Positions 1 through 64,000 of a stretch of 64,000 nt of DNA are shown piece after piece (the first letter of the stretch is position 1; each line of letters opens with the position of its first letter). The stretch is taken from IMG/VR virus record IMGVR_UViG_3300042296_001032; one strand, given 5' to 3'. Position numbers and translations under genes: made by a program. The notes below the pieces were generated by a model. The model worked only from the letters and a program-made list of their open reading frames with translations. It ran no database searches and had not been told where the DNA came from. The stretch comes from a virus (taxonomy: Duplodnaviria; Heunggongvirae; Uroviricota; Caudoviricetes).

Positions 1-1
1 C

Positions 2-304
2 GTCTGTTTGATTTTCTTGGGTCCATTCAAAGTCGTTTTCTTCTTTTATAGTATGAACATCATGTGTTCTTCTATCAAAACTACCGTTAGAATCTTTTTC
101 CCAAACACCAACAACTTTTTTTATATTATTTTTTAATGTTTTTTGTTTTTTATTGTGATTAAATTTAGAATCAACAAAATTTGTGTATGGTTTTAATTCT
201 TTTTCATCCCATTTTTTTAAACCTAACTCCATAGGTCCAGTATAAAAACCTGAACTTATAGATGAATCAGATTCTCTTAATATTTTTTTAATTGTTTTTC
301 TCAT
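2..304 (-). CDS. Leader-family protein, truncated at window edge (translation MRKTIKKILRESDSS...)
   Basis: ATG at 304-302 overlaps the stop of the next gene. N-terminal MRKTIKKILRE leader shared with at least 12 other ORFs. ORF runs off the left window edge. Confidence 0.5.
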   Translation of the reverse strand, partial: MRKTIKKILRESDSSISSGFYTGPMELGLKKWDEKELKPYTNFVDSKFNHNKKQKTLKNNIKKVVGVWEKDSNGSFDRRTHDVHTIKEENDFEWTQENQTD

Positions 305-774
305 CGTACCCATACTTCTTTTTCATTCATTAATATAGCTTCTTTAGCTTTATAAATAGGTTCACGCGTATCAGCGTAAACAAAAGTCTTATCTCCAGCC
401 CTTGGGTTATAAGTTACAATTCTCCATCCGTTTACAATATAATTCTCACCACTACTAAGGACATAACCCACAGCACCTGCATGTACATTTTTAGATTTAC
501 CCTTACCACCTAAATCAACAGGTAAAACTTCTAAATTACCCCTTTCACCAACAACAAAATTGACATCTCTCAAATGTATTGATGTGTCATAACCAATAAC
601 TTTTCCACCTGTAACACCACCAGAAACTTTAATTGAAAAATATGGTGGAGCATTTAAATTTCTATGGACATAAACTTTTTTGTCATAACCCAAATGGCCT
701 TTCATATCTAGGTCTTTTCCTGTTCCACCCCATTGAGAAGATTCTCTTAATATTTTTTTAATTAAATCTTTCAT
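301..774 (-). CDS. Leader-family protein (MKDLIKKILRES...), 157 aa
   Basis: ORF track entry with the conserved N-terminal leader. Stop TGA overlaps the downstream ATG. Confidence 0.6.
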   Translation of the reverse strand: MKDLIKKILRESSQWGGTGKDLDMKGHLGYDKKVYVHRNLNAPPYFSIKVSGGVTGGKVIGYDTSIHLRDVNFVVGERGNLEVLPVDLGGKGKSKNVHAGAVGYVLSSGENYIVNGWRIVTYNPRAGDKTFVYADTREPIYKAKEAILMNEKEVWVR

Positions 775-973
775 TTCTTTTCTTTTCTTTCCACTTAACT
801 ATCTTACCTTTCTTTGAATTTTTTTCAAAATCCTTTTCATCGGTAAAAGACCAGTACTTATCACCTTTTTTCTTTTTATAATAAATATCAGCACCACCAA
901 TCTCACGAACTTGGTATTCACATTCGGTTTTTTTAACCTCTTCTAATAATATTTGTTTTATTAGACTTTTCAT
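758..973 (-). CDS. Leader-family small basic protein (MKSLIKQILLEE...)
   Basis: Conserved leader. 4-nt style overlap with both neighbours. Confidence 0.5.
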   Translation of the reverse strand: MKSLIKQILLEEVKKTECEYQVREIGGADIYYKKKKGDKYWSFTDEKDFEKNSKKGKIVKWKEKKRNERFN

Positions 974-1299
974 TCTTCATATTTATTATTTAAGAATTTT
1001 CTTAAAGTTTTTCTGATTAGAGGTTCACCCAAATCTTCTTTAAAATCTTCTTCAAGTAACCAATATATTTTATTGTATATATTACTTTTACCTTCAAAAT
1101 TCATATTAAAAGATTCATCCGCTCCAACTAAATGTTTAATTTTAAATTCTTCACCACTAAATTGGCTTGTAAATTCTGTTTTTACTACTTTAAAGGTATC
1201 TTCTAAAAATTTATATAAATTTAAATCAATATCAGAAGGAATTTCATCCATCCAACCAAATTCAGACTCGTTTAATATTTTTTTAATTAAAGATTTCAT
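970..1299 (-). CDS. Leader-family protein (MKSLIKKILNESEFGWMDEIPSD...)
   Basis: Leader followed by the E-S-x-x-W-x-D-E-I-P module, also seen at 13366, 47935 and 48363. Confidence 0.55.
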   Translation of the reverse strand: MKSLIKKILNESEFGWMDEIPSDIDLNLYKFLEDTFKVVKTEFTSQFSGEEFKIKHLVGADESFNMNFEGKSNIYNKIYWLLEEDFKEDLGEPLIRKTLRKFLNNKYEE

Positions 1300-1307
1300 T
1301 AATTATC

Positions 1308-1679
1308 TTAAGATTGTTTTTTATAAGAAACATCATTTCCTTTTATTGGTCCACCTTCAACCCAAGTATTACACCATTTTTTTCCTAAACACATAAAGTG
1401 ATGCATCCAACAATAACCAATCTCACCAGTATTATTTTCCGTACAATCTTTCATTCTTGGTGAAATATCAAAAGCCACACAATTACTACAATTTTGACCC
1501 TTTTCTTTAGCCTTTTCTGTTTGTTCTCCGTATTGGTGCTCTATAGCAATTTTTTTCTTATTTTTTTCGTTTAATTCACTATTTTTTGTTGCTTCAGGAC
1601 AATCCATTTCAGACTCACCTAAAATTCTTCTGTTAGCTCTTTCTAAAACTAATCTTCTTGTTCTTAATATTCTACTCAT
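1308..1679 (-). CDS. Cys-rich hypothetical protein (CSNC, CWMHHFMC, WC motifs)
   Basis: 123 aa ORF. Multiple Cys/His clusters suggest metal binding. Confidence 0.45.
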   Translation of the reverse strand: MSRILRTRRLVLERANRRILGESEMDCPEATKNSELNEKNKKKIAIEHQYGEQTEKAKEKGQNCSNCVAFDISPRMKDCTENNTGEIGYCWMHHFMCLGKKWCNTWVEGGPIKGNDVSYKKQS

Positions 1680-1963
1680 AACAATTTTTTTACTTTAACA
1701 GTTAAATTACCATTTCCTTTAATTACCCTATGATAAGTATTTTTGGGTATATAAATTGTTTCTGTTAATGGTTTTGGTAACTCGTTATCTAGTTGTACCA
1801 TCCAATCGGTGTCACCAATAGATTTAACAATTCTATCCTCCCTATCCCTATGCCAAACAAGTTCTGTGTCATCTACATTCTCTAAAAATGTTCTAACAAC
1901 ATAATCTTTTTTAATCAATTCTTCAAAGGGAAAATTTTTCATATTACCACCATGTTCCCCCAC
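1676..1963 (-). CDS. Hypothetical protein
   Basis: 95 aa ORF in an overlapping gene chain on the minus strand. Confidence 0.45.
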   Translation of the reverse strand: MGEHGGNMKNFPFEELIKKDYVVRTFLENVDDTELVWHRDREDRIVKSIGDTDWMVQLDNELPKPLTETIYIPKNTYHRVIKGNGNLTVKVKKLL

Positions 1964-3131
1964 CAGATAAACCTAATGACTTAGCGTATCTTGGTAATCT
2001 ACATGCCCAATAACCAGCTGAACACTTATCATTCTTTTGTGGACATCTATGTCTATCAGAAAAGGCTTTTCTAGCTTTAGGGTCTTTTAATTTAACAGCC
2101 AATTTACCACCACCAGATTTGGCACCAAAAGAAACTTTTTTAACTTTATCACCACATTTAGTGTAAACATAGAATTTTTTTGAACCACCCCTTTTAGGTT
2201 TACCCAAAGAAACTTTTTTACCTTGGTATTCGGCCTCGTTAATAATTTCTATCTCTTCCTCACCTTCGTAAATTACGTCCAACCAAATAACTTTATTTTC
2301 GTAAATACCTCTCCTACCAATATCTGTATGTACTAACTCTTCATCTAAAGTAGAAAGGTCTATAATACCTTTGTTATATAAACTTCTAACCTCATTAATA
2401 AGTTTAAAATAACCTTCTGAACCATATCTATAAATATTTTCAGTTAGTGTTGGTCTATTTTCAAAGTGATAAAGTACGTTTTCTGAGATAAGTTCTTTTC
2501 CCTCTGTTATTAATTTTCCGTTAATGATATAATCTTCTTTCATAGTTTTAGTTTTTTTACCCCATGATTTGCCTTTACTAGATTTATATTTTTTACATGA
2601 ACCTGGTGTAGGTCTACAAGCCGGGTATTTACTTCTTTCTTCCCCTTCTTTTCTACCGCATGGTTTACATTTAGTCCTACCAGTTTCACTATCTTTTCTA
2701 CAGGTATTACAATCTACCCAACCACCACTTTTTCTTTTAAACCAATCTCTTAAATTAGTTTCTGAACTAGGTTTTGCTGTAAGTTTTCTTTTTTCGGTGA
2801 TTAAGTTTTCTAAATCAAAAACACTTTCATTTTTTTTACGTCCTTGACAATGTGCCTTTTGTGAAAAACCTTTTGGGTTATTGCAGTCTATGGATTTTTT
2901 ATACTTTTCAGACCACTTTTCTTCTAGTTGTTCATCTTCTTCTTTAGTTGAGTTACCCCAATTAGCAGCACCAACCTTTCTACATTTAGATAAAGCACCT
3001 GAAGCATAAGCAGAAGGCCACACATCGTATCTACTTTTTACTTTGTAGTAACAAGCGTCTCTTTTCTTTTTCTTTTTTCTTCTTTTTCTTTCGAAAAGAA
3101 GTTCAACATTTATGACCTCTCTAACGTCCAT
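1944..3131 (-). CDS. Highly basic Lys/Cys-rich protein (KRRKKKKKR; many CxxC/K-rich tracts), possible DNA-binding or virion-internal protein
   Basis: 395 aa ORF with extreme K/R/C composition at both ends and an acidic YGSEGYF-like central region. Confidence 0.55.
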   Translation of the reverse strand: MDVREVINVELLFERKRRKKKKKRDACYYKVKSRYDVWPSAYASGALSKCRKVGAANWGNSTKEEDEQLEEKWSEKYKKSIDCNNPKGFSQKAHCQGRKKNESVFDLENLITEKRKLTAKPSSETNLRDWFKRKSGGWVDCNTCRKDSETGRTKCKPCGRKEGEERSKYPACRPTPGSCKKYKSSKGKSWGKKTKTMKEDYIINGKLITEGKELISENVLYHFENRPTLTENIYRYGSEGYFKLINEVRSLYNKGIIDLSTLDEELVHTDIGRRGIYENKVIWLDVIYEGEEEIEIINEAEYQGKKVSLGKPKRGGSKKFYVYTKCGDKVKKVSFGAKSGGGKLAVKLKDPKARKAFSDRHRCPQKNDKCSAGYWACRLPRYAKSLGLSGGGTWW

Positions 3132-3138
3132 AAAAAAA

Positions 3139-3798
3139 TTATTTTCTCCAATCTGATGTACCAGTTGGGTAAATGTCGTTCATGTCATTATCCTCATCAT
3201 AAGGTAATCCACCCTCACCCATTTCAACCGATTTCCACATGTCACCACTATTGGTTTCATTCATTAAGAAATCAAACACTTGGTCCATATTGTTTTTAGC
3301 TTCAGCGATATGGTCTTGAGCCCAATCGTGACCTCCTTCTAGTATATCCTCAATTTGGTCCTCGTCTAAATCTAAAAGTAATCCAGCTTGTCTTCTAATT
3401 TGTTCTAGGTTAGAAAAAAACATATAACGAGAAGACTCATGTTCTTCACCTTCATTAATTTTTTCACCACAACATTTATTTATTTTAGACATAATTTTTC
3501 CGTATTGATTAAAGTCAAATTCGTCCCCAAATTTATCACCTACTTTTTTAACAGTAATTACATCTTTTCTAAACATAACTTGAGCTACATGTTTACCGTC
3601 ACAATAAATTTTAAAGTCGTTTCCATCCTTTTTTGCTTCACAATTAGACTTTAATCCTTTTTTAATTTTATCACGGAATGCATCCATTTTAACATCAAGG
3701 TCTTTTGTTGTAACAGCTTTTTGTAACTTACCTTCTTTGATTATTTTTTGAACTAATCTTTCTATATCTGATTCAGTTAATTTAATCACTTTTTTCAT
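3139..3798 (-). CDS. Hypothetical protein with acidic C-terminus; N-terminus MKKVIKLTESDIERL is weakly leader-like
   Basis: 219 aa ORF. Confidence 0.5.
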   Translation of the reverse strand: MKKVIKLTESDIERLVQKIIKEGKLQKAVTTKDLDVKMDAFRDKIKKGLKSNCEAKKDGNDFKIYCDGKHVAQVMFRKDVITVKKVGDKFGDEFDFNQYGKIMSKINKCCGEKINEGEEHESSRYMFFSNLEQIRRQAGLLLDLDEDQIEDILEGGHDWAQDHIAEAKNNMDQVFDFLMNETNSGDMWKSVEMGEGGLPYDEDNDMNDIYPTGTSDWRK

Positions 3799-3820
3799 AT
3801 CTTTATTTTTAATATAAATA

Positions 3821-4030
3821 TTACTCAGGTCTTTTAAATTTAACTACAACCCATATTAAATAGAAAAAAGAAACAATTACATTTAAATAAGGTATGTAAA
3901 AAAATTTATTTAAATCTAAATAAGTCTCATCTGAAATGTTATGGTCTAAAACCATTCCTTTTTTAAGAAATACGTGTGTAAGTGGGAAGGTAACCAATAC
4001 GGATAATACCCAATATATTATTTCAATCAT
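3821..4030 (-). CDS. Small membrane protein (two hydrophobic helices)
   Basis: 69 aa ORF, hydrophobic. Confidence 0.4.
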   Translation of the reverse strand: MIEIIYWVLSVLVTFPLTHVFLKKGMVLDHNISDETYLDLNKFFYIPYLNVIVSFFYLIWVVVKFKRPE

Positions 4031-4073
4031 AGTTAAGCTGTAATTTATCTTATTTATTAATATTTATTAATAT

Positions 4074-4739
4074 ATGAAAAACATTTCAAAAATAAAGTTA
4101 AACTTATTACAAGAAAAACTATACGTAGAGGGTCTATGTAATGAACTATACACTAACATAGCTTTTTACGGTGAAAGAGATTCTGATATAAAATTAATGA
4201 TTGAGTCTTCTAGTGAAGAAAAAGGTACTAATAAAATTTTAAATGATGTTGTAACAGATTTAAAATTGGCACCAAAGTTTATTTTTACTTTTGGTTCTGG
4301 TATTGGAGCTTTTCATGGACCTGTTAGTAGATTGTTACAAGGTTCAGGGTTTAGTATGACTAAAGAAGAAGTTGTTTTATTAATAATAACAGCTATAGCA
4401 ATTTTATTAAATGAACCAGATTCTAAAAAATTAATGGATACTGTTAAAGAAAAAGGTTTATTGCCAGCTTTAAAAGGTGTTAAAGATTTAATATCTAGTG
4501 TTCAAGAGATTATTAATAACATTACTAGAAAAGTAATTAATACCACTTATTCTTTATCAGATGTTTTAGGTTTTACTTTTCTATTGGTACCCACAATGCA
4601 AACTATAAGTAAACTTATTAATGATTATGGGATTACCACAGGAACAATAAGTGAATTGGTGAAGGGGTTATTATTCGCAACAATAACTTACTCGGTTAAA
4701 GGTGTCCTTAAAAAGATTGGTAAAAGGTTTAATGATTAA
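4074..4739 (+). CDS. Hypothetical protein with a hydrophobic central segment
   Basis: 221 aa ORF on the plus strand. Confidence 0.5.
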   Translation: MKNISKIKLNLLQEKLYVEGLCNELYTNIAFYGERDSDIKLMIESSSEEKGTNKILNDVVTDLKLAPKFIFTFGSGIGAFHGPVSRLLQGSGFSMTKEEVVLLIITAIAILLNEPDSKKLMDTVKEKGLLPALKGVKDLISSVQEIINNITRKVINTTYSLSDVLGFTFLLVPTMQTISKLINDYGITTGTISELVKGLLFATITYSVKGVLKKIGKRFND

Positions 4740-4987
4740 GCCTTTTTAATAACCTCACTAACAAAAGACCTTATTTTACCATCAATAAATACTTCGATGA
4801 TTGGAACCTCAGTACCTCTATATTTTTGTATTAGGCTCTGTTCAGTCATTGGTACTTGTTCAAAAGGTAACATATACATATCAGCTATAGTAGCTCTAAC
4901 TGCTGGACTATAAGTTGTAACTAAAACTTCATCACCGATTTTAAAGTTTCCTATATTTGTTTTTTTCATTTTCTGTTGTATTTTCAA
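4736..4987 (-). CDS. Hypothetical protein
   Basis: 83 aa ORF. Confidence 0.4.
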   Translation of the reverse strand: MKIQQKMKKTNIGNFKIGDEVLVTTYSPAVRATIADMYMLPFEQVPMTEQSLIQKYRGTEVPIIEVFIDGKIRSFVSEVIKKA

Positions 4988-5507
4988 AATATAATCTGGA
5001 CATACGTAAATCAGTTACATCATCTATCATAGGGATAAGTTCACCGTCGTAGTACAACTCACAATATAAAGATGCTATAGGTAAATTGTCAACCTTATTT
5101 TTTATATCTTTTTTAATAATAGTTATTTTGTTTAAATCAAAATTATCGAACATAACAAAAATTGAATCAGAAAATATACCTTGTTGGTGTTGGATTGATG
5201 TTACAACAACATCCTTTGAGTTTGGGTAGTCAATGACATCTGTTTTATTATTAACCAAAGCCTCAAAAGCACTAATAGATGTATCTAAAAGAATAAAATC
5301 ATTAACCTCTATTTTTATATCACCATTAATTAAACCAAAATAATGGGTTTCTTTTTTTACGTTTTTGTTTTTTTCTATCTTTTTAATTAAATCTTTAGAC
5401 CATATATCATTAAAAGAACTTTCAAGTTCTTTGTATTTTTCTTTGGGCACAGTTCCCCTGTGTATTTCGCACCCATATCCTTCCATAATAATTCTTACAA
5501 TGTCCAT
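4941..5507 (-). CDS. Hypothetical protein
   Basis: 188 aa ORF. Confidence 0.5.
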   Translation of the reverse strand: MDIVRIIMEGYGCEIHRGTVPKEKYKELESSFNDIWSKDLIKKIEKNKNVKKETHYFGLINGDIKIEVNDFILLDTSISAFEALVNNKTDVIDYPNSKDVVVTSIQHQQGIFSDSIFVMFDNFDLNKITIIKKDIKNKVDNLPIASLYCELYYDGELIPMIDDVTDLRMSRLYFENTTENEKNKYRKL

Positions 5508-5657
5508 AGCGTTTTTTATCCGTTAAAATTTGTTGTTTTATACAATGAGTAGAAGTTTTCATCGTTGGGGTTGTTTACAAATAAATATCTAAAAAGATTT
5601 GTTTCTATTGACTTTTATATTTATATTTGTAAGACAAAACACAAAAACACTTTATAC

Positions 5658-6584
5658 ATGAAAATTTCAACAGTTATCACAAACATTTTTTTGGCATCAA
5701 TAATTTTATTATCTTTTTCTTGTAAGAAAGAGGTGATTGAAAAGCCTAACAACACAATCGTTACTAACGATACTATCTATAATTTTATGGATATTGATTG
5801 GACTTTGGCATCAGGTAGATTGTATGTCCAAAATCTTGATAACGGTAGTAAAACTCTTTATGACCATTTTGGTTCAGGACAAAATCAAAGTAGCCTAGAC
5901 CCTTTCAACGGTTCTGCTGTACCTTTTGATGACATTGTTAAAGGTGTTACTACTTGGAGATTTACTACTACTGATTTTATTTTGAATAGTTCTAACTTCT
6001 ATAATTTTACACACTCAGGTGATGCTATCTCAGTTATTGGGTTAGAGAATGGTTCTTCCAGACCTTTGATTATAATCAACATCAACAATACTGCAATGAC
6101 TGTTAAACTTAATGAAGATTATTTATCTAGTGGTGGTGTTAACTATAAAATCTTTACTACATTAACTTTTGTTAAACAAGGTAATGTTTGTAACGGGTGT
6201 GAACCAAACGCTATCTCAGGTTATGTTTATCAAGGAGTATTTGGTAATGGTAGTTCTACACAAAATGATATTGTAGGTACTAAATGGGTTGTGACTAAAT
6301 TTTATGATGGTTTTTCTAATAACTACCCTAACGATACTTTGTACTTCGTGAATAACACTCAATACACTATTAATAGTGGTACACCAAAAAGTTATAATGT
6401 AACTACTGGTTTGGGTTCTAACATGTCTACATTGAACCTTTATGGATTCTACACTATCGGTGGTGATTACAGTGGGATGGTACCAAATACGTTTGTTAGT
6501 GATGGTCAAATTAACTCAGTTAGCTTTACCGATTTGTTTGGTATAAACAATAACAAATTAGTTTGGATGATTAGAATTCAATAA
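5658..6584 (+). CDS. Lipoprotein (signal peptide MKISTVITNIFLASIILLSFSC, Bacteroidetes-type lipobox)
   Basis: Internal Met start at 5658 gives a typical signal peptide plus Cys. TATATTTG -7 box about 27 nt upstream. Strong terminator follows. Confidence 0.6.
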   Translation: MKISTVITNIFLASIILLSFSCKKEVIEKPNNTIVTNDTIYNFMDIDWTLASGRLYVQNLDNGSKTLYDHFGSGQNQSSLDPFNGSAVPFDDIVKGVTTWRFTTTDFILNSSNFYNFTHSGDAISVIGLENGSSRPLIIININNTAMTVKLNEDYLSSGGVNYKIFTTLTFVKQGNVCNGCEPNAISGYVYQGVFGNGSSTQNDIVGTKWVVTKFYDGFSNNYPNDTLYFVNNTQYTINSGTPKSYNVTTGLGSNMSTLNLYGFYTIGGDYSGMVPNTFVSDGQINSVSFTDLFGINNNKLVWMIRIQ

Positions 6585-6588
6585 AAAA

Positions 6589-6620
6589 GGGAGGAAATTA
6601 TTCCTCCCTTCTTTTTTTCT
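6589..6620. terminator. Intrinsic terminator hairpin GGGAGGAA-atta-TTCCTCCC, flanked by A-run and T-run (bidirectional)
   Basis: Perfect 8 bp stem followed by T7. Preceded by A6 on the other strand. Confidence 0.55.
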
Positions 6621-6783
6621 CTTTATAAACGCCTTTAGATTTTTCTCTTCTCTTTCTTACAGACTTCTTATCAAATTCTTTTCTATCATTTAATTGTGAC
6701 ATCTGACGAGTTTTTATAACCTTACCCTTATACTCTTTAAGGGCTCTTTCAATGTTGCCTTTAACAACTTCTATAATAATCAT
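6598..6783 (-). CDS. rpsU: Ribosomal protein bS21-like small basic protein
   Basis: 61 aa, begins MIIIEVVKGNIERALKEYKGKV..., a basic tail follows, KRREKSKGVYKEKKRRE. Pattern matches Bacteroidetes bS21 (MxIIxVxxGENIExALKRFKRK ... KPS.RR). Phage-encoded S21 is well documented. Confidence 0.5.
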   Translation of the reverse strand: MIIIEVVKGNIERALKEYKGKVIKTRQMSQLNDRKEFDKKSVRKRREKSKGVYKEKKRREE

Positions 6784-6794
6784 ATATAAATTTT

Positions 6795-8159
6795 TTATCT
6801 AGTTATAGATACATTTTTTTCAGGGTCATAGAATACTAATTCTTTACTAGTTAAATCTAACTGTAGTTTTTCTATTTTTTCATTTAATTCACCTAATTGT
6901 TGGTCCATATCATCTCTTTTTGTTCTATAGGACGAAATAAAATTTTCAGATTTTTCAAGTTGTTCTACAACCCAATTATATTCATCATCATCACCCTCTT
7001 CTCTACCATATTCAAGCCTTTCTTTATAATTATTTAAAGAACGATAAACCGTATTTACTCTATCTAATTTATTATCTACAATATTTCTTTTATTCCTTAA
7101 TTCTGATAGTTTTAATTTTAACTGTCTAATAGTTTCAAGTGATTCAGAAGAATCCCCCAAAGAATCATAATAATCAGCTAAAGCTTGTTTAGTGTACTTC
7201 TCCATTACCTCTTTTAATTTAGCTAATGCTTCAGTACCCTTTTTTGCTTGGCCTCTACCAGGTCCACCTAAATATTTTAAAACTGTTTTTTCTGGTTTGT
7301 TCTCATCAGCAACATTCCAATAGTCTATCACAGAATTACTGACACTACCTTGGTTAATAAACTCTTCCCTACCCAATTCTCTTGTTTTCTCTAAAGCTCT
7401 ATTATAACCCCTACTTAAACCACCACGAAAAGGACGGTAATGCATTGCTATTTTATAATAGTTTGGTGTGTCCATACTACTTGTTGGAGCTAATCTTCTT
7501 TTATCCATTAAAAAGAATATAGGACCTTGTGTAAAATAATTTTCGTAATAACCAGTATAACCTCTCATAGTAACACACCATCTAGTGTTAGAACCGTATC
7601 TACATGAAGCCTTATGTGTTTTAGGCATCAAAATTAAGAAATCATCATCTTCATAAACCTTATCAACACCAGTCTCTTTTTGTTCTTTTCTTGAAAGTTT
7701 TAATTTTGCCTCATTTGACGCGTCCTCAAGTTCTTTTAAATTACCAAACTGATTTATATCCTTTTTTTCGTATTTTGATGGGTTTTTATGGAAATACTCA
7801 ATATCATCAGTAACTTTTAACAAATCTTCATTACCAAGTGATTGCATTTCCCTAGTTAAATTACGGATGCTATTCCATCTTGAGTCTTCGGCTGTGTCAG
7901 GAACTTGGGTAATGTCCCACCCATGCCAACTTCCAGCACTACTGGCGTTATCTTTAAACCATTTGATGGTTTTTCTTAACATATTTTTGGACAACCAATC
8001 CAAATACTTTTGGTTTCCTGAAGGGTCTATATCAGCTAATCTATCAATTTGGCCCCACATTGGTTGTGGGTATTTAGCTTTAACATCCTCAAGTCTACCT
8101 TCCAATAAAAGGTTTTCAACCTTCTCTAATATAAGTGTTGTAGTTTGTTTAATATTCAT
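6795..8159 (-). CDS. Paralog family A protein (DPSGNQKYLDWL ... ASCRYGSNTRWC motifs), coiled-coil C-terminus
   Basis: Start taken at the internal Met MNIKQTT so that the terminator hairpin at 8184-8207 lies upstream. Shares an N-terminal region of about 250 aa with 11187, 14090 and 16614. Confidence 0.6.
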   Translation of the reverse strand: MNIKQTTTLILEKVENLLLEGRLEDVKAKYPQPMWGQIDRLADIDPSGNQKYLDWLSKNMLRKTIKWFKDNASSAGSWHGWDITQVPDTAEDSRWNSIRNLTREMQSLGNEDLLKVTDDIEYFHKNPSKYEKKDINQFGNLKELEDASNEAKLKLSRKEQKETGVDKVYEDDDFLILMPKTHKASCRYGSNTRWCVTMRGYTGYYENYFTQGPIFFLMDKRRLAPTSSMDTPNYYKIAMHYRPFRGGLSRGYNRALEKTRELGREEFINQGSVSNSVIDYWNVADENKPEKTVLKYLGGPGRGQAKKGTEALAKLKEVMEKYTKQALADYYDSLGDSSESLETIRQLKLKLSELRNKRNIVDNKLDRVNTVYRSLNNYKERLEYGREEGDDDEYNWVVEQLEKSENFISSYRTKRDDMDQQLGELNEKIEKLQLDLTSKELVFYDPEKNVSITR

Positions 8160-8206
8160 AATAATAAATATGCTTAAAAATAAAAAGAGGATTTTAAAAC
8201 CCTCTT

Positions 8207-9688
8207 TTACCACTCAAATTCAATTAAATTTAGTTTTTTAATTGGCAAAAATTTATGTCTTAAAGAATCAGTAGTACCAAATTTGTTATAAGATTTAATC
8301 CATATCCCACTAATCAACTTATTAAAAATACTAACTTTTTTTTCATAATCTAAAACAGCAAGATTATGTTCACTATTTTTTCTAGACCTGAAAATTAATT
8401 TTACCAATAAATCTCTTTTAAAAACACCGTATTTGTCAACGAATTTTTTTGTGATATATTCTATCATTTTAAGTTGTTCTTTAACATTTTTAGTCACAAA
8501 AATTGAACCATCAGAAAATGTTTCTTGTGCTAGATAGTTATTAAAACTATGTATTTGTTCTAAATCTTCTACAATAAAATCACAGTCAAAATAACTTGGA
8601 CTCATATTTAAAATACTAATAAAATCAAAACCACCAAAAACAGTTTCTTTGTAGATATTACTAAGATTATGTTCGTAAGTTATACTTTTTTGATTCTGAA
8701 TATTTTTACCACCAGTAACTGAACTATAAATTTTATTGTAAAATGTTAAAACTTTATTAAAAGCCTCCTCATTTTTCTTTCTAACAAATAAATTCCAAAA
8801 AGAGATTAGTTTAGTGTTATGGTGTATATAAAAATTATTATAATATTTTTCTAACTCAAAACTATTAACCGTGTAATTAAAAACTTCTTGGTTTGAGTTT
8901 ATCTCCACATTAAAATCAAAATGTTCTAAAACAAACTCTCTATTATTCTTCACTTTTTCCATCCATTCAGGACCAATAGAATGAATTTTTTTAATTGTAA
9001 ATGAGTGTTTAATTAAATTCATTTCACAATCAAAGTTTGACATGTCTACCCCCAATTGTACAGATTTGTTTTTAAGTCTTACTGATGTTTGTAGAGGTTG
9101 TGAAACATTTGTAACTTCAATCATATTAGATTCTAAGAAATCTAAAAAATCTTCAGTATAAACGATATTACCGTTAACCCTATCTAAACCAGCCATACAA
9201 CAATTCAAATCAAAAACTGTTAAGAGAGTTTTATAATATTCAGTTTCATTAAAACCTTGAATTGATTTTTTAATAGTACTAACACTAATAGAAACCTTAT
9301 TAATTATACCAAAACGTTCACTACTAAACATTCGCATTGTCTCACCACTAGGACCAACCCAAGTTCTACCATAACCATCCACACCGGCCACATTATCCAA
9401 AGTGGCATGTATAAATAAATTCGGGTCATTGGTGTTGTATGACCAATCGTAACTTAAAACGTTGTCAAAAAAGAATAAGTCAACGTCGTTAATAATTGGT
9501 TCCTCAAACTTTTCTTTGTTTAAAAGATAGTAGATAGTATTTGCTACTGCACCACCTGCCATGAAGTAATGCATGGGGTAATCATCAACCCCAGCCCCAT
9601 CTGAATGGAGTTTGTGATTGATGATTTCCAAGACCTTGTTATAGGTCTTCCCACTGTTCAAAAACTTTATTAATTCTTTTCTATTCAT
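8207..9688 (-). CDS. Putative pol-beta-superfamily nucleotidyltransferase (AGGAV...DVDLFFFD), possibly tRNA nucleotidyltransferase-like
   Basis: 493 aa. N-terminal GG-x-V then D-x-D motif resembles the head domain of CCA-adding / poly(A) polymerase enzymes. Weak. Confidence 0.4.
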   Translation of the reverse strand: MNRKELIKFLNSGKTYNKVLEIINHKLHSDGAGVDDYPMHYFMAGGAVANTIYYLLNKEKFEEPIINDVDLFFFDNVLSYDWSYNTNDPNLFIHATLDNVAGVDGYGRTWVGPSGETMRMFSSERFGIINKVSISVSTIKKSIQGFNETEYYKTLLTVFDLNCCMAGLDRVNGNIVYTEDFLDFLESNMIEVTNVSQPLQTSVRLKNKSVQLGVDMSNFDCEMNLIKHSFTIKKIHSIGPEWMEKVKNNREFVLEHFDFNVEINSNQEVFNYTVNSFELEKYYNNFYIHHNTKLISFWNLFVRKKNEEAFNKVLTFYNKIYSSVTGGKNIQNQKSITYEHNLSNIYKETVFGGFDFISILNMSPSYFDCDFIVEDLEQIHSFNNYLAQETFSDGSIFVTKNVKEQLKMIEYITKKFVDKYGVFKRDLLVKLIFRSRKNSEHNLAVLDYEKKVSIFNKLISGIWIKSYNKFGTTDSLRHKFLPIKKLNLIEFEW

Positions 9689-9930
9689 TACTTAATGTTG
9701 TAAACTTCACGAAACGATTCACCCAAAAGTTCTTTAGCTTTAACTATAGCCAAGTCTTTTGTTTTAAGACCTTTTTCAACCAATTTTTTGGAGTGGTACA
9801 AACAATACTCTGTTGAACTAACTTCCATTTTCTCACCTCGTCCTTGGGCTTTTTTAAATGAATCTTTTGCGTAGATGTCATAAAAACCCACTTTTGTAAT
9901 GTAACGTCCTTTACCTCCTGATTTTGCCAT
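9688..9930 (-). CDS. Hypothetical small protein
   Basis: 80 aa ORF. ATGA overlap with the downstream gene. Confidence 0.4.
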   Translation of the reverse strand: MAKSGGKGRYITKVGFYDIYAKDSFKKAQGRGEKMEVSSTEYCLYHSKKLVEKGLKTKDLAIVKAKELLGESFREVYNIK

Positions 9931-10078
9931 AATGTTTTTTGTTTTTTAAATGATTAATGATACAAATATAATAACTTATTTCTAATTAAAAAAGCATTCA
10001 TCATTTATTTTTTATTAAAAATTTATGTACAATAATAAACACAATTCTTATATTAAGATAATTATAAATAAATACATT

Positions 10079-11158
10079 ATGAAAAAATTATTATTATCGT
10101 TATTTTTATTATTAAGTACATTGTCATATGGTCAAACTGTTATTCAATATGACTACATGGAAACATGGTCAACAGGTTACGCAACTTCTGGTTGGTTTGG
10201 AGCACCAACAGCAACGTGGGCAACAAATATATCAGTTTCTCCTACTCAGAGTGCTGTAATATATGGAGCTGGAAGTGGAACTTCTGGAGTTGAACAAGCT
10301 TGGTATGTATTACCAAATATTACAGGGTTAAATACATCACATCCATACCAATTAAAATTCCGTTTAGCGTCACAAACATTTACAGGTCCAACGGCATTAA
10401 CACGTGGATTGGATGCTACAGATTTAGTTGAAGTTCAAGTTTCAAGAAATGGAGGCGCATATGTTTCTGAGCTTAGAATTACAGGAAATGCAAATGCAAT
10501 TTGGCCATACACTGCAACAGGTGTAATCAGTCATAATGCAAATGGTTCATATACAAATTCTTTGGCTCCAACAGGTGACATATATCAAGCTCCTGCAGGT
10601 TCAACTACAACGGGACCGTCTACGGTTACTTTGAATCTCCCATCTGGAATTTCTCAAATAGCAATCGATATTTTTTGTAGAGTAAATTCAGCTGGTGAGG
10701 AATGGTGGATTGATAATATTGAATTGATAGAAATATTCCCACTACCAGTAGAAATGATTTCTTTTGAAGGTACAAACCATGAGGAGGGTAACCTACTAGT
10801 ATGGAAAACCGCTTCCGAACATAATTCAGATTATTATTTAATTGAATGTTCTACCACAGGTGAGTTTAATGAAAGTACGGTTATAGGTAATAAAACCGCA
10901 GCTGGTAATAGTAACCAAGTAATGGAGTATAGTTTTTTAGATAACAATTTTAGAGAAACAATAAATTACTATAGAATCACCCAAGTAGATTTTAATGGTG
11001 AATATAAAATATATGGACCAATATCAATCGATAACAGAACAACAAAGAAAGTGGTTATTAAATACGTTAATTTGTTAGGTCAAGTGGTAGATAAAGATTA
11101 CCGAGGGTTCTTTTTTGAGGTGTACTCTGATGGAACAAATAAGAAGATTTATAGATAA
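10079..11158 (+). CDS. Secreted protein with a T9SS-type C-terminal sorting domain
   Basis: Signal peptide MKKLLLSLFLLLSTLSYGQ. C-terminus YYRITQVDFNGEYKIYGPISI...IKYVNLLGQVV...GFFFEVYSDGTNKKIY resembles the Por/T9SS CTD. Confidence 0.6.
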   Translation: MKKLLLSLFLLLSTLSYGQTVIQYDYMETWSTGYATSGWFGAPTATWATNISVSPTQSAVIYGAGSGTSGVEQAWYVLPNITGLNTSHPYQLKFRLASQTFTGPTALTRGLDATDLVEVQVSRNGGAYVSELRITGNANAIWPYTATGVISHNANGSYTNSLAPTGDIYQAPAGSTTTGPSTVTLNLPSGISQIAIDIFCRVNSAGEEWWIDNIELIEIFPLPVEMISFEGTNHEEGNLLVWKTASEHNSDYYLIECSTTGEFNESTVIGNKTAAGNSNQVMEYSFLDNNFRETINYYRITQVDFNGEYKIYGPISIDNRTTKKVVIKYVNLLGQVVDKDYRGFFFEVYSDGTNKKIYR

Positions 11159-11164
11159 AAAAAA

Positions 11165-11189
11165 GGTGGGATATCCCACCTTTTTTTTA
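11165..11189. terminator. Terminator hairpin GGTGGGATATCCCACC followed by T8 (bidirectional)
   Basis: Perfect palindromic stem plus T-run. Confidence 0.55.
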
Positions 11190-12014
11190 TTTGATAACAC
11201 CCATTGTTTTTAATACAGAGGTTAATACTTCATTAACCTCATCGTTAGTTAAGTCTACAGACCTTAAAGTTTCTACTGCACGTTGTACAGATACTTTTGA
11301 TTCTGTCATGAATCTTGTTTTTAACTTCAACTTAAGTTGTTGAACAAAGTCGTCTTTAACTTTTTCTGCGGCAAAGTTAAAATTGTCACCATAGATAAGT
11401 TTAATTTGACCTAGATTTAAACCAGCATCTTCATTGTTATAAAATGTAAAACTATTAACATTAACAGTTAAACCTTTATTGCTATTAATAGGAACTCCAA
11501 ACTTTCTATTAATTCTTTTATCTATGATGTAGTATAAGAAACCTTCCCTCATATAGCTATCGTAATAACCTTTTTGAGTTGTACACCACTTAGTACCCAT
11601 ACCATATAGTTTAGAAGAATCGAAACTAAGTGGAACAAGAATTTTCCAATTATCATCTTCAAAAACAACTCTTACATCATTCTTAACCTCAGACCTAGAA
11701 GGTATATTTAATTCTTGTACCTTTAAAAGAAATTCATTGACAGTTTTAAATTTGTTTATATCTCTAAAATCAGTTGGGATTTTGCCATTTAAGTTTCTTT
11801 CAAACCAAATTAAAGATTCTTTAACAGGGTTTTCCAATGATGCTGGAAAATCAGGGTTAAGTCTATACTTACCATTAGTAAGACTAATATATCTAACTTT
11901 GAATAACCATTCAATATATTTTTGGTTAGTGGTTGGGTCCATTCTACCAATTAACGCAACAGACCTTTCAGATACACCGTATTTAGTTTTTAATTCTTCT
12001 AATTTCCTAGACAT
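11187..12014 (-). CDS. Paralog family A protein (short form; DPTTNQKYIEWL, GMGTKWCTTQKGYYDSY)
   Basis: 275 aa. TACAAATATA (-7 box TAnnTTTG on the coding strand) at 12038-12047. Confidence 0.6.
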   Translation of the reverse strand: MSRKLEELKTKYGVSERSVALIGRMDPTTNQKYIEWLFKVRYISLTNGKYRLNPDFPASLENPVKESLIWFERNLNGKIPTDFRDINKFKTVNEFLLKVQELNIPSRSEVKNDVRVVFEDDNWKILVPLSFDSSKLYGMGTKWCTTQKGYYDSYMREGFLYYIIDKRINRKFGVPINSNKGLTVNVNSFTFYNNEDAGLNLGQIKLIYGDNFNFAAEKVKDDFVQQLKLKLKTRFMTESKVSVQRAVETLRSVDLTNDEVNEVLTSVLKTMGVIK

Positions 12015-12079
12015 GACCTTTTATTTTTAAATTACGGTACAAATATAGGTATAATTTTTTAAATAAACAAAAAAAGTGA

Positions 12080-12556
12080 CTATCTAGTCACTTTCTTATA
12101 CTTTTTACCACTACATACAGGTCCAATACCTGTCTTGATTGACTCAGGTGTTGTCAAGGTTTTATAACAATGCCCACAACGACCATGATGATAAACCTCT
12201 ACTTGTGAAAATTTGTTTTGGTCATTAAAGAATTTTTCCAAGAACCAATCAAATGTTTTAACTTTTTGATTGTCCAAACCTAATACAGATTTTTCACTGT
12301 ACTTAAATTTTTTGTCCTCAAAACAAGTCCCAATAAAAACATAATCATGACCACTAAGTACCTGTACAAACCAAACATCATCCTCCTTATGTTTTTTAAC
12401 CTTGTAAGTAAAGTAGTTACCACTGTCTTTATTTAAGATAGTGAATAGGGCGTTACCAGCGAAAACAAAATCACGTAGTTGTTGTCCACGTAGTTGTGCT
12501 TCAGGTACAAATTGAAATGTTGGTTTTGATGTTGTAGGTATTTTTACGAAGTCCAT
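12080..12556 (-). CDS. Zinc-ribbon protein (HGRCGHC...CSGKK)
   Basis: 158 aa with a C-terminal CxxC...C cluster. Confidence 0.5.
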   Translation of the reverse strand: MDFVKIPTTSKPTFQFVPEAQLRGQQLRDFVFAGNALFTILNKDSGNYFTYKVKKHKEDDVWFVQVLSGHDYVFIGTCFEDKKFKYSEKSVLGLDNQKVKTFDWFLEKFFNDQNKFSQVEVYHHGRCGHCYKTLTTPESIKTGIGPVCSGKKYKKVTR

Positions 12557-12577
12557 ATCTTTTGTTTTTATTGTTCT

Positions 12578-12606
12578 TACAAATATAATAAATTTTTGTA
12601 TATTTG
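12578..12606. promoter_or_regulatory. Divergent Bacteroidetes-type promoters: TACAAATATA (minus) and TATATTTG (plus) -7 boxes
   Basis: TAnnTTTG consensus on each coding strand, 22-30 nt upstream of the divergent ATGs at 12556 and 12636. Confidence 0.35.
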
Positions 12607-12635
12607 TAGTATAAAATCAATAAAAATTATTTAGG

Positions 12636-12950
12636 ATGAAAAATATAAGACAAATATTCAAAGGTAATGAACATCTAACGGGTTTTGGGCCTGTTGAAGA
12701 ACTAATTGAGTATTGTCAAGAACTTGAAGGACAAGTATTGGAAAGAAAAGTTGAAGACGTATATGATAAAGAATTAATTTATCTAGAAATGATTCGTGAT
12801 ATCTATAATAGTTGTAATGATATAAGGGAACAAGAAACGTTAAACGAGAGATACCCTAATGAATTTCCTGAAGTTAACTACAAAGAAATAGTCGGTAATT
12901 TAAAAACTTACATTCAAAAAATGATTCGTGAAAATAAATTACCTATATAA
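12636..12950 (+). CDS. Hypothetical protein
   Basis: 104 aa ORF with its own -7 box. Confidence 0.45.
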   Translation: MKNIRQIFKGNEHLTGFGPVEELIEYCQELEGQVLERKVEDVYDKELIYLEMIRDIYNSCNDIREQETLNERYPNEFPEVNYKEIVGNLKTYIQKMIRENKLPI

Positions 12951-13361
12951 TCTATTTGGTAAAAAACTGCCAACAAATTCCTCAAACCAAAAAGAACCTA
13001 CTTCTTTACTCATTTCAATAAGTTCATCATCACTTACTGTTGGTCCAACAAAATATCTACCCTTTTTAATAAAAAGACCTTTACCTTGTGGGTGTCTTTT
13101 TATTTCTATATAAGAAAGATATTCATCAAAGATAAGATTTTCAGGCATGTAATTCATGTCCTCTAAATAATATGCCACAGTCTTAAACTTTTCACTAAAT
13201 GTTTGTACAGCCGGATTAAATAATATTTTTTTAACTTCTGATAATGATTCTATCTTTCTTTTATTTTGTGACATTAAATCCAAATGGAAAGCATGTTGTT
13301 TAATCCAATCCATTGAATCGTCAAGTTCTTCTTTGATTATTTTTCTTAAAAATTTATCCAT
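12939..13361 (-). CDS. Leader-family-like protein (MDKFLRKIIKEELDDSMDWIK)
   Basis: Start moved to the internal Met. Leader-like KIIKEELDD plus the DWIK module. Confidence 0.45.
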   Translation of the reverse strand: MDKFLRKIIKEELDDSMDWIKQHAFHLDLMSQNKRKIESLSEVKKILFNPAVQTFSEKFKTVAYYLEDMNYMPENLIFDEYLSYIEIKRHPQGKGLFIKKGRYFVGPTVSDDELIEMSKEVGSFWFEEFVGSFLPNRLYR

Positions 13362-13365
13362 AATA

Positions 13366-13902
13366 CTATACAAAAATTGTTACTTTCTTTTGGAATATCT
13401 CCCTCAAAAATTCGTCATTACCTTCCCAACCATCGTAAGATGTACCATAAATAGTTGCACCAAAATATCTACCATCACTTTTTCTTTGCCAAATAAGTCT
13501 ATCTGTAAAAGATTGGGCATCTAAATCCCAATCTACATTTTCTTGTGACATATGTTCCCATTTAGAACAATCCTTTAAAAGTGGTTCCATTATACTCCAA
13601 TCAGTAAGGTTAGGTGTATTATCCCATTCACCATTTTCTTTCCAATCACCACTTTCCCATTGGTCAAACCCATAGTCATCCCATTCTTCAGGTGTAAATC
13701 TTAATTTATACTCTTCCGTTGGTGAATAATACCCTTCTCTGTATAATTCGTTGAATAAATTAGTATTTTCTAACATGTAATCAAACACTAAATCTTCGAT
13801 AGGTAATTTAACTCTATTACTCCAAGAAGGTACTTCATCAGAAATATCTTTAATCCAATCTAAATCAGATTCCTTTAATATTTTTTTAATTATATTTTTC
13901 AT
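13366..13902 (-). CDS. Leader-family protein (MKNIIKKILKESDLDWIKDISDEVPSW)
   Basis: 178 aa. Conserved leader and module. Confidence 0.6.
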   Translation of the reverse strand: MKNIIKKILKESDLDWIKDISDEVPSWSNRVKLPIEDLVFDYMLENTNLFNELYREGYYSPTEEYKLRFTPEEWDDYGFDQWESGDWKENGEWDNTPNLTDWSIMEPLLKDCSKWEHMSQENVDWDLDAQSFTDRLIWQRKSDGRYFGATIYGTSYDGWEGNDEFLREIFQKKVTIFV

Positions 13903-13928
13903 TTTTATTATAAATATATAATAGGCAT

Positions 13929-13967
13929 AAAAAAACCCCCATGATTACGTACTATCATCAAGGGGGT
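13929..13967 (-). terminator. Intrinsic terminator (CCCCC...GGGGG stem followed by T7 on the minus strand)
   Basis: Hairpin ccccc-atgattacgtactatcatcaa-ggggg preceded by A7 on the plus strand. Confidence 0.5.
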
Positions 13968-14089
13968 CGTAGCTACTTTGTGGTGAAAAGTGGATGTAAC
14001 TAATTCTACTACTATCTTCAACCCATTTTAGTTACCCTGGGGAGACCGTTTAATCACTCAACAGTACAAATATAATATCTTTTTTTTAA

Positions 14090-15265
14090 TTAATCAAGAT
14101 TATTTTTTATTTTGTATTCTTCTAAATAATCTCCAATAAATAATTCTGCTTCTTTATAATAATGGTTACTCATTTCAAACCCTACTACTTCATCTAATAT
14201 TTCATTAAATTCTTCTTCATATTCATCAACTATTTCTTCAGTTAAAACATCTGAGATTTCTAAAGGTCTGCCAAACACTCTCTCTATTTCTTCCCCAATG
14301 GGTAGGTCTGGGTTAATATTATACTTCTGTCCTAATATTAATTTAACCGTATAGGTTAATTCTCGTAATAACATATCTCTATCAATATAATAATCATTAA
14401 ATGGTGAATTATTCAAATCTTGTAATAACATATCATATAACTCTTCCTTATCCATACCGAGGTGTAATAACTCTTCCAGATCAAAACCAGGTGAGTCAAA
14501 TAATCCATCCATAACTTCATTATTTATTATAAAATATGAGTGACTTTCAATAAAACTCTTAAAATTTATTAAATCCTCAAATGTTGTAATAAAATCATGT
14601 CCATTATTAGTTAACCAATCATTAATATAGTTATAATTAATACGACCAATTTGTTCTGGTGATGCCGTCATTTTTCTTGAGTTGTGGTACTCCATTAATT
14701 TTTCAATAATTTGTTCGTATTTTGGATGTAGATGAATTATAATTTGAGGATTTGTTTTACAATTATTAACTGCATTACACCAATCGGTTCCACCCCCTGC
14801 TTTAATATGGTAAGAAAATTTATGATTTGGGTCGTCCTGTGGTTTGTTTTTAAAAATCCAAAAGAATTCAGTTCCAGTAGTATTATGTCTATCCCAGTAT
14901 GAACTAGTATCTTTAGCAGTTGTACACCATTTAGAACCCGCACCATATTTACAAGACGCTTCCCACGTATTAGCTGCCACTACCAACAAGTCTTTATCTT
15001 CATAAAACTTAGTAACATCATCAGGGGCTTTAGCCTTTTTAATTTGATTTAAATCTTTTAATAATTCTTCATAAGAATTGTAATTAGCAAAATCTTTTTT
15101 TGGTAGACTTCTTCTATTATCAATTACATCATCCATTATTTTCATGGCAGCCTCAGGGTTACCACTTTTCTTATTAGCCCAAGATTTATAAAGATTTTGT
15201 ATATGTTCAATACCCTCAAAAAGTGAACGTTTAATTTCTTCTAAAATAATTTTTTTAATATTCAT
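14090..15265 (-). CDS. Paralog family A protein (MNIKKIILEE...; ASCKYGAGSKWCTTAKD)
   Basis: Start at the internal Met. Shares the family motifs. Confidence 0.6.
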   Translation of the reverse strand: MNIKKIILEEIKRSLFEGIEHIQNLYKSWANKKSGNPEAAMKIMDDVIDNRRSLPKKDFANYNSYEELLKDLNQIKKAKAPDDVTKFYEDKDLLVVAANTWEASCKYGAGSKWCTTAKDTSSYWDRHNTTGTEFFWIFKNKPQDDPNHKFSYHIKAGGGTDWCNAVNNCKTNPQIIIHLHPKYEQIIEKLMEYHNSRKMTASPEQIGRINYNYINDWLTNNGHDFITTFEDLINFKSFIESHSYFIINNEVMDGLFDSPGFDLEELLHLGMDKEELYDMLLQDLNNSPFNDYYIDRDMLLRELTYTVKLILGQKYNINPDLPIGEEIERVFGRPLEISDVLTEEIVDEYEEEFNEILDEVVGFEMSNHYYKEAELFIGDYLEEYKIKNNLD

Positions 15266-15283
15266 ATTAATAAATATACTGTA

Positions 15284-15313
15284 CAAAAAAAAAGACCCAC
15301 ATTTCTGTGAGTC
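15284..15313 (-). terminator. Intrinsic terminator (GACTCACAGAAATGTGGGTC followed by T9, minus strand)
   Basis: Stem plus long T-run, downstream of the tmRNA region. Confidence 0.5.
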
Positions 15314-15525
15314 TTAATAGGGCCGAATGGATATAATATCTTTCGGATTCCACCACCTTGTTTTTCTAAACAAGGAAACAGTTAGAGTGTAGTGAGTCTG
15401 CAGAACTCTGTGGCACCTACACAAGTTATCCCACTTTTATTTAAATATAATTATTTAATTATCATTTTTCAAGTGTAATAAATTTATTTAAAATAAAAAA
15501 CCCCCATTTTACTGAGGATTAATTT

Positions 15526-15908
15526 TGGTGGAGGTGGAGGGTTTCGAACCCTCGTCCTGCGTTACATTACTAACGTCTTCTACATGCTTATTCCATTTTA
15601 ATCTAAATGGACAAAATATTTGATTTATTATTTACCATTGTAAATCAACAAACAATGGGTATCATTCGATTTTGGGTTCAATGATAATCCACCACAACTA
15701 CGACTTCTGTTGCTAGGTTATATGTCTGCCGACCCCGTAGTAACACCTAATATGATTAGGCAGCTACTGTTGCACCTTCAGTCACAAAGTGACCTACAGT
15801 TGCGTTTGCGAATACGTCGCCGTTTGAAGTTTCAATACGTGTATTAACGTGATAGTATTATTTCACGACATGCTTACCCATTACCAATCGTTAACCAGTC
15901 AAATCCAA
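15526..15908 (-). ncRNA. ssrA: tmRNA (ssrA-like)
   Basis: Minus-strand 5' end GGGGGTGTTTTTGGATTTGACTGG matches the canonical GGGGCUGAUUCUGGAUUCGACGGG. 3' end ...TAAGCATGTAGAAGACG...GGACGAGGGTTCGAAACCCTCCACCTCCACCA matches canonical UAAGCAUGUAG...GGUUCGA..CCACCA. Internal candidate tag frame ends ...EGATVAA then TAA. Confidence 0.7.
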
Positions 15909-15969
15909 AAACACCCCCAATAATTCAAAGAACTCTTACAAATATAAGAATAAATATTAAATAATCAAA

Positions 15970-16164
15970 TTAAAGACTACCTAAAGACATTGCTTTTCTT
16001 TGTAATAAATCCATTTCTTTTTTTAAAGATTCCATTTGTTTTTCATCTTCTCTAGTTAAATCAAATTTATTTTTTATAGCCGATACTTGTCTAGCCATTT
16101 CATCATGTTCTCTAAGTATTTGGTCGTAAATTTTTGCCTTTTGTTCATTATTCATAATATACAA
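15970..16164 (-). CDS. Small coiled-coil protein
   Basis: 64 aa ORF. Confidence 0.4.
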   Translation of the reverse strand: MYIMNNEQKAKIYDQILREHDEMARQVSAIKNKFDLTREDEKQMESLKKEMDLLQRKAMSLGSL

Positions 16165-16201
16165 TTTTTATATAATTATATGTATACATTAAAATAAGTA
16201 A

Positions 16202-16612
16202 ATGGCTATACCTAAAAGTAAAAAGGACCTTGAGTTAATTCAGGAATGTAGAGTCTTGGTTAGAAAAAACCCACACCTCAAAAAACGTAAATTAAATGCT
16301 ATAAAAGATTTAGAAAAAAGACTTTATTATATAAAAGTATGGGTTATAACTGAATCACAACCACTTTTTAAATTAATAAACTATGACAAACGGTGTTTTA
16401 GGGGACCTTCCTGTTATCATTTGGACCACACGGTACCAATAATTTACGGTTACAATAATAACATCCCACCCGAAAAAATAGGGGGTATTTCTAACCTAAG
16501 ATTTATACCTTCAGAGGATAACATAAGGAAAGGATATAAAATAACTGAAGAATCACATAAAGTTTTAAGGAAATTTAAGCGGAAAGGTGATATTTATAAA
16601 AAAAAGAAATAA
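16202..16612 (+). CDS. HNH endonuclease (HLDHTVPI...N...N motif)
   Basis: 136 aa. His-Asn-Asn spacing typical of HNH nucleases. Confidence 0.5.
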   Translation: MAIPKSKKDLELIQECRVLVRKNPHLKKRKLNAIKDLEKRLYYIKVWVITESQPLFKLINYDKRCFRGPSCYHLDHTVPIIYGYNNNIPPEKIGGISNLRFIPSEDNIRKGYKITEESHKVLRKFKRKGDIYKKKK

Positions 16613-16613
16613 A

Positions 16614-18038
16614 ATGAAATTTAACTTATCTCAAATTTTAGAATCTACTATATTATTAGAAGGTAGAAGAGAAGATGTAATTAAAAAATATGGTGAAGAC
16701 CATACCGAACTTGTTGATATGTTTGTTGAGGTTGACCCATCAGGAAATAACAAATATCTTGACTGGATGATTAAAACCGCTTTAGGTAAAAATCAAGATG
16801 ACAGTATACCAATGGCTGACCAAATAGCTAAAGCTGTAGTGGACTATCATAGACTATTACCTAGAATTAAACAAAAAGATATTAATACTTATAAATCTTT
16901 ATCTGAATTAAATGATGTTGTTGCTCAAGCTTTAAAAGATGAAAAAGACAAAAGAATTTCTAAAGAAGCGACAAAAATTTATGACAAAGATGGTGTTGTG
17001 ATTTACGTACCATTCACAGTTGAAGCTTCATGTAAATATGGTGCTGGGTCTAAGTGGTGTATAGCTGGTAAAAGTGGTGATAATAATTTAAATACTTATT
17101 TTGACTCCTATAGTGAACACTCAAATTTCTACTTTTTTATTAACAATAATTTAGTTAATAGTGATAGTACACATTACAAATACGCTTTACAATGGAGATT
17201 TGATGGTAATGGTAGAGATTTAACTTGGTGGGATGCACGAGATGATTCACACAGTAACGCACCTTATTGGGTGACTCCTGATATGATGGCGGTTGTGGAA
17301 GCTTTTAATCCTTCACACACTAAGAAAAAATTAGCTATAAAAATAGCTTCTTTCCTTGATGACCCTAAATTTGATGAGTACGCTAAATTTAAAGATTATA
17401 TTACACCTGAACAAAAAACTAACGTGATTAGTAAAATTATTAAAAAAGGTGGACTTAACTCTAAAGCTTTTAGTATTTTAGCGTCTGACCTTAATGATAA
17501 ACAAAAAATGGACTTTATCACTAACTACGTCAAAGGTACAGTTAACGCTAATGATTATAAACAAATGCAAGAACATTTAACAGAGTTACAAAAAATGACT
17601 TTAGTTAAATTCAATCCATCTATTCTTAATAATATTGATGTTATGAATGACTTGAATAAGGAATTGACAGATGACCAAAAATATGAATTATCTAAAGTAG
17701 TTGACGCAAAACAAATAAACAATACAGATAGTAAAGTATTGTTTAGAAAATGGTCTATGAGTGCTGAAGAAAGAGCAAAACACGGTCAAACTTCTTTCTA
17801 TGTATTCTTATCTAATCCAGAAGACTTAGTTGAGAAGATAGTTAAAGTTGACCCATTAGACCCAGAATCATATAGAACAATCAACATGATGAAACTAAGA
17901 AAACAAGTACAACCTGATACTTCAATGTATGGTATTAAAACTGAATCTGGTTTCCTTGATGATTACATTGGTAAATCTACATCAGATATACCTACTTCTG
18001 TTTTAGAAACTATAAAAGAAAAATCAACAAAAATTTAA
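16614..18038 (+). CDS. Paralog family A protein (MKFNLSQILES...; DPSGNNKYLDWM; ASCKYGAGSKWCIAGK)
   Basis: Start at the internal Met to avoid overlap with the HNH gene. Terminator follows. Confidence 0.6.
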   Translation: MKFNLSQILESTILLEGRREDVIKKYGEDHTELVDMFVEVDPSGNNKYLDWMIKTALGKNQDDSIPMADQIAKAVVDYHRLLPRIKQKDINTYKSLSELNDVVAQALKDEKDKRISKEATKIYDKDGVVIYVPFTVEASCKYGAGSKWCIAGKSGDNNLNTYFDSYSEHSNFYFFINNNLVNSDSTHYKYALQWRFDGNGRDLTWWDARDDSHSNAPYWVTPDMMAVVEAFNPSHTKKKLAIKIASFLDDPKFDEYAKFKDYITPEQKTNVISKIIKKGGLNSKAFSILASDLNDKQKMDFITNYVKGTVNANDYKQMQEHLTELQKMTLVKFNPSILNNIDVMNDLNKELTDDQKYELSKVVDAKQINNTDSKVLFRKWSMSAEERAKHGQTSFYVFLSNPEDLVEKIVKVDPLDPESYRTINMMKLRKQVQPDTSMYGIKTESGFLDDYIGKSTSDIPTSVLETIKEKSTKI

Positions 18039-18040
18039 TA

Positions 18041-18074
18041 AAAAAAAAAAGGGGGACATTAAGTCCCCTTTTTT
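18041..18074 (+). terminator. Terminator GGGGGAC-atta-AGTCCCC followed by T6
   Basis: Perfect stem plus T-run. Confidence 0.55.
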
Positions 18075-18164
18075 GTCACCAACAACCTCTTACCATCTAA
18101 ATAAACTAACGAGGGGCGAAATTACGTTGTCAACATTATTAAATATATACTAAAACAGTAAAAG

Positions 18165-18623
18165 TTATTCTGAATAAATAAATTCTATAACACCACTATC
18201 AACATCAGCTTTGTTATTGATACCCCAAATATCTAAAGTAGTGGTAACATAATAAGAACCATAACTTGTTAATATTTCTCGATACGAGACCAATGTACCA
18301 TCTACATAAACTCTCATAATAAAATGATATCCTTGTTGTGGCATAACATTGAAAAATACTTTGTCACCATCATGCAATTGCCAATACTCATACTTCCATA
18401 TAAACCCATGTTGTATTTGAGTTTTATTAATATAAGGTAAATCTGATGGTACATCATTATAATGTGGTGTACAGTTTACATCAATAGCATTTGAACTACC
18501 TGATTGACAACCCTCAATAAACTCAATCTCATACTTTATTTTGTGGTTATTAGGTTCTTTCTTACATGAAGTAAGGACAAAAGTAAAAACAAAAACGATG
18601 AAATATATAAAATTCTTTACCAT
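18165..18623 (-). CDS. Lipoprotein (MVKNFIYFIVFVFTFVLTSC...)
   Basis: Signal peptide plus Cys lipobox. TACAAATATA box at about 18640. Confidence 0.55.
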   Translation of the reverse strand: MVKNFIYFIVFVFTFVLTSCKKEPNNHKIKYEIEFIEGCQSGSSNAIDVNCTPHYNDVPSDLPYINKTQIQHGFIWKYEYWQLHDGDKVFFNVMPQQGYHFIMRVYVDGTLVSYREILTSYGSYYVTTTLDIWGINNKADVDSGVIEFIYSE

Positions 18624-18683
18624 AACTTATTATTTATACAAATATAAGCATACTTTTTTGTTTGGCAAAATATTTATATAAGA

Positions 18684-20579
18684 ATGAAAGAAATCATTAG
18701 AAAAATATTAAAGGAAACTGAGGAAGAGTTAGACAACTCAAACCTAATAGATTTACCAAAACATACTGAACCATCTAAGGGTGTTGTTGCTCCATCTCAA
18801 AAAGTTATTTCAGATGTTTGTGAAAAAGAACAGTTTTGTAAAAAACAGGGCCCAATCACTTTTGGTCAATTAAGAACTTTAGTTGAAACTGCTCAAAATA
18901 AAAATTTAACATACGATATCGGTGAGGGGGTTTATAAAGCCTTAATAAGATTGATACCGTGGTTTTTTCCACAAATAGCTGTGGCCGGTTTTGTTGGTAG
19001 TTCTATTAGGGCTTTCAATAAAATAATAAAACCAGGATTAGAAGATACTAGAGGTTATAAAAAATGGTGGGGTAGAACTTTAATTCATGTTATGGATGCT
19101 GTTGAGGGTGATATCCCTCACGAAGACCCCATATCAAAAATATTTTTTATCTCAGATGGTTTGTTACATATGATGGATAGAAAATTCAAAATTAAATTTG
19201 CTAGATATATATCTGAATTAGCAGCATCAAAACCAGATTCAGAACCAGTTCCAGAATATTTTGTTGAGAATGAATTGAGAAATTGGATTAATCAAAAGTT
19301 CTTATTAAGTCCACCATTAGAACCAAAAACAATGAATGAATCTAAAGAATTAGATGACATTGATTGGATGAGGGGTGATATTGAAACACCACTTAAAGAT
19401 TTTAAAGATTTAGGTTATGAATTGACAGATGTTCTTGGTTTTAACGTTAGAATATCTGAAAATTCAAGATTTTATAATGCCGACGATGAAGATAATCCAA
19501 TAGAAGAAGTGGGTATCATTAATGACGTTTACACGACTTTTGGTGATAGTTTACCCATACAAGTTAAATGGATTGGTCGTACAAATAGTTACAGTTGGGA
19601 GGATTTAATAGTTGTCAGCCAAGGAAATAAATTAAATGAATCTGAAGAAGATGATTGGGGTTGGGCTAAAGAAATTGAAGTAAAAACTGATTTAACTCCG
19701 GCACAAATTTATAATAGATACCAAACATTCCCTATAGAAATAGTTGGTCCTTATATTGCTGGTCAATTTATAGATATAGAATATCGAAGTGGTAAATTAT
19801 ATTTTATTGCTGGTGATTGGTGTGACCTTATACGATTATTTGAAGATAATGATGGTGGTTACAGTTATATGAATAGGTATCTAGCCAAAGCTGTTTTTTG
19901 TGATGAAGATTATTGGGAACCTTACTCAGCCAGTGACCTTATTGGTCGTGAATGGAAAAGTAATGTGTGGGATTTGGTTACAGATGACCAAAAAGCTTTA
20001 GAGTATATAAAAAAATATATTAGGAAAGGTGGTTTTATAGACGGAGAATTGGAAAACGGTGAACCATTTAGGGAAGACATGTTATTAGATGATGATTTAA
20101 TGGGTGACCTGATAAATGAAGACGAAATGTTTGATGATTTAAAAATGGAATTAGGTTGGGCTTATGCAAGTTCATATAACAATGCTGTATCTAGTGGTAT
20201 TTACACTACAGCTGTAGATAGTATTAAAGATTTATTAGGTCAACCTATATGGGAAAATAATAATCTTGTTTTTGAATCTACAGATTTAATTTTAGATGTA
20301 ATAAAAAACAAAATATCTGGATGTTGGGACAGTTGTAAAAAATATTATGACCCTGAAAGACATTATGACACTACAGAACATGCAGATGAAATAGAAGCTT
20401 TTGAAAGTTTTTGTGAAGAATGTATAGATGAACCATTTGGTCATTGGTCTTATTTTAATGATTTCTATGCTGATGTCTTGGACGAAGAAAATGAAGATTT
20501 AAGCCCACATTACAGTGATTACGCCACCAATTCAGATATGAAAGAATATTTTTTAGAAGACCTTTATAGTAGAATATAA
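18684..20579 (+). CDS. Leader-family large acidic protein (MKEIIRKILKETEEELD...), 631 aa
   Basis: Conserved leader. Very acidic C-terminal half. Terminator follows. Confidence 0.6.
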   Translation: MKEIIRKILKETEEELDNSNLIDLPKHTEPSKGVVAPSQKVISDVCEKEQFCKKQGPITFGQLRTLVETAQNKNLTYDIGEGVYKALIRLIPWFFPQIAVAGFVGSSIRAFNKIIKPGLEDTRGYKKWWGRTLIHVMDAVEGDIPHEDPISKIFFISDGLLHMMDRKFKIKFARYISELAASKPDSEPVPEYFVENELRNWINQKFLLSPPLEPKTMNESKELDDIDWMRGDIETPLKDFKDLGYELTDVLGFNVRISENSRFYNADDEDNPIEEVGIINDVYTTFGDSLPIQVKWIGRTNSYSWEDLIVVSQGNKLNESEEDDWGWAKEIEVKTDLTPAQIYNRYQTFPIEIVGPYIAGQFIDIEYRSGKLYFIAGDWCDLIRLFEDNDGGYSYMNRYLAKAVFCDEDYWEPYSASDLIGREWKSNVWDLVTDDQKALEYIKKYIRKGGFIDGELENGEPFREDMLLDDDLMGDLINEDEMFDDLKMELGWAYASSYNNAVSSGIYTTAVDSIKDLLGQPIWENNNLVFESTDLILDVIKNKISGCWDSCKKYYDPERHYDTTEHADEIEAFESFCEECIDEPFGHWSYFNDFYADVLDEENEDLSPHYSDYATNSDMKEYFLEDLYSRI

Positions 20580-20583
20580 AAAA

Positions 20584-20606
20584 GGGGACCCGAAGGTCCC
20601 TTTTTT
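20584..20606 (+). terminator. Terminator GGGACC-cgaa-GGTCCC followed by T6
   Basis: Perfect stem plus T-run. Confidence 0.55.
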
Positions 20607-20822
20607 GTTTTTGAACAGTGAGGGAGGGAATTAAACCCTCCGATGAATCTTTTCGTGTTTCGGTTTTTCATCCGACAACCTTATTTAGGGAAACCAATCC
20701 CACCGTCATGGGACCGTGTATGCTCTCCACCACTCACTTTAATACAAAGATATGTTAAATTTTTAAATAATCAATATTTTGTTAATATTTTTTTTAAAAA
20801 AGGTTTGATTATTTTAATTTTT

Positions 20823-21584
20823 TTAAGTAAGAGAGGTTTTATATTTTCTATCAAACCAAAATGTACGTCCTTTTGAATCAACAATTTTTTCTTTTTTCCC
20901 ATAACATTGTAACCATTCTCTAAAAGTAACCTTGTCATCAAAGTAAGGGTTAGTCCATTGTAAAAGTTGTCCACCGCCTAATTGGTATGCCTCCATTACA
21001 ATATCTCTACAAAGTTCTAACATTAATTGGTTGTTGATTGACTCCCTAGAAGATACAAAAGGGTTTTGGTTAGAGCGGTCTAATATTTCGGCACGTAGAT
21101 AGTTGCCCAAACCGTTAAAATATTTTTGGTCTAACATCAATTCATAGATTGATTTATCGAATATTTTTTTGTGTGAATTGTTTTTTAGATTGGTAACAAA
21201 ATCATCCCATTCGGTTAACATACAAGGACCACGGTTATCAGACCAACCTTCGACCCATTTCCATCTAGAAAAACGCCTAAAATCAACTAAGGCAAGTGTA
21301 TAACCATCTGTGGTATCAAACATTAGATGAGCGTGTTTGGGTTCTTCTCCTGTTTTAACAAAAACCCAATTACCCGACATCCCCATATTACACAATAACT
21401 TTTTATTATTAATTTGTAATATCAATTCTTTACCACGGTTGTGAGCCTTTATTTTGAACTCACCCCCAATTATTAATTCAGGATTTTTGTTTTGTGGTGA
21501 TTTTTTAACTTTGTTGAAAGTTCTTTTATCTGAAACATAATTTATATATTCAGACATTATTTTTACCTCAGCTAATTCTGGCAT
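20823..21584 (-). CDS. Fpg/Nei-family DNA glycosylase (zincless, NEIL1/Mimivirus-Nei-like)
   Basis: N-terminus MPELAEVKIM matches the MPELPEVE catalytic Pro2/Glu3 signature. 253 aa with no C-terminal Cys4 finger. Confidence 0.55.
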   Translation of the reverse strand: MPELAEVKIMSEYINYVSDKRTFNKVKKSPQNKNPELIIGGEFKIKAHNRGKELILQINNKKLLCNMGMSGNWVFVKTGEEPKHAHLMFDTTDGYTLALVDFRRFSRWKWVEGWSDNRGPCMLTEWDDFVTNLKNNSHKKIFDKSIYELMLDQKYFNGLGNYLRAEILDRSNQNPFVSSRESINNQLMLELCRDIVMEAYQLGGGQLLQWTNPYFDDKVTFREWLQCYGKKEKIVDSKGRTFWFDRKYKTSLT

Positions 21585-21619
21585 ATTTTTTTTTACAAAA
21601 GTAATAATAAATAATTAAT

Positions 21620-22129
21620 CTACATAACAATAGTACAATAATCGTAATGTAAAGTTATTTCTAATTCGGGTTGCTCAAAATCTAAGTAAGTATTACTATA
21701 GTGTAAAGAACTACAAAAACAACCTCTTAAATCCCATCTACTAATAACAACACCTGTTGGGTCTAACCTTGATATGGTTGAATTAATTTTTCTTCCAGTA
21801 ATATTATAATCATTAAACCAATCACGAATTCTACTGTAAAATAAATTTCTATGAGTTTCATCACCAATAACATCTCTAATCACAACCTGTACGGGTTGCC
21901 ATTGTGGTCGGTACATATCAAATTCTCGGTGTCCTCTTGTTATAGAAACTGATGGCAATTCACAATTAACAAGACAATTAAACATAGTGTCACCAAGAGG
22001 AAATTCCATCAGATACCTATTTTGTCTCATCGGTTCATAAGCAACGTAATTAATACCAAGTGATACAAATTCACTCTTTTTTTTGGCTTTAAATTCGTTA
22101 AATTTTTTTAATTTCTTTTTTGGTTCCAT
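21620..22129 (-). CDS. Hypothetical protein
   Basis: 169 aa ORF. Confidence 0.5.
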   Translation of the reverse strand: MEPKKKLKKFNEFKAKKKSEFVSLGINYVAYEPMRQNRYLMEFPLGDTMFNCLVNCELPSVSITRGHREFDMYRPQWQPVQVVIRDVIGDETHRNLFYSRIRDWFNDYNITGRKINSTISRLDPTGVVISRWDLRGCFCSSLHYSNTYLDFEQPELEITLHYDYCTIVM

Positions 22130-22179
22130 TTAATAAACCTAATTGGTTTTTTATTAAAATAAATCATATTTATATATTA

Positions 22180-22773
22180 ATGAGAAAAATATTAACCATC
22201 ACACTGTTTTTATTTATAATACTTAAAACGTTTTCACAAAGTAAACTTCGTGATAGTATCTATATAGAAACCCAAATTTTTACTTTGGTTTATTCAGAGA
22301 AATTAGAACAACCAAAATGGATTGAATATGTTGTAGAATGCCCTACAGGAAATGCCTCAAGAAAGGGTATGGATTTTTATAGTAATGATTCAATTAAGAC
22401 ATCAGACAATCAAGATTATATTAACAACATTTGGGATAAAGGTCATATGGCTCCAGCAGCCGATTTTAATTGTACCAAAGAAATGTTAAAAATGACTTTT
22501 AGTTATTTAAATTGTGTTTTACAAAATCAAGATTTAAATAGAACTACATGGAGATTATTAGAAGAACATGAAAGGACTTTGGCTTTAAAATATGAAGTAA
22601 CTGTTGAAATAAGATGTGTATTTTCAAAAAAATCTGTTGTACTACCTTCGGGAGCTACAATACCAGACGGATTTTATAAAATAATAAATTATGATGGTAA
22701 GAAAGAAACTTATTATTTTAAAAATGAAAAACCACTAACAACAGACTATAAAAAATTTTTAATAACCCAATAG
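22180..22773 (+). CDS. Secreted DNA/RNA non-specific endonuclease (Serratia NucA-like; DKGHMAPAADF motif)
   Basis: Signal peptide MRKILTITLFLFIILKTFSQ. RGH-type active-site motif. Confidence 0.6.
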   Translation: MRKILTITLFLFIILKTFSQSKLRDSIYIETQIFTLVYSEKLEQPKWIEYVVECPTGNASRKGMDFYSNDSIKTSDNQDYINNIWDKGHMAPAADFNCTKEMLKMTFSYLNCVLQNQDLNRTTWRLLEEHERTLALKYEVTVEIRCVFSKKSVVLPSGATIPDGFYKIINYDGKKETYYFKNEKPLTTDYKKFLITQ

Positions 22774-22840
22774 TTTTAAATTAATAATCATGGAAGATTT
22801 GCTAGATGACTATGATTGGCACCCTGACCAATCTTTGTAA

Positions 22841-22875
22841 AATAAAAAACCCACTTAGTAGTGGGTTTTTTTTAT
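22841..22875. terminator. Bidirectional terminator (ACCCACT-tagta-AGTGGGT with A-run and T-run)
   Basis: Stem flanked by A8 and T8. Confidence 0.5.
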
Positions 22876-23351
22876 TTATTATCATCTCCTAAAGATTTAA
22901 TTAAATCTCTAATTTTTGCCGCTTCTTCGTATTTTTCATCAGAAATTGCCTGATTTAGTTTTTTAGTTAAAAGTTTTATTGTATCAATCTCAGGTTCTTT
23001 TCTATATTTAGATACTCTACCTTCAAATGGATTGAAATATTGGTTTCTACTAAAAGAACTAAAACTAGTAGAACCATCGGGTGACAACCAATTTCTTTTT
23101 TCCCATTCACCGTTTTCATCATTACCCTTTTCAAGTCCCATATCATCATTAAGTTGTGATAATATTTTTCTTAAAGAATCCATATCAAAAGGCTCTATGT
23201 TCATTGGATGTGAACCAAAAAAACTATTATTTTGTGAACCTAAATTTTTTTTCATAAAACTTTCAAGACCTGACTGATACATATTCAAAAATCTTAAAAA
23301 TTCTTTATTAAACTCTTCATCACTCATACCATTAAATCCAAAATCACTCAT
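22872..23351 (-). CDS. Protein with a C-terminal UVR domain (KYEEAAKIRDLIKSL)
   Basis: EEAAxIRD signature of UvrB/UvrC-type UVR motifs. Confidence 0.5.
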   Translation of the reverse strand: MSDFGFNGMSDEEFNKEFLRFLNMYQSGLESFMKKNLGSQNNSFFGSHPMNIEPFDMDSLRKILSQLNDDMGLEKGNDENGEWEKRNWLSPDGSTSFSSFSRNQYFNPFEGRVSKYRKEPEIDTIKLLTKKLNQAISDEKYEEAAKIRDLIKSLGDDNK

Positions 23352-23544
23352 ATTTTATTTTTTTATTATAAATATAATACAGATTTAAATTTTGTCAATA
23401 AAAAACCCCACACTTATTCGAAATCGGTGTGGGGCGTAAAACTCTAGAACCTGAGAACTAGAGGGTCCCGTTGTTTCCAACGGTGGGGTTAAAAGACCTA
23501 TCCTGGGACGCTGTTCTTATGGGTAGCGTGATAGGTACTATTAG

Positions 23545-23617
23545 TAGCGGGAGCTGGACTCGAACCAGCGGCCTTCAGGTTATGAGCCTGCTGAGATACC
23601 AACTTCTCCATCCCACA
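23545..23617 (-). tRNA. tRNA-Met/Ile2 (anticodon CAT)
   Basis: Hand fold: D-arm GAGA/TCTC, anticodon loop CTCATAA, T-arm GCTGG-TTCGAGT-CCAGC. Position 1-72 is a T-T mismatch. Confidence 0.55.
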
Positions 23618-24001
23618 ATATATGGTATATAAGGGAGGATTCGAACCTCCACGAACTTATTCAAAACTAGGTTTCTTTCAGTCCATACATTTTACAAGAG
23701 TCTAAGGATTTAATTCTATCATATTATTAAATCTATCTATATAACTTGTTACAGTTGGTTTTTAAAGAGTACCGTAACCAAACCTCTTGACCAGTCTGAT
23801 TATAGACCACCAAGATTAGCTAAATCTAAGGTCTTTTAGGCTTTTACAGAACTCCCAATCTAACCTTACTCTCTTTTCAAACGTAAGCGTCTACCAATTC
23901 CGCCACTTATATGTATTATTTCAAAGAACTTTATCACATAGCTGTAGATTTACTCTACTATTTACTCACTAGATAATGATAGTGATACTATGTGATTAGT
24001 G

Positions 24002-24110
24002 TACACAAAGAAGGATTCGAACCTCCAAAACCTACTTTTATCGACCCGAAGGTAGATTATTTTCGGTCAGAGTTGTTACACCCCGTGTTTACCAATTTCA
24101 CCACTTGTGT
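24002..24110 (-). tRNA. Atypical, long (109 nt) tRNA-like gene (acceptor ACACAAG/TTTGTGT, normal D- and T-arms, 36 nt extra internal hairpin)
   Basis: Perfect 7 bp acceptor and canonical D-arm (GTGAAATTGGTAAACAC) and T-arm (GGAGGTTCGAATCCTTC). No standard anticodon arm closes. The extra piece could be an intron, or the gene may be a pseudogene. Confidence 0.35.
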
Positions 24111-24368
24111 ATGTTTTTTATTTGTTTAACAAAGATAATAACTTTTTTTTAATCTGTCAATTTTTTTTTTAATTATTTTAAGACCATGTATTTTACCCCA
24201 TCAACAATCTTAACCATATATTTCCCTTGGTCCTTTGTTTTACCTTGGGAACGTTTTGTGGACTTTGCTGTTTTTGTGTTCTTCTCTGTTTCACCATACT
24301 TGTTGGCAATAACCTGTTTCATCGAAAATCTTTCCATAATTTTTATTTTTTACAAATATAACAATTTT

Positions 24369-24647
24369 TTACAAAATTTTAGGTGGTGTTTTAAAATTAT
24401 TAAAACCTGGTTTAACTTTTAGATTATCATACTTTCTGTATTTAGAATAAACGTCAGCCCAATAATTAACACCTTCGAGTGTTTTTCTAAATTCAAAAGA
24501 AACACCAATAAACCCCATCCAGCTGATAAATTCTAAATCTAAAAATTCCTCTACAGAATAGTTAAATTTATTCAATGAGTTAAAATTGGCAATCCATTTG
24601 GATTGTTCTTCCTCATTCAACCAATTAAAGTAGTCTTTACCTTTCAT
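24369..24647 (-). CDS. Hypothetical protein
   Basis: 92 aa ORF. Confidence 0.4.
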   Translation of the reverse strand: MKGKDYFNWLNEEEQSKWIANFNSLNKFNYSVEEFLDLEFISWMGFIGVSFEFRKTLEGVNYWADVYSKYRKYDNLKVKPGFNNFKTPPKIL

Positions 24648-24665
24648 AAGGCAAATATAATAAAA

Positions 24666-25454
24666 TTATTTTGATTTTTGTTGTTGTTCAGCTTTAAAAA
24701 GTGTGTATATGTTTTTGAATAGTACTTCTTTAGCTTGTGGTGTCTCACCCTGTTCTATAAATTGGTTAACAAACTTAACTAATTCTGTTTCTTTTTCTCT
24801 GTTTAATTTTGATTTATAATCCATAACATCATAGATACTCATAAAATAAAAACCACCCATGTTAACAGAATCTTTTAATATTGATTGTTCGTCCCTAACA
24901 TCAAAATCATTTGCTCCTTGAACTTTAGCCCTTTTGGGGTCCCATGTAGTAAAAGCTTCCATATCTTCTTTAATAAGACCTAAACCATTTTTACCTAAAC
25001 CTGGTCTGTAAACCTTACCACCAAAATCTTCCCATTGTTTTTTAAAACGTTCAACAATCTTTGGTACGTTTTCTTCACCTATAACATTACCTATTTTTTT
25101 TAAAAACTCTGAATCAGTGGTATAATTTGTATATAATGTTTTCCAATTACTTTCATCAGGTACAACAATATCCAAATCACCAATATCCATGGACCAAGTT
25201 CTACTATCCATTTGGTTTAAAGCCTTCAATAACATGGGATTTTTAAATAATCTAGCAGAACCAGCGATAAAGTATTCACGTTGAGAAGGATTAATACCAA
25301 ATGCATCAAATATTAATACCTTTGATTTTTTTAATAGGTCATTTAATTTAGTTGGGTCAGCTTCTTGTAAAATATCAGCATTTAATAATATCTCATCTAA
25401 TTTTTTCCAGGCCTTTTCAACCATTAAATCATTATATACCTCAACTAATTTCAT
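24666..25454 (-). CDS. Hypothetical protein
   Basis: 262 aa ORF. Confidence 0.5.
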   Translation of the reverse strand: MKLVEVYNDLMVEKAWKKLDEILLNADILQEADPTKLNDLLKKSKVLIFDAFGINPSQREYFIAGSARLFKNPMLLKALNQMDSRTWSMDIGDLDIVVPDESNWKTLYTNYTTDSEFLKKIGNVIGEENVPKIVERFKKQWEDFGGKVYRPGLGKNGLGLIKEDMEAFTTWDPKRAKVQGANDFDVRDEQSILKDSVNMGGFYFMSIYDVMDYKSKLNREKETELVKFVNQFIEQGETPQAKEVLFKNIYTLFKAEQQQKSK

Positions 25455-25458
25455 ATAA

Positions 25459-25923
25459 TTAAAGTTTTTGTGAATGGATATAAGGAACGTCTAATCCATA
25501 ATTTTCTTTTATCCAATCTCGGAATATATCTGATATTTCTGAAGAATTCAGATCAAATCCCTGTCTCAAAAACGTCCAAATAGAATCATCTACAAACATT
25601 TGGTTAGTGTCATGGTCGTAAGCCATAATATCTCTTTCACCATCTTTATACATTACATATCTATAATCCCTCTCAACGCTTTTACCGTTAACAGTCATTA
25701 CCTTTATAGTATCAGTTTTAAGTTGTTCCTCTTCTAATTGTGGAATTCTATCTAAGAAATTATTATAGTCACCACCATAAATTTCATCTGCTAATTTTTT
25801 AGCACCACCCACATCTTGAGCATCTTGTTCCCAATTTAAAGGATCATATTTATAATTGGATGACATACCAAAATCATCCAAAAAAGACTCTTTTAAAATT
25901 TTCTTAATCAATCGTTTCATCAA
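25459..25923 (-). CDS. Leader-family protein (MMKRLIKKILKESFLDDF)
   Basis: 154 aa. Conserved leader. Confidence 0.6.
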   Translation of the reverse strand: MMKRLIKKILKESFLDDFGMSSNYKYDPLNWEQDAQDVGGAKKLADEIYGGDYNNFLDRIPQLEEEQLKTDTIKVMTVNGKSVERDYRYVMYKDGERDIMAYDHDTNQMFVDDSIWTFLRQGFDLNSSEISDIFRDWIKENYGLDVPYIHSQKL

Positions 25924-25934
25924 TAATAAATATC

Positions 25935-26126
25935 TTACTTTTCTTTAGTCTTCAGATATTCTTTAAGATTTTTATTACCCTTTTGGTGTATTGGGTCAAA
26001 ACAACAGTGTCTACAACCGCTGCCACAACAAGTACCACGTTTTTTATGGTATCGTTCAGTTAAAACAATAGCCCCATTCTCTAGGTAATAATCCTTACCT
26101 TCTTCAAATATAAAATCTTTATCCAT
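25935..26126 (-). CDS. Small Cys-rich protein with CCG and CRHC motifs (DUF5522-like)
   Basis: 63 aa, GTCCGSGCRHCCF. Confidence 0.5.
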   Translation of the reverse strand: MDKDFIFEEGKDYYLENGAIVLTERYHKKRGTCCGSGCRHCCFDPIHQKGNKNLKEYLKTKEK

Positions 26127-26628
26127 TTTTAAATCCTAAATATTGTTTCCAATCATTACTAATTCTATTTATTTTTTCAACAAAATATAAATAAGAAGGT
26201 CTGAAAGGTTTATGTCTCATGGTTAAATTATACTCTGATAAAAACTCATCAACATCCTTACTACACTTTCTAACATTACAAATACCACAACAAGTAACCA
26301 AATTTTCCCAAGTATTAGAACCACCTTTAGACCTAGGGATAACATGGTCAATGGTTAAATCAGTTGTAGCACCACAATAAATACATTCATTATCATCTCT
26401 TTTAAAAATATTCTGTCTAGATAGATGAACTTTCTTAAAAGGCAAAACAATATACTTCAGTAACCGAATTACCGTTGGTCTAATATAATCTTTTTTATCT
26501 GTCACAATTGGGTTTTCTGACTCGTGAGTCACGACTTCAGCCTTACCTTTAAACACTAATTTAAAACCCTTTTGTAGTGTGGTAATGTTTATTGGGCTGT
26601 AGTCCATGTTTAATACTAACACTTTCAT
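26119..26628 (-). CDS. HNH endonuclease
   Basis: CIYCG...DHVIPRSKGGSNTWENLVTCCGICN is a canonical HNH motif. Confidence 0.65.
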   Translation of the reverse strand: MKVLVLNMDYSPINITTLQKGFKLVFKGKAEVVTHESENPIVTDKKDYIRPTVIRLLKYIVLPFKKVHLSRQNIFKRDDNECIYCGATTDLTIDHVIPRSKGGSNTWENLVTCCGICNVRKCSKDVDEFLSEYNLTMRHKPFRPSYLYFVEKINRISNDWKQYLGFKNG

Positions 26629-26646
26629 AAGGCCTTTTATTTATAA

Positions 26647-27435
26647 CTATTTATTTTTCCATTCTTTCCAAGTATCAAAATCTTTTAACTTCTCCATCTC
26701 TTCTTCCATCCATTTAGCTCCTGATATAAACATATCTTTCCAATAACCTGCATCTGATGGTCGATGGTAAGGGTATTTCCTATCTAATACTTTAGTTGCC
26801 GCTTCTTCTAGTGTTTCTTGTTTTAAAGCATTTTCTTTTGCTTCCTTTAGAATTTGAATAGATTCTTTTTCTTCACAGTTATCACATACACCACAAGTAC
26901 ATTCTTGTTTAGGTTCTTCTTGTGGAATGACAGCACTTCTTCTAATGAAATGTGAATCAGGTAAAGTGTCTAAATGCTTTTCTAAATTCGTTTTAGGTTC
27001 TTCTTGTGGAACGATGATTTTATGTAGTTTTTCTATATATTGAGTTGATTTTTTATCAGATGGATGACTAATTTCAATAAATGACTTTATTTTATAGTCA
27101 ATATCAACACTCTCACAACTTGGATTCTTAACAAACCATTCTAAGAACTCATCATCAATAGCTTGAACACCGTTATCTATTAAAAATTGGTCTGTTGTTA
27201 GGATTATTTTACCAAAATTTTCTCCTTTAGGATAATTAATTATTGCTTTTTCAATTAATTCTCTTACAGAATAAAACCAATCTCCTTCTTTAATTTCTTC
27301 GTTAGAAGTGATGTAGATGTTTAATTTTGTTCCACTATACTCTTTACGTGGCGTTTGAATTAAAAGTAATCCTGTATGTTTTTGAACAATGGAATGTTGT
27401 TCCTTATCCGTTGGTATTAAATGTATGTTTTTCAT
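26647..27435 (-). CDS. Hypothetical protein with a C-terminal Cys cluster
   Basis: 262 aa ORF. Confidence 0.5.
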   Translation of the reverse strand: MKNIHLIPTDKEQHSIVQKHTGLLLIQTPRKEYSGTKLNIYITSNEEIKEGDWFYSVRELIEKAIINYPKGENFGKIILTTDQFLIDNGVQAIDDEFLEWFVKNPSCESVDIDYKIKSFIEISHPSDKKSTQYIEKLHKIIVPQEEPKTNLEKHLDTLPDSHFIRRSAVIPQEEPKQECTCGVCDNCEEKESIQILKEAKENALKQETLEEAATKVLDRKYPYHRPSDAGYWKDMFISGAKWMEEEMEKLKDFDTWKEWKNK

Positions 27436-27436
27436 T

Positions 27437-27712
27437 TTATTTAAATTTAAATTTTTTATAGTTAATAAATTTTGGGTGTAGTTCAGAGGTATCCAATTTG
27501 GTTAATCTTTTATGTGCCTCATTTGGTTTAGTAGAAACCATAATAACCTTTGTTTTCCCATTAACATCAGGTTCATCCAAATCAATACCGTACATCCAAA
27601 AACCAAATCTATCAGGCATCGATATATGAGCAAAAGTGCCAGTCATACCATCCCAAACGGAACTTCTTTTACCCTTCTCAATTCTAACCTTAGTACCAAT
27701 TCTATAATACAT
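27437..27712 (-). CDS. Hypothetical protein
   Basis: 91 aa ORF. Confidence 0.4.
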   Translation of the reverse strand: MYYRIGTKVRIEKGKRSSVWDGMTGTFAHISMPDRFGFWMYGIDLDEPDVNGKTKVIMVSTKPNEAHKRLTKLDTSELHPKFINYKKFKFK

Positions 27713-27715
27713 ACC

Positions 27716-28117
27716 TTATTTAATTTTCCATACAAAATAAACACACTTATCAGAACAATCCCAAGTATCCAATAACTTACCACCATCCAATGCGGCAACA
27801 TGTTTGGTAATTCTGATGATATATTTACCGTTAGGGTCCATTTCCACCAATTCCTTAGCTGTCATTCTTTTTTGACCCTTAACTCCAGGGAACGAAATTC
27901 TTTCCCACTTAACACCCAAGTCGTCCAAAGTCTTTGTTACTTGGTCTTCCCAATTACCTTTAGATGATTTTCTAGAGGCTCTCCAACCATGACCATACAT
28001 AAGTTTATGAACCTTAGAATAATTTTCTTTTGTGATATTTGCTACAGCCCTGACCATACAGTCTTTATTACATCTGATATCCTCAATTCCCTTTGGTTGT
28101 GTATACTCAAAAATCAT
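27716..28117 (-). CDS. Hypothetical protein
   Basis: 133 aa ORF. Confidence 0.5.
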   Translation of the reverse strand: MIFEYTQPKGIEDIRCNKDCMVRAVANITKENYSKVHKLMYGHGWRASRKSSKGNWEDQVTKTLDDLGVKWERISFPGVKGQKRMTAKELVEMDPNGKYIIRITKHVAALDGGKLLDTWDCSDKCVYFVWKIK

Positions 28118-28200
28118 AGTCCCTTATTTTATTTCTACAAAGATAAGGAATTATTTTTAAATATCAAAATAAAAATCCCCTTGTCAATACAAAGGGATTG

Positions 28201-28274
28201 TGGTCCTTCACGGGCTCGAACCGTGGACCCACAGATTATGAGTCTGTTGCTCTAACCGACTGAGCTAAAGGACC
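28201..28274 (-). tRNA. tRNA-Met (CAT), elongator type
   Basis: GGTCCTT-TA-GCTC-AGTCGGTTA-GAGC-A-ACAGA-CTCATAA-TCTGT-GGGTC-CACGG-TTCGAGC-CCGTG-AAGGACC-A. All stems close and G1-C72 pairs. CCA is not encoded. Confidence 0.7.
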
Positions 28275-28279
28275 TAAAT

Positions 28280-28360
28280 TAGTCAGGACAGGATTTGAAC
28301 CTACGAGAGTCTTTTCGCCCCACGGGTCTCATTTAGGCGTCACCATTTCGCCACCTGACT
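28280..28360 (-). tRNA. Atypical tRNA-like gene (acceptor AGTCAGG/CCTGACT, D-arm GGCGAAATGGTGACGCC, T-arm GTAGGTTCAAATCCTGT); anticodon arm not resolved
   Basis: Perfect acceptor, D and T arms, but the 31 nt between the D and T arms do not form a canonical anticodon arm. Confidence 0.3.
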
Positions 28361-28365
28361 ATTTT

Positions 28366-28614
28366 TTATTTGATAATTAAACTAAATGGTGTTTTAATAT
28401 GTGTCCCGTCACCATTAACCTCAACTATACCTACTGAAACACCTTCCAATTCATCTGTATAATACATACTTGGTGTACAATAATATTTCCCATTAGACAC
28501 CTGTTCCATTAGTTCTTTCATTTTAAGGAACGACTCAACTAATTCCACAGGGATCTTACTGTCGTAACTATCACCATCATAATTCACCATTTGGTATGTT
28601 TCTTTATTTTCCAT
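28366..28614 (-). CDS. Small hypothetical protein embedded in the tRNA array
   Basis: 82 aa ORF between two tRNA-like genes. Confidence 0.4.
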   Translation of the reverse strand: MENKETYQMVNYDGDSYDSKIPVELVESFLKMKELMEQVSNGKYYCTPSMYYTDELEGVSVGIVEVNGDGTHIKTPFSLIIK

Positions 28615-28631
28615 AATTTTTTATTTTTTTG

Positions 28632-28737
28632 TAGTCAGGACAGGACTTGAACCTGTATGTGTAACTTTCTTGGCCCTTCCCCAATGGCACACTATCCACT
28701 CGTTAATTTAGCGTCTAACCAATTCCGCCACCTGACT
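28632..28737 (-). tRNA. Atypical tRNA-like gene with about 30 nt extra sequence (acceptor AGTCAGG/CCTGACT, D-arm GCGGAATTGGTTAGACGC, T-arm CAGGTTCAAGTCCTG)
   Basis: Shares its acceptor with the 28280-28360 locus. 106 nt is too long for a standard tRNA. Possibly intron-containing. Confidence 0.3.
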
Positions 28738-28952
28738 ATGTTTCCCCACCTGAGATTAATGGTGAGTAGATATTCACAGTTTTTCTATTTCAAAACCCAA
28801 CGTGTCTTACCACTTAAAAGTCAACTCTTACTTGGGGGATAGGAGAGTCTTCCTTCCGATTCCCAACGAGTACCCCTTGACGTGGTGGTACCAGCTCCGT
28901 TAAGTTTTGAGGGATACTTAAAAACCCTACGAGTATCTCTTTCTCGTTTATT

Positions 28953-29558
28953 TTAAATATTTTTGTAGTTTAACAAATATCTTTCTTTCCTTGCTGAATT
29001 CTTATTTTTAGATTTGTATGTGTCTAACTGTGAATCACAATTATGACATATTAATCTTAGATTATCTCTTTTGTTATTACTAGCATCACCGTTTATATGG
29101 TCCATAACAAAAACTAATGGTTTACCGTTCCAAAAATTATCTATTCCACAAATATTACACTTATTATCTTGGTCTATTAAAAAATATTTTTTTAACCATC
29201 GCAAACCTGATGTGGTATTACAATATTTTTCTTGATTGTCTAAGTAATCTTTGTATTTATTTTTATTTTTATGTTCCACATTACAATCAAATGAACAATA
29301 TATTTGTTTATCGTGTGAACTTTTTGTTTCTTTACCACAATTTTTACATATAACTTTTTTACCCATACCTTTATTGTGTGGTATAAAATTTTCAGGAAAA
29401 TTTTTTCTTTTTCTAAGTTTAATCCCTAATCTGCCACACACTTTTTTTATGTATGCGTCACTAACACCATAAATTTTACCAATTTCACGATAACTCTTAC
29501 TCTCAACAAAAATTAACTTCTCAAGTTCTTCTTTATTATATTTTTCCTCAAAATTCAT
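28953..29558 (-). CDS. HNH homing endonuclease with an N-terminal HTH (free-standing, inside the tRNA array)
   Basis: SYREIGKIYGVSDAYIKKV helix-turn-helix. DHINGDASNNKRDNLRLICHNCDSQ HNH motif. Located between tRNA genes. Confidence 0.65.
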   Translation of the reverse strand: MNFEEKYNKEELEKLIFVESKSYREIGKIYGVSDAYIKKVCGRLGIKLRKRKNFPENFIPHNKGMGKKVICKNCGKETKSSHDKQIYCSFDCNVEHKNKNKYKDYLDNQEKYCNTTSGLRWLKKYFLIDQDNKCNICGIDNFWNGKPLVFVMDHINGDASNNKRDNLRLICHNCDSQLDTYKSKNKNSARKERYLLNYKNI

Positions 29559-29624
29559 AATATATTTTATTAATAAATATTTAAGGTTTATTAAAAATCG
29601 AACCTAGTAGTTAATATTTTTTTA

Positions 29625-29697
29625 GTAGTCCCGTCAGGATTCGAACCTGAATCAAAGAGGTAGAAGCTCCTTATGTTAATCCATTACACTACGGGAC
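29625..29697 (-). tRNA. tRNA-Arg (TCT)
   Basis: GGTCCCG-TA-GTGT..ACAT-A-AGGAG-CTTCTAC-CTCTT-TGATT-TCAGG-TTCGAAT-CCTGA-CGGGACT-A. Confidence 0.65.
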
Positions 29698-29781
29698 CCA
29701 AAAATAAAAGAGGTTTCGTCAACGGTGCACTACGACAAGATATTACTAAATTATCTACGTACAAAGTATCCACCTCTTTTG

Positions 29782-29853
29782 TAGTCCTACGGGGAATCGA
29801 ACCCCGCTTTCCAGGATGAAAACCTGACGACCTAACCGATAGTCGATAGGACC
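29782..29853 (-). tRNA. tRNA-Glu (TTC)
   Basis: Acceptor GGTCCTA/TAGGACT. Anticodon arm TCAGG-TTTTCAT-CCTGG. T-arm CGGGG-TTCGATT-CCCCG. Confidence 0.6.
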
Positions 29854-29914
29854 AAATACCACATTATAAAACCATAAAGGTACAACTCTTGTGGTGACGT
29901 TGTTCATTTCACAG

Positions 29915-29997
29915 TACTCGGAGAGGGACTTGAACCCTCACTCCCAATGGGAATTTGATTTTAAGTCAAACGTGTATACCTATTTCACCACCCGAGC
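29915..29997 (-). tRNA. tRNA-Leu (TAA), class II
   Basis: Anticodon arm TTTGA-CTTAAAA-TCAAA. Variable arm TTCCCATTGGGAGTG. T-arm GAGGG-TTCAAGT-CCCTC. Acceptor GCTCGGG/TCCGAGT with terminal G-U pairs. Confidence 0.65.
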
Positions 29998-30832
29998 AAA
30001 TACTCCTTATTCTCATACCCTTTTATTTCGGAGCAAACCTGCTTTACTTAAACGAGTTTTTCAAGGGTACAGGTTCTTTGAGGTTGAGTCCTCTGTGTTG
30101 TAGTGCTTAAAGTCTGTCCACTCTTATTCTTGATTCCTTTCTCAAGGGAACAACACAATGTATTATATATGTGATGCAGTAGTCGACAACCACACTCGTT
30201 TCACCATCTTTTGTCAACAGGCCTATGAACTTAACGAGTTCACCTTTTCTTACCACCACAATATATTTTAAAAAAGAACAAGGTAGGGGTTACGTTCTGT
30301 CTTGCATTCCATCTCAAGAACTGCCTATTACCAGTGGGTTTGTGGTTACCTTGTCCCCGTTTTAATATGTCAAAGAACTTTTTCTTTTTGTCACGGGAGT
30401 AGGACACTCATCTCTAACTTCCTACCCCCGTTGTTTGTCTTACAAATGTAAGTAATCTTTTTTAATCTACCAAATCTTTTTCAAAAAAAAAACCCATCTG
30501 TTTTAAGAGACGGGTTTTAAAATATTATTTAAAAAATAATCATACCATCTCCATTAGACTAAATCTCTCTAATCTTTCTAATAATGATATGATGTTCGTA
30601 TTTTTCATTTTATATTATAAATATAGTTGTATTTCTTAAAAAGTCAAATTTTGTAATTAACAATTATTACCTTTTATATTATTTGGTTAAACAAATTCTT
30701 AATTGTACCATTGCCGCACAAGACCAACCAAGAATGTTTGGTAAAGACCCTAATGGAATGCTAGCACATAAGTTTGCTACAAATATTATTAACAAAAACC
30801 AATCAACTCTTTTCATATTTTCCATAAATTTA

Positions 30833-30991
30833 TTATTTTTTTATAATTTTATAATTATTAATTTCTAACCATCTGAGAAACTCTAATGCTCCCCATTCTT
30901 CAGGGTCTAATTCACCGAGAGGACCATCACCAAATTGGTCAATAAATTCGGGTAGATAATTTTTTTCTAGTTCAATTTCATTATTCCCCAT
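30833..30991 (-). CDS. Small acidic protein (MGNNEIELEKNYLPEFIDQFGDGPLGELDPEEWGALEFLRWLEINNYKIIKK), 52 aa
   Basis: Below the ORF-track cutoff. ATG lies in the second copy of a tandem 10-nt repeat (TTATTCCCCA x2) that also holds the stop of the upstream gene. Confidence 0.3.
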   Translation of the reverse strand: MGNNEIELEKNYLPEFIDQFGDGPLGELDPEEWGALEFLRWLEINNYKIIKK

Positions 30992-31230
30992 TATTCCCCA
31001 ATCTTATCTATGAATGATTGTCTTTTATATTTTAATTTATGTTCAAGTGGCCAAATAACTGTGTATTGATAACTGTTCCAATATTTATCAGGGGCACTAT
31101 TTCTTAATTGTTTTGCAAAATTACTAATCAATTTTTTAACAGTAAATGTCTGTTGGTATGTCTCGCAAGAATCAATTACCTTTTCAATCCATTTTGATAC
31201 GTCTCCGTAATGTGTGCTTCTTTTTTCCAT
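30991..31230 (-). CDS. Hypothetical protein
   Basis: 79 aa ORF. Confidence 0.45.
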   Translation of the reverse strand: MEKRSTHYGDVSKWIEKVIDSCETYQQTFTVKKLISNFAKQLRNSAPDKYWNSYQYTVIWPLEHKLKYKRQSFIDKIGE

Positions 31231-31248
31231 AACACAAATATAATAAAT

Positions 31249-31518
31249 TTATTTAGTTAATTCAATTTCTTTATAACGTTCATTAAGTTCTTTTGAGTTT
31301 ACTCCAAGATATTCTAACTCAACTTCACACCCACAATCATTATTAAATCTTAGTGTATCAATAATTAAAATTTTACTACCACTAACCTTATGTGTTACAA
31401 AATCACCGTTTTTGAATTTAAACTTTTGTTTGTAATATTCTTCGTCACTACAACCACATCCTGTTAGAAATAGGATGGTAACAAGTACTGTCACCATCCC
31501 AATAAATCCATTCTTCAT
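31249..31518 (-). CDS. Small lipoprotein (MKNGFIGMVTVLVTILFLTGC...)
   Basis: Start at the internal Met gives a signal peptide plus LTGC lipobox and removes the overlap with the SPFH gene. Confidence 0.5.
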   Translation of the reverse strand: MKNGFIGMVTVLVTILFLTGCGCSDEEYYKQKFKFKNGDFVTHKVSGSKILIIDTLRFNNDCGCEVELEYLGVNSKELNERYKEIELTK

Positions 31519-32468
31519 TATTTGTTTAGGTTTAAAAACAATCCTGAACCACCTGCTACCGTTGTTGGTAATTTTCCATCCCAAGCAGACGCCTTTAAGT
31601 ACTCAATATACATAGGTGTTAATTGAGTTTGTTTAATCTTAATTGAAAGTGCTGACGCATTTGCGTTGATTATAGTTTCAGCAGAATCCGCTCTTGCTAC
31701 GGCTACTTTACGTCTTCCTTCAGAGATTGCTGCGATAGCTTGTTGTTCAGAGGCTTCAGCTTGTTGGATAGCCTTTGTTTTAGCGATAATTGACTCTTGT
31801 AATGCCTCAGGTGGTGTGATATTAGTTCTCAACTGAGATACGTTAAACCATTTAGATAACCTAACATTACATTCTGCAACAATTGCTGATTCAAATGCTT
31901 GTCGGTGATTAAAAATACTATCTACCTCCCATGTGTTAGCTACGTCATTTACTGCCCCAATAATAGCGTTTTTCAACCAACCCTTTTCAATTTCACTAAT
32001 AGATAATCTTAAATTAACAAACATATCACCAATAGCATCCTCACGTAGAGAATAGTTAAATGTTGGTTTAATGGTTGCTGAGAATCCACCTTTAAGGATT
32101 ACACCTTGGTCTTCATACTCAATGTGTTGTTGGTATGTTGGAAACTCCAATACTTGTTCTGTCCAAGTGTTATAAAGTACCCAACCAGTTTTATACTGAT
32201 AACTTGATACACCTCGTTGGTCTCCGACCAAATTAATCTTTAATCCTTTGTGACCTGCGTCAACTTTTTCAATCGCAAACGGTTGGGTCATTGAAATAAC
32301 GATACCTACAACAAAAATACCAATCGGTTTAATGAGCCAAGATGGGTTGAATCGTTTACTATCATGACCGTAATGGTTTTGGGTTACCGTAAACATACTA
32401 CCTCTTGTTTTTAGAACGGTAAGGATAACCGCAATTAAACATACTACAAAAATTACTGTACTAATCAT
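31518..32468 (-). CDS. SPFH / band-7 (prohibitin / HflKC-like) membrane protein
   Basis: N-terminal TM helix. PPEALQESIIAKTKAIQQAEA...EGRRKVAVARADSAE is the typical SPFH coiled-coil signature. Confidence 0.75.
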   Translation of the reverse strand: MISTVIFVVCLIAVILTVLKTRGSMFTVTQNHYGHDSKRFNPSWLIKPIGIFVVGIVISMTQPFAIEKVDAGHKGLKINLVGDQRGVSSYQYKTGWVLYNTWTEQVLEFPTYQQHIEYEDQGVILKGGFSATIKPTFNYSLREDAIGDMFVNLRLSISEIEKGWLKNAIIGAVNDVANTWEVDSIFNHRQAFESAIVAECNVRLSKWFNVSQLRTNITPPEALQESIIAKTKAIQQAEASEQQAIAAISEGRRKVAVARADSAETIINANASALSIKIKQTQLTPMYIEYLKASAWDGKLPTTVAGGSGLFLNLNK

Positions 32469-32656
32469 TTTTCTTCTTTTTTATTATTTAAAACTTTGAT
32501 GGTTTCGTTTCCTACTAATCCTACGAGTGCAACCATTCCAACGAAACCTAAAAGTTGGATGAACCCGTTTACTTCTCTACTTACAAGGTAATCCCCGTAA
32601 TAAGTTGTGATAACAATAAATGCTAACCACATTAAAAACAATTTAAAATATTCCAT
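32465..32656 (-). CDS. Small two-TM membrane protein (NfeD-like partner of the SPFH protein?)
   Basis: 63 aa, hydrophobic. ATGA overlap with the SPFH gene. Confidence 0.45.
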   Translation of the reverse strand: MEYFKLFLMWLAFIVITTYYGDYLVSREVNGFIQLLGFVGMVALVGLVGNETIKVLNNKKEEK

Positions 32657-32700
32657 AACACAAATATATAGTTATTTTTTTAATTAAACAATATAAAAAC

Positions 32701-32728
32701 AAAAAACCCCTAACATTTCTGAAAGGGG
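32701..32728 (-). terminator. Terminator CCCCT-aacatttctgaa-AGGGG with T6 on the minus strand
   Basis: Stem plus T-run downstream of the ferritin-like gene. Confidence 0.5.
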
Positions 32729-32751
32729 TCCTTATTCGATGATACAATTAC

Positions 32752-33372
32752 TTAAAAATAAGTTTGTTCAAAATAAAGTATTTGGAATTTATCCCCTTTA
32801 TCAATCAAATTGGATGCGTTAATCAAATCATTGTATTCAATTACAGCTCCTTTTTGGATTTCTCTAAATTCAGTTAAAAAATCAAATGTTGTGATATCAT
32901 CAGAAAAAACATCCTGAGAATCTTTATTATAATCTTTCATTAAAGCCAACTCCATAGTGTAAGCTCCATAAACAACATCAAGTAAATTACCAAAAGTGTG
33001 TTTTGTTTCTGTTTTTTCTATTTCAGGTAAAATATTAAAACCTGTCATATACTCTTGTAGTTTTTGAGCGTGTTCTAACTCATCGTCAGCCTCATTTTTA
33101 AAGAACTCAGCAGCTTTCTTATAATTCATATCCTGACACCAGTTAGTAGCCGCTCTATAATAGTAATGAGCTGTATACTCATCTTTAATTCTATTATTAA
33201 GAATTTCTATAACCTTACTACTTAATTTATAAAGTTCAGGTTCACCTTTTGTTTCAGTTTTCTTTTCTTCAGTATCTTTGTTTTCTTCTTCCTCTTCTTG
33301 TTCACGAATTCTACTCTTTCTAAGAATTTCATCAACAATAGCTGAAGTACTTCTATTAATATTTCTACTCAT
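32752..33372 (-). CDS. Ferritin-like diiron protein with an acidic, K/E-rich N-terminal extension
   Basis: EYTAHYYYRAATNWCQD...EADDELEHAQKL...EL matches the ferritin E/ExxH ligand pattern. Confidence 0.6.
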   Translation of the reverse strand: MSRNINRSTSAIVDEILRKSRIREQEEEEENKDTEEKKTETKGEPELYKLSSKVIEILNNRIKDEYTAHYYYRAATNWCQDMNYKKAAEFFKNEADDELEHAQKLQEYMTGFNILPEIEKTETKHTFGNLLDVVYGAYTMELALMKDYNKDSQDVFSDDITTFDFLTEFREIQKGAVIEYNDLINASNLIDKGDKFQILYFEQTYF

Positions 33373-33425
33373 AACTAATTAATTTGTTAATTATAAATAT
33401 CCTATAAAAGAAATAAAAACACTAA

Positions 33426-33713
33426 TTAACCAAGTTGTAGGTCAGAAAATTTTAATCCCCACATCATACCTACCCATAACATTTCTTTTTCTGCTTGTTT
33501 TGCATACATACGAAGGTTCTTTTGGAGATATTTTTTACCCCATTTTTTCCATTCGTCGTATTGAGCTTCAGTCATGGTCCATTGGGCGTACCAATTATCC
33601 TTACGGTCCTTGATATCGTCATAAGTTACCTCATGACCTGCTATCTTAAACATTTCATTAATAATGTCGACAACAGCTTTGTTCATTTTTTCTTCTCTAC
33701 TTAATCTAGCCAT
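33426..33713 (-). CDS. Hypothetical protein
   Basis: 95 aa ORF. Confidence 0.45.
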   Translation of the reverse strand: MARLSREEKMNKAVVDIINEMFKIAGHEVTYDDIKDRKDNWYAQWTMTEAQYDEWKKWGKKYLQKNLRMYAKQAEKEMLWVGMMWGLKFSDLQLG

Positions 33714-33714
33714 A

Positions 33715-34290
33715 TTACATTAAAAATTTTAAGATTTTTTCTTTAATCCCTGATTGTTTAATTCCCTGTGTTGATTTTGGTGTTAGGACAAAGTTAGTTA
33801 ACCCACTATTAGGATTACCAGAGATTGACCCAAACTTTTCTGACATATCTAAATCATCAACTGCAACCCAATGAGTTACTTCAGGATGTTGCGATAACCA
33901 ATGTTTGATTTCTGCTTGTCTCTCATACTCAAGTTTGGCGTAGTTTCTCAATCTTTGCCATTCTCTTGGGTAGATATCTTTAAACATGTCAGTAACCCCA
34001 ATAGGTCTTTTGATAATTCCTTGACTTTGATAGTAGTCCCCAAGTTCCTCAAGAGAAGCTTGGTATCTCCAATCAGAAGATACCACAATCTCAGCTCCTG
34101 TTTGTTCAAGGATGGTATTTAAAACTTTAATTGCTTTCACATCAAAGTTATCTAATCTACAATCAATTGGTCTATCATCAAATTTAACATCAGGATTTTT
34201 AGAATGATATTTTTTAAATTTTTTCATTCTACTACCCCAATTATCTGCCAAACAGATTACACCATCATTATCAAGAAAAATTACTTTCAT
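33715..34290 (-). CDS. HAD-superfamily hydrolase-like protein (MKVIFLDNDGVI)
   Basis: DxDGV motif I and later acidic DD motifs. Start moved to the internal Met. Confidence 0.45.
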   Translation of the reverse strand: MKVIFLDNDGVICLADNWGSRMKKFKKYHSKNPDVKFDDRPIDCRLDNFDVKAIKVLNTILEQTGAEIVVSSDWRYQASLEELGDYYQSQGIIKRPIGVTDMFKDIYPREWQRLRNYAKLEYERQAEIKHWLSQHPEVTHWVAVDDLDMSEKFGSISGNPNSGLTNFVLTPKSTQGIKQSGIKEKILKFLM

Positions 34291-34291
34291 A

Positions 34292-34681
34292 TTAACTTTT
34301 AATTTCTGTTTCACAATTATCACGCCAATCACTATGACCAACGTTCAAAGGCATACACTTTTCATCAGATTCAAAAATTAACATTAATTCAATTTCGTCA
34401 TCGTCCAAATGAAATTTGAAGTCTTTACCTTTCAAATATTCTATCTTGTCCCTTCCGTTTGTGAAGGTAATATTTTTTTCATCAATACCACATTCTTGAG
34501 CAACATTAAATAGATTTTTATTTTGGTCCAATATCCACCACCAACCAGCTTCTTTGGCTGCTTTATCACTATGTCTACTAGTAACAATGTGGACATCTAA
34601 ACCCCTACTCACCAAATCTTTGGCGTATTCTTGGACACTCTTAAGAGAAAGCGTACCATCAAAATCAAATGAAACTTTCAT
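34292..34681 (-). CDS. HAD-superfamily phosphatase (MKVSFDFDGTLS)
   Basis: DxDGT motif I, T/S motif II, C-terminal DD motif. Confidence 0.5.
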   Translation of the reverse strand: MKVSFDFDGTLSLKSVQEYAKDLVSRGLDVHIVTSRHSDKAAKEAGWWWILDQNKNLFNVAQECGIDEKNITFTNGRDKIEYLKGKDFKFHLDDDEIELMLIFESDEKCMPLNVGHSDWRDNCETEIKS

Positions 34682-34801
34682 TATTTTAATTTTAATCCTA
34701 TTAATAATCTAACCCTTCTCTTGAATCTAATTCTAAGATAACGGTCAACAACTTTTTTAATATCTTTTTTTTGTTGTTTTGTTAATTCTGGTCCCTCAGT
34801 A

Positions 34802-35263
34802 TCATACATAATACTCAATTTTAACTCTTATACAATCTTGTGATTTACCTTCATTCATTAAAAAGTTATTGATATAACCCATGATATTAGCTGAACCTAT
34901 TGGGTTAGCTGAATGAACCACAACTTTAGGGAAATAAAAATTTTTATCCCTTTTTTTCTCAGACCTACTCATGTTGATTCTATGTTCATTCAAAGAATAA
35001 AACAAATTAACTAACCATTTAACCGCGTCGTAACCAGTTTTTTCTTCTATGTTCTCATAATCTAATTTGTAGTTAGGTGAAACATTGTTATAATACTCAT
35101 TCATAGCAGTATCACCCAAGTCATGGTCTAATGAAATTAATTCGATGTTATTCAAACCAACTTTATTTATTAAGTCTACAAATTCATAAAAACTCCTAAC
35201 AACCAACCAATCTTTGTCATTAGGAGTTCTTATGTCATCCAAATATATTTTTACTTTATTCAT
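34802..35263 (-). CDS. Hypothetical protein
   Basis: 153 aa ORF. Confidence 0.5.
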   Translation of the reverse strand: MNKVKIYLDDIRTPNDKDWLVVRSFYEFVDLINKVGLNNIELISLDHDLGDTAMNEYYNNVSPNYKLDYENIEEKTGYDAVKWLVNLFYSLNEHRINMSRSEKKRDKNFYFPKVVVHSANPIGSANIMGYINNFLMNEGKSQDCIRVKIEYYV

Positions 35264-35280
35264 ACCACAAAGATAACCTA

Positions 35281-35976
35281 TTAATCAACAAATTCCAAAT
35301 GATTTGTGTTTTTATCCCATAAAACATTCACAGGTTTATTGCGGAACTCATATCGTCCATTTAACACAGCTGCGTTAATGTAGTGAGTATTTCCATCAAA
35401 CACATAACCATAACCTTCGTGGATGTGTCCAAATACGTGAATTTTTGGTTTGATTACTTCAACTCGTTTCATTAGTTCTTCACAACCAACATTTTGATTT
35501 GGGTATTTTACGTAATCCAATTTGCCAAATGGTGGTCCGTGAGTGATAAGAATGTCAGTACCAACTGTTATCATATCCCACTTCTCTTTTAAAGCTTGTC
35601 CTCTTGGTAAGTTAAATGCCCAATTATGAAATTCAGGTTGCCAAGGAGTACCCCAAACTTTAACCATATCGTCATAATCCTCATCACCAACCAATAAAAG
35701 TTCGTCTTGTAAATATTCAACTGTTTTATAACCAGTTAACAAACCTTTAGTTTCATTAGGTTGGTCTTGGAAACCAAAGTCGTGATTACCTGCTATGAAA
35801 ATTTTGTGGTCATAGTTATCAATTTTATCAAACCACTTAAGAAAATTTTCAATTTCAGTTTTATAACCTCTACTAGTGATATCACCAGCACAGATTAACA
35901 TATCACCACCAGGAAGAAAACCGTTAAGTTTCTCGTGTTTGGTGTGTGTGTCACTAATAAAGGTTAATTTTTTCAT
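35281..35976 (-). CDS. Calcineurin-like metallophosphoesterase
   Basis: Motifs ISDTHTKH, CAGDITSRG, AGNHD, GHIHEG. Confidence 0.7.
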   Translation of the reverse strand: MKKLTFISDTHTKHEKLNGFLPGGDMLICAGDITSRGYKTEIENFLKWFDKIDNYDHKIFIAGNHDFGFQDQPNETKGLLTGYKTVEYLQDELLLVGDEDYDDMVKVWGTPWQPEFHNWAFNLPRGQALKEKWDMITVGTDILITHGPPFGKLDYVKYPNQNVGCEELMKRVEVIKPKIHVFGHIHEGYGYVFDGNTHYINAAVLNGRYEFRNKPVNVLWDKNTNHLEFVD

Positions 35977-36019
35977 AATTACAAATATAAGGGTTATTGT
36001 TTAATTGGCAAAATAAAAG

Positions 36020-36102
36020 TACGTCAGGGGGGAGTCGAACCCCCACATCTTAACGATATTGGTTCCTAAAACCAACGCGTCTACCAATTCCGCCACTGAC
36101 GT
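36020..36102 (-). tRNA. tRNA-Leu (TAG), class II
   Basis: ACGTCAG-TG-GCGGAATTGGTAGACGC-G-TTGGT-TTTAGGA-ACCAA-TATCGTTAAGATGT-GGGGG-TTCGACT-CCCCC-CTGACGT-A. Confidence 0.7.
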
Positions 36103-36103
36103 A

Positions 36104-36180
36104 TGGAGCGGGTGGCGGGATTCAAACCCGCAACTCCCAGCTTGGAAGGCTAGTACTCTAGTCAATTGAGCTACACCCGC
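36104..36180 (-). tRNA. tRNA-Gly (TCC), CCA encoded
   Basis: GCGGGTG-TA-GCTC..GAGT-A-CTAGC-CTTCCAA-GCTGG-GAGTT-GCGGG-TTTGAAT-CCCGC-CACCCGC-T-CCA. Confidence 0.75.
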
Positions 36181-36377
36181 ATTTGTGGGAACCGCACCCC
36201 ACCCTGAACTTGTACTTTGTTCTATTAAGCGTTTTTTCTTTTAAAAATAAATTTTTTTATTCTTTTAATCAATTTATTTTTTTCTCTTTCTCCTCTAAAA
36301 ATTTCTCTATGTGATTCTAATTTACCTGTTAACACTATCTTCATTAATTTCTTTCTTTTTCTTTTGTTATTTTATTG

Positions 36378-36452
36378 TGGAGATACTCGGAATCGAACCG
36401 AGACATCTTCTGAATGCAAATCAGATGTTTTAGCCAATTAAACTATATCCCC
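36378..36452 (-). tRNA. tRNA-Ala (TGC) with a G3:U70 identity pair
   Basis: GGGGATA-TA-GTTT..AAAC-A-TCTGA-TTTGCAT-TCAGA-AGATG-TCTCG-GTTCGAT-TCCGAG-TATCTCC-A. Confidence 0.75.
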
Positions 36453-36457
36453 ATTAG

Positions 36458-36528
36458 TAGCGTGCTGTGGACTCGAACCACCCCTGAAGTTTATGAGACT
36501 CCCATGCAACCAATTACACCTTGCCGCA
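36458..36528 (-). tRNA. tRNA-like gene, CAT anticodon loop (CTCATAA); acceptor halves do not pair
   Basis: Good anticodon and T arms (GGAGT-CTCATAA-ACTTC; GGTGG-TTCGAGT-CCACA), but the 5' TGCGGCA and 3' GCACGCT are not complementary. Pseudogene or unusual tRNA. Confidence 0.3.
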
Positions 36529-36536
36529 ATATAATG

Positions 36537-36606
36537 TACCGAGTATGGGAATTGAACCCACTTGACCATCCTTATGAGAGATAGTTCTTTACCACTAAGC
36601 CTCGGT
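36537..36606 (-). tRNA. tRNA-like gene, CAT anticodon (third CAT tRNA in this array), short D-arm
   Basis: Acceptor ACCGAGG/ACTCGGT (6 of 7 pairs). Anticodon arm TATCT-CTCATAA-GGATG. T-arm GTGGG-TTCAATT-CCCAT. Confidence 0.4.
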
Positions 36607-36614
36607 GTGTTTTG

Positions 36615-36686
36615 TTCCCCCGCCGGGTAACGCTCCCAGCCCCACGGATTAAAAGTCCGTTGCCTACACTTGTTTGCTACGAGGGA
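36615..36686 (-). tRNA. Non-canonical tRNA-Lys (TTT)-like gene (T-loop AGCGTTA instead of TTCGAAT, weak D-arm)
   Basis: Acceptor TCCCTCG/CGGGGGA. Anticodon arm ACGGA-CTTTTAA-TCCGT. T-stem CTGGG/CCCGG. Confidence 0.35.
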
Positions 36687-36748
36687 TTGTGTTTGCCATA
36701 CTTGCCACTTTCCATAATCTGACGTTTTTATTTGTTTGTTATTAATTG

Positions 36749-36823
36749 AGCCTCATGTAGGAATCGAACCCACGGCCTTCTGAGTACAAATCAGACGCTC
36801 TAAGCCAGCTGAGCTAATGAGGC
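36749..36823 (-). tRNA. tRNA-Thr (TGT)
   Basis: GCCTCAT-TA-GCTC..GAGC-G-TCTGA-TTTGTAC-TCAGA-AGGCC-GTGGG-TTCGATT-CCTAC-ATGAGGC-T. Confidence 0.75.
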
Positions 36824-36832
36824 AATTTATTG

Positions 36833-36905
36833 TAGTTCCTACAGGGTTCGAACCTGTGACCTTCTCGATGTAAGCGAGTTGCTCTCCCAGCTGAGCTAAG
36901 GAACT
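36833..36905 (-). tRNA. tRNA-Val (TAC)
   Basis: AGTTCCT-TA-GCTC..GAGC-A-ACTCG-CTTACAT-CGAGA-AGGTC-ACAGG-TTCGAAC-CCTGT-AGGAACT-A. Confidence 0.75.
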
Positions 36906-36946
36906 GTTTAACCAACCTAGGGGTTACTAGGATTTATGGTTAGTTG

Positions 36947-37018
36947 CGGTCCATGCGAGAATCGAACTCGCGGCACATCCGTGACAGGGATGTATGTTGG
37001 CCACTACACCAATGGACC
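36947..37018 (-). tRNA. tRNA-Asp (GTC)
   Basis: GGTCCAT-TG-GTGT..ACAT-A-CATCC-CTGTCAC-GGATG-TGCC-GCGAG-TTCGATT-CTCGC-ATGGACC-G. Confidence 0.75.
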
Positions 37019-37025
37019 ATTTATG

Positions 37026-37115
37026 AGGAAGAGGTAGGATTCGAACCCACGGTACCCTTTCAAAGGTACTTCTGATTTCAAATCAGATGCAATAGACCAA
37101 CTCTGCCACCCTTCC
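37026..37115 (-). tRNA. tRNA-Ser (TGA), class II
   Basis: GGAAGGG..TCTGA-TTTGAAA-TCAGA. Long variable arm AGTACCTTTGAAAGGGTACC. GTGGG-TTCGAAT-CCTAC. Acceptor 3' strand CTCTTCC. Confidence 0.7.
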
Positions 37116-37142
37116 TTTTTTTAAACCGATATATCAAAGAAC

Positions 37143-37172
37143 AAAAAACCCTGAATCTTTTGGACCCAGGGT
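37143..37172 (-). terminator. Terminator AACCCTG-aatcttttggacc-CAGGGTT with T5 on the minus strand
   Basis: 7 bp stem plus T-run. Confidence 0.45.
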
Positions 37173-37192
37173 TATTCTATATATAGAGTAAA

Positions 37193-37300
37193 TTCAAATC
37201 AACAACTCCAGTATGACAACCCATGTCCGTAGAAAAGTGAATCCACTTTCCCATCAACCGTTTTAACGGTCCCTTGTTTGTATGTCATTGTTGTTTTCAT
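37193..37300 (-). CDS. Small protein (MKTTMTYKQGTVKTVDGKVDSLFYGHGLSYWSC), 35 aa
   Basis: Sits between a TACAAATATA -7 box (37341-37350) and the terminator at 37143-37172. Below the ORF-track cutoff. Confidence 0.3.
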
Positions 37301-37379
37301 TGAATTTATAAAAATTTTTGTTCGTATTAATTAAATATGGTACAAATATAGTAAAAGTTTATTAATTGTCAAACTATTT

Positions 37380-38057
37380 TTATTCTTTTTTTTCTGTTGC
37401 GTATTTTATACCCATAATGGTACCTACAATAGAAAATGCATTTGTTAATAGAATACCAAATATGTTAGACCAAGTAGCACTAATAACTTGAGTGTCTTTG
37501 CCCATTAATAATGTGAAGACATAAACACCAGTTGTTACAAAACCCACACCCATGATTATCCATAGAGCAACTCTAACAATGGTGGAGATTAGTTCATTTT
37601 GAGTTCTTTTTTGTAATAAATCTAAATCGTTTTCGGCCATATCTTTAGCTTTTTCCGCATCTATTCTAGCCTTTTCAGATTTAGCCATTTCATTTTTTAA
37701 CTCTTCAGTTAATCTAAGGTTATCTTCTTTCCACTCATTAAGTTCCTTATTCTGAACCTCATACGTCAACTTGGAATCCTCAACGTCTTTTAAAGTTTCC
37801 TGTAATTCTTCTAGAATTCTTTCGTTTTCATTATTTAAATTAGATAGTTCTTGATTTTGTTTTTGTATTTTTTTTGTCATATCAAGACGCTTCTTCCTTT
37901 TTTCGGTATCTCTTAATTCACAATCTTTTAAATAATCTTTAAATTCTTCATCATCCTCAGAATCAATTAATTTTGTGATATTACCCTCAAGACCTACATT
38001 TTTTTCTTTATATAAATCTATTAAACTTTTTTTAGTAAAACTTTCTATTTTAATCAT
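37380..38057 (-). CDS. Coiled-coil protein with a C-terminal two-TM anchor (last gene of the two-component operon)
   Basis: 225 aa. ATGA overlap with the receiver gene. Confidence 0.55.
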   Translation of the reverse strand: MIKIESFTKKSLIDLYKEKNVGLEGNITKLIDSEDDEEFKDYLKDCELRDTEKRKKRLDMTKKIQKQNQELSNLNNENERILEELQETLKDVEDSKLTYEVQNKELNEWKEDNLRLTEELKNEMAKSEKARIDAEKAKDMAENDLDLLQKRTQNELISTIVRVALWIIMGVGFVTTGVYVFTLLMGKDTQVISATWSNIFGILLTNAFSIVGTIMGIKYATEKKE

Positions 38058-38491
38058 TTGTAAACTTTAAATGGTGCGGTTCTATTTTTATAACCTTCGT
38101 AATCTTTTCTAAATTCTTCTAGTCTTGGTTCTATATCGTCTGATTTAATAATCCAAAACTGTGCTCCAGCTTGTAATGCTTTAGCTTGTTCATCTGGTTC
38201 ATTAGACGATGAAATTATACCAATAACCACATGGTTACCATATTCAAAGTTTATTTTTCTAATTAACTCAATACCATCAAAAGAACTACCAATAATATTT
38301 AAGTCAACAAAAACACATTCTGGTTTATTGTCTTCATTACCACTTTGGAACCATTTTTGGAATAGTTTTGCTGCTTCGTCAGAACTGTTTAACGCGTTTA
38401 AAGACAAACTTATATCTAATAAGGAACACGCATCCTCAAATACTAAATGGAATAAATCCTCGTCATCAACTAATAATATAGAATCAATCAT
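38054..38491 (-). CDS. Stand-alone response-regulator receiver (CheY-like) domain protein
   Basis: ILLVDDE acidic pocket, VFVDLNI phospho-acceptor Asp, IISSS, and WIIK conserved Lys region. No output domain. Confidence 0.65.
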   Translation of the reverse strand: MIDSILLVDDEDLFHLVFEDACSLLDISLSLNALNSSDEAAKLFQKWFQSGNEDNKPECVFVDLNIIGSSFDGIELIRKINFEYGNHVVIGIISSSNEPDEQAKALQAGAQFWIIKSDDIEPRLEEFRKDYEGYKNRTAPFKVYK

Positions 38492-38498
38492 TTTTTTT

Positions 38499-39902
38499 TT
38501 AATTTTTATTTAATTTAACCGTTATTTTTGTACCAGTGTTAATTTTTTCACACATCATACTAAAACCATGTTCTTCTAAAATTGTTTTGGTTATACCTAA
38601 ACCTAAACCAACTTCGGAATTACTCTTTTTATTTAAATATTCACCTGTTGTTCTTTCGAACTCTTTTTGTGAAAATCCAACACCATTATCTTCAATAATT
38701 AAATCATTATTATCCATGTAAATTTTAATTTCTTTATTTTCACTACTATTATATTTTAACCCATTTTTAATTAAATTATCAATAGCGTTCCAAAAAAGAG
38801 TTTCATTTACATTTAGTGTAACTAATTCACTAATTTCTACCTGATTTTTATATGATGTATTTGTTAAGTATTTTAATAAAGATTCTTTTATATCAACCAT
38901 ATTTCTATCTAAAACTACAGTATTTTTCACAAGGTTTGTAAACTCATAAACACTTTTATATACTTTTTGTGTGTGTGCCAAACCATCTTTTATCATTTTA
39001 ATTGAGGGTGTAATTTTTAAGTTATTCATTTCCTCAATTGAAATTCTTTTTTCTAATGACGATAACCCTCTTGGTATATAGGTGTTAATACCTGAATGCA
39101 TGTCGTGTCTAATTATTCTAGCCGCATATTCAAGGTAAGTGTTTTTCTTGTTAATGTCTTTTAATTGGTTTTCGATTTCTATGTCTTGGACTTTAATTGT
39201 TTTTCTTTGTAATAAAACAATAATACCTAAAACCAAAACAGAAAGAACAATTGTGGACCACCATAAATATTTTTTTAAGGTTTTTTTATCGGTAACTAAA
39301 TCATCATTTTTAACACTAAGATTAATGATATTTTTTTCTTTACCTAATATTTGTATAGTACTTGTTTTAGAACTGATAACTTCTTGACTAGCTTTATTTT
39401 TTAATAATTCTTTTTTTTCTTTTAATAGTTTTTGGAGTTTTGACTCTATCTCATCAGCAATTTTTTTTATATCTTTTTTAGATAAATTATCGTATGATTT
39501 TGGTAGGTCATCTAAAAATTTTTGGTCGGCTTTAATACTAGATAATTCTGAGTCACTTAACTCTTGTACGGGTTCTTCTTTAGGTGTGTCAAAAACTTTT
39601 TCAGGTTTTAAATCAACAACATCAATATAGGTACTAACCTTATCTAAATACCAATCTGACTCATCATACATACCTTTATTATAAAAAGAGATACCAATTT
39701 CTTGACATAAGCTTGATTGGTATTTAGTTAATTTTTTATTTGGTTCGTAATTTAATTTTTTAATTAAACTAGTTATACGACTATCACTAGGACATGTAGG
39801 TTCAATCTCTGTTTTTTTGGGGTTATTATCAGTCTGTGAATTTACATTTAAAGAAGTAAAAAAACCCAAAAACATTATTGTTATTAAAATATTTTTTATC
39901 AT
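38499..39902 (-). CDS. Sensor histidine kinase (signal peptide, extracytoplasmic domain, TM, divergent HisKA, HATPase_c)
   Basis: N-box NAIDNLIKNGLKYN, G1 DNGVGF, G2 GLGLGI. H-box is divergent (RIIRHDMHSGINTY instead of SHELRTPL). Confidence 0.7.
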   Translation of the reverse strand: MIKNILITIMFLGFFTSLNVNSQTDNNPKKTEIEPTCPSDSRITSLIKKLNYEPNKKLTKYQSSLCQEIGISFYNKGMYDESDWYLDKVSTYIDVVDLKPEKVFDTPKEEPVQELSDSELSSIKADQKFLDDLPKSYDNLSKKDIKKIADEIESKLQKLLKEKKELLKNKASQEVISSKTSTIQILGKEKNIINLSVKNDDLVTDKKTLKKYLWWSTIVLSVLVLGIIVLLQRKTIKVQDIEIENQLKDINKKNTYLEYAARIIRHDMHSGINTYIPRGLSSLEKRISIEEMNNLKITPSIKMIKDGLAHTQKVYKSVYEFTNLVKNTVVLDRNMVDIKESLLKYLTNTSYKNQVEISELVTLNVNETLFWNAIDNLIKNGLKYNSSENKEIKIYMDNNDLIIEDNGVGFSQKEFERTTGEYLNKKSNSEVGLGLGITKTILEEHGFSMMCEKINTGTKITVKLNKN

Positions 39903-40513
39903 AATTTTGGGGTTAATTTATATGGGAATAATACTATTCTTGGTTTATATTTTGGGGATATATTTAATTCCCAACCAATCTCAGGACTTTCTTCTTTAAG
40001 TAGATTTATTTGTTTCCAATAATATATATTAGTAACATCACCTCTTGTAATTAAACTATAATTACCACTTCCTCTATGCGATACTAACATATACAAACTT
40101 AAATCAATAACTTTAACTGTTGAGTCTTGCCAAGAATAATATAGGTACCCATTATCTATCGACGACGATAAAATCCAATTCTCTAACGTATCTATTTTAG
40201 AAATTAAACTATCGTAATAATTGTTTTGGACGGTTAACAAACTATCCAATTGGTTAATAACACTATCTTTTATTTTAATATCGTTATTTAATAACGTGTT
40301 AGTATCATTAACTAATTTTATTTCTGTTTTATATTTTTGTATTCTAATTTTTTGATTCTCAATTAGTGAATTAATATCATCAGATTGTTTTTTTGTAAGA
40401 ATAACCACAGAATCACCTTTTAATTGTGTCTGGATAGGGTAGGTTGGTTGTGAATACACTATACTTACCATACTTATGAAAAATATGGTTAATAAATTTT
40501 TTAGTTTTATCAT
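39899..40513 (-). CDS. Secreted protein (signal peptide MIKLKNLLTIFFISMVSIVYSQ) inside the two-component operon
   Basis: ATGA overlaps on both sides. Confidence 0.5.
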   Translation of the reverse strand: MIKLKNLLTIFFISMVSIVYSQPTYPIQTQLKGDSVVILTKKQSDDINSLIENQKIRIQKYKTEIKLVNDTNTLLNNDIKIKDSVINQLDSLLTVQNNYYDSLISKIDTLENWILSSSIDNGYLYYSWQDSTVKVIDLSLYMLVSHRGSGNYSLITRGDVTNIYYWKQINLLKEESPEIGWELNISPKYKPRIVLFPYKLTPKL

Positions 40514-42435
40514 TTTAGTTCAATTTTCATTTTTGTCCCTATGTCATTTTTCTCACACGAAATATTAAATTTATGTTCTTCTAAAATAGCTACACATATA
40601 TTAAGCCCTAGACCAGTTCCAGATTCTTTTTGGCCTTCTTTTCTGGTATATGGTTGGGATAAATGAATAAAATCTTTTTGTGTAATCCCTCTACCGTTGT
40701 CTTGTATAATTAGATTACCATCTTCCATATATATTTTAACAAATTTTGTATTACTATCATTATACTTTAACCCATTACGAATTAAATTATCGACTGCGGT
40801 ACAGAATAATGGTTCATTAACTTCTATCGTTGGTAACTCATCAATAATAACTTGACTACTATATGCTGTCGCTGATAAATAATCCTCAAGTATATCTTTT
40901 AAATTACATTCCGTTTTATTTAAAACAACATCTTTCTTTACAAGATTTGTAAATTCGTAAACCCCTTTATATACTTTTTGGGAATGTTTTAAACCCTCTT
41001 TAATCATTTTAATTGGGGCCTCAATTTTTAAAGTTTTAATATCTTCGGGGGTTAATCTTCTTTCTAAAGAACTTAATCCTCTTGGCATATAAGTATTAAT
41101 ACCTGAATGCATATCGTGTCTTAATATTTTAGCCGCATGTTCTAGGTAAGTGTTTTTCTTTTCAATTTCTTTCTTTTGTTCGTAGGAATTGGTGATATCT
41201 GTCGCGATTTTCATAACACGATAAACCTTACCATCTAAACCGATAACTGGATTGTATGTTGCTTGTAGATACACTAAAGAACCGTCTTTTTTAATTCTAG
41301 TAATTTCACCGGTAAATAACACCCCTTCATTTAATTTTTCCCAAAAAAGAGAGTATTCTTCACTTTTTGAGTATTCCTCATCTATAAAAATTCTATGGTG
41401 TTTTCCAACTACTTCATCCTGTAAAGAATATCCCATAGTTTCTAAAAACAAATTATTAGCAAAAATGATGTTTCCTTCTAAATCAAACTCAATAACTGCG
41501 TTAGATTTATTTATCGCGTTCATTCTATTGCGAATTTCAACTTCCTTTTTTTTAAGTTCTGTAACATCTTGTCTTATTGAAGCAAATCCATCCAATTTAC
41601 CATCGGTATCAAAAATTGCTCTAATAAAAGTATCAACGTAATATAATTCTCCTGATTTTCCTTTATTGGTAACAACGTCATTCCATACATCACCTTTCAT
41701 TACCGTTTCATACATTTTACCCCAATATCCATCAGGTTGTAATCCCGAATTAACAATAACATGGTCTTTACCAACTACCTCATCCAAAGACCACCCAGAA
41801 ACATCCTCAAATTTTTTATTAACATATGTAATTTTACCTCTTTTATCAGCAGTAGATATAATTGTCGATACGTCAATAAATTTTTCTGTTTCTTCTATTT
41901 TTTTATTTAAATTGTTTGTTTCTTTTATTGAATAAGCAAAAGTGTATAAAGAAGATAATAATTGAGTAAAATCAACCTCAAAAGAATCCCATTCACGTAA
42001 TGTAAAACTTTCAATACATATAACACCAATAGTTTCCCCAAAATAAATGATAGGTACATCTAACATAGATTTAATACCCAGTGGTTTTAAATAACCATCA
42101 GTAAAACAAGATGTTGCTGGATGTTTTTCAGCATCATTAGCTATTATTATTGGGTTCTTTATTAATTCTTCGAAATACGGTCCAAAATCCTTTTCAAAGA
42201 TTTCTAAACCATCATACCACATATTTTCAGATTTAACATATAATTGTTGGCAAACAATAGATGTTTTATTTTTGTTGTATAACCATATAGAACATCTATC
42301 AACATTAATTGAGTCTACAACTTCTTTAGTTAGAATTTTAGAACCTTCTACTATATCCCCTTTATAAAAAAGAGGGTTATGTGTTTGTGAAATTAAAGTT
42401 TTATTTAATTTATTAATGTAAAAATTTTTATCCAT
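40510..42435 (-). CDS. Cytoplasmic sensor histidine kinase with GAF and tandem PAS domains, same divergent H-box (KILRHDMHSGINTY)
   Basis: N-box NLIRNGLKYN, G1 DNGRGI, G2 GTGLGLNI. PAS-like KRGKITYVNKKFEDVSGWSLDEVVGK repeats. Confidence 0.7.
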   Translation of the reverse strand: MDKNFYINKLNKTLISQTHNPLFYKGDIVEGSKILTKEVVDSINVDRCSIWLYNKNKTSIVCQQLYVKSENMWYDGLEIFEKDFGPYFEELIKNPIIIANDAEKHPATSCFTDGYLKPLGIKSMLDVPIIYFGETIGVICIESFTLREWDSFEVDFTQLLSSLYTFAYSIKETNNLNKKIEETEKFIDVSTIISTADKRGKITYVNKKFEDVSGWSLDEVVGKDHVIVNSGLQPDGYWGKMYETVMKGDVWNDVVTNKGKSGELYYVDTFIRAIFDTDGKLDGFASIRQDVTELKKKEVEIRNRMNAINKSNAVIEFDLEGNIIFANNLFLETMGYSLQDEVVGKHHRIFIDEEYSKSEEYSLFWEKLNEGVLFTGEITRIKKDGSLVYLQATYNPVIGLDGKVYRVMKIATDITNSYEQKKEIEKKNTYLEHAAKILRHDMHSGINTYMPRGLSSLERRLTPEDIKTLKIEAPIKMIKEGLKHSQKVYKGVYEFTNLVKKDVVLNKTECNLKDILEDYLSATAYSSQVIIDELPTIEVNEPLFCTAVDNLIRNGLKYNDSNTKFVKIYMEDGNLIIQDNGRGITQKDFIHLSQPYTRKEGQKESGTGLGLNICVAILEEHKFNISCEKNDIGTKMKIELK

Positions 42436-42459
42436 ATCAATAAGTATTAATTGGAGTTA

Positions 42460-43209
42460 TTAAAGATTAAAATATTTTCTTCCATCAATAACTTCTGGGT
42501 TGTTAAAATTTTTATAATAATTACCTATGTAATTTTCTACGTTATCCATAAAACCACCCCAGTCTTCGTTGTTATGTTCATTGGCCCCACCATAAGCTAC
42601 TACACCATTTAAACCTATAACTAAATGGTGTAAATAATCATAAGAAGTGAAAGGTCTTAATTCTTCTAAATTACCACTATAGGTATAAAGGTCCTCATCA
42701 AATTCTAATAAACCATCTATAACAATATTATACTCATCCTCAATAATCAGTGGTTCAAAAATAATTATCTTGTTTCTAAATGATGGGTTACTTTCTATAA
42801 TCCAATTTAACTCTTCAGACTCATTTAATCTATCTTTAAAGATATCACCTAATTTATATTCTATATATGGTTTACCGTCTAAATCTTCCATAGCTTTCCA
42901 ATATTTATGTTCATCAAATAAAGCTTTTGTATCACCATACCCAGCTCTTTTTTCACCATTTTGAGCTATGTAAGATTTAACATATGCAGACCCATTTCTA
43001 GAATATGTTAATAAACTTTTTACAAAATCTGACTTTGATGTACTAATTTCTATATTAACTTCCAAAAGCATATCATATAATTTATTAATCTCTGATTCAG
43101 TGGCAGATTTATCTAACCATACAACAACAAGTGGGTCATCACTCATAAACGGATTAAGTGTACCCATATTAGTCCAACTAAAATCATCGAATTCTCTAAT
43201 TAACTTCAT
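42460..43209 (-). CDS. Hypothetical acidic protein
   Basis: 249 aa ORF. Confidence 0.5.
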   Translation of the reverse strand: MKLIREFDDFSWTNMGTLNPFMSDDPLVVVWLDKSATESEINKLYDMLLEVNIEISTSKSDFVKSLLTYSRNGSAYVKSYIAQNGEKRAGYGDTKALFDEHKYWKAMEDLDGKPYIEYKLGDIFKDRLNESEELNWIIESNPSFRNKIIIFEPLIIEDEYNIVIDGLLEFDEDLYTYSGNLEELRPFTSYDYLHHLVIGLNGVVAYGGANEHNNEDWGGFMDNVENYIGNYYKNFNNPEVIDGRKYFNL

Positions 43210-43352
43210 ATAATATAAATATTCTATTTAATCGTAAATTTAAAAAATAAGCCAAAAGTACTAGATATTCTCCAATCCCACCTTTTGGGATAAGTGTTCC
43301 TTCTATTTACATTTAAATACGTCTTAATATTATATTTATAAATAAAAAAAAA

Positions 43353-45560
43353 ATGAACTTAATTAAATACCTTTTTATACTAATTTCTTTTGTGACCTAT
43401 TCACAATACTGTCCTTATTTAGGACCAGACCAAATACTACCTTGTGGTGTTGGGTCAACAACATTAACTGCCGATTTTAGTCAATGTGGACCAGGTTCAA
43501 ATCCAAATCAAACAACAAACTACGGTGTTACAAATATTCCTTATGTAACACAAACAAATACTGGTACACAATTATTTATGTCGGATGATTCACAACAAGG
43601 TCCTTTTAATATTGGGTTTACATTTTGTTTCTTTGGACAAACATACAATCAATTTTGGGTTGGTTCTAACGGTTGGATTTCTTTTTCACCGGCACAACCA
43701 ACAACATTTACTTCAGCAACAATACCTAATGGTGCGGGTACAGTACCAAAAAATTGTGTCATGGGTCCTTGGCAAGATTGGCACCCAGGTTTAGGTGGGC
43801 AAATTAGGTACCAAGTTCAAGGTACAGCACCTTGTAGAAAATTAGTTGTTAGTTGGGTTGGTGTCCCTATGTTTTCATGTACAAATTTACTGGGGACATT
43901 TCATACAGTGATTTATGAATCAACAAACGTAATAGAAAATTATATTCAATCAAAACCAAACTGTCTAGCTTGGGCGGGAGGTACCGCGGTTCAAGGATTA
44001 CATAATACCACAGGAACCGTGGCGATAACTGTACCAGGTAGGAATTCCACACAATGGACAGCAAATAATGATGCGTACCGATACACTCCAAGTGGACCAA
44101 CTGTTTTACCTGTACCAACATGGTATATTGTAGGTAACCCAAATCCAATTGGGGTTGGTGCGTCCATTACGGTTACACCACCTGTACAAGGAGCTAATTA
44201 TACTTGTCAACTAGTATATCCTTCTTGTAATGTTGGATGGAATACTTGTAATAGTATTGCCGGTCCAGGACCTGATACGGTGTTTGTACAACCTGGTCCA
44301 CCTAACTTACCACAACCTACAATTACTTTTATTGACCCAACTTGTTATAACTATTGTGATGGTAGTATTAATGTAATCCCTAACGGAACCAATGGTGTCA
44401 CTACTATTTCTTGGAATACTCTACAAACAACTTTTAACCCCACTAACCTTTGTTATGGTAATTATAGTTTTTTAATTACAGACGGTATAGGTTGTACCGT
44501 AACAGGTAATGCAACACTCACTAACCCAGCACAAATAATAATGACACCTATTAGTGGTCCTGATACGGTATGTTATTTATCAACATCAGAAAGTTATAGT
44601 GTACCTTCTATGGGTGTTGGTTACAACTACATATGGTCTACAACACCACAAATAATAAATGGTCAAGGTACTGATAATATAACAACGGATTGGTCATTAG
44701 AACCTAGTGGTTTATATCAAGACTCTATAAGTGTTTATTCTACTAGTCCTATTGGTTGTAATAGTGATACCTCTTACTTCACTACATTTATTTTAAACAT
44801 AAACCCTACAATAGACCCTATTGGTCCTTTTTGTGATTATGATGGTTGTGTAGATTTAGTGGGTTCACCTTTAAATGGTACTTTCTTAGTCAATGGGGTT
44901 CAGACTGATGAATTTTGCCCACAACAAGGTATCATAACAAACAATGATGTAACTTATACATATACACAAAGTAATTGCCCATTTGATACAACAATCAACG
45001 TTATTGTAAACCCACAACCAATCATAACATCTGTAACACCTTCATATGAATTTAACCAACTTTGTGAAGGTGATAGTATTTTTAGAATCTATACAGCTTA
45101 TTCATCTTTATCTGGGTTGTTTGATTGGGTTGTTGAAGGTGATACAATACAAGATAATAGTTTACCTTATGTTTGGAATAATGTTGGTTTTTATACAATT
45201 AGCGTTTCCCAAACGGTTAATGGTTGTGTTTCTAATGAAGAACAAGCTAATATAGCAATACAAGAATGTCCACAAGAATTAATTTATATACCTAATACAT
45301 TTACCCCCGATGGTGATGCTTTCAACAATATTTGGTTACCAATATTTACTGATGGGTTTGATGTCTATGATTATAATTTATTGGTATTCAATAGATGGGG
45401 TGAAACAATTTTTGAATCATACAATCATACCGTTGGTTGGGATGGTACTTATAATAATAAAATGTGTTTTGATGGGATTTATGTTTGGAGAATAATGTAT
45501 GGGTCTGAGTATGATGACTCACGTAAAATGATAACAGGACATTTAACAATTATGCGATGA
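43353..45560 (+). CDS. Large secreted Cys/Thr/Asn-rich protein with a gliding-motility-type C-terminal domain (CHU_C / T9SS type B CTD)
   Basis: Signal peptide MNLIKYLFILISFVTYSQ. C-terminus IYIPNTFTPDGDAFNNIW...VFNRWGETIFES...WDGTYNNK matches the PNAFTPNGDGxND gliding CTD. Confidence 0.65.
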   Translation: MNLIKYLFILISFVTYSQYCPYLGPDQILPCGVGSTTLTADFSQCGPGSNPNQTTNYGVTNIPYVTQTNTGTQLFMSDDSQQGPFNIGFTFCFFGQTYNQFWVGSNGWISFSPAQPTTFTSATIPNGAGTVPKNCVMGPWQDWHPGLGGQIRYQVQGTAPCRKLVVSWVGVPMFSCTNLLGTFHTVIYESTNVIENYIQSKPNCLAWAGGTAVQGLHNTTGTVAITVPGRNSTQWTANNDAYRYTPSGPTVLPVPTWYIVGNPNPIGVGASITVTPPVQGANYTCQLVYPSCNVGWNTCNSIAGPGPDTVFVQPGPPNLPQPTITFIDPTCYNYCDGSINVIPNGTNGVTTISWNTLQTTFNPTNLCYGNYSFLITDGIGCTVTGNATLTNPAQIIMTPISGPDTVCYLSTSESYSVPSMGVGYNYIWSTTPQIINGQGTDNITTDWSLEPSGLYQDSISVYSTSPIGCNSDTSYFTTFILNINPTIDPIGPFCDYDGCVDLVGSPLNGTFLVNGVQTDEFCPQQGIITNNDVTYTYTQSNCPFDTTINVIVNPQPIITSVTPSYEFNQLCEGDSIFRIYTAYSSLSGLFDWVVEGDTIQDNSLPYVWNNVGFYTISVSQTVNGCVSNEEQANIAIQECPQELIYIPNTFTPDGDAFNNIWLPIFTDGFDVYDYNLLVFNRWGETIFESYNHTVGWDGTYNNKMCFDGIYVWRIMYGSEYDDSRKMITGHLTIMR

Positions 45561-45643
45561 ATACAGAAATAGTTATTGCTATACTAACCCCAATATTTGT
45601 TGGTGTTTGGGCCTATATTGAATATAAAAGAAATTAAAGATAG

Positions 45644-45714
45644 AGGCACCAATTGGGTTCGAACCAATGTAAGCGGTTTTGCAGACCGACCCCTAACCAC
45701 TCGGGCATGGTGCC
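45644..45714 (-). tRNA. tRNA-Cys (GCA)
   Basis: GGCACCA-TG-CCCG..GGG-T-TCGGT-CTGCAAA-ACCGC-TTAC-ATTGG-TTCGAAC-CCAAT-TGGTGCC-T. Confidence 0.65.
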
Positions 45715-45723
45715 TTATTATTG

Positions 45724-45797
45724 TACACTCTGATGGACTCGAACCACCAACCCCAACGTCCGTAACGTTGTGCTCTAATCCATTGAGCTAAGAGTGT
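45724..45797 (-). tRNA. tRNA-Arg (ACG)
   Basis: ACACTCT-TA-GCTC..GAGC-A-CAACG-TTACGGA-CGTTG-GGGTT-GGTGG-TTCGAGT-CCATC-AGAGTGT-A. Confidence 0.75.
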
Positions 45798-45802
45798 AAT
45801 AG

Positions 45803-45874
45803 TATGGATGGGTGGAGTTGAACCACCGAGAAGACTGTATAAGAGTCTCATGTTAACCGTTACATCACATCCAC
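45803..45874 (-). tRNA. tRNA-Ile (TAT)
   Basis: GTGGATG-TG-ATGT..ACAT-G-AGACT-CTTATAC-AGTCT-TCTC-GGTGG-TTCAACT-CCACC-CATCCAT-A. Confidence 0.55.
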
Positions 45875-45880
45875 ATATGG

Positions 45881-45967
45881 AGGAAAGGGAGGGATTCGAA
45901 CCCTCGGTACCCTTACAGGTACGACAACTTAGCAGATTGTTGGTTTTAGCCACTCACCCACCTTTCC
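45881..45967 (-). tRNA. tRNA-Ser (GCT), class II
   Basis: GGAAAGG..ACAAT-CTGCTAA-GTTGT. Long variable arm CGTACCTGTAAGGGTACC. GAGGG-TTCGAAT-CCCTC. Acceptor 3' strand CCTTTCC. Confidence 0.7.
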
Positions 45968-46052
45968 TTTTTGGGTGTAAGGACGGTACCGACCCGTCTT
46001 TCCTAGTCCCACAAACTAGTACATCACCTTAATGCTTCAAACACCATATTGT

Positions 46053-46123
46053 TGTCCCACAAGGGTTCGAACCTCGACTCTTCGGTACCAAAAACCGACG
46101 TGTTGCCAATTACACCATAGGAC
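46053..46123 (-). tRNA. tRNA-Gln (TTG)
   Basis: TGTCCTA-TG-GTGT..ACAC-G-TCGGT-TTTTGGT-ACCGA-AGAGT-CGAGG-TTCGAAC-CCTTG-TGGGACA-A. Confidence 0.65.
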
Positions 46124-46131
46124 ATTGTATA

Positions 46132-46206
46132 GTAGGGTAAGAGAGACTCGAACTCTCACGATGCCCACGTCCCAAACGTGGTGACTTGCCAATTAGTCCA
46201 TTACCC
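46132..46206 (-). tRNA. tRNA-Pro (TGG), 7-nt variable loop
   Basis: AGGGTAA-TG-GACT..AGTC-A-CCACG-TTTGGGA-CGTGG-GCATCGT-GAGAG-TTCGAGT-CTCTC-TTACCCT-A. Confidence 0.6.
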
Positions 46207-46210
46207 TATA

Positions 46211-46286
46211 ATGGTGGTGATGGAAGGAATTGAACCTTCGACACAAGGATTTTCAGTCCTTTGCTCTACCAACTGAGCTACATCAC
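46211..46286 (-). tRNA. tRNA-Phe (GAA), CCA encoded
   Basis: GGTGATG-TA-GCTC-AGTTGGTA-GAGC-A-AAGGA-CTGAAAA-TCCTT-GTGTC-GAAGG-TTCAATT-CCTTC-CATCACC-A-CCA. Confidence 0.75.
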
Positions 46287-46291
46287 CATTT

Positions 46292-46364
46292 GCACATCCC
46301 CAAGGCCTCGAACCCTGACCGACTGGGTTGGAACCAGCCGTGCTACCAATTACACCAAAGACGC
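46292..46364 (-). tRNA. tRNA-Trp (CCA)-like gene with a G-U-rich acceptor stem
   Basis: Anticodon arm GCTGG-TTCCAAC-CCAGT. T-arm CAGGG-TTCGAGG-CCTTG. Acceptor GCGTCTT/GGGATGT pairs only with four G-U wobbles. Confidence 0.4.
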
Positions 46365-46394
46365 GTATAAAATATACAGGAAGACATGTTGTTT

Positions 46395-46844
46395 TCAAAT
46401 TTCCGCTTTGATTTTTTTATTTTTACCACAATAAGTGTTTGTTTGTGAATGGCAGTTAGGGCAAACCATCCTTAAATTATCCAATTTGTGGTTGTGTGAG
46501 TCACCATCAATATGGTCTAATTGCATTGATAACTCTATATTATTCCAATCTATTATACCGCAAATATCACACTTATTTTCTTTAACCCCTTCTTTCAATA
46601 ACCTTTTTTTTAATTTTAAGGTTTGGTAGTACGGATGTTTACCTTCTATAATCTCGTTTAAAGGTATTTTTTGTTGTTCAGGTTTAAAGTTTTTATCTTT
46701 CCAGGCTAAACCAATTTTTTTTGCCCTTCTCCATAATGACACAGTAGTCATTTTTAATTCTGCGGATGCCTGATGTAGTGTGTCGTATTTGTCATATGCC
46801 AACTTTATTTCTTCATCAGTAATTTTAACTTCTCTCTGTTTCAT
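46395..46844 (-). CDS. HNH homing endonuclease with an N-terminal DNA-binding region, inserted in the tRNA array
   Basis: DHIDGDSHNHKLDNLRMVCPNCHSQ HNH motif. Flanked by tRNA-Trp-like and tRNA-Tyr-like genes. Confidence 0.65.
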   Translation of the reverse strand: MKQREVKITDEEIKLAYDKYDTLHQASAELKMTTVSLWRRAKKIGLAWKDKNFKPEQQKIPLNEIIEGKHPYYQTLKLKKRLLKEGVKENKCDICGIIDWNNIELSMQLDHIDGDSHNHKLDNLRMVCPNCHSQTNTYCGKNKKIKAEI

Positions 46845-46910
46845 AATATTCTTTTATTATAAATATAACAAACAGAGTTAAAATCCACTTATATTACATT
46901 TATTTTTTTT

Positions 46911-46994
46911 TGTGGGACCTGGTGGACTCGAACCACTCCCGCGAGGACGAAATTTACAGTTTCGCTGCCGTATCCAAACGACTTTCAGTTCCCA
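46911..46994 (-). tRNA. tRNA-Tyr (GTA)-like class II gene, imperfect acceptor/D region
   Basis: Anticodon arm CGAAA-CTGTAAA-TTTCG. Variable arm TCCTCGCGGGAG. T-loop TTCGAGT. The acceptor pairs 6 of 7 only after a 1-nt shift. Confidence 0.35.
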
Positions 46995-47123
46995 AGTTAG
47001 GAAAGGGGAAGATGGTTGTGTGGACATCCCCTTTTACGATTGGCTTTACTCGGACAGTTACAACTCCGATATAACCACGACTACTGACACGTTAACGTTA
47101 TATCATTCCCCAATCAACCTCAG

Positions 47124-47195
47124 CGACTCAGACAGGACTTGAACCTGTAACGGCCACATTAACAGTGTGGAGCTCTACCAATTGAGCTACTGAGT
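47124..47195 (-). tRNA. tRNA-Asn (GTT)
   Basis: GACTCAG-TA-GCTC-AATTGGTA-GAGC-T-CCACA-CTGTTAA-TGTGG-CCGTT-ACAGG-TTCAAGT-CCTGT-CTGAGTC-G. Confidence 0.75.
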
Positions 47196-47236
47196 CATTA
47201 CTAATACCAATACATCAAAGAACTTTTTCTTTTTTG

Positions 47237-47310
47237 TCGATGTGGGAGGGCTCGAACCTCCGACCTACACCTTATCAGAGTGTCTATCTAACCAACTGAT
47301 ATACACATCG
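47237..47310 (-). tRNA. tRNA-Ile (GAT)
   Basis: CGATGTG-TA-TATC-AGTTGGTTA-GATA-G-ACACT-CTGATAA-GGTGT-AGGTC-GGAGG-TTCGAGC-CCTCC-CACATCG-A. Confidence 0.75.
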
Positions 47311-47325
47311 TTTTTTTTTATAAAC

Positions 47326-47356
47326 AAAAAACCCAACTCTTTTGGAATTGGGTTTG
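47326..47356 (-). terminator. Terminator AACCCAA-ctcttttggaa-TTGGGTT with T-run on the minus strand
   Basis: 7 bp stem. A-run on the plus strand upstream. Confidence 0.45.
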
Positions 47357-47550
47357 TTATATTTTTATTTACTTCTGTGATTAAATTATTTCCTCACTTC
47401 CATTTACACATAACATACCCTTACCATTGTTAATAAAACACGGCTGATACCACTGATTACGATTGCTGATATGTATGTTATTTGTTATCATTTTTTTATT
47501 CTTATTAATTAAATATGTTACAAAGATAATAAAAGTTTTTAAATTGTCAA

Positions 47551-47760
47551 TTAATTTGTAAAATTTATGTGTGTAAATAATTTTTTTGCCGCTTCGATAG
47601 GGAAACTACTCCCCCATTTTGTAATATGGGTAACATCGTCAAGTTCGTTACCACCCTTCGCCACACCAATATATGCTTTATACCCATCATAGGGGTCTTT
47701 AACTAAAACAATACCAACTGTTTGGGATGTTGTGAACCAAGTATAATCAATTATTTCCAT
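47551..47760 (-). CDS. Hypothetical protein
   Basis: 69 aa ORF. Confidence 0.4.
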   Translation of the reverse strand: MEIIDYTWFTTSQTVGIVLVKDPYDGYKAYIGVAKGGNELDDVTHITKWGSSFPIEAAKKLFTHINFTN

Positions 47761-47934
47761 AAGACAAAGATATTACTTTTTTCCGTAATAATCAAAATAC
47801 TCTTTTCTGTCTTTTGAGACTGTCAGTAATAAAAATGTGATTGTTGTTATTATTAGTGTTAATAATATTATTTTCATATAACAATATATAGGTCATAAAA
47901 GTAAAAAGGACAAATATCTAATGTTAAGAAATCT

Positions 47935-48363
47935 TTAATAATTTACGTTTATTAACCCAGGGTAAACCCACCAACATCTATTATCACACATATTAGCAAT
48001 CTCCCCATTTTTTTCACCACTAAAATTGTCACTAATCCCATCATGTCCATTAGTACTTTCATAAAATTTTAATAATAATACTTCTACCTCTTTAGTATAA
48101 CAACCATTTGTTTTTACCCTCATTTTTGGTACCACTTCTACTAATATTACTTTTACTTCAGATTCATAATCAACATCATCTGGGAAGTATTCATCAACAC
48201 AATCATCAGTCATAACTTCAGATTTAAGATTTATTGTAAAAGATTCACCTTTTAATTTGTTATGATATAAATCCCAACCATCTATAATTGGTGGTATCTC
48301 ATCTAGCCATGCCCAATCTGGGTCAGTAGATTCTTTTAATATTTTTTTAATTAAATTTCTCAT
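47935..48363 (-). CDS. Leader-family protein (MRNLIKKILKESTDPDWAWLDEIPPIIDGW)
   Basis: 142 aa. Leader plus ESTDPxWxWL module. Confidence 0.6.
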   Translation of the reverse strand: MRNLIKKILKESTDPDWAWLDEIPPIIDGWDLYHNKLKGESFTINLKSEVMTDDCVDEYFPDDVDYESEVKVILVEVVPKMRVKTNGCYTKEVEVLLLKFYESTNGHDGISDNFSGEKNGEIANMCDNRCWWVYPGLINVNY

Positions 48364-49739
48364 TATATTTCGTAAAAATCTACCATATTAGAGGATACCC
48401 AAAAGTAACTAATTTTATTATCATCTATATCATAAAAATATAATTGTAAAGTAAAAACTTCATCTTCTATTTCTGAATCACAATGTATTCGATTATAAGA
48501 TATTGTATCAGTTTTGGTGACAACACCGTAATACCCTTGTACAAATATTCTTGAATTATCACCACATGACTCAATAGCGTCTCGTAAATCTTCTTTTACT
48601 TCTATTTTATATTTTTTATGTAATTCAACCATTTCAAATGGGATTGTAACAGGTACATCATTTAGCCACTCCCATTCTGGGTCAGTAGATTCTTTCACTA
48701 ATTCAGGATTTTGATAATCTTCAAAAACCTTTTTAACTTGATTTAAATTGGTATATAATTCATATTCATTGTTAAATGTGTCACCATCTTCTAACCATTC
48801 AAAAATTGACCTGTCAGCTACATCATAACCCCAATAACCAACGGACAATAAACTGGGTTTGTTTTTTTCTACAAAAAATGAGACTGATATTACAGCATTA
48901 GAAGGGTTATAGTCACTACCCTCTAATTCATCCCTACTATTTTCTAAACCACTATGTAAATTTTCTCTTACATTACCTCTAGGTAATTCACCACCATTAT
49001 AAGTTTCTATAATATCACAAAATTCATCAATTTCATCATGGTCACGAAGATAAACCACACCTTGTGGATGTCCATTATAATTTGGTTGTACCCCAGTATT
49101 TTTAGCCCAATCAAAATCGTCACCAAATTCTATTTCATCTTCTTCTGACATTGTATCTTCTGATGATTTTGAGACACCACCTCCATCACCTTGTACCCAT
49201 TGGCTTTTTGCTGTATCGGTTGTCCAATTGTTAGTGTCAGGGCCATAATAGTTATCAGTACCCCAATTAGGGTCTTTATCCCAATTAATTGTGTCTTTAT
49301 CAGACCAATTTAAACTTTCTTTTAAATTTTGTTCTTCTTTGATTTTGATGTACTCATACACTTCTCTACCGTCAATATAAATACTATTATTTTTTTCTTC
49401 GTCATCATCAAAAGAAAACTCCATAAAACATACATAATTTTCTGTGGGATAATAATCATTATCTTCACTACCGCAATGAATGACAACACCATCATAATCT
49501 CCTAAATTTTTAAACTTAGTTTTTCGTAACCCACTAATGTTTGGTAAACATTTTAAAATGTAATCAGCAACAACACTAATTTCATCTTTAGTCATTTTAG
49601 TTAAATCGACCCAATATTCGTGTTTACCATCAAACTCAAAATTCCAATTTTTAAAGGTCGGTTCGATTTCATTAAACCAATTACCTAACTCATCAGAATT
49701 TTCTTTTAATATCTTTCTAATTCTATTTCGCATTTCCAC
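48363..49739 (-). CDS. Leader-family protein with an internal duplication of the ES(T)DPxWxWLN(D/E)(I/V)P module (MEMRNRIRKILKENSDELGNWFNEIEPTF ... ESTDPEWEWLNDVPVTIPF)
   Basis: 458 aa. ATG overlaps the stop of 47935..48363. Confidence 0.6.
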   Translation of the reverse strand: MEMRNRIRKILKENSDELGNWFNEIEPTFKNWNFEFDGKHEYWVDLTKMTKDEISVVADYILKCLPNISGLRKTKFKNLGDYDGVVIHCGSEDNDYYPTENYVCFMEFSFDDDEEKNNSIYIDGREVYEYIKIKEEQNLKESLNWSDKDTINWDKDPNWGTDNYYGPDTNNWTTDTAKSQWVQGDGGGVSKSSEDTMSEEDEIEFGDDFDWAKNTGVQPNYNGHPQGVVYLRDHDEIDEFCDIIETYNGGELPRGNVRENLHSGLENSRDELEGSDYNPSNAVISVSFFVEKNKPSLLSVGYWGYDVADRSIFEWLEDGDTFNNEYELYTNLNQVKKVFEDYQNPELVKESTDPEWEWLNDVPVTIPFEMVELHKKYKIEVKEDLRDAIESCGDNSRIFVQGYYGVVTKTDTISYNRIHCDSEIEDEVFTLQLYFYDIDDNKISYFWVSSNMVDFYEI

Positions 49740-50044
49740 TGACCCTCGTCATTTTTGTCACCACTTTTCTTATGTTTTTTACGAATAATCAATCTCATTA
49801 AATTAACTATTTTGTTAAAATAAATAAATTCCGCTGATTCAGGATTTATTTCATAAGTTTTATTAAAGTGGTTTATTAGTTTAACAGCATTAATTAAATC
49901 CTCCCTATTTTTAACAGAAAGAACTAATTTTTTTAATCTATTAAAAGCCTCATCTTTTGATTCAGTTTTTTTAAATTTAAAAAATCCCAATAACAATAAA
50001 AATCTATTGAAAAGGTTATTTTGCACGTTAAATTCATTTAACAA
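49706..50044 (-). CDS. Hypothetical basic protein
   Basis: 112 aa ORF. Overlaps the next start by 34 nt. Confidence 0.4.
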   Translation of the reverse strand: MLNEFNVQNNLFNRFLLLLGFFKFKKTESKDEAFNRLKKLVLSVKNREDLINAVKLINHFNKTYEINPESAEFIYFNKIVNLMRLIIRKKHKKSGDKNDEGQWKCEIELERY

Positions 50045-50063
50045 TAAATATCGGCAAAATTAA

Positions 50064-50489
50064 TTAAATAAACTTATGTGGGGATATTTCTATTTTAAAA
50101 CCAATGGAACTTTCAAAAATATTTTTTAGACTCCAAGAACCATCGTCATAAACTTTAGGTTCGAATGTTTCGTATTGGGAATCGAAATAAAAAAGATGAC
50201 CGATTGGTCGGCCTAATGGTTGTACGGTTATTAAATCTTGAGCAAGAAGAGTATTAATAATTTCTCTATCAATACTTCTAGCCCATTCCTCAGATAATAA
50301 CCTCGTTAATTCAGCCTCAGCGTCTATCCCGTGGTATGCTTGTAAATCTTGTGCTAATTCGGGTGACCATGTTGCACGTATTGTTCTTGCACCCGCATTA
50401 ACAGTGTAAGAATTAAAATTAAAATTTATTGAATTGTCAAAATTAAATTTAGGTATTTTGCGTATCGGCTCCAAGTGTAACTCTCCCAT
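50064..50489 (-). CDS. Hypothetical protein (ATWSPELAQDLQAYHGIDAEAELTRLLSEEWARSIDREII); possibly the downstream half of a frameshifted gene
   Basis: 141 aa. Overlaps 50449..50685 by 41 nt in another frame. Confidence 0.4.
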   Translation of the reverse strand: MGELHLEPIRKIPKFNFDNSINFNFNSYTVNAGARTIRATWSPELAQDLQAYHGIDAEAELTRLLSEEWARSIDREIINTLLAQDLITVQPLGRPIGHLFYFDSQYETFEPKVYDDGSWSLKNIFESSIGFKIEISPHKFI

Positions 50490-50685
50490 AAAAATTGTTA
50501 TTCACGATTTTTCGTGCATACCTTGAAGCAATCCCTTGCCTAGGTCTAAAATCTTCTTCTATAAACATAGGTAAATATGGTGCGTAGATATAATCAGTCT
50601 CTATAATAGTATTACCCTTATATCCTAAGATTTCATTTATACCATATAAAAAACTATGTATTTTTAAAAGTTTTTTTGGTTCCAT
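50449..50685 (-). CDS. Hypothetical protein; possibly the upstream half of a frameshifted gene
   Basis: 78 aa ORF directly abutting 50689..51594. Confidence 0.35.
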   Translation of the reverse strand: MEPKKLLKIHSFLYGINEILGYKGNTIIETDYIYAPYLPMFIEEDFRPRQGIASRYARKIVNNNFYGRVTLGADTQNT

Positions 50686-50688
50686 TTA

Positions 50689-51594
50689 TTAGATTTCATC
50701 ACCATTTTTATCGAATTTTAATTCGTTATTATCTATATCAAACATAATAATACCATAATCGGTAGGTGAAGCAGTAAAGTCAATCTTTCCATATTTTTTT
50801 AATCCTCTAGATTCTTTTGCCTGAATCTCATTACTCTTAACTTGTATCGTATAAACCTCACCACCAGAATTCACTATAAGGTCTACACCAAAAATCATAT
50901 CAACAAAGTCCCCATCACCCCCCTGATACACTGTATCTATTTGAGCCTTTGTTAAAATGTTTTTAACATCGTTTTCAGCTTTTTCACCTATTTTTGATAA
51001 GTGTTTTGTATTTCTTACGAAAGATTTAAACTCATCTAATTTTATATACTTATCTATAACTCTTTCTAACTTATCTTTAATAGATATAAGATACTTCCTT
51101 AATCCTAAAGCGTTTTTATCTTTTAGGGTACCTACCATATTACCTCTGATAAATAATTCTGTTAATAGTTCAGCTAAATCAGAATAATTTGTGTTTAATT
51201 TATTAATAGAATCCCATTTACCATTATCATCATAAACTCTATTAACAGATTTCATGGCCTCATTTTGATAGTAGTCATTTTCTTTTGAGATATAATCATA
51301 TCTACCTGATTGATTGTATTTACCTGTTTCCCATAAAATAGCTAGTGGTTCTTGGTATTGATTGTTTAAATCAACAAGTTTTTTCATTTGGTTGGTTTTA
51401 AAATCAATGATTCTTTGTAAACCTAAACCATCCTCTGAATATAAAAATTTACCAAGAGAATTTAAATTTGAACATAGGTTCTGCTGGTCCTCATCTTTAA
51501 AATGGGAACATATTTTATAACTGGTGTCTTCGTAATCATCGAACAATGATAATTGTTCTTCTCTTAATACTTTTCTAATAGTTTTTTTCATCAA
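50689..51594 (-). CDS. Leader-family protein (MMKKTIRKVLREEQLSLFDD)
   Basis: 301 aa. Conserved leader. Confidence 0.55.
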   Translation of the reverse strand: MMKKTIRKVLREEQLSLFDDYEDTSYKICSHFKDEDQQNLCSNLNSLGKFLYSEDGLGLQRIIDFKTNQMKKLVDLNNQYQEPLAILWETGKYNQSGRYDYISKENDYYQNEAMKSVNRVYDDNGKWDSINKLNTNYSDLAELLTELFIRGNMVGTLKDKNALGLRKYLISIKDKLERVIDKYIKLDEFKSFVRNTKHLSKIGEKAENDVKNILTKAQIDTVYQGGDGDFVDMIFGVDLIVNSGGEVYTIQVKSNEIQAKESRGLKKYGKIDFTASPTDYGIIMFDIDNNELKFDKNGDEI

Positions 51595-51605
51595 TAATAA
51601 ATATC

Positions 51606-52400
51606 CTAAGATTTCTTTAACTTTTTATGTGCATTAACATTGTTTTGATTATATTCAACAACACTTAAATTCATTTCAGGTTTACTCGTTAATAAAACAT
51701 AATCACCTTTACCTTTTTGTTCTTTCCATAACAGGTCAACTTCTTTTGGGTATATTTTGTTCCATACTACCGTAGATTCTCTTCTTAAAAGTTCTTTTGA
51801 TTTTTTATTCAGGGGGTATATATATCTAAATTGTTTTCCTCTAATTCTACGAATACCTTTTATTTTTATAAAATCAGGGGTCATCCAAAATAATTTTTCT
51901 TTACCCGAAAATTCAGCATTTTCTTTCAATAAAGCTTTTGAACTTCTTGGGTGTATTTTCTCCCCTAAAGGTGATATGTAGATATCGGTCCAAATAAAAT
52001 TACCATAATAAAAATTAGACCCTTGGTACACATACCCAACTTTACCCACAATTCCATCTGCCCATGTATAAAGAAATTTCTTTTCAGGTAAATTAGTTTT
52101 CATCCATCTAACTACTTGAGCTAACATCTGTGACTCTGAATTTCTAGGCATAGAATCATCCATACACATCTTACCAATTTCGTAATAATCCTCTGATTTT
52201 AAGTTCGGGAATAACTTTTTAATTGTTTGTAAGGGTTGTGTCCCCCACCCCAATGTAACAACACCAACTAACTCATTGTTTAAAAAACAACCTAACCAAT
52301 GTTTGGTTAATTTAGGCATTACTTTTGAATAGTGTCTTTCTTGTACAAATTCTATAGCAAGAGTTTTATCTATCTCTTTAATTTCAAAAAAATATTTCAT
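51606..52400 (-). CDS. Mom-like (phage Mu DNA-modification, GNAT-fold-like) family protein, paralog 1
   Basis: FVQERHYSKVMPK...GVVTLGWGTQP resembles the Mom xHHYLxRxP ... GVxTF..PP signature. Tandem with a paralog. Confidence 0.4.
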   Translation of the reverse strand: MKYFFEIKEIDKTLAIEFVQERHYSKVMPKLTKHWLGCFLNNELVGVVTLGWGTQPLQTIKKLFPNLKSEDYYEIGKMCMDDSMPRNSESQMLAQVVRWMKTNLPEKKFLYTWADGIVGKVGYVYQGSNFYYGNFIWTDIYISPLGEKIHPRSSKALLKENAEFSGKEKLFWMTPDFIKIKGIRRIRGKQFRYIYPLNKKSKELLRRESTVVWNKIYPKEVDLLWKEQKGKGDYVLLTSKPEMNLSVVEYNQNNVNAHKKLKKS

Positions 52401-52401
52401 T

Positions 52402-53133
52402 TTAAAAAGCTAATTCAGTTATTTCATCACATTTGGGGCAAGAATACCATTTTTTAAATCTATTGTCGTAAATTTGTTTTTTACCGGCACAACAATCATA
52501 TTCATTTGTATCACCTTTTTGTGGTCTCATTTCTTCAATATATAAGCACTTTAAAGATTTATCAATAATATAAGCATATCTATGTTTCCTTGTTCTAGGA
52601 ATCCAAACACCTTGGACTTCTTTTGTTGAACCTCTAGGGTTAACCTTACCATCCCATCTAAAAAAATCTGATTTCTTATCTGTTAAGCCGTAATAGGTGA
52701 AGTTACAGACCTGATATATACTACCGCTATGTCTACTATCATCCGCTAATGTTATAACTGCCTTAACACCTTCTTTTTTTAGTAATCTAATACTACCACC
52801 TAATAGGTATGAAGTTAGGTTTGTACCATTTAATTCAGGTAAAACACAAAGTCTACTAAGTTCTAAAACCGTTTGGTTATCATTGGATAAACCAAACCAA
52901 CCCTTTAAAGCTACATTACCTTGTGGATTAGAGAAAGTAGCAACACCAATGATATCTTCAGTCTCCCTATCAATTACAGCATAAGAAAATTTAGCAAAAA
53001 ATTTAGCTTCACCCAAGTAGTGATAAGTTTTAACAAAATCGTAAGCCTCTTTTTTGGTAACTTCTTTTAAATAGAAAATATCTTTAGCCTTAAGCTCTCG
53101 GTTGATAAACTTCTGAACTGTTTGTTTGTTCAT
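52402..53133 (-). CDS. Mom-like DNA-modification family protein, paralog 2, with a C-terminal zinc ribbon
   Basis: FVKTYHYLGEAKF...GVATFSNPQG...ELSRLCVLPE (compare Mom ELSRLVLHPEA). C-terminus CCAGKK...CPKCDE. Confidence 0.45.
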   Translation of the reverse strand: MNKQTVQKFINRELKAKDIFYLKEVTKKEAYDFVKTYHYLGEAKFFAKFSYAVIDRETEDIIGVATFSNPQGNVALKGWFGLSNDNQTVLELSRLCVLPELNGTNLTSYLLGGSIRLLKKEGVKAVITLADDSRHSGSIYQVCNFTYYGLTDKKSDFFRWDGKVNPRGSTKEVQGVWIPRTRKHRYAYIIDKSLKCLYIEEMRPQKGDTNEYDCCAGKKQIYDNRFKKWYSCPKCDEITELAF

Positions 53134-53314
53134 ATAAATTATTATTAATTAAAACCTTTTTTTCTTTTTCAAAAGCAATTTCATAAATTTGGCGGAGTTC
53201 CACGTATTTATAATCGCCACTACCAACCATTTTAGATACTGTGTCGTACATTTTATTTTGAATACCCAATTCAAAAGCCTCAAAAAATATCTCTTCTATT
53301 CTAGTCATTTCCAA
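53090..53314 (-). CDS. Hypothetical small protein
   Basis: 74 aa ORF overlapping the start of the Mom-like gene. Confidence 0.35.
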   Translation of the reverse strand: MEMTRIEEIFFEAFELGIQNKMYDTVSKMVGSGDYKYVELRQIYEIAFEKEKKVLINNNLYEQTNSSEVYQPRA

Positions 53315-53376
53315 TAATTTAATATTAAATAAATATAATAAAACCGTTAATTATTAAGTATAGTAAAATAAAAAAA

Positions 53377-53393
53377 GGGAGACAAGCTCCCTT
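53377..53393 (-). terminator. Terminator GGGAGACAAGCTCCC with A7/T-run; ends the Ro60-like transcription unit on the minus strand
   Basis: Hairpin flanked by A7 on the plus strand, which reads as T7 on the minus strand. Confidence 0.45.
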
Positions 53394-53898
53394 TAAAAAA
53401 TTAGGTGTCGGAATGGTGGTCCTTTTGTTATTTTCGGTGGCTGAGTAACCACCCCAATATTATTAACCCATTTTGGTTCGGGTGTCTTTTATTTGATTGA
53501 GACAAATCCAACTACCATTTTTACTTGTGATAATCAAGAGGTATGTTTTACGACCTCAAGTGTGAGATTTTCCCACGTTTAAACTCTCCTATGGTCGCCA
53601 ATTTATAATTTAATTTGGGGTAAATCGGTAAAACCCCTCGTCGTTCTTACAAGTTTCTAGAAGAATTTGCAGAAACCATTCGTTTATTGGGTCTTATAGT
53701 CTCGTTTGACGTACCCATTACACCTTTTTAATAATTTTGTGGTAACAGAATCGTTTGACTCTTTTGTCTAACTCTGAGTGGTCCCCGGCTTTCACCTTTA
53801 CACCCTTGTGGTTAGACGGGTTATCAAAGCCCTCTCTTATGTAGCTATAAATTTAAGATTTTAATTTTGCTGCAATTATTCCTCAATACCACAATATT

Positions 53899-55341
53899 TT
53901 AAAGAATCCAAACCTTTACAGGTTCATATCTTTCTGAATGTACGGTTTCATTCATAATATTAACAGGTGTTAAACTGTTAGGATTATTCAGAACCGATTT
54001 CAAGATTGATGGACTGAAACCACTAATTAAAGCAGTTCCAACCTCATCAAATCTTGCTGGGAAATTACCCCCGTTGGAATGTAGGTTCCAGAAAATAATT
54101 CCAGGTTTTACATAACCAGCGTTAGTGTACATTTCATCAATCATCGACATAGCCGAGGGATTCCAATCAGATTCATTTCCCCAACCACTACTAGTAGCGG
54201 AATCAAACTCCATATCGGATAGGATAAGAATCTTTGTTGGCATCTCTTCCTGTGGAACACCAAATTTAACTGCTTGATTCAAGATAGTCTTGAACGCTGC
54301 TTCTAAATTAGTTGACATACCCCATTTAGCTCTAGCTAATTGATTGTAACGGTCACTAAGTGGACCCATCAATTTTTGAATTTCGGGATTTGAAGAAAAT
54401 GTCATAAACATATCTTTAAATGCTCCCTCATTTCTTTCAGAGATGTACATACCCAAAGAAATAGCCACCTCCATACATGTAAGGTTTGGATTACCTCCTA
54501 CCGAACAATCCATTGAACCTGAAACGTCAACCAAAGGTAGGACAAGTTCTGTTGAACCTTCCATATAATTTGGTAGGGCTTTCCATTGTTCATTAGCCAA
54601 ATCTTTATTACCGAATCTAAGATTCTTGGTAACATCGTAAGGATACAAAGCTCCGGCGTTAACTTTAGTTTCACCTTTTTGAAGGGCTTCAATAAATTGA
54701 CCAAATCTTTCTTGGTCGTTTCTGCCAAAAGCTTTTGTATACCTTGACATAGCCAAAGATGGTGTCTTTGAATACTCAATCTCTGCCCAACTTTTCGAAC
54801 ACATTTTTTGTTCTACCGTGTTTGACAAAGACACAAGTAATTTTCTAAGGGATTTTGGGTCCAACTTAAGTGCTTTACGTACTTTATTAAATACCAAACC
54901 TTTACGGGGCATCCATTTAGCACATAAACCATTACCACTTTTTAAACCTTCTACAAGAAGTGTGATGGCGTCATTTTCCAATTCAGTTCCGAAAAGGATA
55001 TGAACGTCATCCCATCTCCCGTATTCAGGAATTAAGTTAAGATTAACTTTAACTACTTTTGAGTAGTTATCAACTAGGTAAGATAAAATATCTCTAAAGA
55101 TTTTTCTCTCACCAGCACCACCTCTAACATCTCTTGCCCAAAAAAGGATTCTTAATGCTGTAGTTGGTTCTTCACTGAAAGCCTTTGAGAAAAGTTTTAC
55201 AACACTCTCAGAACTTTTACCTCTCATTGCTCCAATGGAGAAGAAAAGGTTAACACACTCATTAAGAGAAGATGAATTAGTTTCCATCCCGTTCTTAGTG
55301 GTTGTGTTTTCAGTTTGTAATGCTTCAGTTAATCTTGACAT
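53899..55341 (-). CDS. Ro60/TROVE-like protein with a C-terminal vWA (MIDAS) domain
   Basis: LVDVSGSMD...GMSTNLEAAF...ILILSDMEFDS parallels the Ro60 vWA (VDVSASM...GGTDCS...IVFTDNETF). N-terminal region shows TROVE-like blocks (AKWMPRKGLVFNKVRKALKLDP compare Ro60 [21 protein letters not shown]). Confidence 0.55.
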   Translation of the reverse strand: MSRLTEALQTENTTTKNGMETNSSSLNECVNLFFSIGAMRGKSSESVVKLFSKAFSEEPTTALRILFWARDVRGGAGERKIFRDILSYLVDNYSKVVKVNLNLIPEYGRWDDVHILFGTELENDAITLLVEGLKSGNGLCAKWMPRKGLVFNKVRKALKLDPKSLRKLLVSLSNTVEQKMCSKSWAEIEYSKTPSLAMSRYTKAFGRNDQERFGQFIEALQKGETKVNAGALYPYDVTKNLRFGNKDLANEQWKALPNYMEGSTELVLPLVDVSGSMDCSVGGNPNLTCMEVAISLGMYISERNEGAFKDMFMTFSSNPEIQKLMGPLSDRYNQLARAKWGMSTNLEAAFKTILNQAVKFGVPQEEMPTKILILSDMEFDSATSSGWGNESDWNPSAMSMIDEMYTNAGYVKPGIIFWNLHSNGGNFPARFDEVGTALISGFSPSILKSVLNNPNSLTPVNIMNETVHSERYEPVKVWIL

Positions 55342-55389
55342 AATTTCTATTTTTTTAATTAGGTTTCTTTAAAACAGTTATAAATTATA

Positions 55390-55728
55390 CTATTTATTTT
55401 CTGATTTGTCAATAGGTTTTTTTGTATATTTTCTAATTAATTTAAAAATCTCCGTAATGTCTGTAAACTCGGATGGTGGACTATCCATTCTACTAGGAAG
55501 AAACATCACAGTAAACCCGTGATTAGCATAAAATGTTTCAGTAACTCTAACACCATTGATTTTACCAAGATAAACCCAAGGAAAATTTCCTGATAGTTTT
55601 ACATCAATTCCTATTTTTTTAAGTCGTTCAACAAACACTCCGAGTTTATCTGTACTTATTTTTGTACTAGTTTCTGTTTCCATTTCTATATATGTTCCAA
55701 ATTTAGTTTTTACTTCCATAACATTCAA
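55390..55728 (-). CDS. Hypothetical protein
   Basis: 112 aa ORF. Confidence 0.45.
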   Translation of the reverse strand: MNVMEVKTKFGTYIEMETETSTKISTDKLGVFVERLKKIGIDVKLSGNFPWVYLGKINGVRVTETFYANHGFTVMFLPSRMDSPPSEFTDITEIFKLIRKYTKKPIDKSENK

Positions 55729-55876
55729 GTTTTTTATCCGTCACATTCCACAAATCTTTTTTTCCTTCCGTCATGTGACAATTGTGTTTCTTTCCCGTTT
55801 TTTCACCGAACTCCACAATCATATCATTATGACGATTACGGATAAAGTGAGGACATTCTTTACAGGGTTTTTTCAT
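55700..55876 (-). CDS. Small Cys/His protein (MKKPCKECPHFIRNRHND...HNCHM...), 58 aa
   Basis: Below the ORF-track cutoff. CxxCxH...CH zinc-binding-like spacing. Overlaps the start of 55390..55728. Confidence 0.25.
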
Positions 55877-55946
55877 AACACAAAGATAAAAAAAAATCCC
55901 ACATGATTAACATATAGGATTATTTTTTTTATGATTTTTTTAAAAA

Positions 55947-56360
55947 TTACGCTACTTCAACAATTTCCAATTCAAAAATCAATTTTCTACCAGCCAATGG
56001 GTGATTAGCATCGATGGTAACAGTTTCTTCGTTTACATCAGTAACAACAACAGGAATTGGCCCCGCTTCTGTTTGTGCTTCCAACATTTGACCTGCTTGT
56101 ACTCCTTCAGGTACTCTATCAAGAGGTACTTGGTTAACTAGTTCTTCGTTATATGGTCCATAAGCTTGCTCTGGTTCTAATTCAACAGTTTTTTTATCAC
56201 CTGCCGACAACCCCATAACACCTTGTTCAAAACCAAGAATCAAATTACCCTCACCAACAACGAATTCGATTGGGTCTTTACCTGTAGATGAATCGAAAAC
56301 ATTATTATCTTCAAATTTACCTGTGTAATGTACTTTTACTTTACTTCCTTCTTTAATCAT
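55947..56360 (-). CDS. FKBP-type peptidyl-prolyl cis-trans isomerase (SlyD/FkpB-like, no His-rich tail)
   Basis: VKVHYTGKFEDNNVFDSS...PIEFVVGEGNLILGFEQGVMGLSAGDKK, FKBP domain with an IF insert. Confidence 0.8.
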   Translation of the reverse strand: MIKEGSKVKVHYTGKFEDNNVFDSSTGKDPIEFVVGEGNLILGFEQGVMGLSAGDKKTVELEPEQAYGPYNEELVNQVPLDRVPEGVQAGQMLEAQTEAGPIPVVVTDVNEETVTIDANHPLAGRKLIFELEIVEVA

Positions 56361-56410
56361 TTTAACAATATTTTATTTTTATTATATATTAAATCTACTA
56401 TTAAAAAAAC

Positions 56411-57610
56411 TTATTGTAAAGTACCTTCATTGTTTTCTTGTAAAATTAATGCACCAACTCGGTACATTTTTTTCTTCCATGTTTCAGCTTTTTTATGAAA
56501 ACGTTTTTCAAAGAATTTAAAAAATACGTAAGGGTCTTCTTTAGCTTTTTGTGGAACTTTATCCATACTAATATTTACCCCAACAGATTGAATTCCTTTT
56601 ACACCGTTCTCTAATACAGTATCCCAAAGGTTTATTAAAGATTTTATAGCACTATCCTTGGAACTTGTGTCTACTCCCATAGACTTAAGTTGTGTATCTC
56701 TCATTAATTTATGTAACATATATAATGGATTACGTTTACTACCAGCTGACGGTAATTGGAAACTTTTTAAATATTCTTCAGCGTTAAAATCTTCCAACAT
56801 CTTCATTTGACGCCAAACCTCTGATTTATGTAATTCTCTTACAAAATCATCAGTTGTTTTAATGTCCTTATTTTTTAATTTATAATATAACTGTTCAATT
56901 CTAGCGTTAATCTCAAAAGATAAGTGTAGGTATACTAAATTAAGAAAATCACGCCACCAATCAATACCTATTTCCCTAAAATAATGGTTATTAGCCACAG
57001 CATTTAGAGCGGTTTCTTTACCAAAATGTACATCTTTACCAGCCTTTAATTGTTTACATTTTTGATAAACGTGTAAAAGTTCGTGAGCTATAGTTTCTCT
57101 TAATTCATTAACATCTTTAGTAGACATACCTTCTTTTTCAATAATTACATTAAAATCTAGGTATAGTTTTGATAAAACCATATGTTTACCTAGTTTACTT
57201 AGTTTTTGGGTTATCTCACCACCTACAGAGGCTTGTATTGTCCCATCCTCTTGTTTTAACACTATCGAAGGTATTCCTACAACATTAAAAGTTATCCTAG
57301 GTTTCCATATTGGCAATGATTGAAACATTTTTGAATTTAGGAAATCTTTCATATCACTAAAACCATTGTCTTTCATAACAAAATCCATTACCTCACCACC
57401 AGATATTTCAACATCATTTGATTTATTAGCAAAATCTTCTATTTCTTCTCCTGTGTTTGGGTCTGTGTAGTTAAATCTACCTTCTTCGGCCCAACCACCT
57501 CTTATTTCAGATTTAATCTCATCCAATAGTAATTTTGTTAAAGATTCAACCCATGGGTCCAAATCTTTAGGGACACCCATTATCTCGTTAAGTAATTCTA
57601 CTTTTTTCAT
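56411..57610 (-). CDS. Putative zinc metalloprotease-like protein (HExxH: IAHELLHVYQ)
   Basis: 399 aa. Single HELLH motif. Sits between the FKBP and DnaJ genes. Confidence 0.45.
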   Translation of the reverse strand: MKKVELLNEIMGVPKDLDPWVESLTKLLLDEIKSEIRGGWAEEGRFNYTDPNTGEEIEDFANKSNDVEISGGEVMDFVMKDNGFSDMKDFLNSKMFQSLPIWKPRITFNVVGIPSIVLKQEDGTIQASVGGEITQKLSKLGKHMVLSKLYLDFNVIIEKEGMSTKDVNELRETIAHELLHVYQKCKQLKAGKDVHFGKETALNAVANNHYFREIGIDWWRDFLNLVYLHLSFEINARIEQLYYKLKNKDIKTTDDFVRELHKSEVWRQMKMLEDFNAEEYLKSFQLPSAGSKRNPLYMLHKLMRDTQLKSMGVDTSSKDSAIKSLINLWDTVLENGVKGIQSVGVNISMDKVPQKAKEDPYVFFKFFEKRFHKKAETWKKKMYRVGALILQENNEGTLQ

Positions 57611-57633
57611 TAAAGTTTTATTATAAATATCCT

Positions 57634-58566
57634 TTAACTAAAGTTGGGCATATTTTTTAACTCCCTTATCTTATATTCTTCAATATCAGATAATTCTTTT
57701 GGTATTATTGGGTTTAATGTAACGTATAAATCACCGGTTATACCAGTAGAACCATCCACAAAACCCTTACCACGTAATCTAAACGTTTTATTTGTCTCAG
57801 ATAACTTAGGTATCTTTACTTTAACACTACCATCTAAAGTACTAAACTCACTTTCAATACCTAATAAAATGTCTAGGATTGGAATGTCTAATTTTCTTTT
57901 AAGATTTAAACCTTCTAAAGTATAAACATCATGTGGTTTTAACTTGGTAATAAAATACAAATCCCCCCTTTGGGCATTCTTAACCCAATCACCTAAACCA
58001 GGGTAGGTAAAGAAAGAATCATCAACTGTTCCACTAGGTACTTTAACCTCAACACTTCTAATCGTTTTAACAGCACCATTACCATTACAGTGATAACAAA
58101 CAGATTTAAATAATTTACCGTTACCACCACAATTATTACACATAAATAAAAATGGGCCTTGTTGTATATGACCATTCCCACCACATTGGTTACACTGTTG
58201 TGGTTCAAAACCTCCTTCCCCATGACATTTGTCACAAGCTTCGGTAGAATGGAAATTAATAATCTTATCACAACCATAATAAGATTCCTCAAGGGTTAAT
58301 TCTATAACTAATTTTAAAGGTCTAGCTTTTTGTGGACCTCCTTGGAAAGGGTTAAAACCACCAAAAGGATTTCCTTGGTTTTTTGGTTTTTGTTTCCCTG
58401 TTAATATTTCGTAAGCTTCAACAACCTTTTTAAAGTTTTCTTCAGCCTCTTTGTTGTTTGGGTTTAAATCTGGGTGATATTTTTTAGACATTTTTCTATA
58501 TGCCTTTTTTATATCTTCTTCTTTAGCTCCTTCATTTAAACCTAAAATATCATAATATTCTTTCAT
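57634..58566 (-). CDS. dnaJ: DnaJ-type co-chaperone (J domain, four CxxCxGxG zinc-finger repeats, C-terminal domain)
   Basis: YYDILGL...KKAYRKMSKKYHPDLNP. CDKCHGEG, CNQCGGNG, CNNCGGNG, CYHCNGNG. Confidence 0.85.
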   Translation of the reverse strand: MKEYYDILGLNEGAKEEDIKKAYRKMSKKYHPDLNPNNKEAEENFKKVVEAYEILTGKQKPKNQGNPFGGFNPFQGGPQKARPLKLVIELTLEESYYGCDKIINFHSTEACDKCHGEGGFEPQQCNQCGGNGHIQQGPFLFMCNNCGGNGKLFKSVCYHCNGNGAVKTIRSVEVKVPSGTVDDSFFTYPGLGDWVKNAQRGDLYFITKLKPHDVYTLEGLNLKRKLDIPILDILLGIESEFSTLDGSVKVKIPKLSETNKTFRLRGKGFVDGSTGITGDLYVTLNPIIPKELSDIEEYKIRELKNMPNFS

Positions 58567-58624
58567 TTGTTAATAATAATAGTGTGGACATTTTTTGTAA
58601 ACGTATGTAATATTAAAAAGTAAT

Positions 58625-59266
58625 ATGTACGAAATAATATTAACAGAAAATGATAAGAAAGTCAAAACACTATACAAATATAGTCGGGAATATGATGCTC
58701 TTTATCGTTTTACAAACGTAAGTAATAAACAAATACAATATCCGAAAAAACAAGTTTATAAAAACAAAGTTTTAACGGAGGTAGTTTATCATGTCTTACT
58801 CTTAAAGAAAAGAGGTGAGGGTGATAAAAGTATTATTCTACGGGATAAATATGGTAAATTATTAGAATCATTTATGGAGGACCCTGATTGGGTTGTTTTA
58901 GGCCGTTCTGAATATCAAATAGAGGAACAATTTTCGGTAACGGGTGCAAATAGAAAATTAAACACCCAAGAGATTATTAGTTACGTTTTGTTGAGTAAAT
59001 TAAGTGATAAAAACCCTAAACAGGTTGTTATTTTAAATAATAAAATTGTTATAGAAGGTTTAGCTTTAAATATGGTTACTTGTAAGGATGTTAGTGAGGC
59101 CACTAGATTGTACAATAGATTACGTATCCATTGCTATGACAACAGAGTTAAACACATTATTTTCTTTGGTTCTGTACCTAAAGAAAATAAAAAAGAATGG
59201 TACAAAAAATTGAATTCAGTAACTGGTGTAGGTTACAATAGACTATATAGAAGTAGTAGTCGTTAA
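58625..59266 (+). CDS. Hypothetical protein
   Basis: 213 aa plus-strand ORF. Convergent with the RNase HII gene. Confidence 0.45.
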   Translation: MYEIILTENDKKVKTLYKYSREYDALYRFTNVSNKQIQYPKKQVYKNKVLTEVVYHVLLLKKRGEGDKSIILRDKYGKLLESFMEDPDWVVLGRSEYQIEEQFSVTGANRKLNTQEIISYVLLSKLSDKNPKQVVILNNKIVIEGLALNMVTCKDVSEATRLYNRLRIHCYDNRVKHIIFFGSVPKENKKEWYKKLNSVTGVGYNRLYRSSSR

Positions 59267-59845
59267 AATTTTCTTTAAAAAACTTTTTCTATGGTGACTA
59301 GTTATACCTTCTTCTTTTATAGTTTGAATGTGGTGACTACTTCCATACCCCTTATTTTTATCCCACTTATATGAAGGAAATTTTTCGTGGAGAAAGTTCA
59401 TGTATTCATCACGATAAACTTTAGCTACAATTGAAGCAGCAGCAATAGAAAGATATTCATTATCACCTTTAATAACACAAGTATAAGGTATCTCTTCAAA
59501 AGAATCAAAAATATTACCATCAACCAAGATATGTTCAGGTTTAACTGATAAAGAAGTAATAGCTTTATTCATTGCACCAAATGTTGCGTTTTGGATGTTG
59601 TAGGTGTCGATACCTTCCACATCAACCATCTCAACTGAAATAGCTATCGCATTTTCTTCAATTTCTTTAAGAGCTCTTTGTCTACCTTTTTCTGTTAGTT
59701 TTTTTGAGTCTTTAATTTGTTCAGATGTAAAATATTTGGGTAGGATTACTGCTGCCGCAAAAACAGGTCCAGCTAACGAACCTCTACCGACCTCATCAAC
59801 ACCACATTCTACTAAATCTGTGTGTAAATATGATTTTAAACCCAT
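59243..59845 (-). CDS. rnhB: Ribonuclease HII
   Basis: GVDEVGRGSLAGPVFAAAVIL catalytic DEVGRG motif. 200 aa. Confidence 0.85.
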   Translation of the reverse strand: MGLKSYLHTDLVECGVDEVGRGSLAGPVFAAAVILPKYFTSEQIKDSKKLTEKGRQRALKEIEENAIAISVEMVDVEGIDTYNIQNATFGAMNKAITSLSVKPEHILVDGNIFDSFEEIPYTCVIKGDNEYLSIAAASIVAKVYRDEYMNFLHEKFPSYKWDKNKGYGSSHHIQTIKEEGITSHHRKSFLKKILTTTTSI

Positions 59846-60081
59846 TATATAGTGTTTTTTAAGAATTTAAAATTTATGTTATAAATTTCTACCTCAAACT
59901 CTTGGTCTAAATTAGTGTTGTTATCTTTTTTAATTTCTCTTTGGATTTCTCTATGGATTTCTCTATGTAAATCATCACGTAAATCATATACTATTTCTTT
60001 TGGTAAAAGGAATTTACCTGCTTTTACTTCATCCATATTGACCATGGAGTAAGCAAAATCAACAAAACTTTTTAATTCCAT
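59845..60081 (-). CDS. Hypothetical small protein
   Basis: 78 aa ORF. Confidence 0.4.
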   Translation of the reverse strand: MELKSFVDFAYSMVNMDEVKAGKFLLPKEIVYDLRDDLHREIHREIQREIKKDNNTNLDQEFEVEIYNINFKFLKNTI

Positions 60082-60269
60082 CCTATTAATTTTTTAAATT
60101 TTTCCCATTTAGTGAGTTTTTTTTGAACTGTATTTGGTTCTTTTTTAATGATTTCACCCAAACCACCCATTATCTCATTAATGAACTTATTTTTTTTATG
60201 TTCAGTTACTAATTGGTCTTGTACAATTTTTCTTCTTTCTTGTTCTATTTCCCATTCTTCTCTATTCAT
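60072..60269 (-). CDS. Hypothetical small protein
   Basis: 65 aa ORF. Confidence 0.4.
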   Translation of the reverse strand: MNREEWEIEQERRKIVQDQLVTEHKKNKFINEIMGGLGEIIKKEPNTVQKKLTKWEKFKKLIGWN

Positions 60270-60696
60270 ATAACAATTTGTTTAATTTTCTGTTAATTGA
60301 TTCTCTTAAATTTAATATGGGTTCTACTAATTGGAAAGTTTTATTCCAACCTTTATGTATTGGTTTTGGTAAATTATTTTCATTAGACCACATATAATCA
60401 TCATTTTCATCTAATTTTAGATTAGGTTTAAATTCTTCATCAACAAACCCAACAAAGACATGAAAAAGACCGTAATCATTTGTTATTGTATCTAATAACT
60501 TAATGTTTTGTATTTGACTAGAATCTACCCTTATTTCCTCTTCAATCTCTCTTTTAACACAATCTAATGGTGTCTCACCTTCAACATCCATAGTACCCGT
60601 TAAAATGGACCATACTATTGGCCTATCAGACCTATGTAACAAAAGAAAGTTATTTGTATCTCTTGCTATTATTAAAATTCCTACAGACTCTTTCAT
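60262..60696 (-). CDS. NUDIX hydrolase
   Basis: Nudix box GTMDVEGETPLDCVKREIEEEIRV (Gx5Ex7REUxEExGU). Confidence 0.7.
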   Translation of the reverse strand: MKESVGILIIARDTNNFLLLHRSDRPIVWSILTGTMDVEGETPLDCVKREIEEEIRVDSSQIQNIKLLDTITNDYGLFHVFVGFVDEEFKPNLKLDENDDYMWSNENNLPKPIHKGWNKTFQLVEPILNLRESINRKLNKLLYE

Positions 60697-60742
60697 TATA
60701 TATATAAATTCATTATACTTATAAATATAAAAACAATACAGT

Positions 60743-61087
60743 ATGAATACATTATTATTTATTTTAGTTTGTTATGGATTGTCAAATATCATTGTTTATG
60801 GAACAATATTTGGCAGTATGAGAGAGTTTTTGACTAAGAAGAGCCCTAATTTTTGGGGTAAACTAGTTTCTTGTATGATGTGTTTTCCTACATGGGCAGG
60901 ATTCTTCCTTTCATTAACATTTTTCTCACCTAGTTTGTACTATGGTTTAGGAGATTTAAATCTTGGATTTTTTACAATACCTAATGAAGTTACTTCCGTA
61001 TTTTTTGACGGTATGTTAGCCTCAGGTACTACTTGGTTAATCCATACATTTCAGGAAATGGCTGAAAGAGCCTTTAATGAGGAATAA
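60743..61087 (+). CDS. Multi-pass membrane protein
   Basis: 114 aa with several hydrophobic helices. Terminator GGGACTAATTAGTCCC plus T5 follows at 61092-61112. Confidence 0.5.
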   Translation: MNTLLFILVCYGLSNIIVYGTIFGSMREFLTKKSPNFWGKLVSCMMCFPTWAGFFLSLTFFSPSLYYGLGDLNLGFFTIPNEVTSVFFDGMLASGTTWLIHTFQEMAERAFNEE

Positions 61088-61097
61088 AAAAAGGGAC

Positions 61098-61556
61098 TTA
61101 ATTAGTCCCTTTTTCTTCTTTAACAAATAATTTATCCAAATGTCTTTCTTCTAGTTCTTCATAAAAAGTGTTAGAATTCATCCCATTTATTTCGTAGTGT
61201 GATATCTCACCCTTATCTACTTTAGTGTCTAACCATTCTGTAATTTTATTATTAGCGGTTTCGTCATCTAAAGCACTAAAACTTTTTGTACATCTAAATT
61301 CTAAATCACCACCTCTACCAATAACATTTAAATCGGTTTCAATGATGTGACCTAGGATTTCGGCTTCACGTAATTGTTTATTATAATTTTCGGTTAAAAC
61401 CACTGAATACTCAAAATCATAAAAACTTAGTTCATTTAAAGCCTCAGCCATTTTAGGTAGATTAACTGTTTGGTGAAAATTTTTAGGAACCCCCATTTTA
61501 AGAAATTTTTTCTGTTGTTTTGTTATTATCTTGTTGTTCGTTTGTTGTAGTAACAT
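61098..61556 (-). CDS. Hypothetical protein
   Basis: 152 aa ORF. Confidence 0.45.
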   Translation of the reverse strand: MLLQQTNNKIITKQQKKFLKMGVPKNFHQTVNLPKMAEALNELSFYDFEYSVVLTENYNKQLREAEILGHIIETDLNVIGRGGDLEFRCTKSFSALDDETANNKITEWLDTKVDKGEISHYEINGMNSNTFYEELEERHLDKLFVKEEKGTN

Positions 61557-62019
61557 TAGCGATAATGTTTTTTGCGTTCAACTTTAGATTATTCTCTTCT
61601 GTAGTGAATTTAAGGTGATTAAGTTCATCTAAACTTTTTGTTTCAAAAACTCTTTTAAGTTCCTCAACCTTAGCTTTAAGTAATCTTTCTTTTTCCTCAA
61701 TTTCTAGATTATAGTTAATTACCTTTTCTTCAATATAATCTAAAATTTCATCAAAACTTTTTGTATCTGAATAAAACATATTATAAAGAGAACCTTGTTC
61801 TTTGGTTTCTTTTTGTGAAACCTGAATTTCATCTGTTTCCTCTATTTCCCAAGTCTTTCTTAAGTTAACCTCAACTATTCTATAACCTTCAGCAACTTTT
61901 AACCCCTTAAAAAAAGGTTGTAGTTTGTCTATTCTTTTTTGTATCATTATAATTGAATTCCTGTGAGTAATGCTGTGATAATGTATGAGATAGAAAGACC
62001 CAATAAAAACCTGTCCCAA
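61498..62019 (-). CDS. Hypothetical coiled-coil protein
   Basis: 173 aa ORF. Confidence 0.45.
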   Translation of the reverse strand: MGQVFIGSFYLIHYHSITHRNSIIMIQKRIDKLQPFFKGLKVAEGYRIVEVNLRKTWEIEETDEIQVSQKETKEQGSLYNMFYSDTKSFDEILDYIEEKVINYNLEIEEKERLLKAKVEELKRVFETKSLDELNHLKFTTEENNLKLNAKNIIANVTTTNEQQDNNKTTEKIS

Positions 62020-62150
62020 GTAGAGATTTCGTATTTAGTGGGTACTTCCGACCTCAACCCATTTATTATATTCCAAGAGTGTTTAAGTACATTAAAGACA
62101 CCCATTATGAATATAACTAATAAAACTTTATTTAAAAAAAATTCTCCCAT
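61947..62150 (-). CDS. Small membrane protein
   Basis: 67 aa, hydrophobic. Confidence 0.35.
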   Translation of the reverse strand: MGEFFLNKVLLVIFIMGVFNVLKHSWNIINGLRSEVPTKYEISTWDRFLLGLSISYIITALLTGIQL

Positions 62151-62335
62151 TACGGTGTTACCATTTGTTTTTTAGTGTTACTAATTTCATCTCTAGTGTC
62201 TTTAGCCACATTACGAATGTCTTGTAAAGTTTTTCTTGCTCTAGTACCAGCAGTTTTATTACCTTTTTCAATAAATTTTTCGTAATCATCTCTAAAAGAT
62301 TTTACAAGATTTTCTAGTTCAATAATTTTTTCCAT
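62150..62335 (-). CDS. Small basic protein
   Basis: 61 aa ORF. Confidence 0.4.
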   Translation of the reverse strand: MEKIIELENLVKSFRDDYEKFIEKGNKTAGTRARKTLQDIRNVAKDTRDEISNTKKQMVTP

Positions 62336-62347
62336 TTTAATTATTTT

Positions 62348-62587
62348 TTATTCATTATTATTTTCCCCTTCGTTTTTAGGGGTTATTAAATTATTAGATA
62401 TAAAAGACTCCCAATACGTAATCATTAATGACGCGTCTTTTAGTCTACCTAATTCCTTGATTATGCTTTTTATTTTTTCTTCTGGATTTAAATTTTTATC
62501 TAATATCAAGTGTTCGATATTGGATTCGGCTTTTAATTTTTCCTGTATAAGTTCGTTACTTACAATATTTAAATCTTTAAAATTCAT
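62348..62587 (-). CDS. Hypothetical protein
   Basis: 79 aa ORF. Confidence 0.4.
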   Translation of the reverse strand: MNFKDLNIVSNELIQEKLKAESNIEHLILDKNLNPEEKIKSIIKELGRLKDASLMITYWESFISNNLITPKNEGENNNE

Positions 62588-62651
62588 AAAACATTTTTAT
62601 TTAAATTAACCTAATTTGTTTAAAATTAAACAGTATTGGGTTAAAATAATA

Positions 62652-63131
62652 TTAATTTACTACAAAACTTTTATTAAATATTTTGTAGAGTTCTAAAAGA
62701 GTTTCATATTCAGACATTGTTTTACCTTTACTAAAATCAAACAACTGTCCCCAAAACTCGGTTATCTTTTTTGTACTATCAATATCTTTATCTTCTTCGT
62801 AATAAAAAGATTCTTTATAAAACTCTTTAAAATAATTAAATAATTCTGTTACATCGATGAAGTAGATTCTCTCTTCTTTAAAGGAACTAATCACTTTTGA
62901 CCAACACCATTTAAAATGATTATTCTTTTCTTCACCGATAGTAACATCATCACCCATATATGTAGTTAAAACTAACTCATTTAGTGAGTATATAAAATCG
63001 AAAAATAACTCTAATTTTTCTTGTGTTATATTATTAATTTTATATAACAACATTAAATCGTCTTTTTCCATATTTTTTGATATGTACTCTATAAAATCTA
63101 TAGTCTTTGATATCTTATTAATTTTACCCAT
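62652..63131 (-). CDS. Hypothetical protein
   Basis: 159 aa ORF. Confidence 0.45.
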   Translation of the reverse strand: MGKINKISKTIDFIEYISKNMEKDDLMLLYKINNITQEKLELFFDFIYSLNELVLTTYMGDDVTIGEEKNNHFKWCWSKVISSFKEERIYFIDVTELFNYFKEFYKESFYYEEDKDIDSTKKITEFWGQLFDFSKGKTMSEYETLLELYKIFNKSFVVN

Positions 63132-63185
63132 TTATTAATATTAATGACTATTTCTTAGATTTATAGGTTTACTGTTTAAATATTG

Positions 63186-63776
63186 TTAAACAATATCTTT
63201 TGACTCAATAAGAGTGTAGGTAAATGAATTTCCATGAATATCTTTAGCTTTTCTACAGATTTTCATAAATTCTTCAAAATCAGCTGATTTTTTAAATACT
63301 TGACAACCTTCTGACCAATTCTCTACGTAAGTAGAATCAGCACCTGCTTTATGAATATTGATACCGTAAACACCTTCAGTAATTTTAGTCTCATCATATT
63401 TCATATCACGATTAGCATCACGATAAACTTTAACATTCTTTGCTTGACCTAACGCCTCATACTTACCTTGGTGTAATCTAATTGTGTGTGAACCTCTGTA
63501 CTGACCTTCCACTAATCTAGCTACACCAGCTGCGTTATGATACTCCATAACCCCTTTTTTACCTGGGTCTGTTGTACATGACCAAGTGCGGAATTTCCAT
63601 TCACCATTTTCTTTATAAGATATAGTCATTGTATCATCAAATACATTAGTAACTTTATCTCCAGTAGCGGAATTTCTTACCCCTACAATGTTCACATCGT
63701 AATCTTTAGTGCCTTCAAACCAAACGTATCCTTTTGATTTAACTGCTGTTTCAATTTGTTCTCTTGTATAACTCAT
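63186..63776 (-). CDS. Putative peptidoglycan peptidase (M15/VanY-like HxxGxD signature GINIHKAGAD), weak
   Basis: 196 aa. Adjacent to the lysozyme gene. Confidence 0.4.
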   Translation of the reverse strand: MSYTREQIETAVKSKGYVWFEGTKDYDVNIVGVRNSATGDKVTNVFDDTMTISYKENGEWKFRTWSCTTDPGKKGVMEYHNAAGVARLVEGQYRGSHTIRLHQGKYEALGQAKNVKVYRDANRDMKYDETKITEGVYGINIHKAGADSTYVENWSEGCQVFKKSADFEEFMKICRKAKDIHGNSFTYTLIESKDIV

Positions 63777-63782
63777 TTTTTT

Positions 63783-64000
63783 TTATTTATTAAAATATAA
63801 TTTAACTTCAGCCTCTCTTCTTCTTACCAAACCTTTAAGTGTTTTACCACCAGCTTTAGTCCATTTTAAGAATTCAACTTCAATAGTTGGGTCGTTAGGG
63901 TCAGTATTAACTTTTTTAAGTAATGTACTAGATTTTAAGTTAGCTGGACCTAAGTTATAGGCGAAAGAAACTAATGCATCAAATTGACCTTGATTAATTG
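63783..64000 (-). CDS. GH24 lysozyme (P22 gp19 / T4-lysozyme-like endolysin), C-terminal part only; N-terminus lies beyond the window
   Basis: Translation ...NQGQFDALVSFAYNLGPANLKSSTLLKKVNTDPNDPTIEVEFLKWTKAGGKTLKGLVRRREAEVKLYFNK* parallels the P22 lysozyme C-terminus (NQNQYDALCSLIFNIG ... FLLWKKAGKDPDILLPRRRRERALFL). Confidence 0.65.
   Translation of the reverse strand, partial: INQGQFDALVSFAYNLGPANLKSSTLLKKVNTDPNDPTIEVEFLKWTKAGGKTLKGLVRRREAEVKLYFNK

Follow-up and report, generated by a model that had tools for sequence, protein, structure and literature searches.

The locus described here raises the question of whether a viral gene that resembles bacterial ssrA encodes a complete tmRNA and, if so, where its tag begins, who would read it and what such an RNA might do for the phage. 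The first-pass annotation of the window (the whole 64,000-nt stretch of DNA analysed) had read a segment of its minus strand as a tmRNA with an unusually long candidate tag, and had left the resume codon open. We examined the structure, reading frame, transcription signals and relatives of this gene.

Identity, structure and transcription of the tmRNA gene

ARAGORN calls a one-piece tmRNA at 15526–15918 on the minus strand, and the Rfam model RF00023 matches the region from end to end (99.3 bits, E = 1.5 × 10−37, model positions 1–374 of 374). Given a gathering score of 47 and the full-length alignment, this match is far beyond chance, and the segment is confirmed as a real, complete tmRNA (Table 1). 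On the minus strand the gene starts GGGGGTGTTTTTGGATTTGAC... and ends ...GGACGAGGGTTCGAAACCCTCCACCTCCACCA. The termini quoted in the first-pass annotation, GGGGGTGTTTTTGGATTTGACTGG for the 5′ end and TAAGCATGTAG...GGACGAGGGTTCGAAACCCTCCACCTCCACCA for the 3′ end, are both found on this strand; its range of 15526–15908 has to be corrected, because the true start is 15918 and the first 10 nt (GGGGGTGTTT) had been cut off. A two-piece (permuted) tmRNA is ruled out by the standard 5′-to-3′ order and by the full-length match to the standard model.

Table 1 Features of the tmRNA locus, in window coordinates
Feature	Coordinates	Strand	Details and basis
Promoter	15939–15969	−	TTTG 15966–15969, 19-nt spacer, TATATTTG 15939–15946; sequence reading
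Complete one-piece tmRNA (ssrA)	15526–15918	−	393 nt, CCA end encoded; ARAGORN, RF00023, near-identical relative
Acceptor stem, 5′ strand	15912–15918	−	GGGGGUG; pairs with 15530–15536; invariant in 30/30 relatives
P2 helix, 5′ strand	15868–15898	−	tmRNA nt 21–51; pairs with 15557–15587; P2a, P2b and P2c covary
PK1	15833–15867	−	CGUGA/UCACG (nt 52–56/67–71) and UAAUAC/GUAUUG (nt 59–64/81–86)
Invariant A at −4 from the resume codon (A94)	15825	−	30-sequence alignment; also A in Bacteroidales tmRNAs
Tag frame	15756–15821	−	resume GGC 15819–15821, 21 codons (predicted tag GDVFANATVGHFVTEGATVAA), stop TAA 15756–15758
P5 hairpin around the stop codon	15739–15768	−	GUAGCU-G-CCUAAU-CAU-AUUAGG-UGUUAC; RNAfold
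PK2	15701–15735	−	GGGU/ACCU and GAC/GUC; helices 7 and 8 of the covariation test
PK3 (predicted)	15660–15693	−	GGU/ACC and UAUCAUU/AAUGAUA; H-type search
PK4	15620–15661	−	CCAUUG/CAAUGG and UUGAUUUA/UAAAUCAA; H-type search and covariation
Last hairpin before the P2 3′ strand	15592–15611	−	UCCAUUU/AAAUGGA; RNAfold
P2 helix, 3′ strand	15557–15587	−	nt 332–362; contains UAAGCAUGUAG
T arm	15537–15553	−	GAGGG-UUCGAAA-CCCUC; 5/5 pairs with compensatory changes, 100% of cells paired
Acceptor stem, 3′ strand	15526–15536	−	CACCUCC, then discriminator A and CCA
Intrinsic terminator-like hairpin and T run	15489–15520	−	8-bp stem, then TTTTATTTTA

The structure was assessed with a hand-built model on an alignment of 30 sequences, comprising P1, P2a–c, the PK1 and PK2 stems, the last hairpin and the T arm. 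In this model 94.8% of cells are paired, compared with 32–50% when the partners are slid by 1–3 columns; 29 of the 57 pairs changed on both sides, and none of 500 shuffles reached the observed values. The G3:U wobble of the acceptor stem, the alanine identity element, never varies (30/30 relatives). P2 (helices 2–4), for which the register of P2b in the window was worked out by hand, is 83–100% paired and shows a compensatory change in 13 of 20 pairs. PK1 (nt 52–86) is the best-scoring H-type pseudoknot in its segment, with compensatory changes in both stems, and the last hairpin (helix 9) has them in four of its five pairs. The first stem of PK2 is invariant and the second carries a double compensatory change in one relative (L153).

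The downstream pseudoknot modules vary in number across the family, and PK3 and PK4 were tested on a second alignment, made up of the members that share the downstream modules of the window. In PK4, pairing reaches 100% and 88% in the two stems, and compensatory changes include UUAAUUU/AAAUUAA in L128. The PK3 module differs across the family, and its support comes from the prediction of an H-type pseudoknot. For P5, RNAfold of nt 140–182 gives −11.9 kcal/mol, and L207, L120 and L128 differ from the window in the loop alone. Two helices proposed by RNAalifold were rejected: a GUC/GAC hairpin inside PK2 conflicts with L153, where compensation is seen in the alternative PK2 stem, and a long-range CUGUAGC/GCAACAG helix is broken in the subgroup of the window (five viral and eight metagenome contigs).

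Overall, covariation supports the tRNA-like domain, P2, PK1, PK2 and PK4. The earlier reading of the segment as a tmRNA therefore stands, as the covariance model scores the region over its full length, both PK1 and the tRNA-like domain can be recognized and show covariation among relatives, and a tag frame exists and is under coding selection (see below). Neither of the outcomes that the first-pass annotation had named as telling against it, namely the lack of a model score or of pseudoknots and a tag frame, was seen.

The gene is flanked by transcription signals. In Bacteroides and Flavobacterium (Bacteroidota) the promoter consensus is TTTG followed by TAnnTTTG, and the promoter-like sequence upstream of the tmRNA has both elements, with 20 nt between TATATTTG and the mature 5′ end. 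A TAnnTTTG box occurs upstream of 50 of the 58 distinct family genes (compared with 7.5% of background) and the full promoter motif upstream of 24 of them (compared with 0.6%), the background being random 90-nt windows from the same loci. On the other side, the terminator-like hairpin begins 6 nt past the CCA, and a similar hairpin and T run follow the gene in relatives. As the gene has its own promoter motif and terminator, it is probably an independent transcription unit, and the form of the motif suggests that it would be read by a Bacteroidota-type polymerase.

The resume codon and a 21-residue tag

Comparison with relatives places the resume codon at GGC 15819–15821 (tmRNA nt 98–100), which is invariant in the 30-sequence alignment. 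The Rfam alignment sets this GGC on the consensus resume codon, and it also aligns with the resume GGC of a set of seven Bacteroidales tmRNAs from provirus-edge contigs, the tags of which are GENNYALAA and GETNYALAA. It lies 11 nt past PK1; the GCA chosen by ARAGORN (nt 110) would lie 23 nt past PK1, and was rejected in favour of the GGC four codons upstream. The A at 15825 is the counterpart of A86 of Escherichia coli, which is important for frame selection.

From the GGC, the frame is exactly 21 codons long in 86 of 87 family members. The 35 distinct 66-nt frames were joined in a minimum spanning tree, along which single-base codon changes were synonymous in 44 cases and nonsynonymous in 26 (27% synonymous expected; P = 3.8 × 10−10), with 54, 29 and 85 changes at codon positions 1, 2 and 3, respectively. 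The synonymous fraction is 0.62 in the tag frame compared with 0.21 and 0.08 in the other two frames, which are full of stops and have no synonymous excess. Within the subgroup of the window, all tag differences are synonymous except D2N (Asp2 to Asn), and the synonymous changes include codons 2–4, upstream of the tag start given by ARAGORN. Because the GGC is invariant and aligned with that of host-type tmRNAs, and because the 21-codon frame is fixed and under coding selection, we assign GGC 15819–15821 as the resume codon and GDVFANATVGHFVTEGATVAA as the tag, of 21 amino acids. With the RNA-borne alanine counted in, 22 residues would be added. The frame proposed in the first-pass annotation, ...ANATVGHFVTEGATVAA followed by TAA, is found on the minus strand, and ARAGORN reports the same tag. 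Its description as unusually long is borne out against a modal tmRNA tag length of 10 amino acids (PMC11915505), but the 17 residues quoted were too few.

The selection on the frame also bears on whether the RNA could be a decoy that sequesters SmpB of the host or hinders its trans-translation in some other way, as has been suggested for the RNA of mycobacteriophage DS6A. Phage molecules that consist of a tRNA-like domain (TLD) only are known, and tmRNA in E. coli is inhibited by a molecule of this sort (PMC4131195, PMC11915505); a search of the 64-kb window for SmpB (tblastn, E. coli SmpB, approximate query sequence) returned no match, which would fit such a role. The window RNA, however, keeps a complete mRNA-like domain, PK1 and the downstream pseudoknots, and clear coding selection on the tag frame would be needless in a decoy. 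We consider this explanation highly improbable.

Most tags of the family follow the pattern G[DN]VL..K.E.LGL.R.SEVTVA. The window tag closes with ...ATVAA and the majority of family tags with ...EVTVA, endings that resemble the canonical ...ALAA without matching it. The proposed comparison with GENNYALAA proved apt, in that the Bacteroidales resume GGC aligns on the phage GGC; the Bacteroidales tags are 9 amino acids long. The differences suggest another reading, in which trans-translation is real but the tag itself is the point: a lineage-specific signal for a phage or host adaptor or protease, or a means of escape from host ssrA degradation. Conservation and purifying selection run along all 21 residues and not the C terminus alone, and the fixed length is about twice the modal one. 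The tag is also unlike GENNYALAA and GETNYALAA, the latter being the native Bacteroides tag and a strong degron (bioRxiv 10.1101/2025.03.18.644028), and most family tags end VTVA instead of LAA. However, the 64-kb window yielded no phage protease or adaptor, the window tag does end in AA after a hydrophobic residue, and long tags also occur in ordinary bacteria. The functional tag of Caulobacter ends AVAA, similar to the window tag, which likewise counts against a special signal. That the 21 residues are an address to a dedicated adaptor or protease, or a shield from host ssrA proteolysis, therefore seems to us an unlikely though serious possibility; if true, the phage would decide what becomes of the products of stalled translation, beyond the recycling of ribosomes.

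Phage setting, host and family

The window has a G+C content of about 30% and its gene content, together with its viral relatives in IMG/VR, identifies it as probable phage DNA. ARAGORN finds 24 tRNAs, all on the minus strand and within 24 kb, in phage-style arrays that cover every amino acid but His. Most open reading frames have no Pfam match or match PHROG families alone. The recognizable genes include Phage_L5_gp82, two of the Mom family, HNH endonucleases and a non-specific endonuclease, and further genes encode Fpg/Nei, RNase HII, DnaJ and PAS/GAF histidine kinases. Genes of RNA-repair type are also present (HAD_SAK_2, cREC_REC, Metallophos and a TROVE/DUF2828 protein). The exact DnaJ protein also occurs on contigs of 0.2–1 Mb. 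The viral origin assumed at the outset is thus backed by the phage-type genes and 24 tRNAs, by IMG/VR relatives of up to 304 kb, by the large contigs that share DnaJ and by the lack of the tmRNA 5′ end in bacterial species genomes (see below).

Capsid and terminase genes were not seen within the 64 kb, and suites of translation genes are also on record for large plasmids (PMC7162821), so that the window could conceivably belong to a bacterium or giant plasmid of which the tmRNA would be the replicon's own. Against this, the open reading frames mostly lack Pfam matches or belong to phage families (Phage_L5_gp82, Mom, HNH and several PHROGs), ribosomal and other housekeeping genes were not found in the window, all related loci come from IMG/VR and the tRNAs are arrayed as in phages. 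We give a bacterial or plasmid origin almost no weight.

The likely host can be narrowed to a phylum. A CHU_C type IX secretion protein is encoded in the window, a domain that marks Bacteroidota, and this protein, the promoter type and the Bacteroidota-like features of the tmRNA together point to a Bacteroidota host.

To place the gene among relatives, the 21 nt at the 5′ end of the tmRNA were used as an exact query. They occur on at least 93 IMG/VR viral contigs, five of which are 220–304 kb in length, and match once among 185,579 bacterial and archaeal species genomes (one genome per species). The single match, on a 9-kb contig of a Doudnabacteria metagenome-assembled genome (L222), diverges completely past the 21 nt and is not a family member. 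As the 21-mer is found on viral contigs and is missing from species genomes apart from this unrelated case, the family appears to be phage-restricted, as far as IMG/VR and the species-genome collections go. The closest relative is IMG/VR contig 3300016484_000638 (L120), with a tmRNA that is 97.7% identical once an intron is removed; the neighbouring gene of the window (14090–15286) has a 65%-identical homologue on that contig, at the same position relative to the tmRNA. Other family members are 48–69% identical to the window's tmRNA. ARAGORN recovered 15 tmRNAs among 102 related loci, several with implausible tags such as EKKQNGYGSPKELSPFIDRCEKSNILGC.

The family was also sought by other routes. 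The last 32 nt of the gene give no exact match in IMG/VR, and a degenerate 3′-end pattern returned, among the matches listed, mainly provirus edges, with gammaproteobacterial tmRNAs and ANDENYALAA tags, which were of no help for this family. In INPHARED (50,697 phage records), no match was obtained by sensitive blastn with the tmRNA, by megablast with 25 kb of the window or by tblastn with the neighbouring protein, and on these searches the phage has no cultured relative. The TROVE-like protein matches 711 INPHARED phages, which is too broad for placing the phage. The tag and the 21-mer are absent from the supplements of the tmRNA database paper (PMC11915505). In four contigs of the major group, GOLLD RNA genes (RF02032, 288–328 bits) are found at a distance of about 1 kb from the tmRNA; Rfam detects no GOLLD RNA in the 64-kb window.

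These relatives also bear on whether the gene is a passenger of no use to the phage, either a host ssrA acquired recently or what is left of an ssrA integration site. Integration into ssrA is common among mobile elements, and a generic 3′-end pattern indeed gave more than 118 provirus-edge contigs with host tmRNAs. The window gene, by contrast, is full length, has its own promoter and terminator, and lies inside the contig with phage-type genes on its flanks, not at a junction between prophage and chromosome. The family to which it belongs has diverged to about 50% identity across its viral contigs with structure and frame kept, its 5′ end is absent from the bacterial species genomes barring the one unrelated match, and identity to Bacteroidales tmRNAs is 36–40%. 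Capture as a passenger is already largely refuted. Coding selection and the depth of the family conflict with both this reading and that of a decoy.

In at least ten family members (L120, L128, L141, L137, L170, L173, L177, L206, L219 and L221), a group I intron of 220–224 nt (RF00028, 89–98 bits) follows the UU of the T-loop, and the carriers of the intron include three of the metagenome contigs. The T-loop of the window (UUCGAAA) is uninterrupted, so that its tmRNA is not of the intron form; no copy of the intron occurs anywhere in the 64 kb, and the L207 allele also lacks it. The family amounts to a natural experiment, in which alleles with and without the intron coexist at 97.7% identity. 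Insertion at this place in the T-loop (subsite 3) has been reported only from the class Bacteroidia (PMC11915505). Six of the ten introns (L137, L170, L173, L177, L206 and L221) end in the canonical G, and those of L120, L128, L141 and L219 end in A.

Proposed role and comparison with known systems

We propose, with a probability of roughly 80%, that this is a functional phage one-piece tmRNA that uses host SmpB and alanyl-tRNA synthetase, frees stalled ribosomes and attaches a lineage-specific tag. Host RNA polymerase would transcribe the gene from its own Bacteroidota-type promoter and stop at the intrinsic terminator, after which RNase P would remove a leader of about 14 nt and host alanyl-tRNA synthetase would charge the RNA via the G3:U pair. 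SmpB, presumably that of the host because none was found in the window, would then bring the tmRNA with EF-Tu to ribosomes that have stalled on mRNAs that are broken or lack a stop codon. Translation would resume at the GGC, add Ala and GDVFANATVGHFVTEGATVAA and stop at the TAA, so that the ribosome is freed and the incomplete protein is marked. The hydrophobic ...TVAA end is most likely a C-terminal degradation signal; degradation of the ClpXP type would not be assured, given that most family tags end ...VTVA and not the canonical ...LAA. The model would also depend on host SmpB accepting a tRNA-like domain unlike that of Bacteroidales tmRNAs. The two roles raised in the first-pass annotation, a hijacking of ribosome rescue and a degron specific to the phage, are likewise inferences.

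A benefit to the phage may lie in the company that the gene keeps. With a near-complete tRNA set and genes of RNA-repair type, the tmRNA would probably keep translation running during infection, amid growing mRNA damage and ribosome stalling, and the non-specific nuclease and the tRNA and RNA-repair genes would fit ribosome upkeep during damage to mRNA and tRNA. The source of damage, on this proposal, would be the phage's own shut-off of the host or host defences. The combination fits very large phages carrying a kit for the maintenance of translation.

The locus adds a well-defined and widespread family (at least 93 viral contigs plus metagenome matches), with genomes that reach about 300 kb and apparently from phages of Bacteroidota, to the short list of phage tmRNAs. 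The resume codon and 21-residue tag are fixed by comparison, which opens the tag to direct testing, and selection clearly acts on it at the protein level though it is unlike host tags. What is known of the mechanism of tmRNA is unchanged by this example.

Among bacterial tmRNAs, the nearest point of comparison is the one-piece ssrA of Bacteroidales, which has the same architecture and length (about 395 nt). The two share the motifs GGAUUUGAC, GUAAGCAUG and AUAAGCAUGUAGAA, and GGACGAGGGUUC; the resume GGC is at nt 96–98 in Bacteroidales and at nearly the same position in the window, and both have an A at −4 and a tag that begins with Gly followed by an acidic residue. They differ in that overall identity is low, as given above, and the window tag has 21 residues and ends TVAA whereas Bacteroidales tags have 9 and end LAA. 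The window gene, unlike Bacteroidales ssrA, lies on a viral contig, and the 5′ sequence of its acceptor and linker, GGGGGUGUUUUUGG, has one, unrelated, match in the 185,579 species genomes. Compared with the intron-form tmRNAs of Bacteroidia, the relatives of the window share the subsite 3 intron of the T-loop and the window's gene is without it.

That a virus should carry a tmRNA is less remarkable than the first-pass annotation implied. Phage tmRNAs have been documented in eight Bxz1-like mycobacteriophages and Bacillus phage G, alongside the TLD-only RNA of DS6A (PMC4131195), in 402 of 18,146 phage genomes (PMC9004378), and in huge phages from metagenomes, some of which also encode SmpB (PMC7162821). 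Like the window, the known carriers (the Bxz1 group, phage G, huge phages and the pelagiphage Melnitz group) are large phages that also have many tRNAs along with further genes related to translation (PMC4131195, PMC7162821, PMC9004378). The window differs from those huge phages that encode SmpB in having no SmpB match in its 64 kb, and its tmRNA is in one piece whereas those of Melnitz and pelagiphages are in two. The DS6A RNA is likewise phage-encoded with a tRNA-like domain, but the window RNA, unlike it, keeps the mRNA-like domain and pseudoknots and a tag under coding selection. Phage tmRNAs are thus already known; what sets this one apart from those described earlier is a different host phylum, as signalled by its Bacteroidota features, a phage-restricted family, and a family-specific tag fixed at 21 amino acids and unlike host tags.

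Introns, 3' ends and leader of the tmRNA genes

Several tmRNA genes closely related to that of the window carry a group I intron of 220-224 nt in the T-loop (89-98 bits to Rfam model RF00028), inserted directly 3' of the T-loop UU. The window allele, which shares 97.7% exon identity with L120, its closest relative, lacks this intron. The 3'-terminal base of the intron is A, not the canonical G, in L120, L128, L141 and L219. The gene ends differ as well: the window tmRNA gene encodes the terminal CCA, unlike those of L136, L137, L141, L170 and L177, which end in ...CCACCC, CCACCG, CCACGC or CCACAC, so that a CCA-adding enzyme would be required in these five. Upstream of the tmRNA gene and downstream of its -7 promoter box lies a conserved box, GTTCTTTGA. 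It occupies the same position in relatives (8-16 nt before the 5' end of the mature tmRNA in many family members), and its possible roles are those of a leader element, a processing element or a second promoter element.

Genes and RNAs around the tmRNA

Four paralogous ORFs of unassigned function surround the tmRNA gene, all of them matching phrog_17056, and the one directly downstream keeps its position in L120. Members of the major group of the family have GOLLD RNA genes approximately 1 kb from the tmRNA gene (288-328 bits); none is present in the 64-kb window.

tRNA-like, tRNA and RNA-repair-type genes

Four tRNA-like genes in the window combine ordinary acceptor, D and T arms with a strongly expanded middle. 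Three have low Rfam tRNA scores and the longest has no match in Rfam. In intron mode, ARAGORN calls the 290-nt gene tRNA-Pro with a 194-nt 'intron', the 109-nt gene tRNA-Val with a 19-nt 'intron' and the 106-nt gene tRNA-His with a 13-nt 'intron', and calls nothing at the 81-nt gene; His is the sole amino acid for which the window has no ordinary tRNA. None of the enlarged genes matches the group I intron of the related tmRNA genes. A tRNA-Ile with anticodon UAU, which decodes AUA directly, is present besides tRNA-Ile(GAU), and the pair fits an AT-rich phage that brings its own decoding set. RNA-repair-type genes adjoin the tRNA arrays and encode HAD_SAK_2, cREC_REC (a cyclic-phosphate-processing receiver domain), a calcineurin-like phosphoesterase and a TROVE/DUF2828+DUF7788 'RNA-binding protein' (phrog_850).

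Coordinates of features in the window and in related loci (L-numbers)
Feature	Source	Coordinates	Strand	Length (nt)	Rfam
tRNA-like gene	window	23623-23912	minus	290	
tRNA-like gene	window	24001-24110	minus	109	tRNA, 34-35 bits
tRNA-like gene	window	28280-28360	minus	81	tRNA, 34-35 bits
tRNA-like gene	window	28631-28737	minus	106	tRNA, 34-35 bits
tRNA-Ile(UAU)	window	45802-45874			
Upstream box	window	15921-15935			
phrog_17056 paralogues	window	6795-8213, 11187-12014, 14090-15286, 16587-18038			
RNA-repair-type genes	window	33715-35976 and 53899-55341			
Histidine-kinase-like and PKD-like/CHU_C proteins	window	38499-42435 and 43353-45560			
Mom-family genes	window	51606-53133			
Intron-bearing tmRNA	L120	8587-9201	plus		RF00028
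Further intron-bearing tmRNAs	L128, L141, L137, L170, L173, L177, L206, L219, L221, L258, L262, L264				
GOLLD RNA	L219	9693-10107			RF02032
GOLLD RNA	L170	7078-7485			RF02032
GOLLD RNA	L221	4411-4817			RF02032
GOLLD RNA	L137	5677-6083			RF02032

Other cargo

Two Mom-family genes lie side by side (E values of 1e-54 and 1e-22) and suggest DNA base modification. This phage-type contig also encodes two histidine-kinase-like proteins, one with a GAF and two PAS domains, and a protein of 735 aa that carries both a PKD-like domain and a CHU_C type IX secretion signal; these are unusual cargo and mark the host as one of the Bacteroidota.

Follow-up and report, generated by a model that had tools for sequence, protein, structure and literature searches.

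Two oversized leucine-type tRNA-like genes in a phage tRNA array as candidate non-decoding tRNA mimics

The window analyzed here, a 64,000-nucleotide stretch of the huge-phage record IMGVR_UViG_3300042296_001032 (IMG/VR), carries two oversized tRNA-like genes of leucine type, referred to as locus 1 and locus 2 (Table 1). The unit in which they lie reads, in order, promoter, locus 2, locus 1, tRNA-Met, a conserved structured element and a terminator-like hairpin. The promoter-like site overlaps a Bacteroidota-type TAnnTTTG box (TATCTTTG, 24137–24130), and strings resembling it precede the homologous genes in the relatives L002 and L013. The gene order locus 2, locus 1, tRNA-Met is the same in the relative L071. 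Within the structured element, the nested hairpin is followed by two more hairpins and then by a G+C-rich hairpin with a T run that resembles a terminator; the outer stem changes from CCTATC/GATAGG to CTTATT/AATAAG in L013. Canonical genes for tRNA-Leu(UAA), tRNA-Leu(UAG), tRNA-Phe(GAA) and tRNA-Tyr(GUA) are also present in the window. HNH endonuclease ORFs were observed near the loci, and in L002 homing endonuclease genes sit between these genes, together with a truncated 5′ fragment of tRNA-Met. No conserved neighboring protein was found across 51 distinct loci.

Table 1. Positions of the two tRNA-like genes, their parts and other features of the window.
Feature	Position	Strand	Description	Basis
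tmRNA gene of this phage	15526–15918			ARAGORN and Rfam
Conserved structured element ending the unit	23398–23540	−	nested hairpin ACCTATC / ACGCT ... AGCGT / GATAGGT	
Canonical tRNA-Met(CAT)	23544–23617	−	8 nt 3′ of locus 1	56.3 bits
CCA immediately 3′ of locus 1 A73	23623–23625	−	encoded	direct sequence reading
Locus 1	23626–23912	−	leucine-type tRNA-like gene, 287 nt	sequence and homologues
Locus 1 acceptor stem	23912–23906 / 23633–23627	−	5′ ATATAAG / 3′ CTTATAT	
Locus 1 D arm	23903–23901 / 23889–23887	−	GCG/CGC	
Locus 1 anticodon stem	23885–23881 / 23690–23686	−	5 bp, TACGT with ATGTA	
Locus 1 insert	23691–23880	−	190 nt, between the two anticodon-stem strands	
Locus 1 variable arm	23653–23684	−	32 nt, GGACU...AGUUC	
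Locus 1 T arm	23650–23634	−	GGAGG-TTCGAAT-CCTCC	
Locus 1 discriminator	23626	−	A73	
Locus 2	24002–24110	−	leucine-type tRNA-like gene, 109 nt	Rfam tRNA (35.1 bits) and homologues
Locus 2 acceptor stem	24110–24104 / 24009–24003	−	A73 at 24002	
Locus 2 D stem	24101–24099 / 24087–24085	−		
Locus 2 hairpin at the anticodon-arm position	24069–24084	−	5-bp stem, 6-nt loop GUAACA	
Locus 2 giant variable arm	24029–24068	−	40 nt; outer helix GACC/GGUU, inner hairpin with UUCG cap	
Locus 2 T arm	24026–24010	−		
Promoter-like site ahead of the unit	24130–24160	−	TTGACA, 17-nt spacer, TATCTT	10/12 matches
Ro60/TROVE-like ORF	53899–55341			Pfam DUF2828 and DUF7788; Foldseek

The first-pass annotation had noticed a T arm and 3′ acceptor strand in locus 1 whose complementary 5′ acceptor strand and D arm lay far upstream, and its coordinates proved right to within 1–5 nt. 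The 5-bp anticodon stem that bridges the gap had been missed. The first 30 nt of locus 1 match annotated phage tRNA-Leu genes, and its D arm is identical to that of the tRNA-Leu(UAG) gene in the window; the window has two copies of the 19-nt D-arm string, and 100 shuffles had none. The variable arm is represented in the relatives L071, L060 and L111 by a 12-nt GAAC-GAAA-GUUY hairpin. Against the Rfam tRNA model RF00005, locus 1 scored 21.1 bits (gathering score 29), from a spurious fold of its 3′ part.

The insert of locus 1 comprises several internal helices (e.g., the hairpin GAUUUAAU...AUUAAAUC) and an invariant 21-nt block, TAAGGTTAGATTGGGAGTTCT. Its ends pair with each other (AAGAG/CUCUU, UAAGG/CCUUA) and so lengthen the anticodon stem, which runs on into an irregular helix of roughly 20 bp bearing the 190-nt multi-helix domain. 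Comparison of homologues revealed conserved helices and invariant blocks, at an overall identity to the L002 insert of 79.8% (81.6% for the adjoining coding DNA), and no Rfam family matched the insert. Searches with patterns built from its blocks retrieved only L002 and L009 from IMG/VR and L013 from metagenomes, the remaining matches being due to chance. The seven bases 3′ of the 5′ strand of the anticodon stem read UUGAAAA in the window and L002, UUUUAAU in L013, CGUAGGU in L071, GAAAAAC in L060 and AAUCAAC in L111, where the anticodon stem passes directly into a 7-bp helix. UUGAAAA is a perfect tRNA-Phe anticodon loop, and leucine anticodons stand at positions 34–36 in L013 (UAA) and L071 (UAG). 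U33 is missing from L071, L060 and L111, and no set of homologues keeps a 7-nt loop with U33 and a single anticodon.

Locus 2 had been described earlier as a 109-nt gene with perfect acceptor, D and T arms, and this description was confirmed. It exceeds the gathering score of RF00005 (29 bits) only if the anticodon arm is skipped as a local insertion, in which 47 nt take the place of the 17-nt arm. CCA is not encoded. The hairpin at the anticodon-arm position contains no insert, and the extra length of the gene is its covarying variable arm. The hairpin stem begins at tRNA position 26 and the loop lacks a U33 context. Across homologues the stem ranges from 5 to 7 bp, and the loop has a constant length of 6 nt but a varying sequence (GUAACA, CUUUAG, UUCAAC). 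The outer helix of the variable arm covaries (GACC/GGUU, AACC/GGUU, GACC/GGUC, GAAC/GUUU, GGAC/GUCU), the inner hairpin changes from ACC/GGU in the window to CCC/GGG in L002, and an internal loop holds the conserved strings CGAAAA and AAAAGUAG.

Since neither sequence by itself stood out in its minimum-energy fold (locus 1, z = −2.05; locus 2, z = −0.41), we relied on covariation, which rests on five to six homologues per locus. For locus 1, the comparison of six homologues had 97.9% of cells paired, and 13 pairs had changed on both sides. All seven acceptor pairs had done so and were still paired across 140–196 nt, and the variable-arm helix was 100% paired with both one-sided and two-sided changes. 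These values were reached by none of 500 shuffles, and slid controls were 30–61% paired. For the five homologues of locus 2, 99.2% were paired and nine pairs had changed on both sides. Every tRNA-type helix of both loci is thus supported by compensatory changes in the aligned sequences.

Homologues were sparse elsewhere. In blastn against 50,697 phage records, the region matched only with its tRNA-Met and tRNA-Leu 5′ pieces; the relative LR745206 has the neighboring ORF and no tRNA genes at that place, and contigs reached via the neighboring 92-aa protein were too short for use.

The first-pass annotation had offered decay as one explanation of the two genes. We rejected this, as both are conserved, carry compensatory changes in every tRNA-type helix and share one promoter-to-terminator unit with tRNA-Met. 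Pseudogenes or fragments left by recombination and homing-endonuclease traffic could be suspected from the HNH ORFs near the loci and from the endonuclease genes and tRNA-Met fragment of L002. However, 98–99% of pairs are kept by compensatory substitutions among contigs whose neighboring protein is only 81% identical, the genes keep their order, both the promoter and the terminator are intact, and CCA is encoded at locus 1. Because pairing is maintained by covariation in the homologues, decay has hardly any probability left.

The other explanation offered was that these tRNAs contain introns. This holds for locus 1 in a descriptive sense only, in that its anticodon arm contains extra RNA, whereas locus 2 requires no intron. 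The suggested comparison with the group I and group II models of Rfam, run on 23400–24300 with relaxed filters, returned no intron or ribozyme match at E ≤ 10, including the RF00028 catalytic core (P3–P9). Scanned at the gathering threshold and at E ≤ 10, the loci matched only tRNA, with RAGATH-7, S774 and similar models far below their thresholds. A self-splicing intron in locus 1 recalls the group I intron of cyanobacterial and plastid tRNA-Leu(UAA) genes, whose anticodon loop is interrupted by some 200 nt: the host gene is of tRNA-Leu type (UAA in L013), the position of the insert is similar, and crossing, pseudoknot-forming pairings can be drawn by eye. In contrast to that intron, the insert of locus 1 matches no Intron_gpI core in Rfam, its 5′ junction sequences are unrelated among relatives, and of the group I hallmarks of a U ahead of the 5′ splice site and a conserved omega-G ahead of the 3′ one, the sole candidate G (CUUG, followed by UAAAA) is an A in L013. 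No element resembling P7 or a G-binding site was recognized, and a search by hand for P1/IGS, P7, omega-G and a bulge-helix-bulge yielded nothing that held across homologues. In length, too, the insert falls short: the closest three homologues have 164–196 nt and L071 has 141 nt, whereas the smallest group I introns measure, to our knowledge, about 200 nt. Group II introns are six-domain ribozymes of about 400 nt or more with a domain V, and this candidate was dismissed on the 190-nt size of the insert and the missing Rfam match. The self-splicing reading is close to refuted, and we give it next to no chance.

With the intron search of ARAGORN, also proposed in the first-pass annotation, a different and poorly paired anticodon stem was closed each time. 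Locus 1 was called Pro(TGG) or Phe(GAA), locus 2 Val(AAC) or Cys(ACA), and five homologues of locus 1 Phe, Phe, Leu, Asn and Lys; near-identical copies of the 146-nt class (see below) were called Phe, Val or Tyr. Without the intron option, ARAGORN found 0 of 48 genes and called neither locus.

A true intron-containing tRNA at locus 1, whose 190 nt would be removed by a pathway new to bacteria and phages, is an unlikely reading that nevertheless accounts for several features. An endonuclease could, for example, cut at an internal loop by the anticodon stem, and an RNA ligase could then join a decoding type-II tRNA of ~97 nt. The anticodon stem lies exactly at positions 27–31/39–43 and covaries. 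The bases that follow it look like what is left of an anticodon loop (UUGAAAA in the window, UAA in L013, UAG in L071), as expected if an ancestral tRNA-Leu(UAA) had taken up an insertion next to its anticodon, and they are also compatible with splicing; with junctions at 35/36 or 36/37, the window, L002 and L013 would each regain a 7-nt loop. RNA ligases, moreover, are often encoded by huge phages (PMC7824862). On the other hand, the implied anticodon is inconsistent among homologues (GAA, UAA, UAG, AAA, UCA) and U33 is absent from three of them. Splicing in the window would put a Phe anticodon on a leucine-type body, alongside a normal tRNA-Phe. The junction is a nearly continuous, symmetric helix, in which no bulge-helix-bulge (a 4-bp central helix with two 3-nt bulges) could be drawn by inspection for the window or L013. 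Of the 30 larger ORFs scanned in the 64-kb window, none showed a domain of an RNA ligase or a splicing endonuclease. The insert is conserved blockwise, like a functional domain, and splicing would leave locus 2 and the related genes with a closed hairpin unexplained. If locus 1 is spliced, bacteria or phages possess a tRNA-splicing route that is neither of the group I nor of the archaeal type.

The splicing question for such genes dates from the 2019 report of "enigmatic introns" in Lak megaphages (PMC6784885), which makes the earlier remark that introns are unusual for phage tRNAs outdated. There too, oversized tRNA genes occur in arrays of huge phages of Bacteroidota and carry extra RNA without an Rfam match in the anticodon arm (PMC6784885). 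The Lak inserts are 79–141 nt long and interrupt, at 37/38, the anticodon loop of Tyr, Phe, Thr and Gly tRNAs that is normal in other respects. They open with a short hairpin, and further in lies a tRNA-like minihelix bearing a T loop; near-identical genomes carry alleles that either have or lack the insert (PMC6784885). Given these presence/absence alleles, a splicing route may exist in this phage group. On a pig scaffold, the report notes in passing a "Leu TAA" gene that scores low and has a "huge" intron, and among its entries is a 106-nt gene of leucine type from a 596-kb phage, with an insert of 23 nt (PMC6784885, including Table S6). The pig-scaffold gene may be of the same kind as locus 1. 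Unlike the Lak inserts, that of locus 1 contains no internal T loop and shows no sequence similarity to them, and its homologues keep no anticodon loop. The T-loop motif was found neither in the insert nor elsewhere in the window outside tRNA and tRNA-like genes. Al-Shayeb et al. (2020) make no mention of tRNA introns.

We consider it somewhat probable, judging from the sequences and their homologues, that both loci are expressed and give unspliced, structured tRNA mimics that do not decode, with a bacterial type-II (leucine) tRNA as their chassis. Both keep a 7-bp acceptor stem, A73, a canonical T arm and a leucine-type D arm of the form GCG-GAAUUGGUAGA-CGC or GUG-AAAUUGGUAAA-CAC. The anticodon end is replaced in locus 1 by the multi-helix domain and in locus 2 by the 6-nt-loop hairpin together with the 40-nt variable arm. 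The retained top half would be the part read by RNase P, RNase Z, the CCA-adding enzyme and EF-Tu. Leucyl-tRNA synthetase makes no use of the anticodon in the systems studied so far; in E. coli its identity elements are A73 together with the type-II D arm (3-bp stem, G18G19 context). This tRNA-Leu identity set (A73, type-II D arm) is present in both loci. Given the retained top half, the primary transcript would be cut into stable tRNA-shaped RNAs that may be leucylated. Such mimics would be unable to read codons, and their idiosyncratic RNA domain would be the working part.

The indifference of leucyl-tRNA synthetase to the anticodon would equally suit unspliced but unorthodox working decoders, such as a frameshift or leucine-inserting stop suppressor with the 6-nt loop of locus 2. 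Stop codons are recoded in related phages (PMC6784885), and the loop of the homologue L118, CUUUAG, includes UUA, the complement of the UAA stop codon. We regard this as improbable, because the loop sequence is unconserved while loop size and stem are kept, and because a hairpin starting at position 26 has a geometry unlike that of tRNA. Nor were stop-codon-rich ORFs noticed in the window, where the scanned ORFs (code 11) gave full-length Pfam matches.

As non-decoding mimics, the two RNAs would display a domain in a manner akin to tmRNA, the bacterial YrlA Y RNAs and engineered "tRNA scaffolds". In tmRNA, an aminoacylated acceptor/T domain is likewise connected by a long irregular helix to a large structured domain instead of an anticodon arm. 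The loci differ from it in lacking the alanine identity pair G3-U70 (position 3-70 is A-U in both), the resume codon with its tag reading frame and the pseudoknots, and in having a true D stem, which tmRNA does not; neither was called a tmRNA by ARAGORN or Rfam. Structured RNAs have reportedly been grafted onto a tRNA anticodon stem for processing and stability in the "tRNA scaffold" of Ponchon and Dardel; its architecture is that of locus 1, but it is a laboratory device, and we know of no natural phage counterpart.

YrlA RNAs share with the loci real tRNA-like D and T arms, an acceptor-like stem and a long helix at the place of the anticodon arm (PMC4201824). In M. smegmatis, YrlA is a substrate of RNase P and has CCA added to it (Chen et al. 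2014, PMC4201824), and Yrn1 of D. radiodurans has a 6-nt "anticodon" loop (PMC4201824). In YrlA, however, both RNA termini belong to the Ro-binding helix, and a loop caps the acceptor-like stem, whereas the termini of the loci form a normal open acceptor stem with A73, followed at locus 1 by CCA. Neither the Rfam YrlA model nor the motif GNCGAAN0-1G matched either locus; locus 1 contains no CGAA, and ACCGAAAA is all that locus 2 offers. In the wider class described below the motif is not general: CGAA was present in 29 of 55 sequences against 17 expected, a modest enrichment among sequences that are not independent. YrlA RNAs occur in phages that encode Ro60-like proteins (PMC4201824), and the window encodes one. 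Foldseek related this protein to phage Ro60 (9l5y, E = 3e-8) and human Ro60 (about 3e-5), and a PDB sequence search and NCBIfam returned nothing. The gene lies 30 kb from the loci, with no YrlA-like or Y RNA beside it, and the positions and sequences point only weakly to a link. As a speculative role, to which our confidence in the mimics does not extend, the domain could bind this Ro60/TROVE-like protein; alternatively, it could divert nucleases and enzymes of the host whose substrates are type-II tRNAs.

A single 21-mer taken from the 5′ half, GGCGGAATTGGWAGACGCTTA, was sufficient to find a wider set of such genes. In IMG/VR it occurred in 94 stretches, which contained 44 distinct oversized leucine-type genes of 92–293 nt, all with matching acceptor strands and T arms and none canonical. 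In many class members the first arm is a closed hairpin, in some pseudoknots or 4-nt loops replace the anticodon loop, and many stand alone, without another tRNA nearby. Among 185,579 bacterial and archaeal genomes the 21-mer had 18 matches, eight of them ordinary tRNA-Leu genes of 82–84 nt; hence the 21-mer itself does not impose the oddity. An insert-free version sharing the 5′ half was not found among the 94 IMG/VR and 18 genome matches, in which close relatives are thinly sampled. The oversized genes may represent several independent derivatives of tRNA-Leu instead of one family.

The class is widespread among phages and has so far barely been described; literature searches for this RNA class, for LoVEphage tRNA and for DUF2828 retrieved nothing relevant. 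We tentatively propose, with appreciable doubt, that phages of many lineages carry an unnamed class of RNAs in which a leucine-tRNA top half is joined to lineage-specific effector domains in place of the anticodon arm, that the two loci and two further genes at 28280–28737 are members, and that these RNAs act in trans during infection. The top half might serve as a module for processing, stability and possibly aminoacylation, and the effectors would be rods, pseudoknots, kissing hairpins or domains of 100–250 nt. The RNAs might act as Y-RNA-like partners of the phage Ro60 protein, or as decoys or sponges for immune nucleases and other host enzymes recognizing type-II tRNAs. Phage tRNA genes are usually read as helpers for codon usage or as spare parts against anticodon nucleases. 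Our results suggest that genes discarded in annotation, or labeled "pseudo" or "intron-containing", partly hide a separate kind of RNA, a tRNA-shaped carrier of other domains. If such RNAs are charged with leucine yet do not decode, a new question arises as to the job of an aminoacylated non-decoder in the infected cell.

The class includes cultured Bacteroides phages such as BI-TP1, which grows on B. intestinalis and carries a 164-nt gene at 57835–57998 of PQ571265. For the Bacteroides-phage versions (146 and 164 nt) we considered integration-site remnants, an idea that leaves their complete, compensated tRNA-like fold unexplained and also fails for the genes of the present lytic-type huge phage. 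In the 146-nt class the acceptor stem and D arm are those of a Phocaeicola tRNA-Leu(CAG), and an integration-site link may bear on the origin of the Bacteroides-phage versions.

Minus-strand positions 23912-23626 read directly as one gene (locus 1), whose parts are set out in the table. The first-pass annotation had described tRNA-like halves lying far apart, together with a second locus of 109 nt (locus 2); both are real, with coordinates right to a few bases, and neither locus was called by ARAGORN in default mode. The D-arm string of locus 1 recurred in the window only in tRNA-Leu(UAG) and in 0 of 100 shuffles, and annotated tRNA-Leu genes of unrelated phages match the first 30 nt of the locus. 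When six homologues were aligned with their inserts removed, 97.9% of cells were paired and 13 of 24 pairs were doubly changed. Two-sided changes affected 7/7 acceptor pairs and 3/5 anticodon-stem pairs, and also occurred in the D, variable and T helices. These values were equalled by none of 500 shuffles, and pairing fell to 30–61% in a control with slid partner columns. Pairing between the two parts of locus 1, over a gap of 141–196 nt, is therefore genuine.

Features of the window. Parts of locus 1 were read from the sequence and are listed 5' to 3'.
Feature	Position	Strand	Details
Promoter-like site	24160-24132	minus	TTGACA-17-TATCTT
Locus 2	24110-24002	minus	109 nt
Locus 1, 5' end		minus	acceptor ATATAAG, then U8 and G9
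Locus 1, D arm		minus	3-bp stem, GCG-GAATTGGTAGA-CGC, then U26
Locus 1, anticodon-stem strands		minus	TACGT, 190-nt insert, ATGTA
Locus 1, variable hairpin		minus	32 nt, GGACT...AGTTC, 3' of ATGTA
Locus 1, 3' end		minus	T arm GGAGG-TTCGAAT-CCTCC, CTTATAT, A73, CCA
tRNA-Met	23617-23544	minus	third gene of unit, after locus 2 and locus 1
Structured element	23398-23540	minus	conserved
G+C-rich hairpin and T run	ending near 23398	minus	closes unit, after structured element
Further class member	28632-28737	minus	106 nt
Flanked ORF	28366-28614		82 aa
Further class member	28280-28360	minus	81 nt
tmRNA	15526-15918	minus	99.3 bits, tag ANATVGHFVTEGATVAA
tRNA with CAU anticodon loop	36537-36606	minus	70 nt, CUCAUAA
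Ro60-like ORF	53899-55341	minus	480 aa
Unusual cargo (seemingly)	38499-42435; 51606-53133; 57634-58566	minus	

Locus 2 has the same leucine-type layout. It scored 35.1 bits against the Rfam tRNA model, reaching threshold only as the model skips 47 nt at the anticodon-arm position. Among five homologues 99.2% of the alignment was paired, with nine pairs changed on both sides. A covarying hairpin stem of 5–7 bp starts at tRNA position 26 and carries a loop that is always 6 nt long and free in sequence (GUAACA, CUUUAG, UUCAAC). This hairpin has no insert, the extra length being a 40-nt variable arm in which the outer 4-bp helix covaries and the internal loop retains CGAAAA and AAAAGUAG. The suggestion that the array holds decayed tRNA fragments is contradicted for both loci by the covariation in their homologues.

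We favor, with modest confidence, the explanation that both loci encode unspliced, non-decoding tRNA mimics with the chassis of a leucine tRNA. The top half that is kept (acceptor stem, A73 and D-T elbow) is what RNase P, RNase Z, the CCA-adding enzyme and EF-Tu recognize; by published identity rules, leucyl-tRNA synthetase likewise reads this half and ignores the anticodon. The decoding end is replaced by other RNA, and the operon transcript would be processed into stable tRNA-shaped RNAs displaying a lineage-specific RNA domain.

Judged by its conservation, the locus 1 insert acts as a functional domain would. Between the window and L002, a syntenic IMG/VR contig carrying both loci, insert identity was 79.8%, compared with 81.6% for the neighboring coding gene (81% for a neighboring protein) and 91–97% for the tRNA-type parts. 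One 21-nt string inside the insert is invariant, and RNAalifold predicted a helix set common to all three close homologues, a sample of three that leaves these internal helices without covariation proof. A peripheral segment of ~45 nt is missing in L013, a metagenome contig with locus 1. More distant copies of locus 1 were found in L071/L078, L060 and L111, and of locus 2 in L071, L118 and L123; the gene order in L071 (locus 2, locus 1, tRNA-Met) is that of the window.

The main rival, which we regard as rather unlikely, is that the insert is spliced out by an unknown route. What speaks for splicing are remnants resembling an anticodon loop (UUGAAAA in the window; UAA in L013; UAG in L071), which point to an ancestral tRNA-Leu(UAA) gene that acquired an insertion next to its anticodon, and the real insert-bearing tRNAs of Lak phages, for which alleles lacking the insert exist (PMC6784885). 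ARAGORN with intron search gave no consistent anticodon across the two loci and the locus 1 homologues: Pro(TGG) or Phe(GAA) for locus 1, varying with the sequence length supplied, Val(AAC) or Cys(ACA) for locus 2, and Phe, Leu(TAG), Asn(ATT) and Lys(TTT) for the homologues. No conserved anticodon-type loop was present among six locus 1 homologues, where the seven bases after the anticodon stem read UUGAAAA, UUGAAGA, UUUUAAU, CGUAGGU, GAAAAAC and AAUCAAC; in L111 they form the next 7 bp of the helix. Rfam intron and self-cleaving ribozyme families had no match on 23400-24300 at E<=10 with relaxed filters. The two ends of the insert pair mutually and keep the register of the anticodon stem; the window has U-A, U-A, G·A, A-U, A·G, followed by AAGAG/CUCUU and finally UAAGG/CCUUA. 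Locus 1 shows no bulge-helix-bulge motif, its arm forming a rod some 20 bp long, and a group I intron was rejected by its 3' end, where the candidate terminal G (CUUG|UAAAA in the window and L002) is A in L013.

The tRNA-mimic explanation gains breadth from a wider class of oversized leucine-type genes. The 21-mer GGCGGAATTGGWAGACGCTTA, which spans the D arm and three more bases, was found in 94 IMG/VR stretches. In 44 distinct sequences the seven bases before it are exactly complementary to seven after a T arm 92–293 nt downstream, in nearly all cases with A73 directly following; none of the 44 has tRNA length or is called by ARAGORN. Their middle parts are mutually unrelated, some being domains of 100–250 nt; others have internal T-loop hairpins, H-type pseudoknots covarying between subfamilies, or a perfect hairpin of 8 bp whose 4-nt loop is able to kiss the next hairpin. 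Many members stand alone, with no tRNA within several kb, and the class has no common protein neighbor. Bacteroides phages carry two abundant versions, one of 146 nt and one of 164 nt; the 164-nt gene is present but unannotated in the cultured phage BI-TP1. Across 185,579 bacterial and archaeal species (one genome each) the same 21-mer had only 18 matches. Eight were ordinary tRNA-Leu genes of 82–84 nt, and ten were oversized, mostly in Bacteroides, Phocaeicola and Parabacteroides assemblies; we think that these ten lie in putative prophages. The class may comprise several independent tRNA-Leu offshoots with a design in common rather than one family.

Among individual members, L087 (112 nt), L039 (102 nt) and L139 (111 nt) contain an internal second T-arm-like hairpin (e.g. 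CACG-TTCGATT-CGTG), reminiscent of the 'tRNA within an intron' described from Lak phages. A normal 82-nt host tRNA-Leu(CAG) in Phocaeicola dorei/Bacteroidaceae assemblies (L147 5102-5183; L141) has the same acceptor (GGATAAG/CTTATCC) and D arm as 146-nt phage genes (L021, L031 and others), whose acceptor stems vary in step (GGGTAAG, GGAGAAG, GGATAAG). One possible reading is that the phages mimic host tRNA-Leu genes or recombine with them, possibly at integration sites. Two further members in the window flank a small ORF just upstream of a tRNA-Met. They have A73 and the acceptor AGTCAGG/CCTGACT, shared with many IMG/VR genes, and no recognizable anticodon arm (Rfam tRNA 34.8 bits for the 81-nt gene, 34.5 for the 106-nt gene). 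The IMG/VR locus L063 has a 106-nt homologue of the longer one, and tandem pairs with this acceptor also occur in L026, L030 and L055.

In design, the closest described RNAs are YrlA Y RNAs and tmRNA, and in context the Lak-phage 'enigmatic introns'; in each case the loci lack the features that define the kind. Supplementary notes of 2019 (PMC6784885) had glimpsed, without analysis, leucine-type 'possible tRNAs with introns', and the literature searched gave no later description of these RNAs. The breadth of the class would surprise a specialist, and the question left open in 2019 becomes testable with a cultured Bacteroides phage.

Besides a tmRNA the window contains 24 tRNA genes, every one of them, like the tmRNA, on the minus strand; a tRNA-His was not found. 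Its TAnnTTTG boxes follow a Bacteroidota-style promoter motif, its proteins include a type IX secretion CHU_C domain protein and Mom family proteins, and DNA-level similarity to known phages is weak and restricted to Lak and other >600-kb phages. The source is a huge phage of a Bacteroidota host without a close sequenced relative. The elements from the promoter-like site to the terminal hairpin form one unit. The structured element within it, between tRNA-Met and the terminator-like hairpin, contains a nested hairpin whose outer stem CCTATC/GATAGG becomes CTTATT/AATAAG in L013 around a constant loop, CCATAAGAAC; the element has no Rfam match and could be a small RNA or serve the operon in 3' processing or stability. 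In L002, two GIY-YIG-type homing endonuclease ORFs (4696-5353 and about 5740-6225) lie between tRNA-like genes, and a truncated 5' tRNA-Met fragment (5672-5697) sits beside an intact but different tRNA-Met, which looks like endonuclease-driven replacement inside the array. The tRNA with the CAU loop, missed by ARAGORN (Rfam 30.3 bits), may be a third CAU tRNA, a lysidine-type tRNA-Ile. Related contigs L026 and L058 also encode tmRNAs, with different tags.

One ORF product carries Pfam DUF2828 and DUF7788. The best PDB match of its AlphaFold model (pLDDT 75.6) was the phage Ro60 structure 9l5y (E=3e-8), and human Ro60 was also matched over its full length; Ro60/TROVE proteins, including Ro60 of Thermus phage phiLo, are the best predicted fold match. 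Mycobacteriophage homologues are annotated 'Ro-like RNA binding protein', and the family is very widespread, with about 8000 database relatives and 711 phage records (among them Felix O1-like, Listeria, Vibrio and Campylobacter phages, mycobacteriophages, Lak-C1). Y RNAs are the ligands of Ro60 proteins. Bacterial and phage YrlA Y RNAs have tRNA-like D and T arms and a helix at the anticodon-arm position (PMC4201824), and a phage Ro60 binds two phage-encoded Y-like RNAs (PMC12135203). The oversized genes yield the sole T-arm-bearing RNAs in the window besides tRNAs, and we therefore hypothesize that they are candidate partners of the Ro60-like protein. Considerable evidence counts against this partnership: their permuted topology relative to YrlA, a YrlA motif that is absent or imperfect in them, the lack of a Y RNA beside the Ro60-like gene, and the 30 kb between that gene and the loci. 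The seemingly unusual phage cargo comprises a GAF-PAS-PAS histidine-kinase-like protein accompanied by another HATPase protein, a pair of neighboring Mom-family proteins, and a full-length DnaJ.

Follow-up and report, generated by a model that had tools for sequence, protein, structure and literature searches.

Gene layout of the signalling module

The window, meaning the whole 64-kb stretch of DNA that was analysed, contained five tightly packed open reading frames (ORFs) on the minus strand between positions 37380 and 42435, in the order HK1, sec204, HK2, RR and cc225 (Table 1). Families were assigned with Pfam, NCBIfam and PHROG, and membrane and signal segments were read from hydropathy profiles. 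The five genes of the initial annotation were all recovered, with agreeing domain and membrane predictions. Its ATGA overlap between all genes was found at three of the four junctions, including that of RR and cc225, but HK2 and RR were separated by a gap of 7 nt. The description as a complete five-gene operon also needed revision: five genes are present here, but the unit conserved among relatives consisted of a kinase, the receiver and cc225, whereas sec204 and HK2 formed an optional insert.

At least 473 contigs in IMG/VR, the longest of 430 kb, carried the conserved unit. HK1 was found in all related loci (63–87% identity) and HK2 in approximately 12%, always between HK1 and RR. Homologues of sec204 (26–49% identical) were detected only alongside HK2, and a copy was undetectable at two HK2 loci (L029 and L047). 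The dN/dS values of approximately 0.04 for RR and 0.15 for cc225, with saturated dS, indicated purifying selection. Since the arrangement recurred in hundreds of contigs under purifying selection, it is not due to chance. Next to HK1, on the other strand, lay a gene for a surface protein that carries a T9SS type-B sorting domain; this is a clue to the host.

Table 1. Features of the module and of its surroundings in the window.
Feature	Position	Strand	Description
cREC-like ORF	34802-35263		Pfam cREC match, assigned to the ORF by sequence motifs; separate from RR
cc225	37380-38057	-	225 aa; proposed RR effector; conserved N-domain aa 1-70, variable-length coiled coil, two-TM hairpin
cc225 hairpin	37407-37595	-	aa 155-217
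RR	38054-38491	-	145 aa; stand-alone receiver, Pfam Response_reg; phospho-acceptor Asp63 (codon 38303-38305)
HK2	38499-39902	-	467 aa; membrane sensor kinase, accessory; signal-like N-terminus, TM aa 211-238, DHp-CA
sec204	39899-40513	-	204 aa; predicted secreted/periplasmic protein, accessory; signal-like hydrophobic aa 1-19 (hydropathy)
HK1	40510-42435	-	641 aa; soluble GAF-PAS-PAS sensor histidine kinase; Pfam GAF, 2x PAS, HATPase_c; no TM segment
HK1 catalytic ATP-binding domain	40516-40806	-	N, G1 and G2 boxes; HATPase_c 1.7e-13
HK1 H-box	41074-41124	-	LRHDMHSGINTYMPRGL; predicted phospho-acceptor His440 (codon 41116-41118); R-H-D, G, N, P invariant in 31 cores
HK1 tandem PAS	41191-41868	-	aa ~190-415; PAS_9, PAS_3, PAS_4, TIGR00229
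HK1 GAF domain	41950-42339	-	aa 33-162; Pfam PF01590, 1e-12
Surface protein, T9SS type-B sorting domain	43353-45560	+	CHU_C 2.5e-12, TIGR04131 3.3e-11; neighbour of HK1, outside the signalling module
DnaJ gene	57634-58566		
196-aa protein, candidate cell-wall hydrolase	63186-63776	-	Homologues flank the module in many relatives; same strand, 21 kb upstream of HK1

Kinases, H-box and receiver

Pfam placed the PAS domains of HK1 at aa 195–295 and 313–415 (PAS_9, 7.7e-21). The GAF domain varied among HK1 relatives, being present in some and missing from forms of 364–391 aa. A LOV blue-light kinase was rejected: the photoactive Cys (GxNCRFLQ) was missing from both PAS domains, which on sequence inspection read GKDHVIVNSG (LOV: GRNCRFLQG) and GKHHRIFID, and NCBIfam matches to YtvA and LOV-kinase models were sub-threshold only. 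For HK2, HATPase_c was the only Pfam match (3.4e-11), and hydropathy indicated one clear TM after the signal-like N-terminus, with an extracytoplasmic part of approximately 190 residues. The accessory protein sec204 belonged to no Pfam, NCBIfam or PHROG family. Its AF2 model, made from the single sequence, contained a confident helix (41–116) and a beta-rich C-terminal part with a pLDDT <50.

The cores of HK1 and HK2 were 57% identical (4e-80) and their DHp helices approximately 81–82% (manual count on the core alignment). HK853 and QseC were the best matches to the kinase core among solved structures (HK853 profile E 1.3e-13). The N, G1 and G2 boxes, annotated earlier as normal, were indeed present as GHKL boxes in both kinases, and N141, D161-N-G-x-G165 and G190-x-G192-L (core numbering) were invariant in 31 kinase cores. 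Together with the invariant R-H-D, in cores as diverse as 35% identity, this agrees with the initial annotation in speaking for functional kinases and not pseudokinases.

Both kinases shared an unusual phospho-acceptor block, LRHDMHSGINTYMPRGL in HK1 and IRHDMHSGINTYIPRGL in HK2, where the predicted phospho-acceptor is His266 (codon 39105–39107). Pfam HisKA (PF00512) matched neither kinase at E ≤ 0.01, in keeping with the divergent H-box noted initially, nor did it match the clade members P0121, P0122, P0156 and P0166. The RHDMHSGINTY block graded into ASHDL(K/R)EPLR in P0262, P0265 and P0268, homologues recognised by Pfam HisKA, and its first His aligned with the phospho-His of such kinases. 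Judged from these alignments, the missing match is a matter of divergence from the model, with the predicted fold retained, and the block is a diverged HisKA H-box and not a new phospho-acceptor class. Clustered at 50% identity, the kinases with this block fell into at least 64 groups, and their sensor architectures were many. The dedicated family suggested earlier was largely borne out, as these kinases form a clade of their own, but its H-box is only a diverged HisKA and two occurrences were genuinely bacterial. Likewise, the database search for the motif, proposed as a check for a phage-specific clade, returned mostly viral contigs but also two Bacteroidota chromosomes, and neither the kinase core nor the receiver was found in GenBank phages.

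The match of RR to Response_reg (9e-9) scored 35.9 bits, above the gathering cut-off of 30.2. Residues D9, D10, D63, S94–96 and K116 were invariant in 51 unique sequences, and the RR of related loci was 82–95% identical to that of the window. As had been proposed, it carried no DNA-binding output, nor an enzymatic output domain: the receiver was followed only by a conserved 27-aa C-terminal tail (aa 119–145; EPRLE-F-D-T-F-Y invariant), and hydropathy revealed no membrane segment. Assignment of RR to cREC, the cyclic-phosphate-processing receiver of jumbo phages, was rejected, as RR matched Response_reg and not Pfam cREC_REC and sits beside kinases, with which cREC is never associated (PMC7824862).

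The membrane protein cc225 and its gene neighbourhood

By hydropathy, the TMs of cc225 lie at aa 155–186 and 199–217. The second was near-invariant in the alignment (FGILLTNAFSIVGTIMGxKY). In the AF2 model (pLDDT 77), a single helix (37–185) continued into TM1. Searches of Pfam, NCBIfam and PHROG and structure comparison yielded no known fold or family, and no similarity to any holin or antiholin family was detectable. The gene followed RR in 80 of 81 and in 78 of 78 viral loci, spanning 30–57% GC. In L087, a bacterial locus, RR was followed by a gene for the cc225 N-domain joined to a classical HisKA-HATPase kinase, which replaced the membrane hairpin. This fusion is a single observation: it had no close relative in IMG/VR and its type was absent among 58 delimitable N-domain ORFs in 80 metagenome loci. 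It singles out the N-domain as a putative input module acting after the receiver.

Apart from the module genes, the commonest neighbour family was an endolysin with PG_binding_1 and GH19 domains (Pfam). Of 83 related loci, 60 had it adjoining the module (32 of the 45 with a distinct cc225), in at least ten different arrangements. In 23 loci it followed cc225 on that gene's strand (median gap 15 nt), and in 37 it was located upstream of HK1 (median gap 289 nt). In a more divergent set of loci, the module had a GH19 gene (16 loci) or a homologue of the 196-aa protein (23 loci) within 1–2 kb. Small TM proteins accompanied the lysin or the 196-aa homologue in these loci, as did a lipoprotein/coiled-coil gene at L157, and the order at L013 was cc225, lysin and a 55-aa two-TM holin-like gene. 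The 196-aa protein has homologues among proteins annotated as hypothetical in Bacteroides and in crAss-like phages. In two sets of related loci (19 of 83 and 23 of 79), a homologue lay a few kb or less from the module, beside small TM proteins; a PDB sequence search with the 196-aa protein gave no match. In the 64-kb window, no GH19 lysin was found, a tRNA cluster follows cc225, and 21 kb separate the module from the candidate lysis genes.

The earlier guess that the system times lysis gained contextual support from the endolysin adjoining the module in most relatives but not from the window, where this adjacency is missing. A holin or antiholin would be a small membrane protein encoded beside the endolysin, and on this point the evidence for cc225 was mixed: it has two TMs and, in 23 relatives, lies upstream of the GH19 lysin, but in the window no lysin is nearby. 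Typical holins evolve fast, unlike the near-invariant TM2 of cc225. Some relatives encode a small holin-like protein separately, which means that the holin role need not fall to cc225. The flanks form a hyperplastic region, and part of the lysin linkage could be due to shared ancestry and not function.

Proposed pathway, alternatives and known systems

Given its invariant residues and its conservation, the module very probably encodes an intact phage-borne kinase–receiver system. HK1 would read an intracellular cue via its GAF and two PAS domains, while HK2 would face the envelope, probably as the partner of the co-inserted sec204. Each kinase is predicted to autophosphorylate on the first His of RHDMHSGINTY and to pass the phosphoryl group to Asp63. 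Given the similarity of the HK1 and HK2 DHp domains and the sole receiver in the module, both kinases are likely to serve this one receiver. The ATGA overlap, the position of cc225 after RR and the L087 fusion suggest that RR acts on cc225; whether it does so by binding the N-domain post-translationally is a proposition we regard as evenly balanced. The coiled coil would then relay the signal to the paired membrane helices of the hairpin, and cc225 might modulate a holin or act in an antiholin-like manner, setting when or whether the envelope is breached, as in T4 lysis inhibition. Since relatives of the module are embedded in lysis clusters, control of envelope breach would be its most likely output, and from gene context we assign lysis control only tentatively. 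The explanation as a whole, a functional, phage-encoded, branched two-component pathway controlling lysis, is plausible, with its chances of being right and wrong about equal. With the module usually beside lysis genes in relatives, these phages may time the host burst by sensing host state.

It is unlikely that the module mimics host signalling, i.e. that a captured Bacteroidota pathway plugs into or jams a host system and reprogrammes physiology, for example by a phage RR acting on a host kinase with a cc225 N-domain or by phage cc225 titrating a host RR. Two Bacteroidota chromosomes (L090 and L087) do carry the same kinase–receiver pair (55–59% and 61–66% identity to the window proteins), L087 has a kinase with the cc225 N-domain, and the host clues for the window, namely the T9SS-sorted protein beside HK1 and homologous proteins from Bacteroides and from crAss-like phages, point to the same phylum. 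However, these were the only two bacterial contexts among 185,579 species genomes, in which the RHDMHSGINTY clade occurred at only eight loci. The bacterial RR had just two closer relatives, the rest of approximately 3,000 matches being of the phage type. The locus GC of viral modules ranged from 30 to 57%, one 67%-GC MAG contig also had the module, and from this broad span most hosts probably lack the pathway. The phage, moreover, supplies kinase, receiver and partner and appears self-contained.

Envelope surveillance through HK2 and sec204, in the service of superinfection exclusion or surface remodelling, would have periplasmic events (a second phage, damage) change the membrane or secretion via RR and cc225, e.g. 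the export of T9SS cargo. HK2 and sec204 face the envelope and cc225 is an inner-membrane protein, both in keeping with such a role, as is the T9SS type-B-sorted protein beside HK1 here and in nine relatives. We consider it improbable, because HK2 and sec204 were missing from approximately 88% of modules, so envelope sensing is not the core function, and the T9SS-protein homologue was linked (directly upstream of HK1) in nine of 83 loci, far fewer than the endolysin.

That the window is a bacterial chromosome region or a mis-binned or integrated element, and the system an ordinary host two-component system, is very improbable, even though the motif was found in eight MAG contigs labelled as bacteria. 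Two of these were truly chromosomal, but the other six spanned five phylum-level labels and resembled phage contigs. The viral origin given in the initial annotation was borne out by 24 tRNAs and a tmRNA within the window, by Pfam matches to Gp23 capsid (a fragment), Mom, many HNH, cREC and L5_gp82, and by the largely orphan ORFs (nine of the ten largest had no Pfam family); no ribosomal or other housekeeping operon was seen in the window. The same module occurs on large IMG/VR contigs, those of 300–430 kb also carrying T4-type genes, and neighbours in related loci included T4_Y16D, T4 RNA ligase and Tad6. Decaying cargo (pseudokinases or a non-functional hitch-hiker module) might be suspected from the DHp domain that Pfam HisKA does not recognise and from variable flanks rich in homing endonucleases, but is scarcely credible given the invariance of all catalytic residues in the kinases and RR, dN/dS values of 0.04–0.15 and the persistence of the module in at least 473 viral contigs even as the genes around it change.

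The preferred reading, a phage-encoded pathway acting on lysis, can be compared with several known systems. With HK853-RR468 of Thermotoga maritima, the module shares a DHp hairpin with phospho-His, a HATPase_c domain with N, G1 and G2 boxes, and a stand-alone receiver with DD/D/(S,T)/K. Its H-box differs from the usual HisKA by Gly for Pro at His+5 and an invariant Pro at His+11, and the kinases have approximately three extra residues before helix 2 (estimated from offsets). Unlike HK853-RR468, the system is virus-encoded, and RR would have a coiled-coil membrane protein as its dedicated partner. DivK is a single-domain receiver that regulates the kinases DivL and PleC by binding; the order at L087, a receiver and then a kinase with cc225 N-domain input, suggests a similar receiver-to-kinase step, without homology to DivL or PleC.

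In T4 lysis inhibition, holin T and the antiholins RI and RIII operate by periplasmic protein–protein sensing and not by phosphotransfer. The role proposed for cc225 resembles it in signal-dependent, post-translational lysis timing via membrane proteins, with no similarity in sequence or fold. LytR regulates transcription through a LytTR DNA-binding domain, and the kinase LytS has multiple TMs and comes from a different family. A LytSR-type system was rejected for the module, in which neither a LytTR nor a 5TM-Lyt domain was found; RR lacks an output domain and belongs to a viral system whose coupling is presumably protein–protein. LytSR/LytST are two-component systems of Firmicutes linked to holin-like Lrg/Cid and murein-hydrolase activity (PMC3507848).

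A phage-borne AgrC kinase is encoded in the agr locus of the Clostridioides difficile phage phiCDHM1, which was interpreted as the phage joining host signalling (PMC3901668). That phage is temperate and carries agrB, agrD and agrC without a response regulator (PMC3901668), whereas here the kinase(s), the receiver and a putative effector are phage-encoded, the kinases belong to a different family, and the phages are large, T4-like and represented only in metagenomes. The moraphages are large freshwater Bacteroidota phages with DnaJ/DnaK and without tRNA synthetases, described with no mention of kinases or two-component genes (PMC12619734). Circumstantial likenesses to them are the DnaJ gene of the window, the T4-like genes, the aquatic sources and the clues to Bacteroidota; in 36 related loci, DnaK was located approximately 2.4 kb from the module.

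Organisation and distribution of the signalling module

The five minus-strand ORFs of the module, encoding a kinase (HK1), a secreted protein (sec204), a membrane kinase (HK2), a receiver (RR) and a coiled-coil membrane protein (cc225), were recovered at 37380-42435, exactly as in the initial annotation (Table). The ATGA overlaps claimed there were found at three junctions, but HK2 and RR were separated by a 7-nt gap. The preceding ORF ended 24 nt before HK1, and no terminator-like sites were present on the minus strand within the five-gene unit. A sigma-70-type promoter scan of the window was uninformative, since it gave fewer matches than shuffled sequence; Bacteroidota promoters differ from the sigma-70 type. 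Sequence analysis detected no membrane segment in HK1 or RR, while HK2 had a signal-like N-terminus, approximately 190 extracytoplasmic residues and one transmembrane (TM) segment (aa 211-238), and cc225 had two C-terminal TM segments (aa 155-186 and 199-217). In the single-sequence structure model of sec204, the pLDDT was below 50 in the C-terminal half. LOV/flavin light sensing by the PAS domains was rejected, as the photoactive cysteine was missing and the NCBIfam matches were far under the cut-off.

Features of the window and of one related bacterial locus
Feature	Position (nt)	Strand	Details
Three large paralogous ORFs	6795-8213; 14090-15286; 16587-18038	-; -; +	Weak phrog_17056 and phrog_28193 matches; no Pfam family
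tmRNA	15526-15918	-	Rfam, 99 bits; unusual predicted tag ANATVGHFVTEGATVAA
tRNA clusters	23544-29997; 36019-37115; 45643-47310	-	
Four weaker tRNA-like Rfam matches	24002-24110; 28280-28360; 28632-28737; 36537-36606		
HAD_SAK_2	33715-34341	-	cREC/HAD block
Small HAD-like	34292-34681	-	cREC/HAD block
cREC-type receiver-like	34802-35263	-	cREC/HAD block
Metallophosphoesterase	35281-35976	-	cREC/HAD block
Sigma-70-like promoter, 33-codon ORF, strong terminator-like hairpin	37147-37372	-	Near-consensus TTGACA, 16 nt, TATATT; directly after cc225, before tRNA cluster
cc225	37380-38057	-	225 aa; no domain in Pfam/NCBIfam
RR	38054-38491	-	145 aa; receiver domain (Pfam, NCBIfam)
HK2	38499-39902	-	467 aa; HATPase_c only (Pfam, NCBIfam)
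sec204	39899-40513	-	204 aa; no domain in Pfam/NCBIfam; signal-like N-terminus
HK1	40510-42435	-	641 aa; GAF aa 33-162, PAS aa 195-295 and 313-415, HATPase_c (Pfam, NCBIfam)
T9SS type-B (CHU_C) sorted protein	43353-45560	+	735 aa; PKD-like repeats; beside HK1
ORFs after capsid-like ORF	49706-50044; 48363-49739	-	112 aa; 458 aa, no Pfam family
Gp23-type capsid match	50064-50489	-	141-aa ORF; apparent assignment by motif WSPELAQDLQAYHGIDAEAEL
Two tandem Mom-family genes	51606-53133	-	1e-54 and 1e-22
DUF2828/DUF7788 protein	53899-55341	-	phrog_850 'RNA-binding protein', 4.5e-149
DnaJ, full-length	57634-58566	-	
196-aa protein (SEGCQV motif) and adjoining ORF	63186-63776; 63786-63998	-	21 kb upstream of HK1, same strand
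cc225 N-domain fusion kinase	L087 8041-9090 (Bacteroidetes MAG contig CANIVF010000058.1)		349 aa; directly after HK-RR pair

When the window proteins were searched by tblastn in 83 related loci, HK1 (63-87% identity), RR (82-95%) and cc225 (47-80%) were found in essentially all of them. The pair sec204 and HK2 occurred in approximately 11 of the 83, in every case as an insert separating HK1 from RR. When all locus ORFs were clustered de novo, again only three families proved universal. The proposed five-gene operon is complete in the window, but only three of its genes are universal among relatives. An RR alignment scanned against IMG/VR matched at least 473 viral contigs, the largest of 430 kb, and at least 430 additional loci, some of them marine, were recovered from metagenomes with the cc225 N-domain as query. 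Among 79 further loci (GC content 30-57%), cc225 followed RR in all 78 with room for it, and the best HK1 match ended directly at RR in 61 of the 70 with room; the tabulated positions suggest that the sec204-HK2 insert lies between HK1 and RR in the remainder. The kinase core also had homologues in IMG/VR, where the contigs reached 322 kb, and on an ENA scaffold of 303 kb. Neither the kinase core nor RR matched any of the 50,697 GenBank phage records, and the window DNA matched nothing there beyond tRNA-sized pieces. The flanks of the module were highly variable between loci; the region is hyperplastic. On the ENA scaffold (L001), a NUMOD3 homing-endonuclease gene (13134-13856) sat between HK2 and RR; the module tolerates insertion of selfish elements.

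Viral origin, host and bacterial occurrences

The window is viral, as initially proposed. A bacterial-chromosome origin was rejected on the basis of the 24 tRNA genes (all on the minus strand) and tmRNA within 64 kb, the phage families, the orphan ORFs (nine of the ten largest window ORFs lacked a Pfam family) and the homologues on large IMG/VR contigs. Window matches included the Gp23 major capsid, two Mom proteins, many HNH endonucleases, cREC_REC, HAD_SAK_2, L5_gp82 and PHROG phage families, among them an 'endolysin'. The capsid-like gene (48363-50489) may be broken into parts or truncated, or an insertion may interrupt it. The tandem Mom genes suggest DNA base modification, and the three phrog_17056/phrog_28193-like ORFs are an orphan family expanded inside the window. 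On the ENA scaffold, T4_Y16D, T4 RNA ligase 1, Tad6 and a GH19 endolysin were encoded near the kinase-core homologue.

The sorted protein beside HK1, whose homologues lay directly upstream of HK1 in nine related loci, implies use of the host type IX secretion system (T9SS) and a Bacteroidota host. A further host clue came from a 196-aa window ORF: its closest relatives in GenBank were from Bacteroides and crAss-like phages. In 36 related loci, DnaK was encoded approximately 2.4 kb downstream of the module (e.g. L020 10166-12028). Hsp70-system chaperones were also reported for the recently described freshwater 'moraphages' (PMC12619734), of which the window (DnaJ) and its relatives (DnaK) are reminiscent; that paper is silent on kinases.

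The block at 33715-35976 resembled the cyclic-phosphate/RNA-repair conflict system of jumbo phages (PMC7824862). Its cREC-type protein carried the motifs IYLDD, SLDHDLG and VHSANP and constitutes a second receiver-fold protein near the module, unrelated to RR. The metallophosphoesterase was a frequent module neighbour (36 of 81 loci) and overlapped HK1 in two (L002 and L003). It was rejected as a dedicated pathway phosphatase and assigned to an RNA-repair or NAD-conflict module because of its company: cREC, HAD and HAD_SAK_2 in the window, RNA ligases and a kinase in L001.

A search of 185,579 species genomes with the motif pattern recovered eight loci, all in MAGs under six phylum-level labels. 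Phage-type neighbours surrounded two (L084 and L085) and mostly orphan ORFs a third (L088); L086, L089 and L091 are probably of phage origin, judged solely by module presence. The remaining two (L087 and L090), both Bacteroidota, are truly bacterial. The RHDMHSGINTY module is nearly phage-specific. L090 lay on a 967-kb contig with TauE, a SoxA-type cytochrome, TetR and ABC1 as neighbours and carried the HK-RR pair without cc225; its RR had only two closer relatives, the rest of approximately 3,000 matches being the phage-type 143-aa protein. L087 was flanked by a 1,775-aa T9SS surface protein and CreD-like, HD and HAD proteins. Its 349-aa fusion protein joined the cc225 N-domain and a short coiled coil to a classical HisKA (SHNLRAPI) and HATPase_c in place of the membrane hairpin. 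This fusion was a single case, and no close relatives were found in IMG/VR.

Kinase family, receiver and membrane protein

Neither kinase matched Pfam HisKA at E<=0.01, and their cores shared 57% identity. Of 1.84 billion cluster representatives searched in full with HMMER, 92 matched below 1e-30 and 341 below 1e-10. Ranked by score, the matches retained RHDMHSGINTY(I/M)PRG down to approximately 40% identity, followed by RHDLKSNINN and RHDLRGSLDG and then by ASHDLKEPLR and SHDLKSPVRS. At the classical end (P0262, P0265 and P0268), a Pfam HisKA match spanned the H-box stretch. Because the H-box grades into these homologues, the first histidine is the predicted phospho-acceptor (His440 in HK1, His266 in HK2), and a new DHp class is excluded by the same continuity. 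The second histidine, which corresponds to the R/K of SHELRTPL, was variable (H, N, Y, K, R). When 31 diverse cores were aligned, R-H-D with the phospho-acceptor, Gly at His+5, Asn at His+7 and Pro at His+11 were invariant, as were the N, G1 and G2 boxes, which the initial annotation had called normal. A pseudokinase reading of HK1 and HK2 is very unlikely. The closest solved structures were HK853 and QseC. The dedicated family suggested from the divergent block held up as a distinct HisKA subfamily, undetected by Pfam HisKA, but not as a new type of phospho-acceptor. At 50% identity the subfamily resolved into at least 64 clusters, whose sensor regions included soluble PAS or GAF, membrane-anchored and periplasmic forms.

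Invariant RR positions were D9, D10, D63, S94-96, K116 and the C-terminal tail EPRLE-F-D-T-F-Y, also in a 67%-GC contig. The dN/dS was approximately 0.04 for RR versus 0.15 for cc225, with dS saturated. In cc225, the alignment showed a conserved N-domain (aa 1-70; LEGNIxK, RKKRLxxTKQxQxQN), a coiled coil of varying length and a near-invariant hairpin (TWSN loop, TM2 FGILLTNAFSIVGTIMGxKY). Its AF2 model (pLDDT 77, pTM 0.29) consisted of TM2 and one long helix that continued into TM1. The only fold match, in BFVD, was uninformative, as the protein comes from an uncultured phage and is itself uncharacterised. Approximately 6,000 homologues in the protein database were unannotated, and no likeness to known holins or antiholins was found. 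Among 58 delimited N-domain ORFs from 80 metagenome loci, none looked like a kinase fusion, and all 51 complete ones carried the two-TM hairpin.

Lysis-gene neighbourhood, proposed pathway and comparison with known systems

The commonest module neighbour was a PG_binding_1 and GH19 endolysin (60 of 83 loci; 32 of the 45 with distinct cc225), within ±8 kb loci (approximately 16 kb) that represent approximately 5% of a 300-kb genome. In 23 loci the endolysin followed cc225 in the same orientation (median gap 15 nt); in 37 it lay upstream of HK1 (median gap 289 nt). At least 10 different arrangements occurred. In L013, cc225 was followed by the lysin and a 55-aa two-TM holin-like gene. No GH19 lysin was found in the window. 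Homologues of the window's 196-aa SEGCQV protein were located approximately 2 kb or less from the module, among small TM proteins, in 19 and 23 related loci. In the more divergent locus set, GH19 (16 loci) or this homologue (23 loci) lay 1-2 kb from the module, with small TM proteins beside it and, in L157, also a lipoprotein/coiled-coil gene. A search for confirmation that the 196-aa protein is a hydrolase gave no PDB sequence match, and its phage homologues were annotated only as hypothetical; it is possibly the lysin of phages that carry it near the module.

The catalytic motifs are intact, the genes closely coupled and purifying selection strong; a decayed module is at odds with the evidence. 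The DHp helices of HK1 and HK2 were approximately 81-82% identical by a count on the pairwise alignment, against 57% for the whole cores, and such helices carry partner specificity in HisKA kinases; both kinases would thus serve the single RR. Since RR has no output domain, it would work through a binding partner, for which the cc225 N-domain is the leading candidate, given the RR/cc225 overlap, their universal co-occurrence in viral loci and the use of this domain as a post-receiver input module in L087. From the gene neighbourhood, the output of the pathway would concern lysis. We tentatively propose, as a possibility that we regard as less likely than not, that a phosphorelay of abundant aquatic jumbo phages gates lysis post-translationally, with host state (in some phages, the envelope) passed through the kinases, RR and the cc225 N-domain to the hairpin and on to holin and endolysin. 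The module could instead plug into a homologous host pathway, as the two Bacteroidota homologues would allow; however, its viral loci span 30-57% GC, plus one 67%-GC MAG contig, and it is rare in bacterial genomes. Most loci lack HK2 and sec204, so surveillance of the envelope by these two proteins cannot be the module's core function.

Two-component systems are textbook knowledge, and the module uses standard signalling chemistry. Its novelty lies in the HisKA subfamily, the receiver-coupled membrane effector with its new input domain and the viral, lysis-linked setting. Annotation pipelines have missed the subfamily, the very conserved stand-alone receiver with its characteristic tail and the membrane family of approximately 6,000 members. 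PHROGs contain a few kinase-like and receiver-like families. Isolated phage kinases were already known; phiCDHM1, for example, encodes an AgrC kinase without a regulator (PMC3901668). Under obvious search phrases, we found no paper that describes, for virulent-type jumbo phages, a conserved module in which kinase, receiver and effector are all present. The jumbo-phage reviews consulted mentioned no two-component module, and one survey discussed the cREC domain only and stated that it is never linked to kinases (PMC7824862). With its occurrence on at least 473 uncultured viral contigs, diversifying sensor domains and position in the lysis region, such a complete and strongly conserved module would show that large phages encode canonical bacterial signalling hardware themselves and use it for decisions that depend on the environment. 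Phage lysis timing is generally credited to holin clocks and a few special sensors: T4 lysis inhibition, arbitrium and the quorum-sensing receptors of temperate phages. If the proposed lysis gating is true, the module would represent an undescribed receiver-to-membrane-effector output class, whose input domain drives a kinase in a few Bacteroidota, and a two-component analogue of T4 lysis inhibition.
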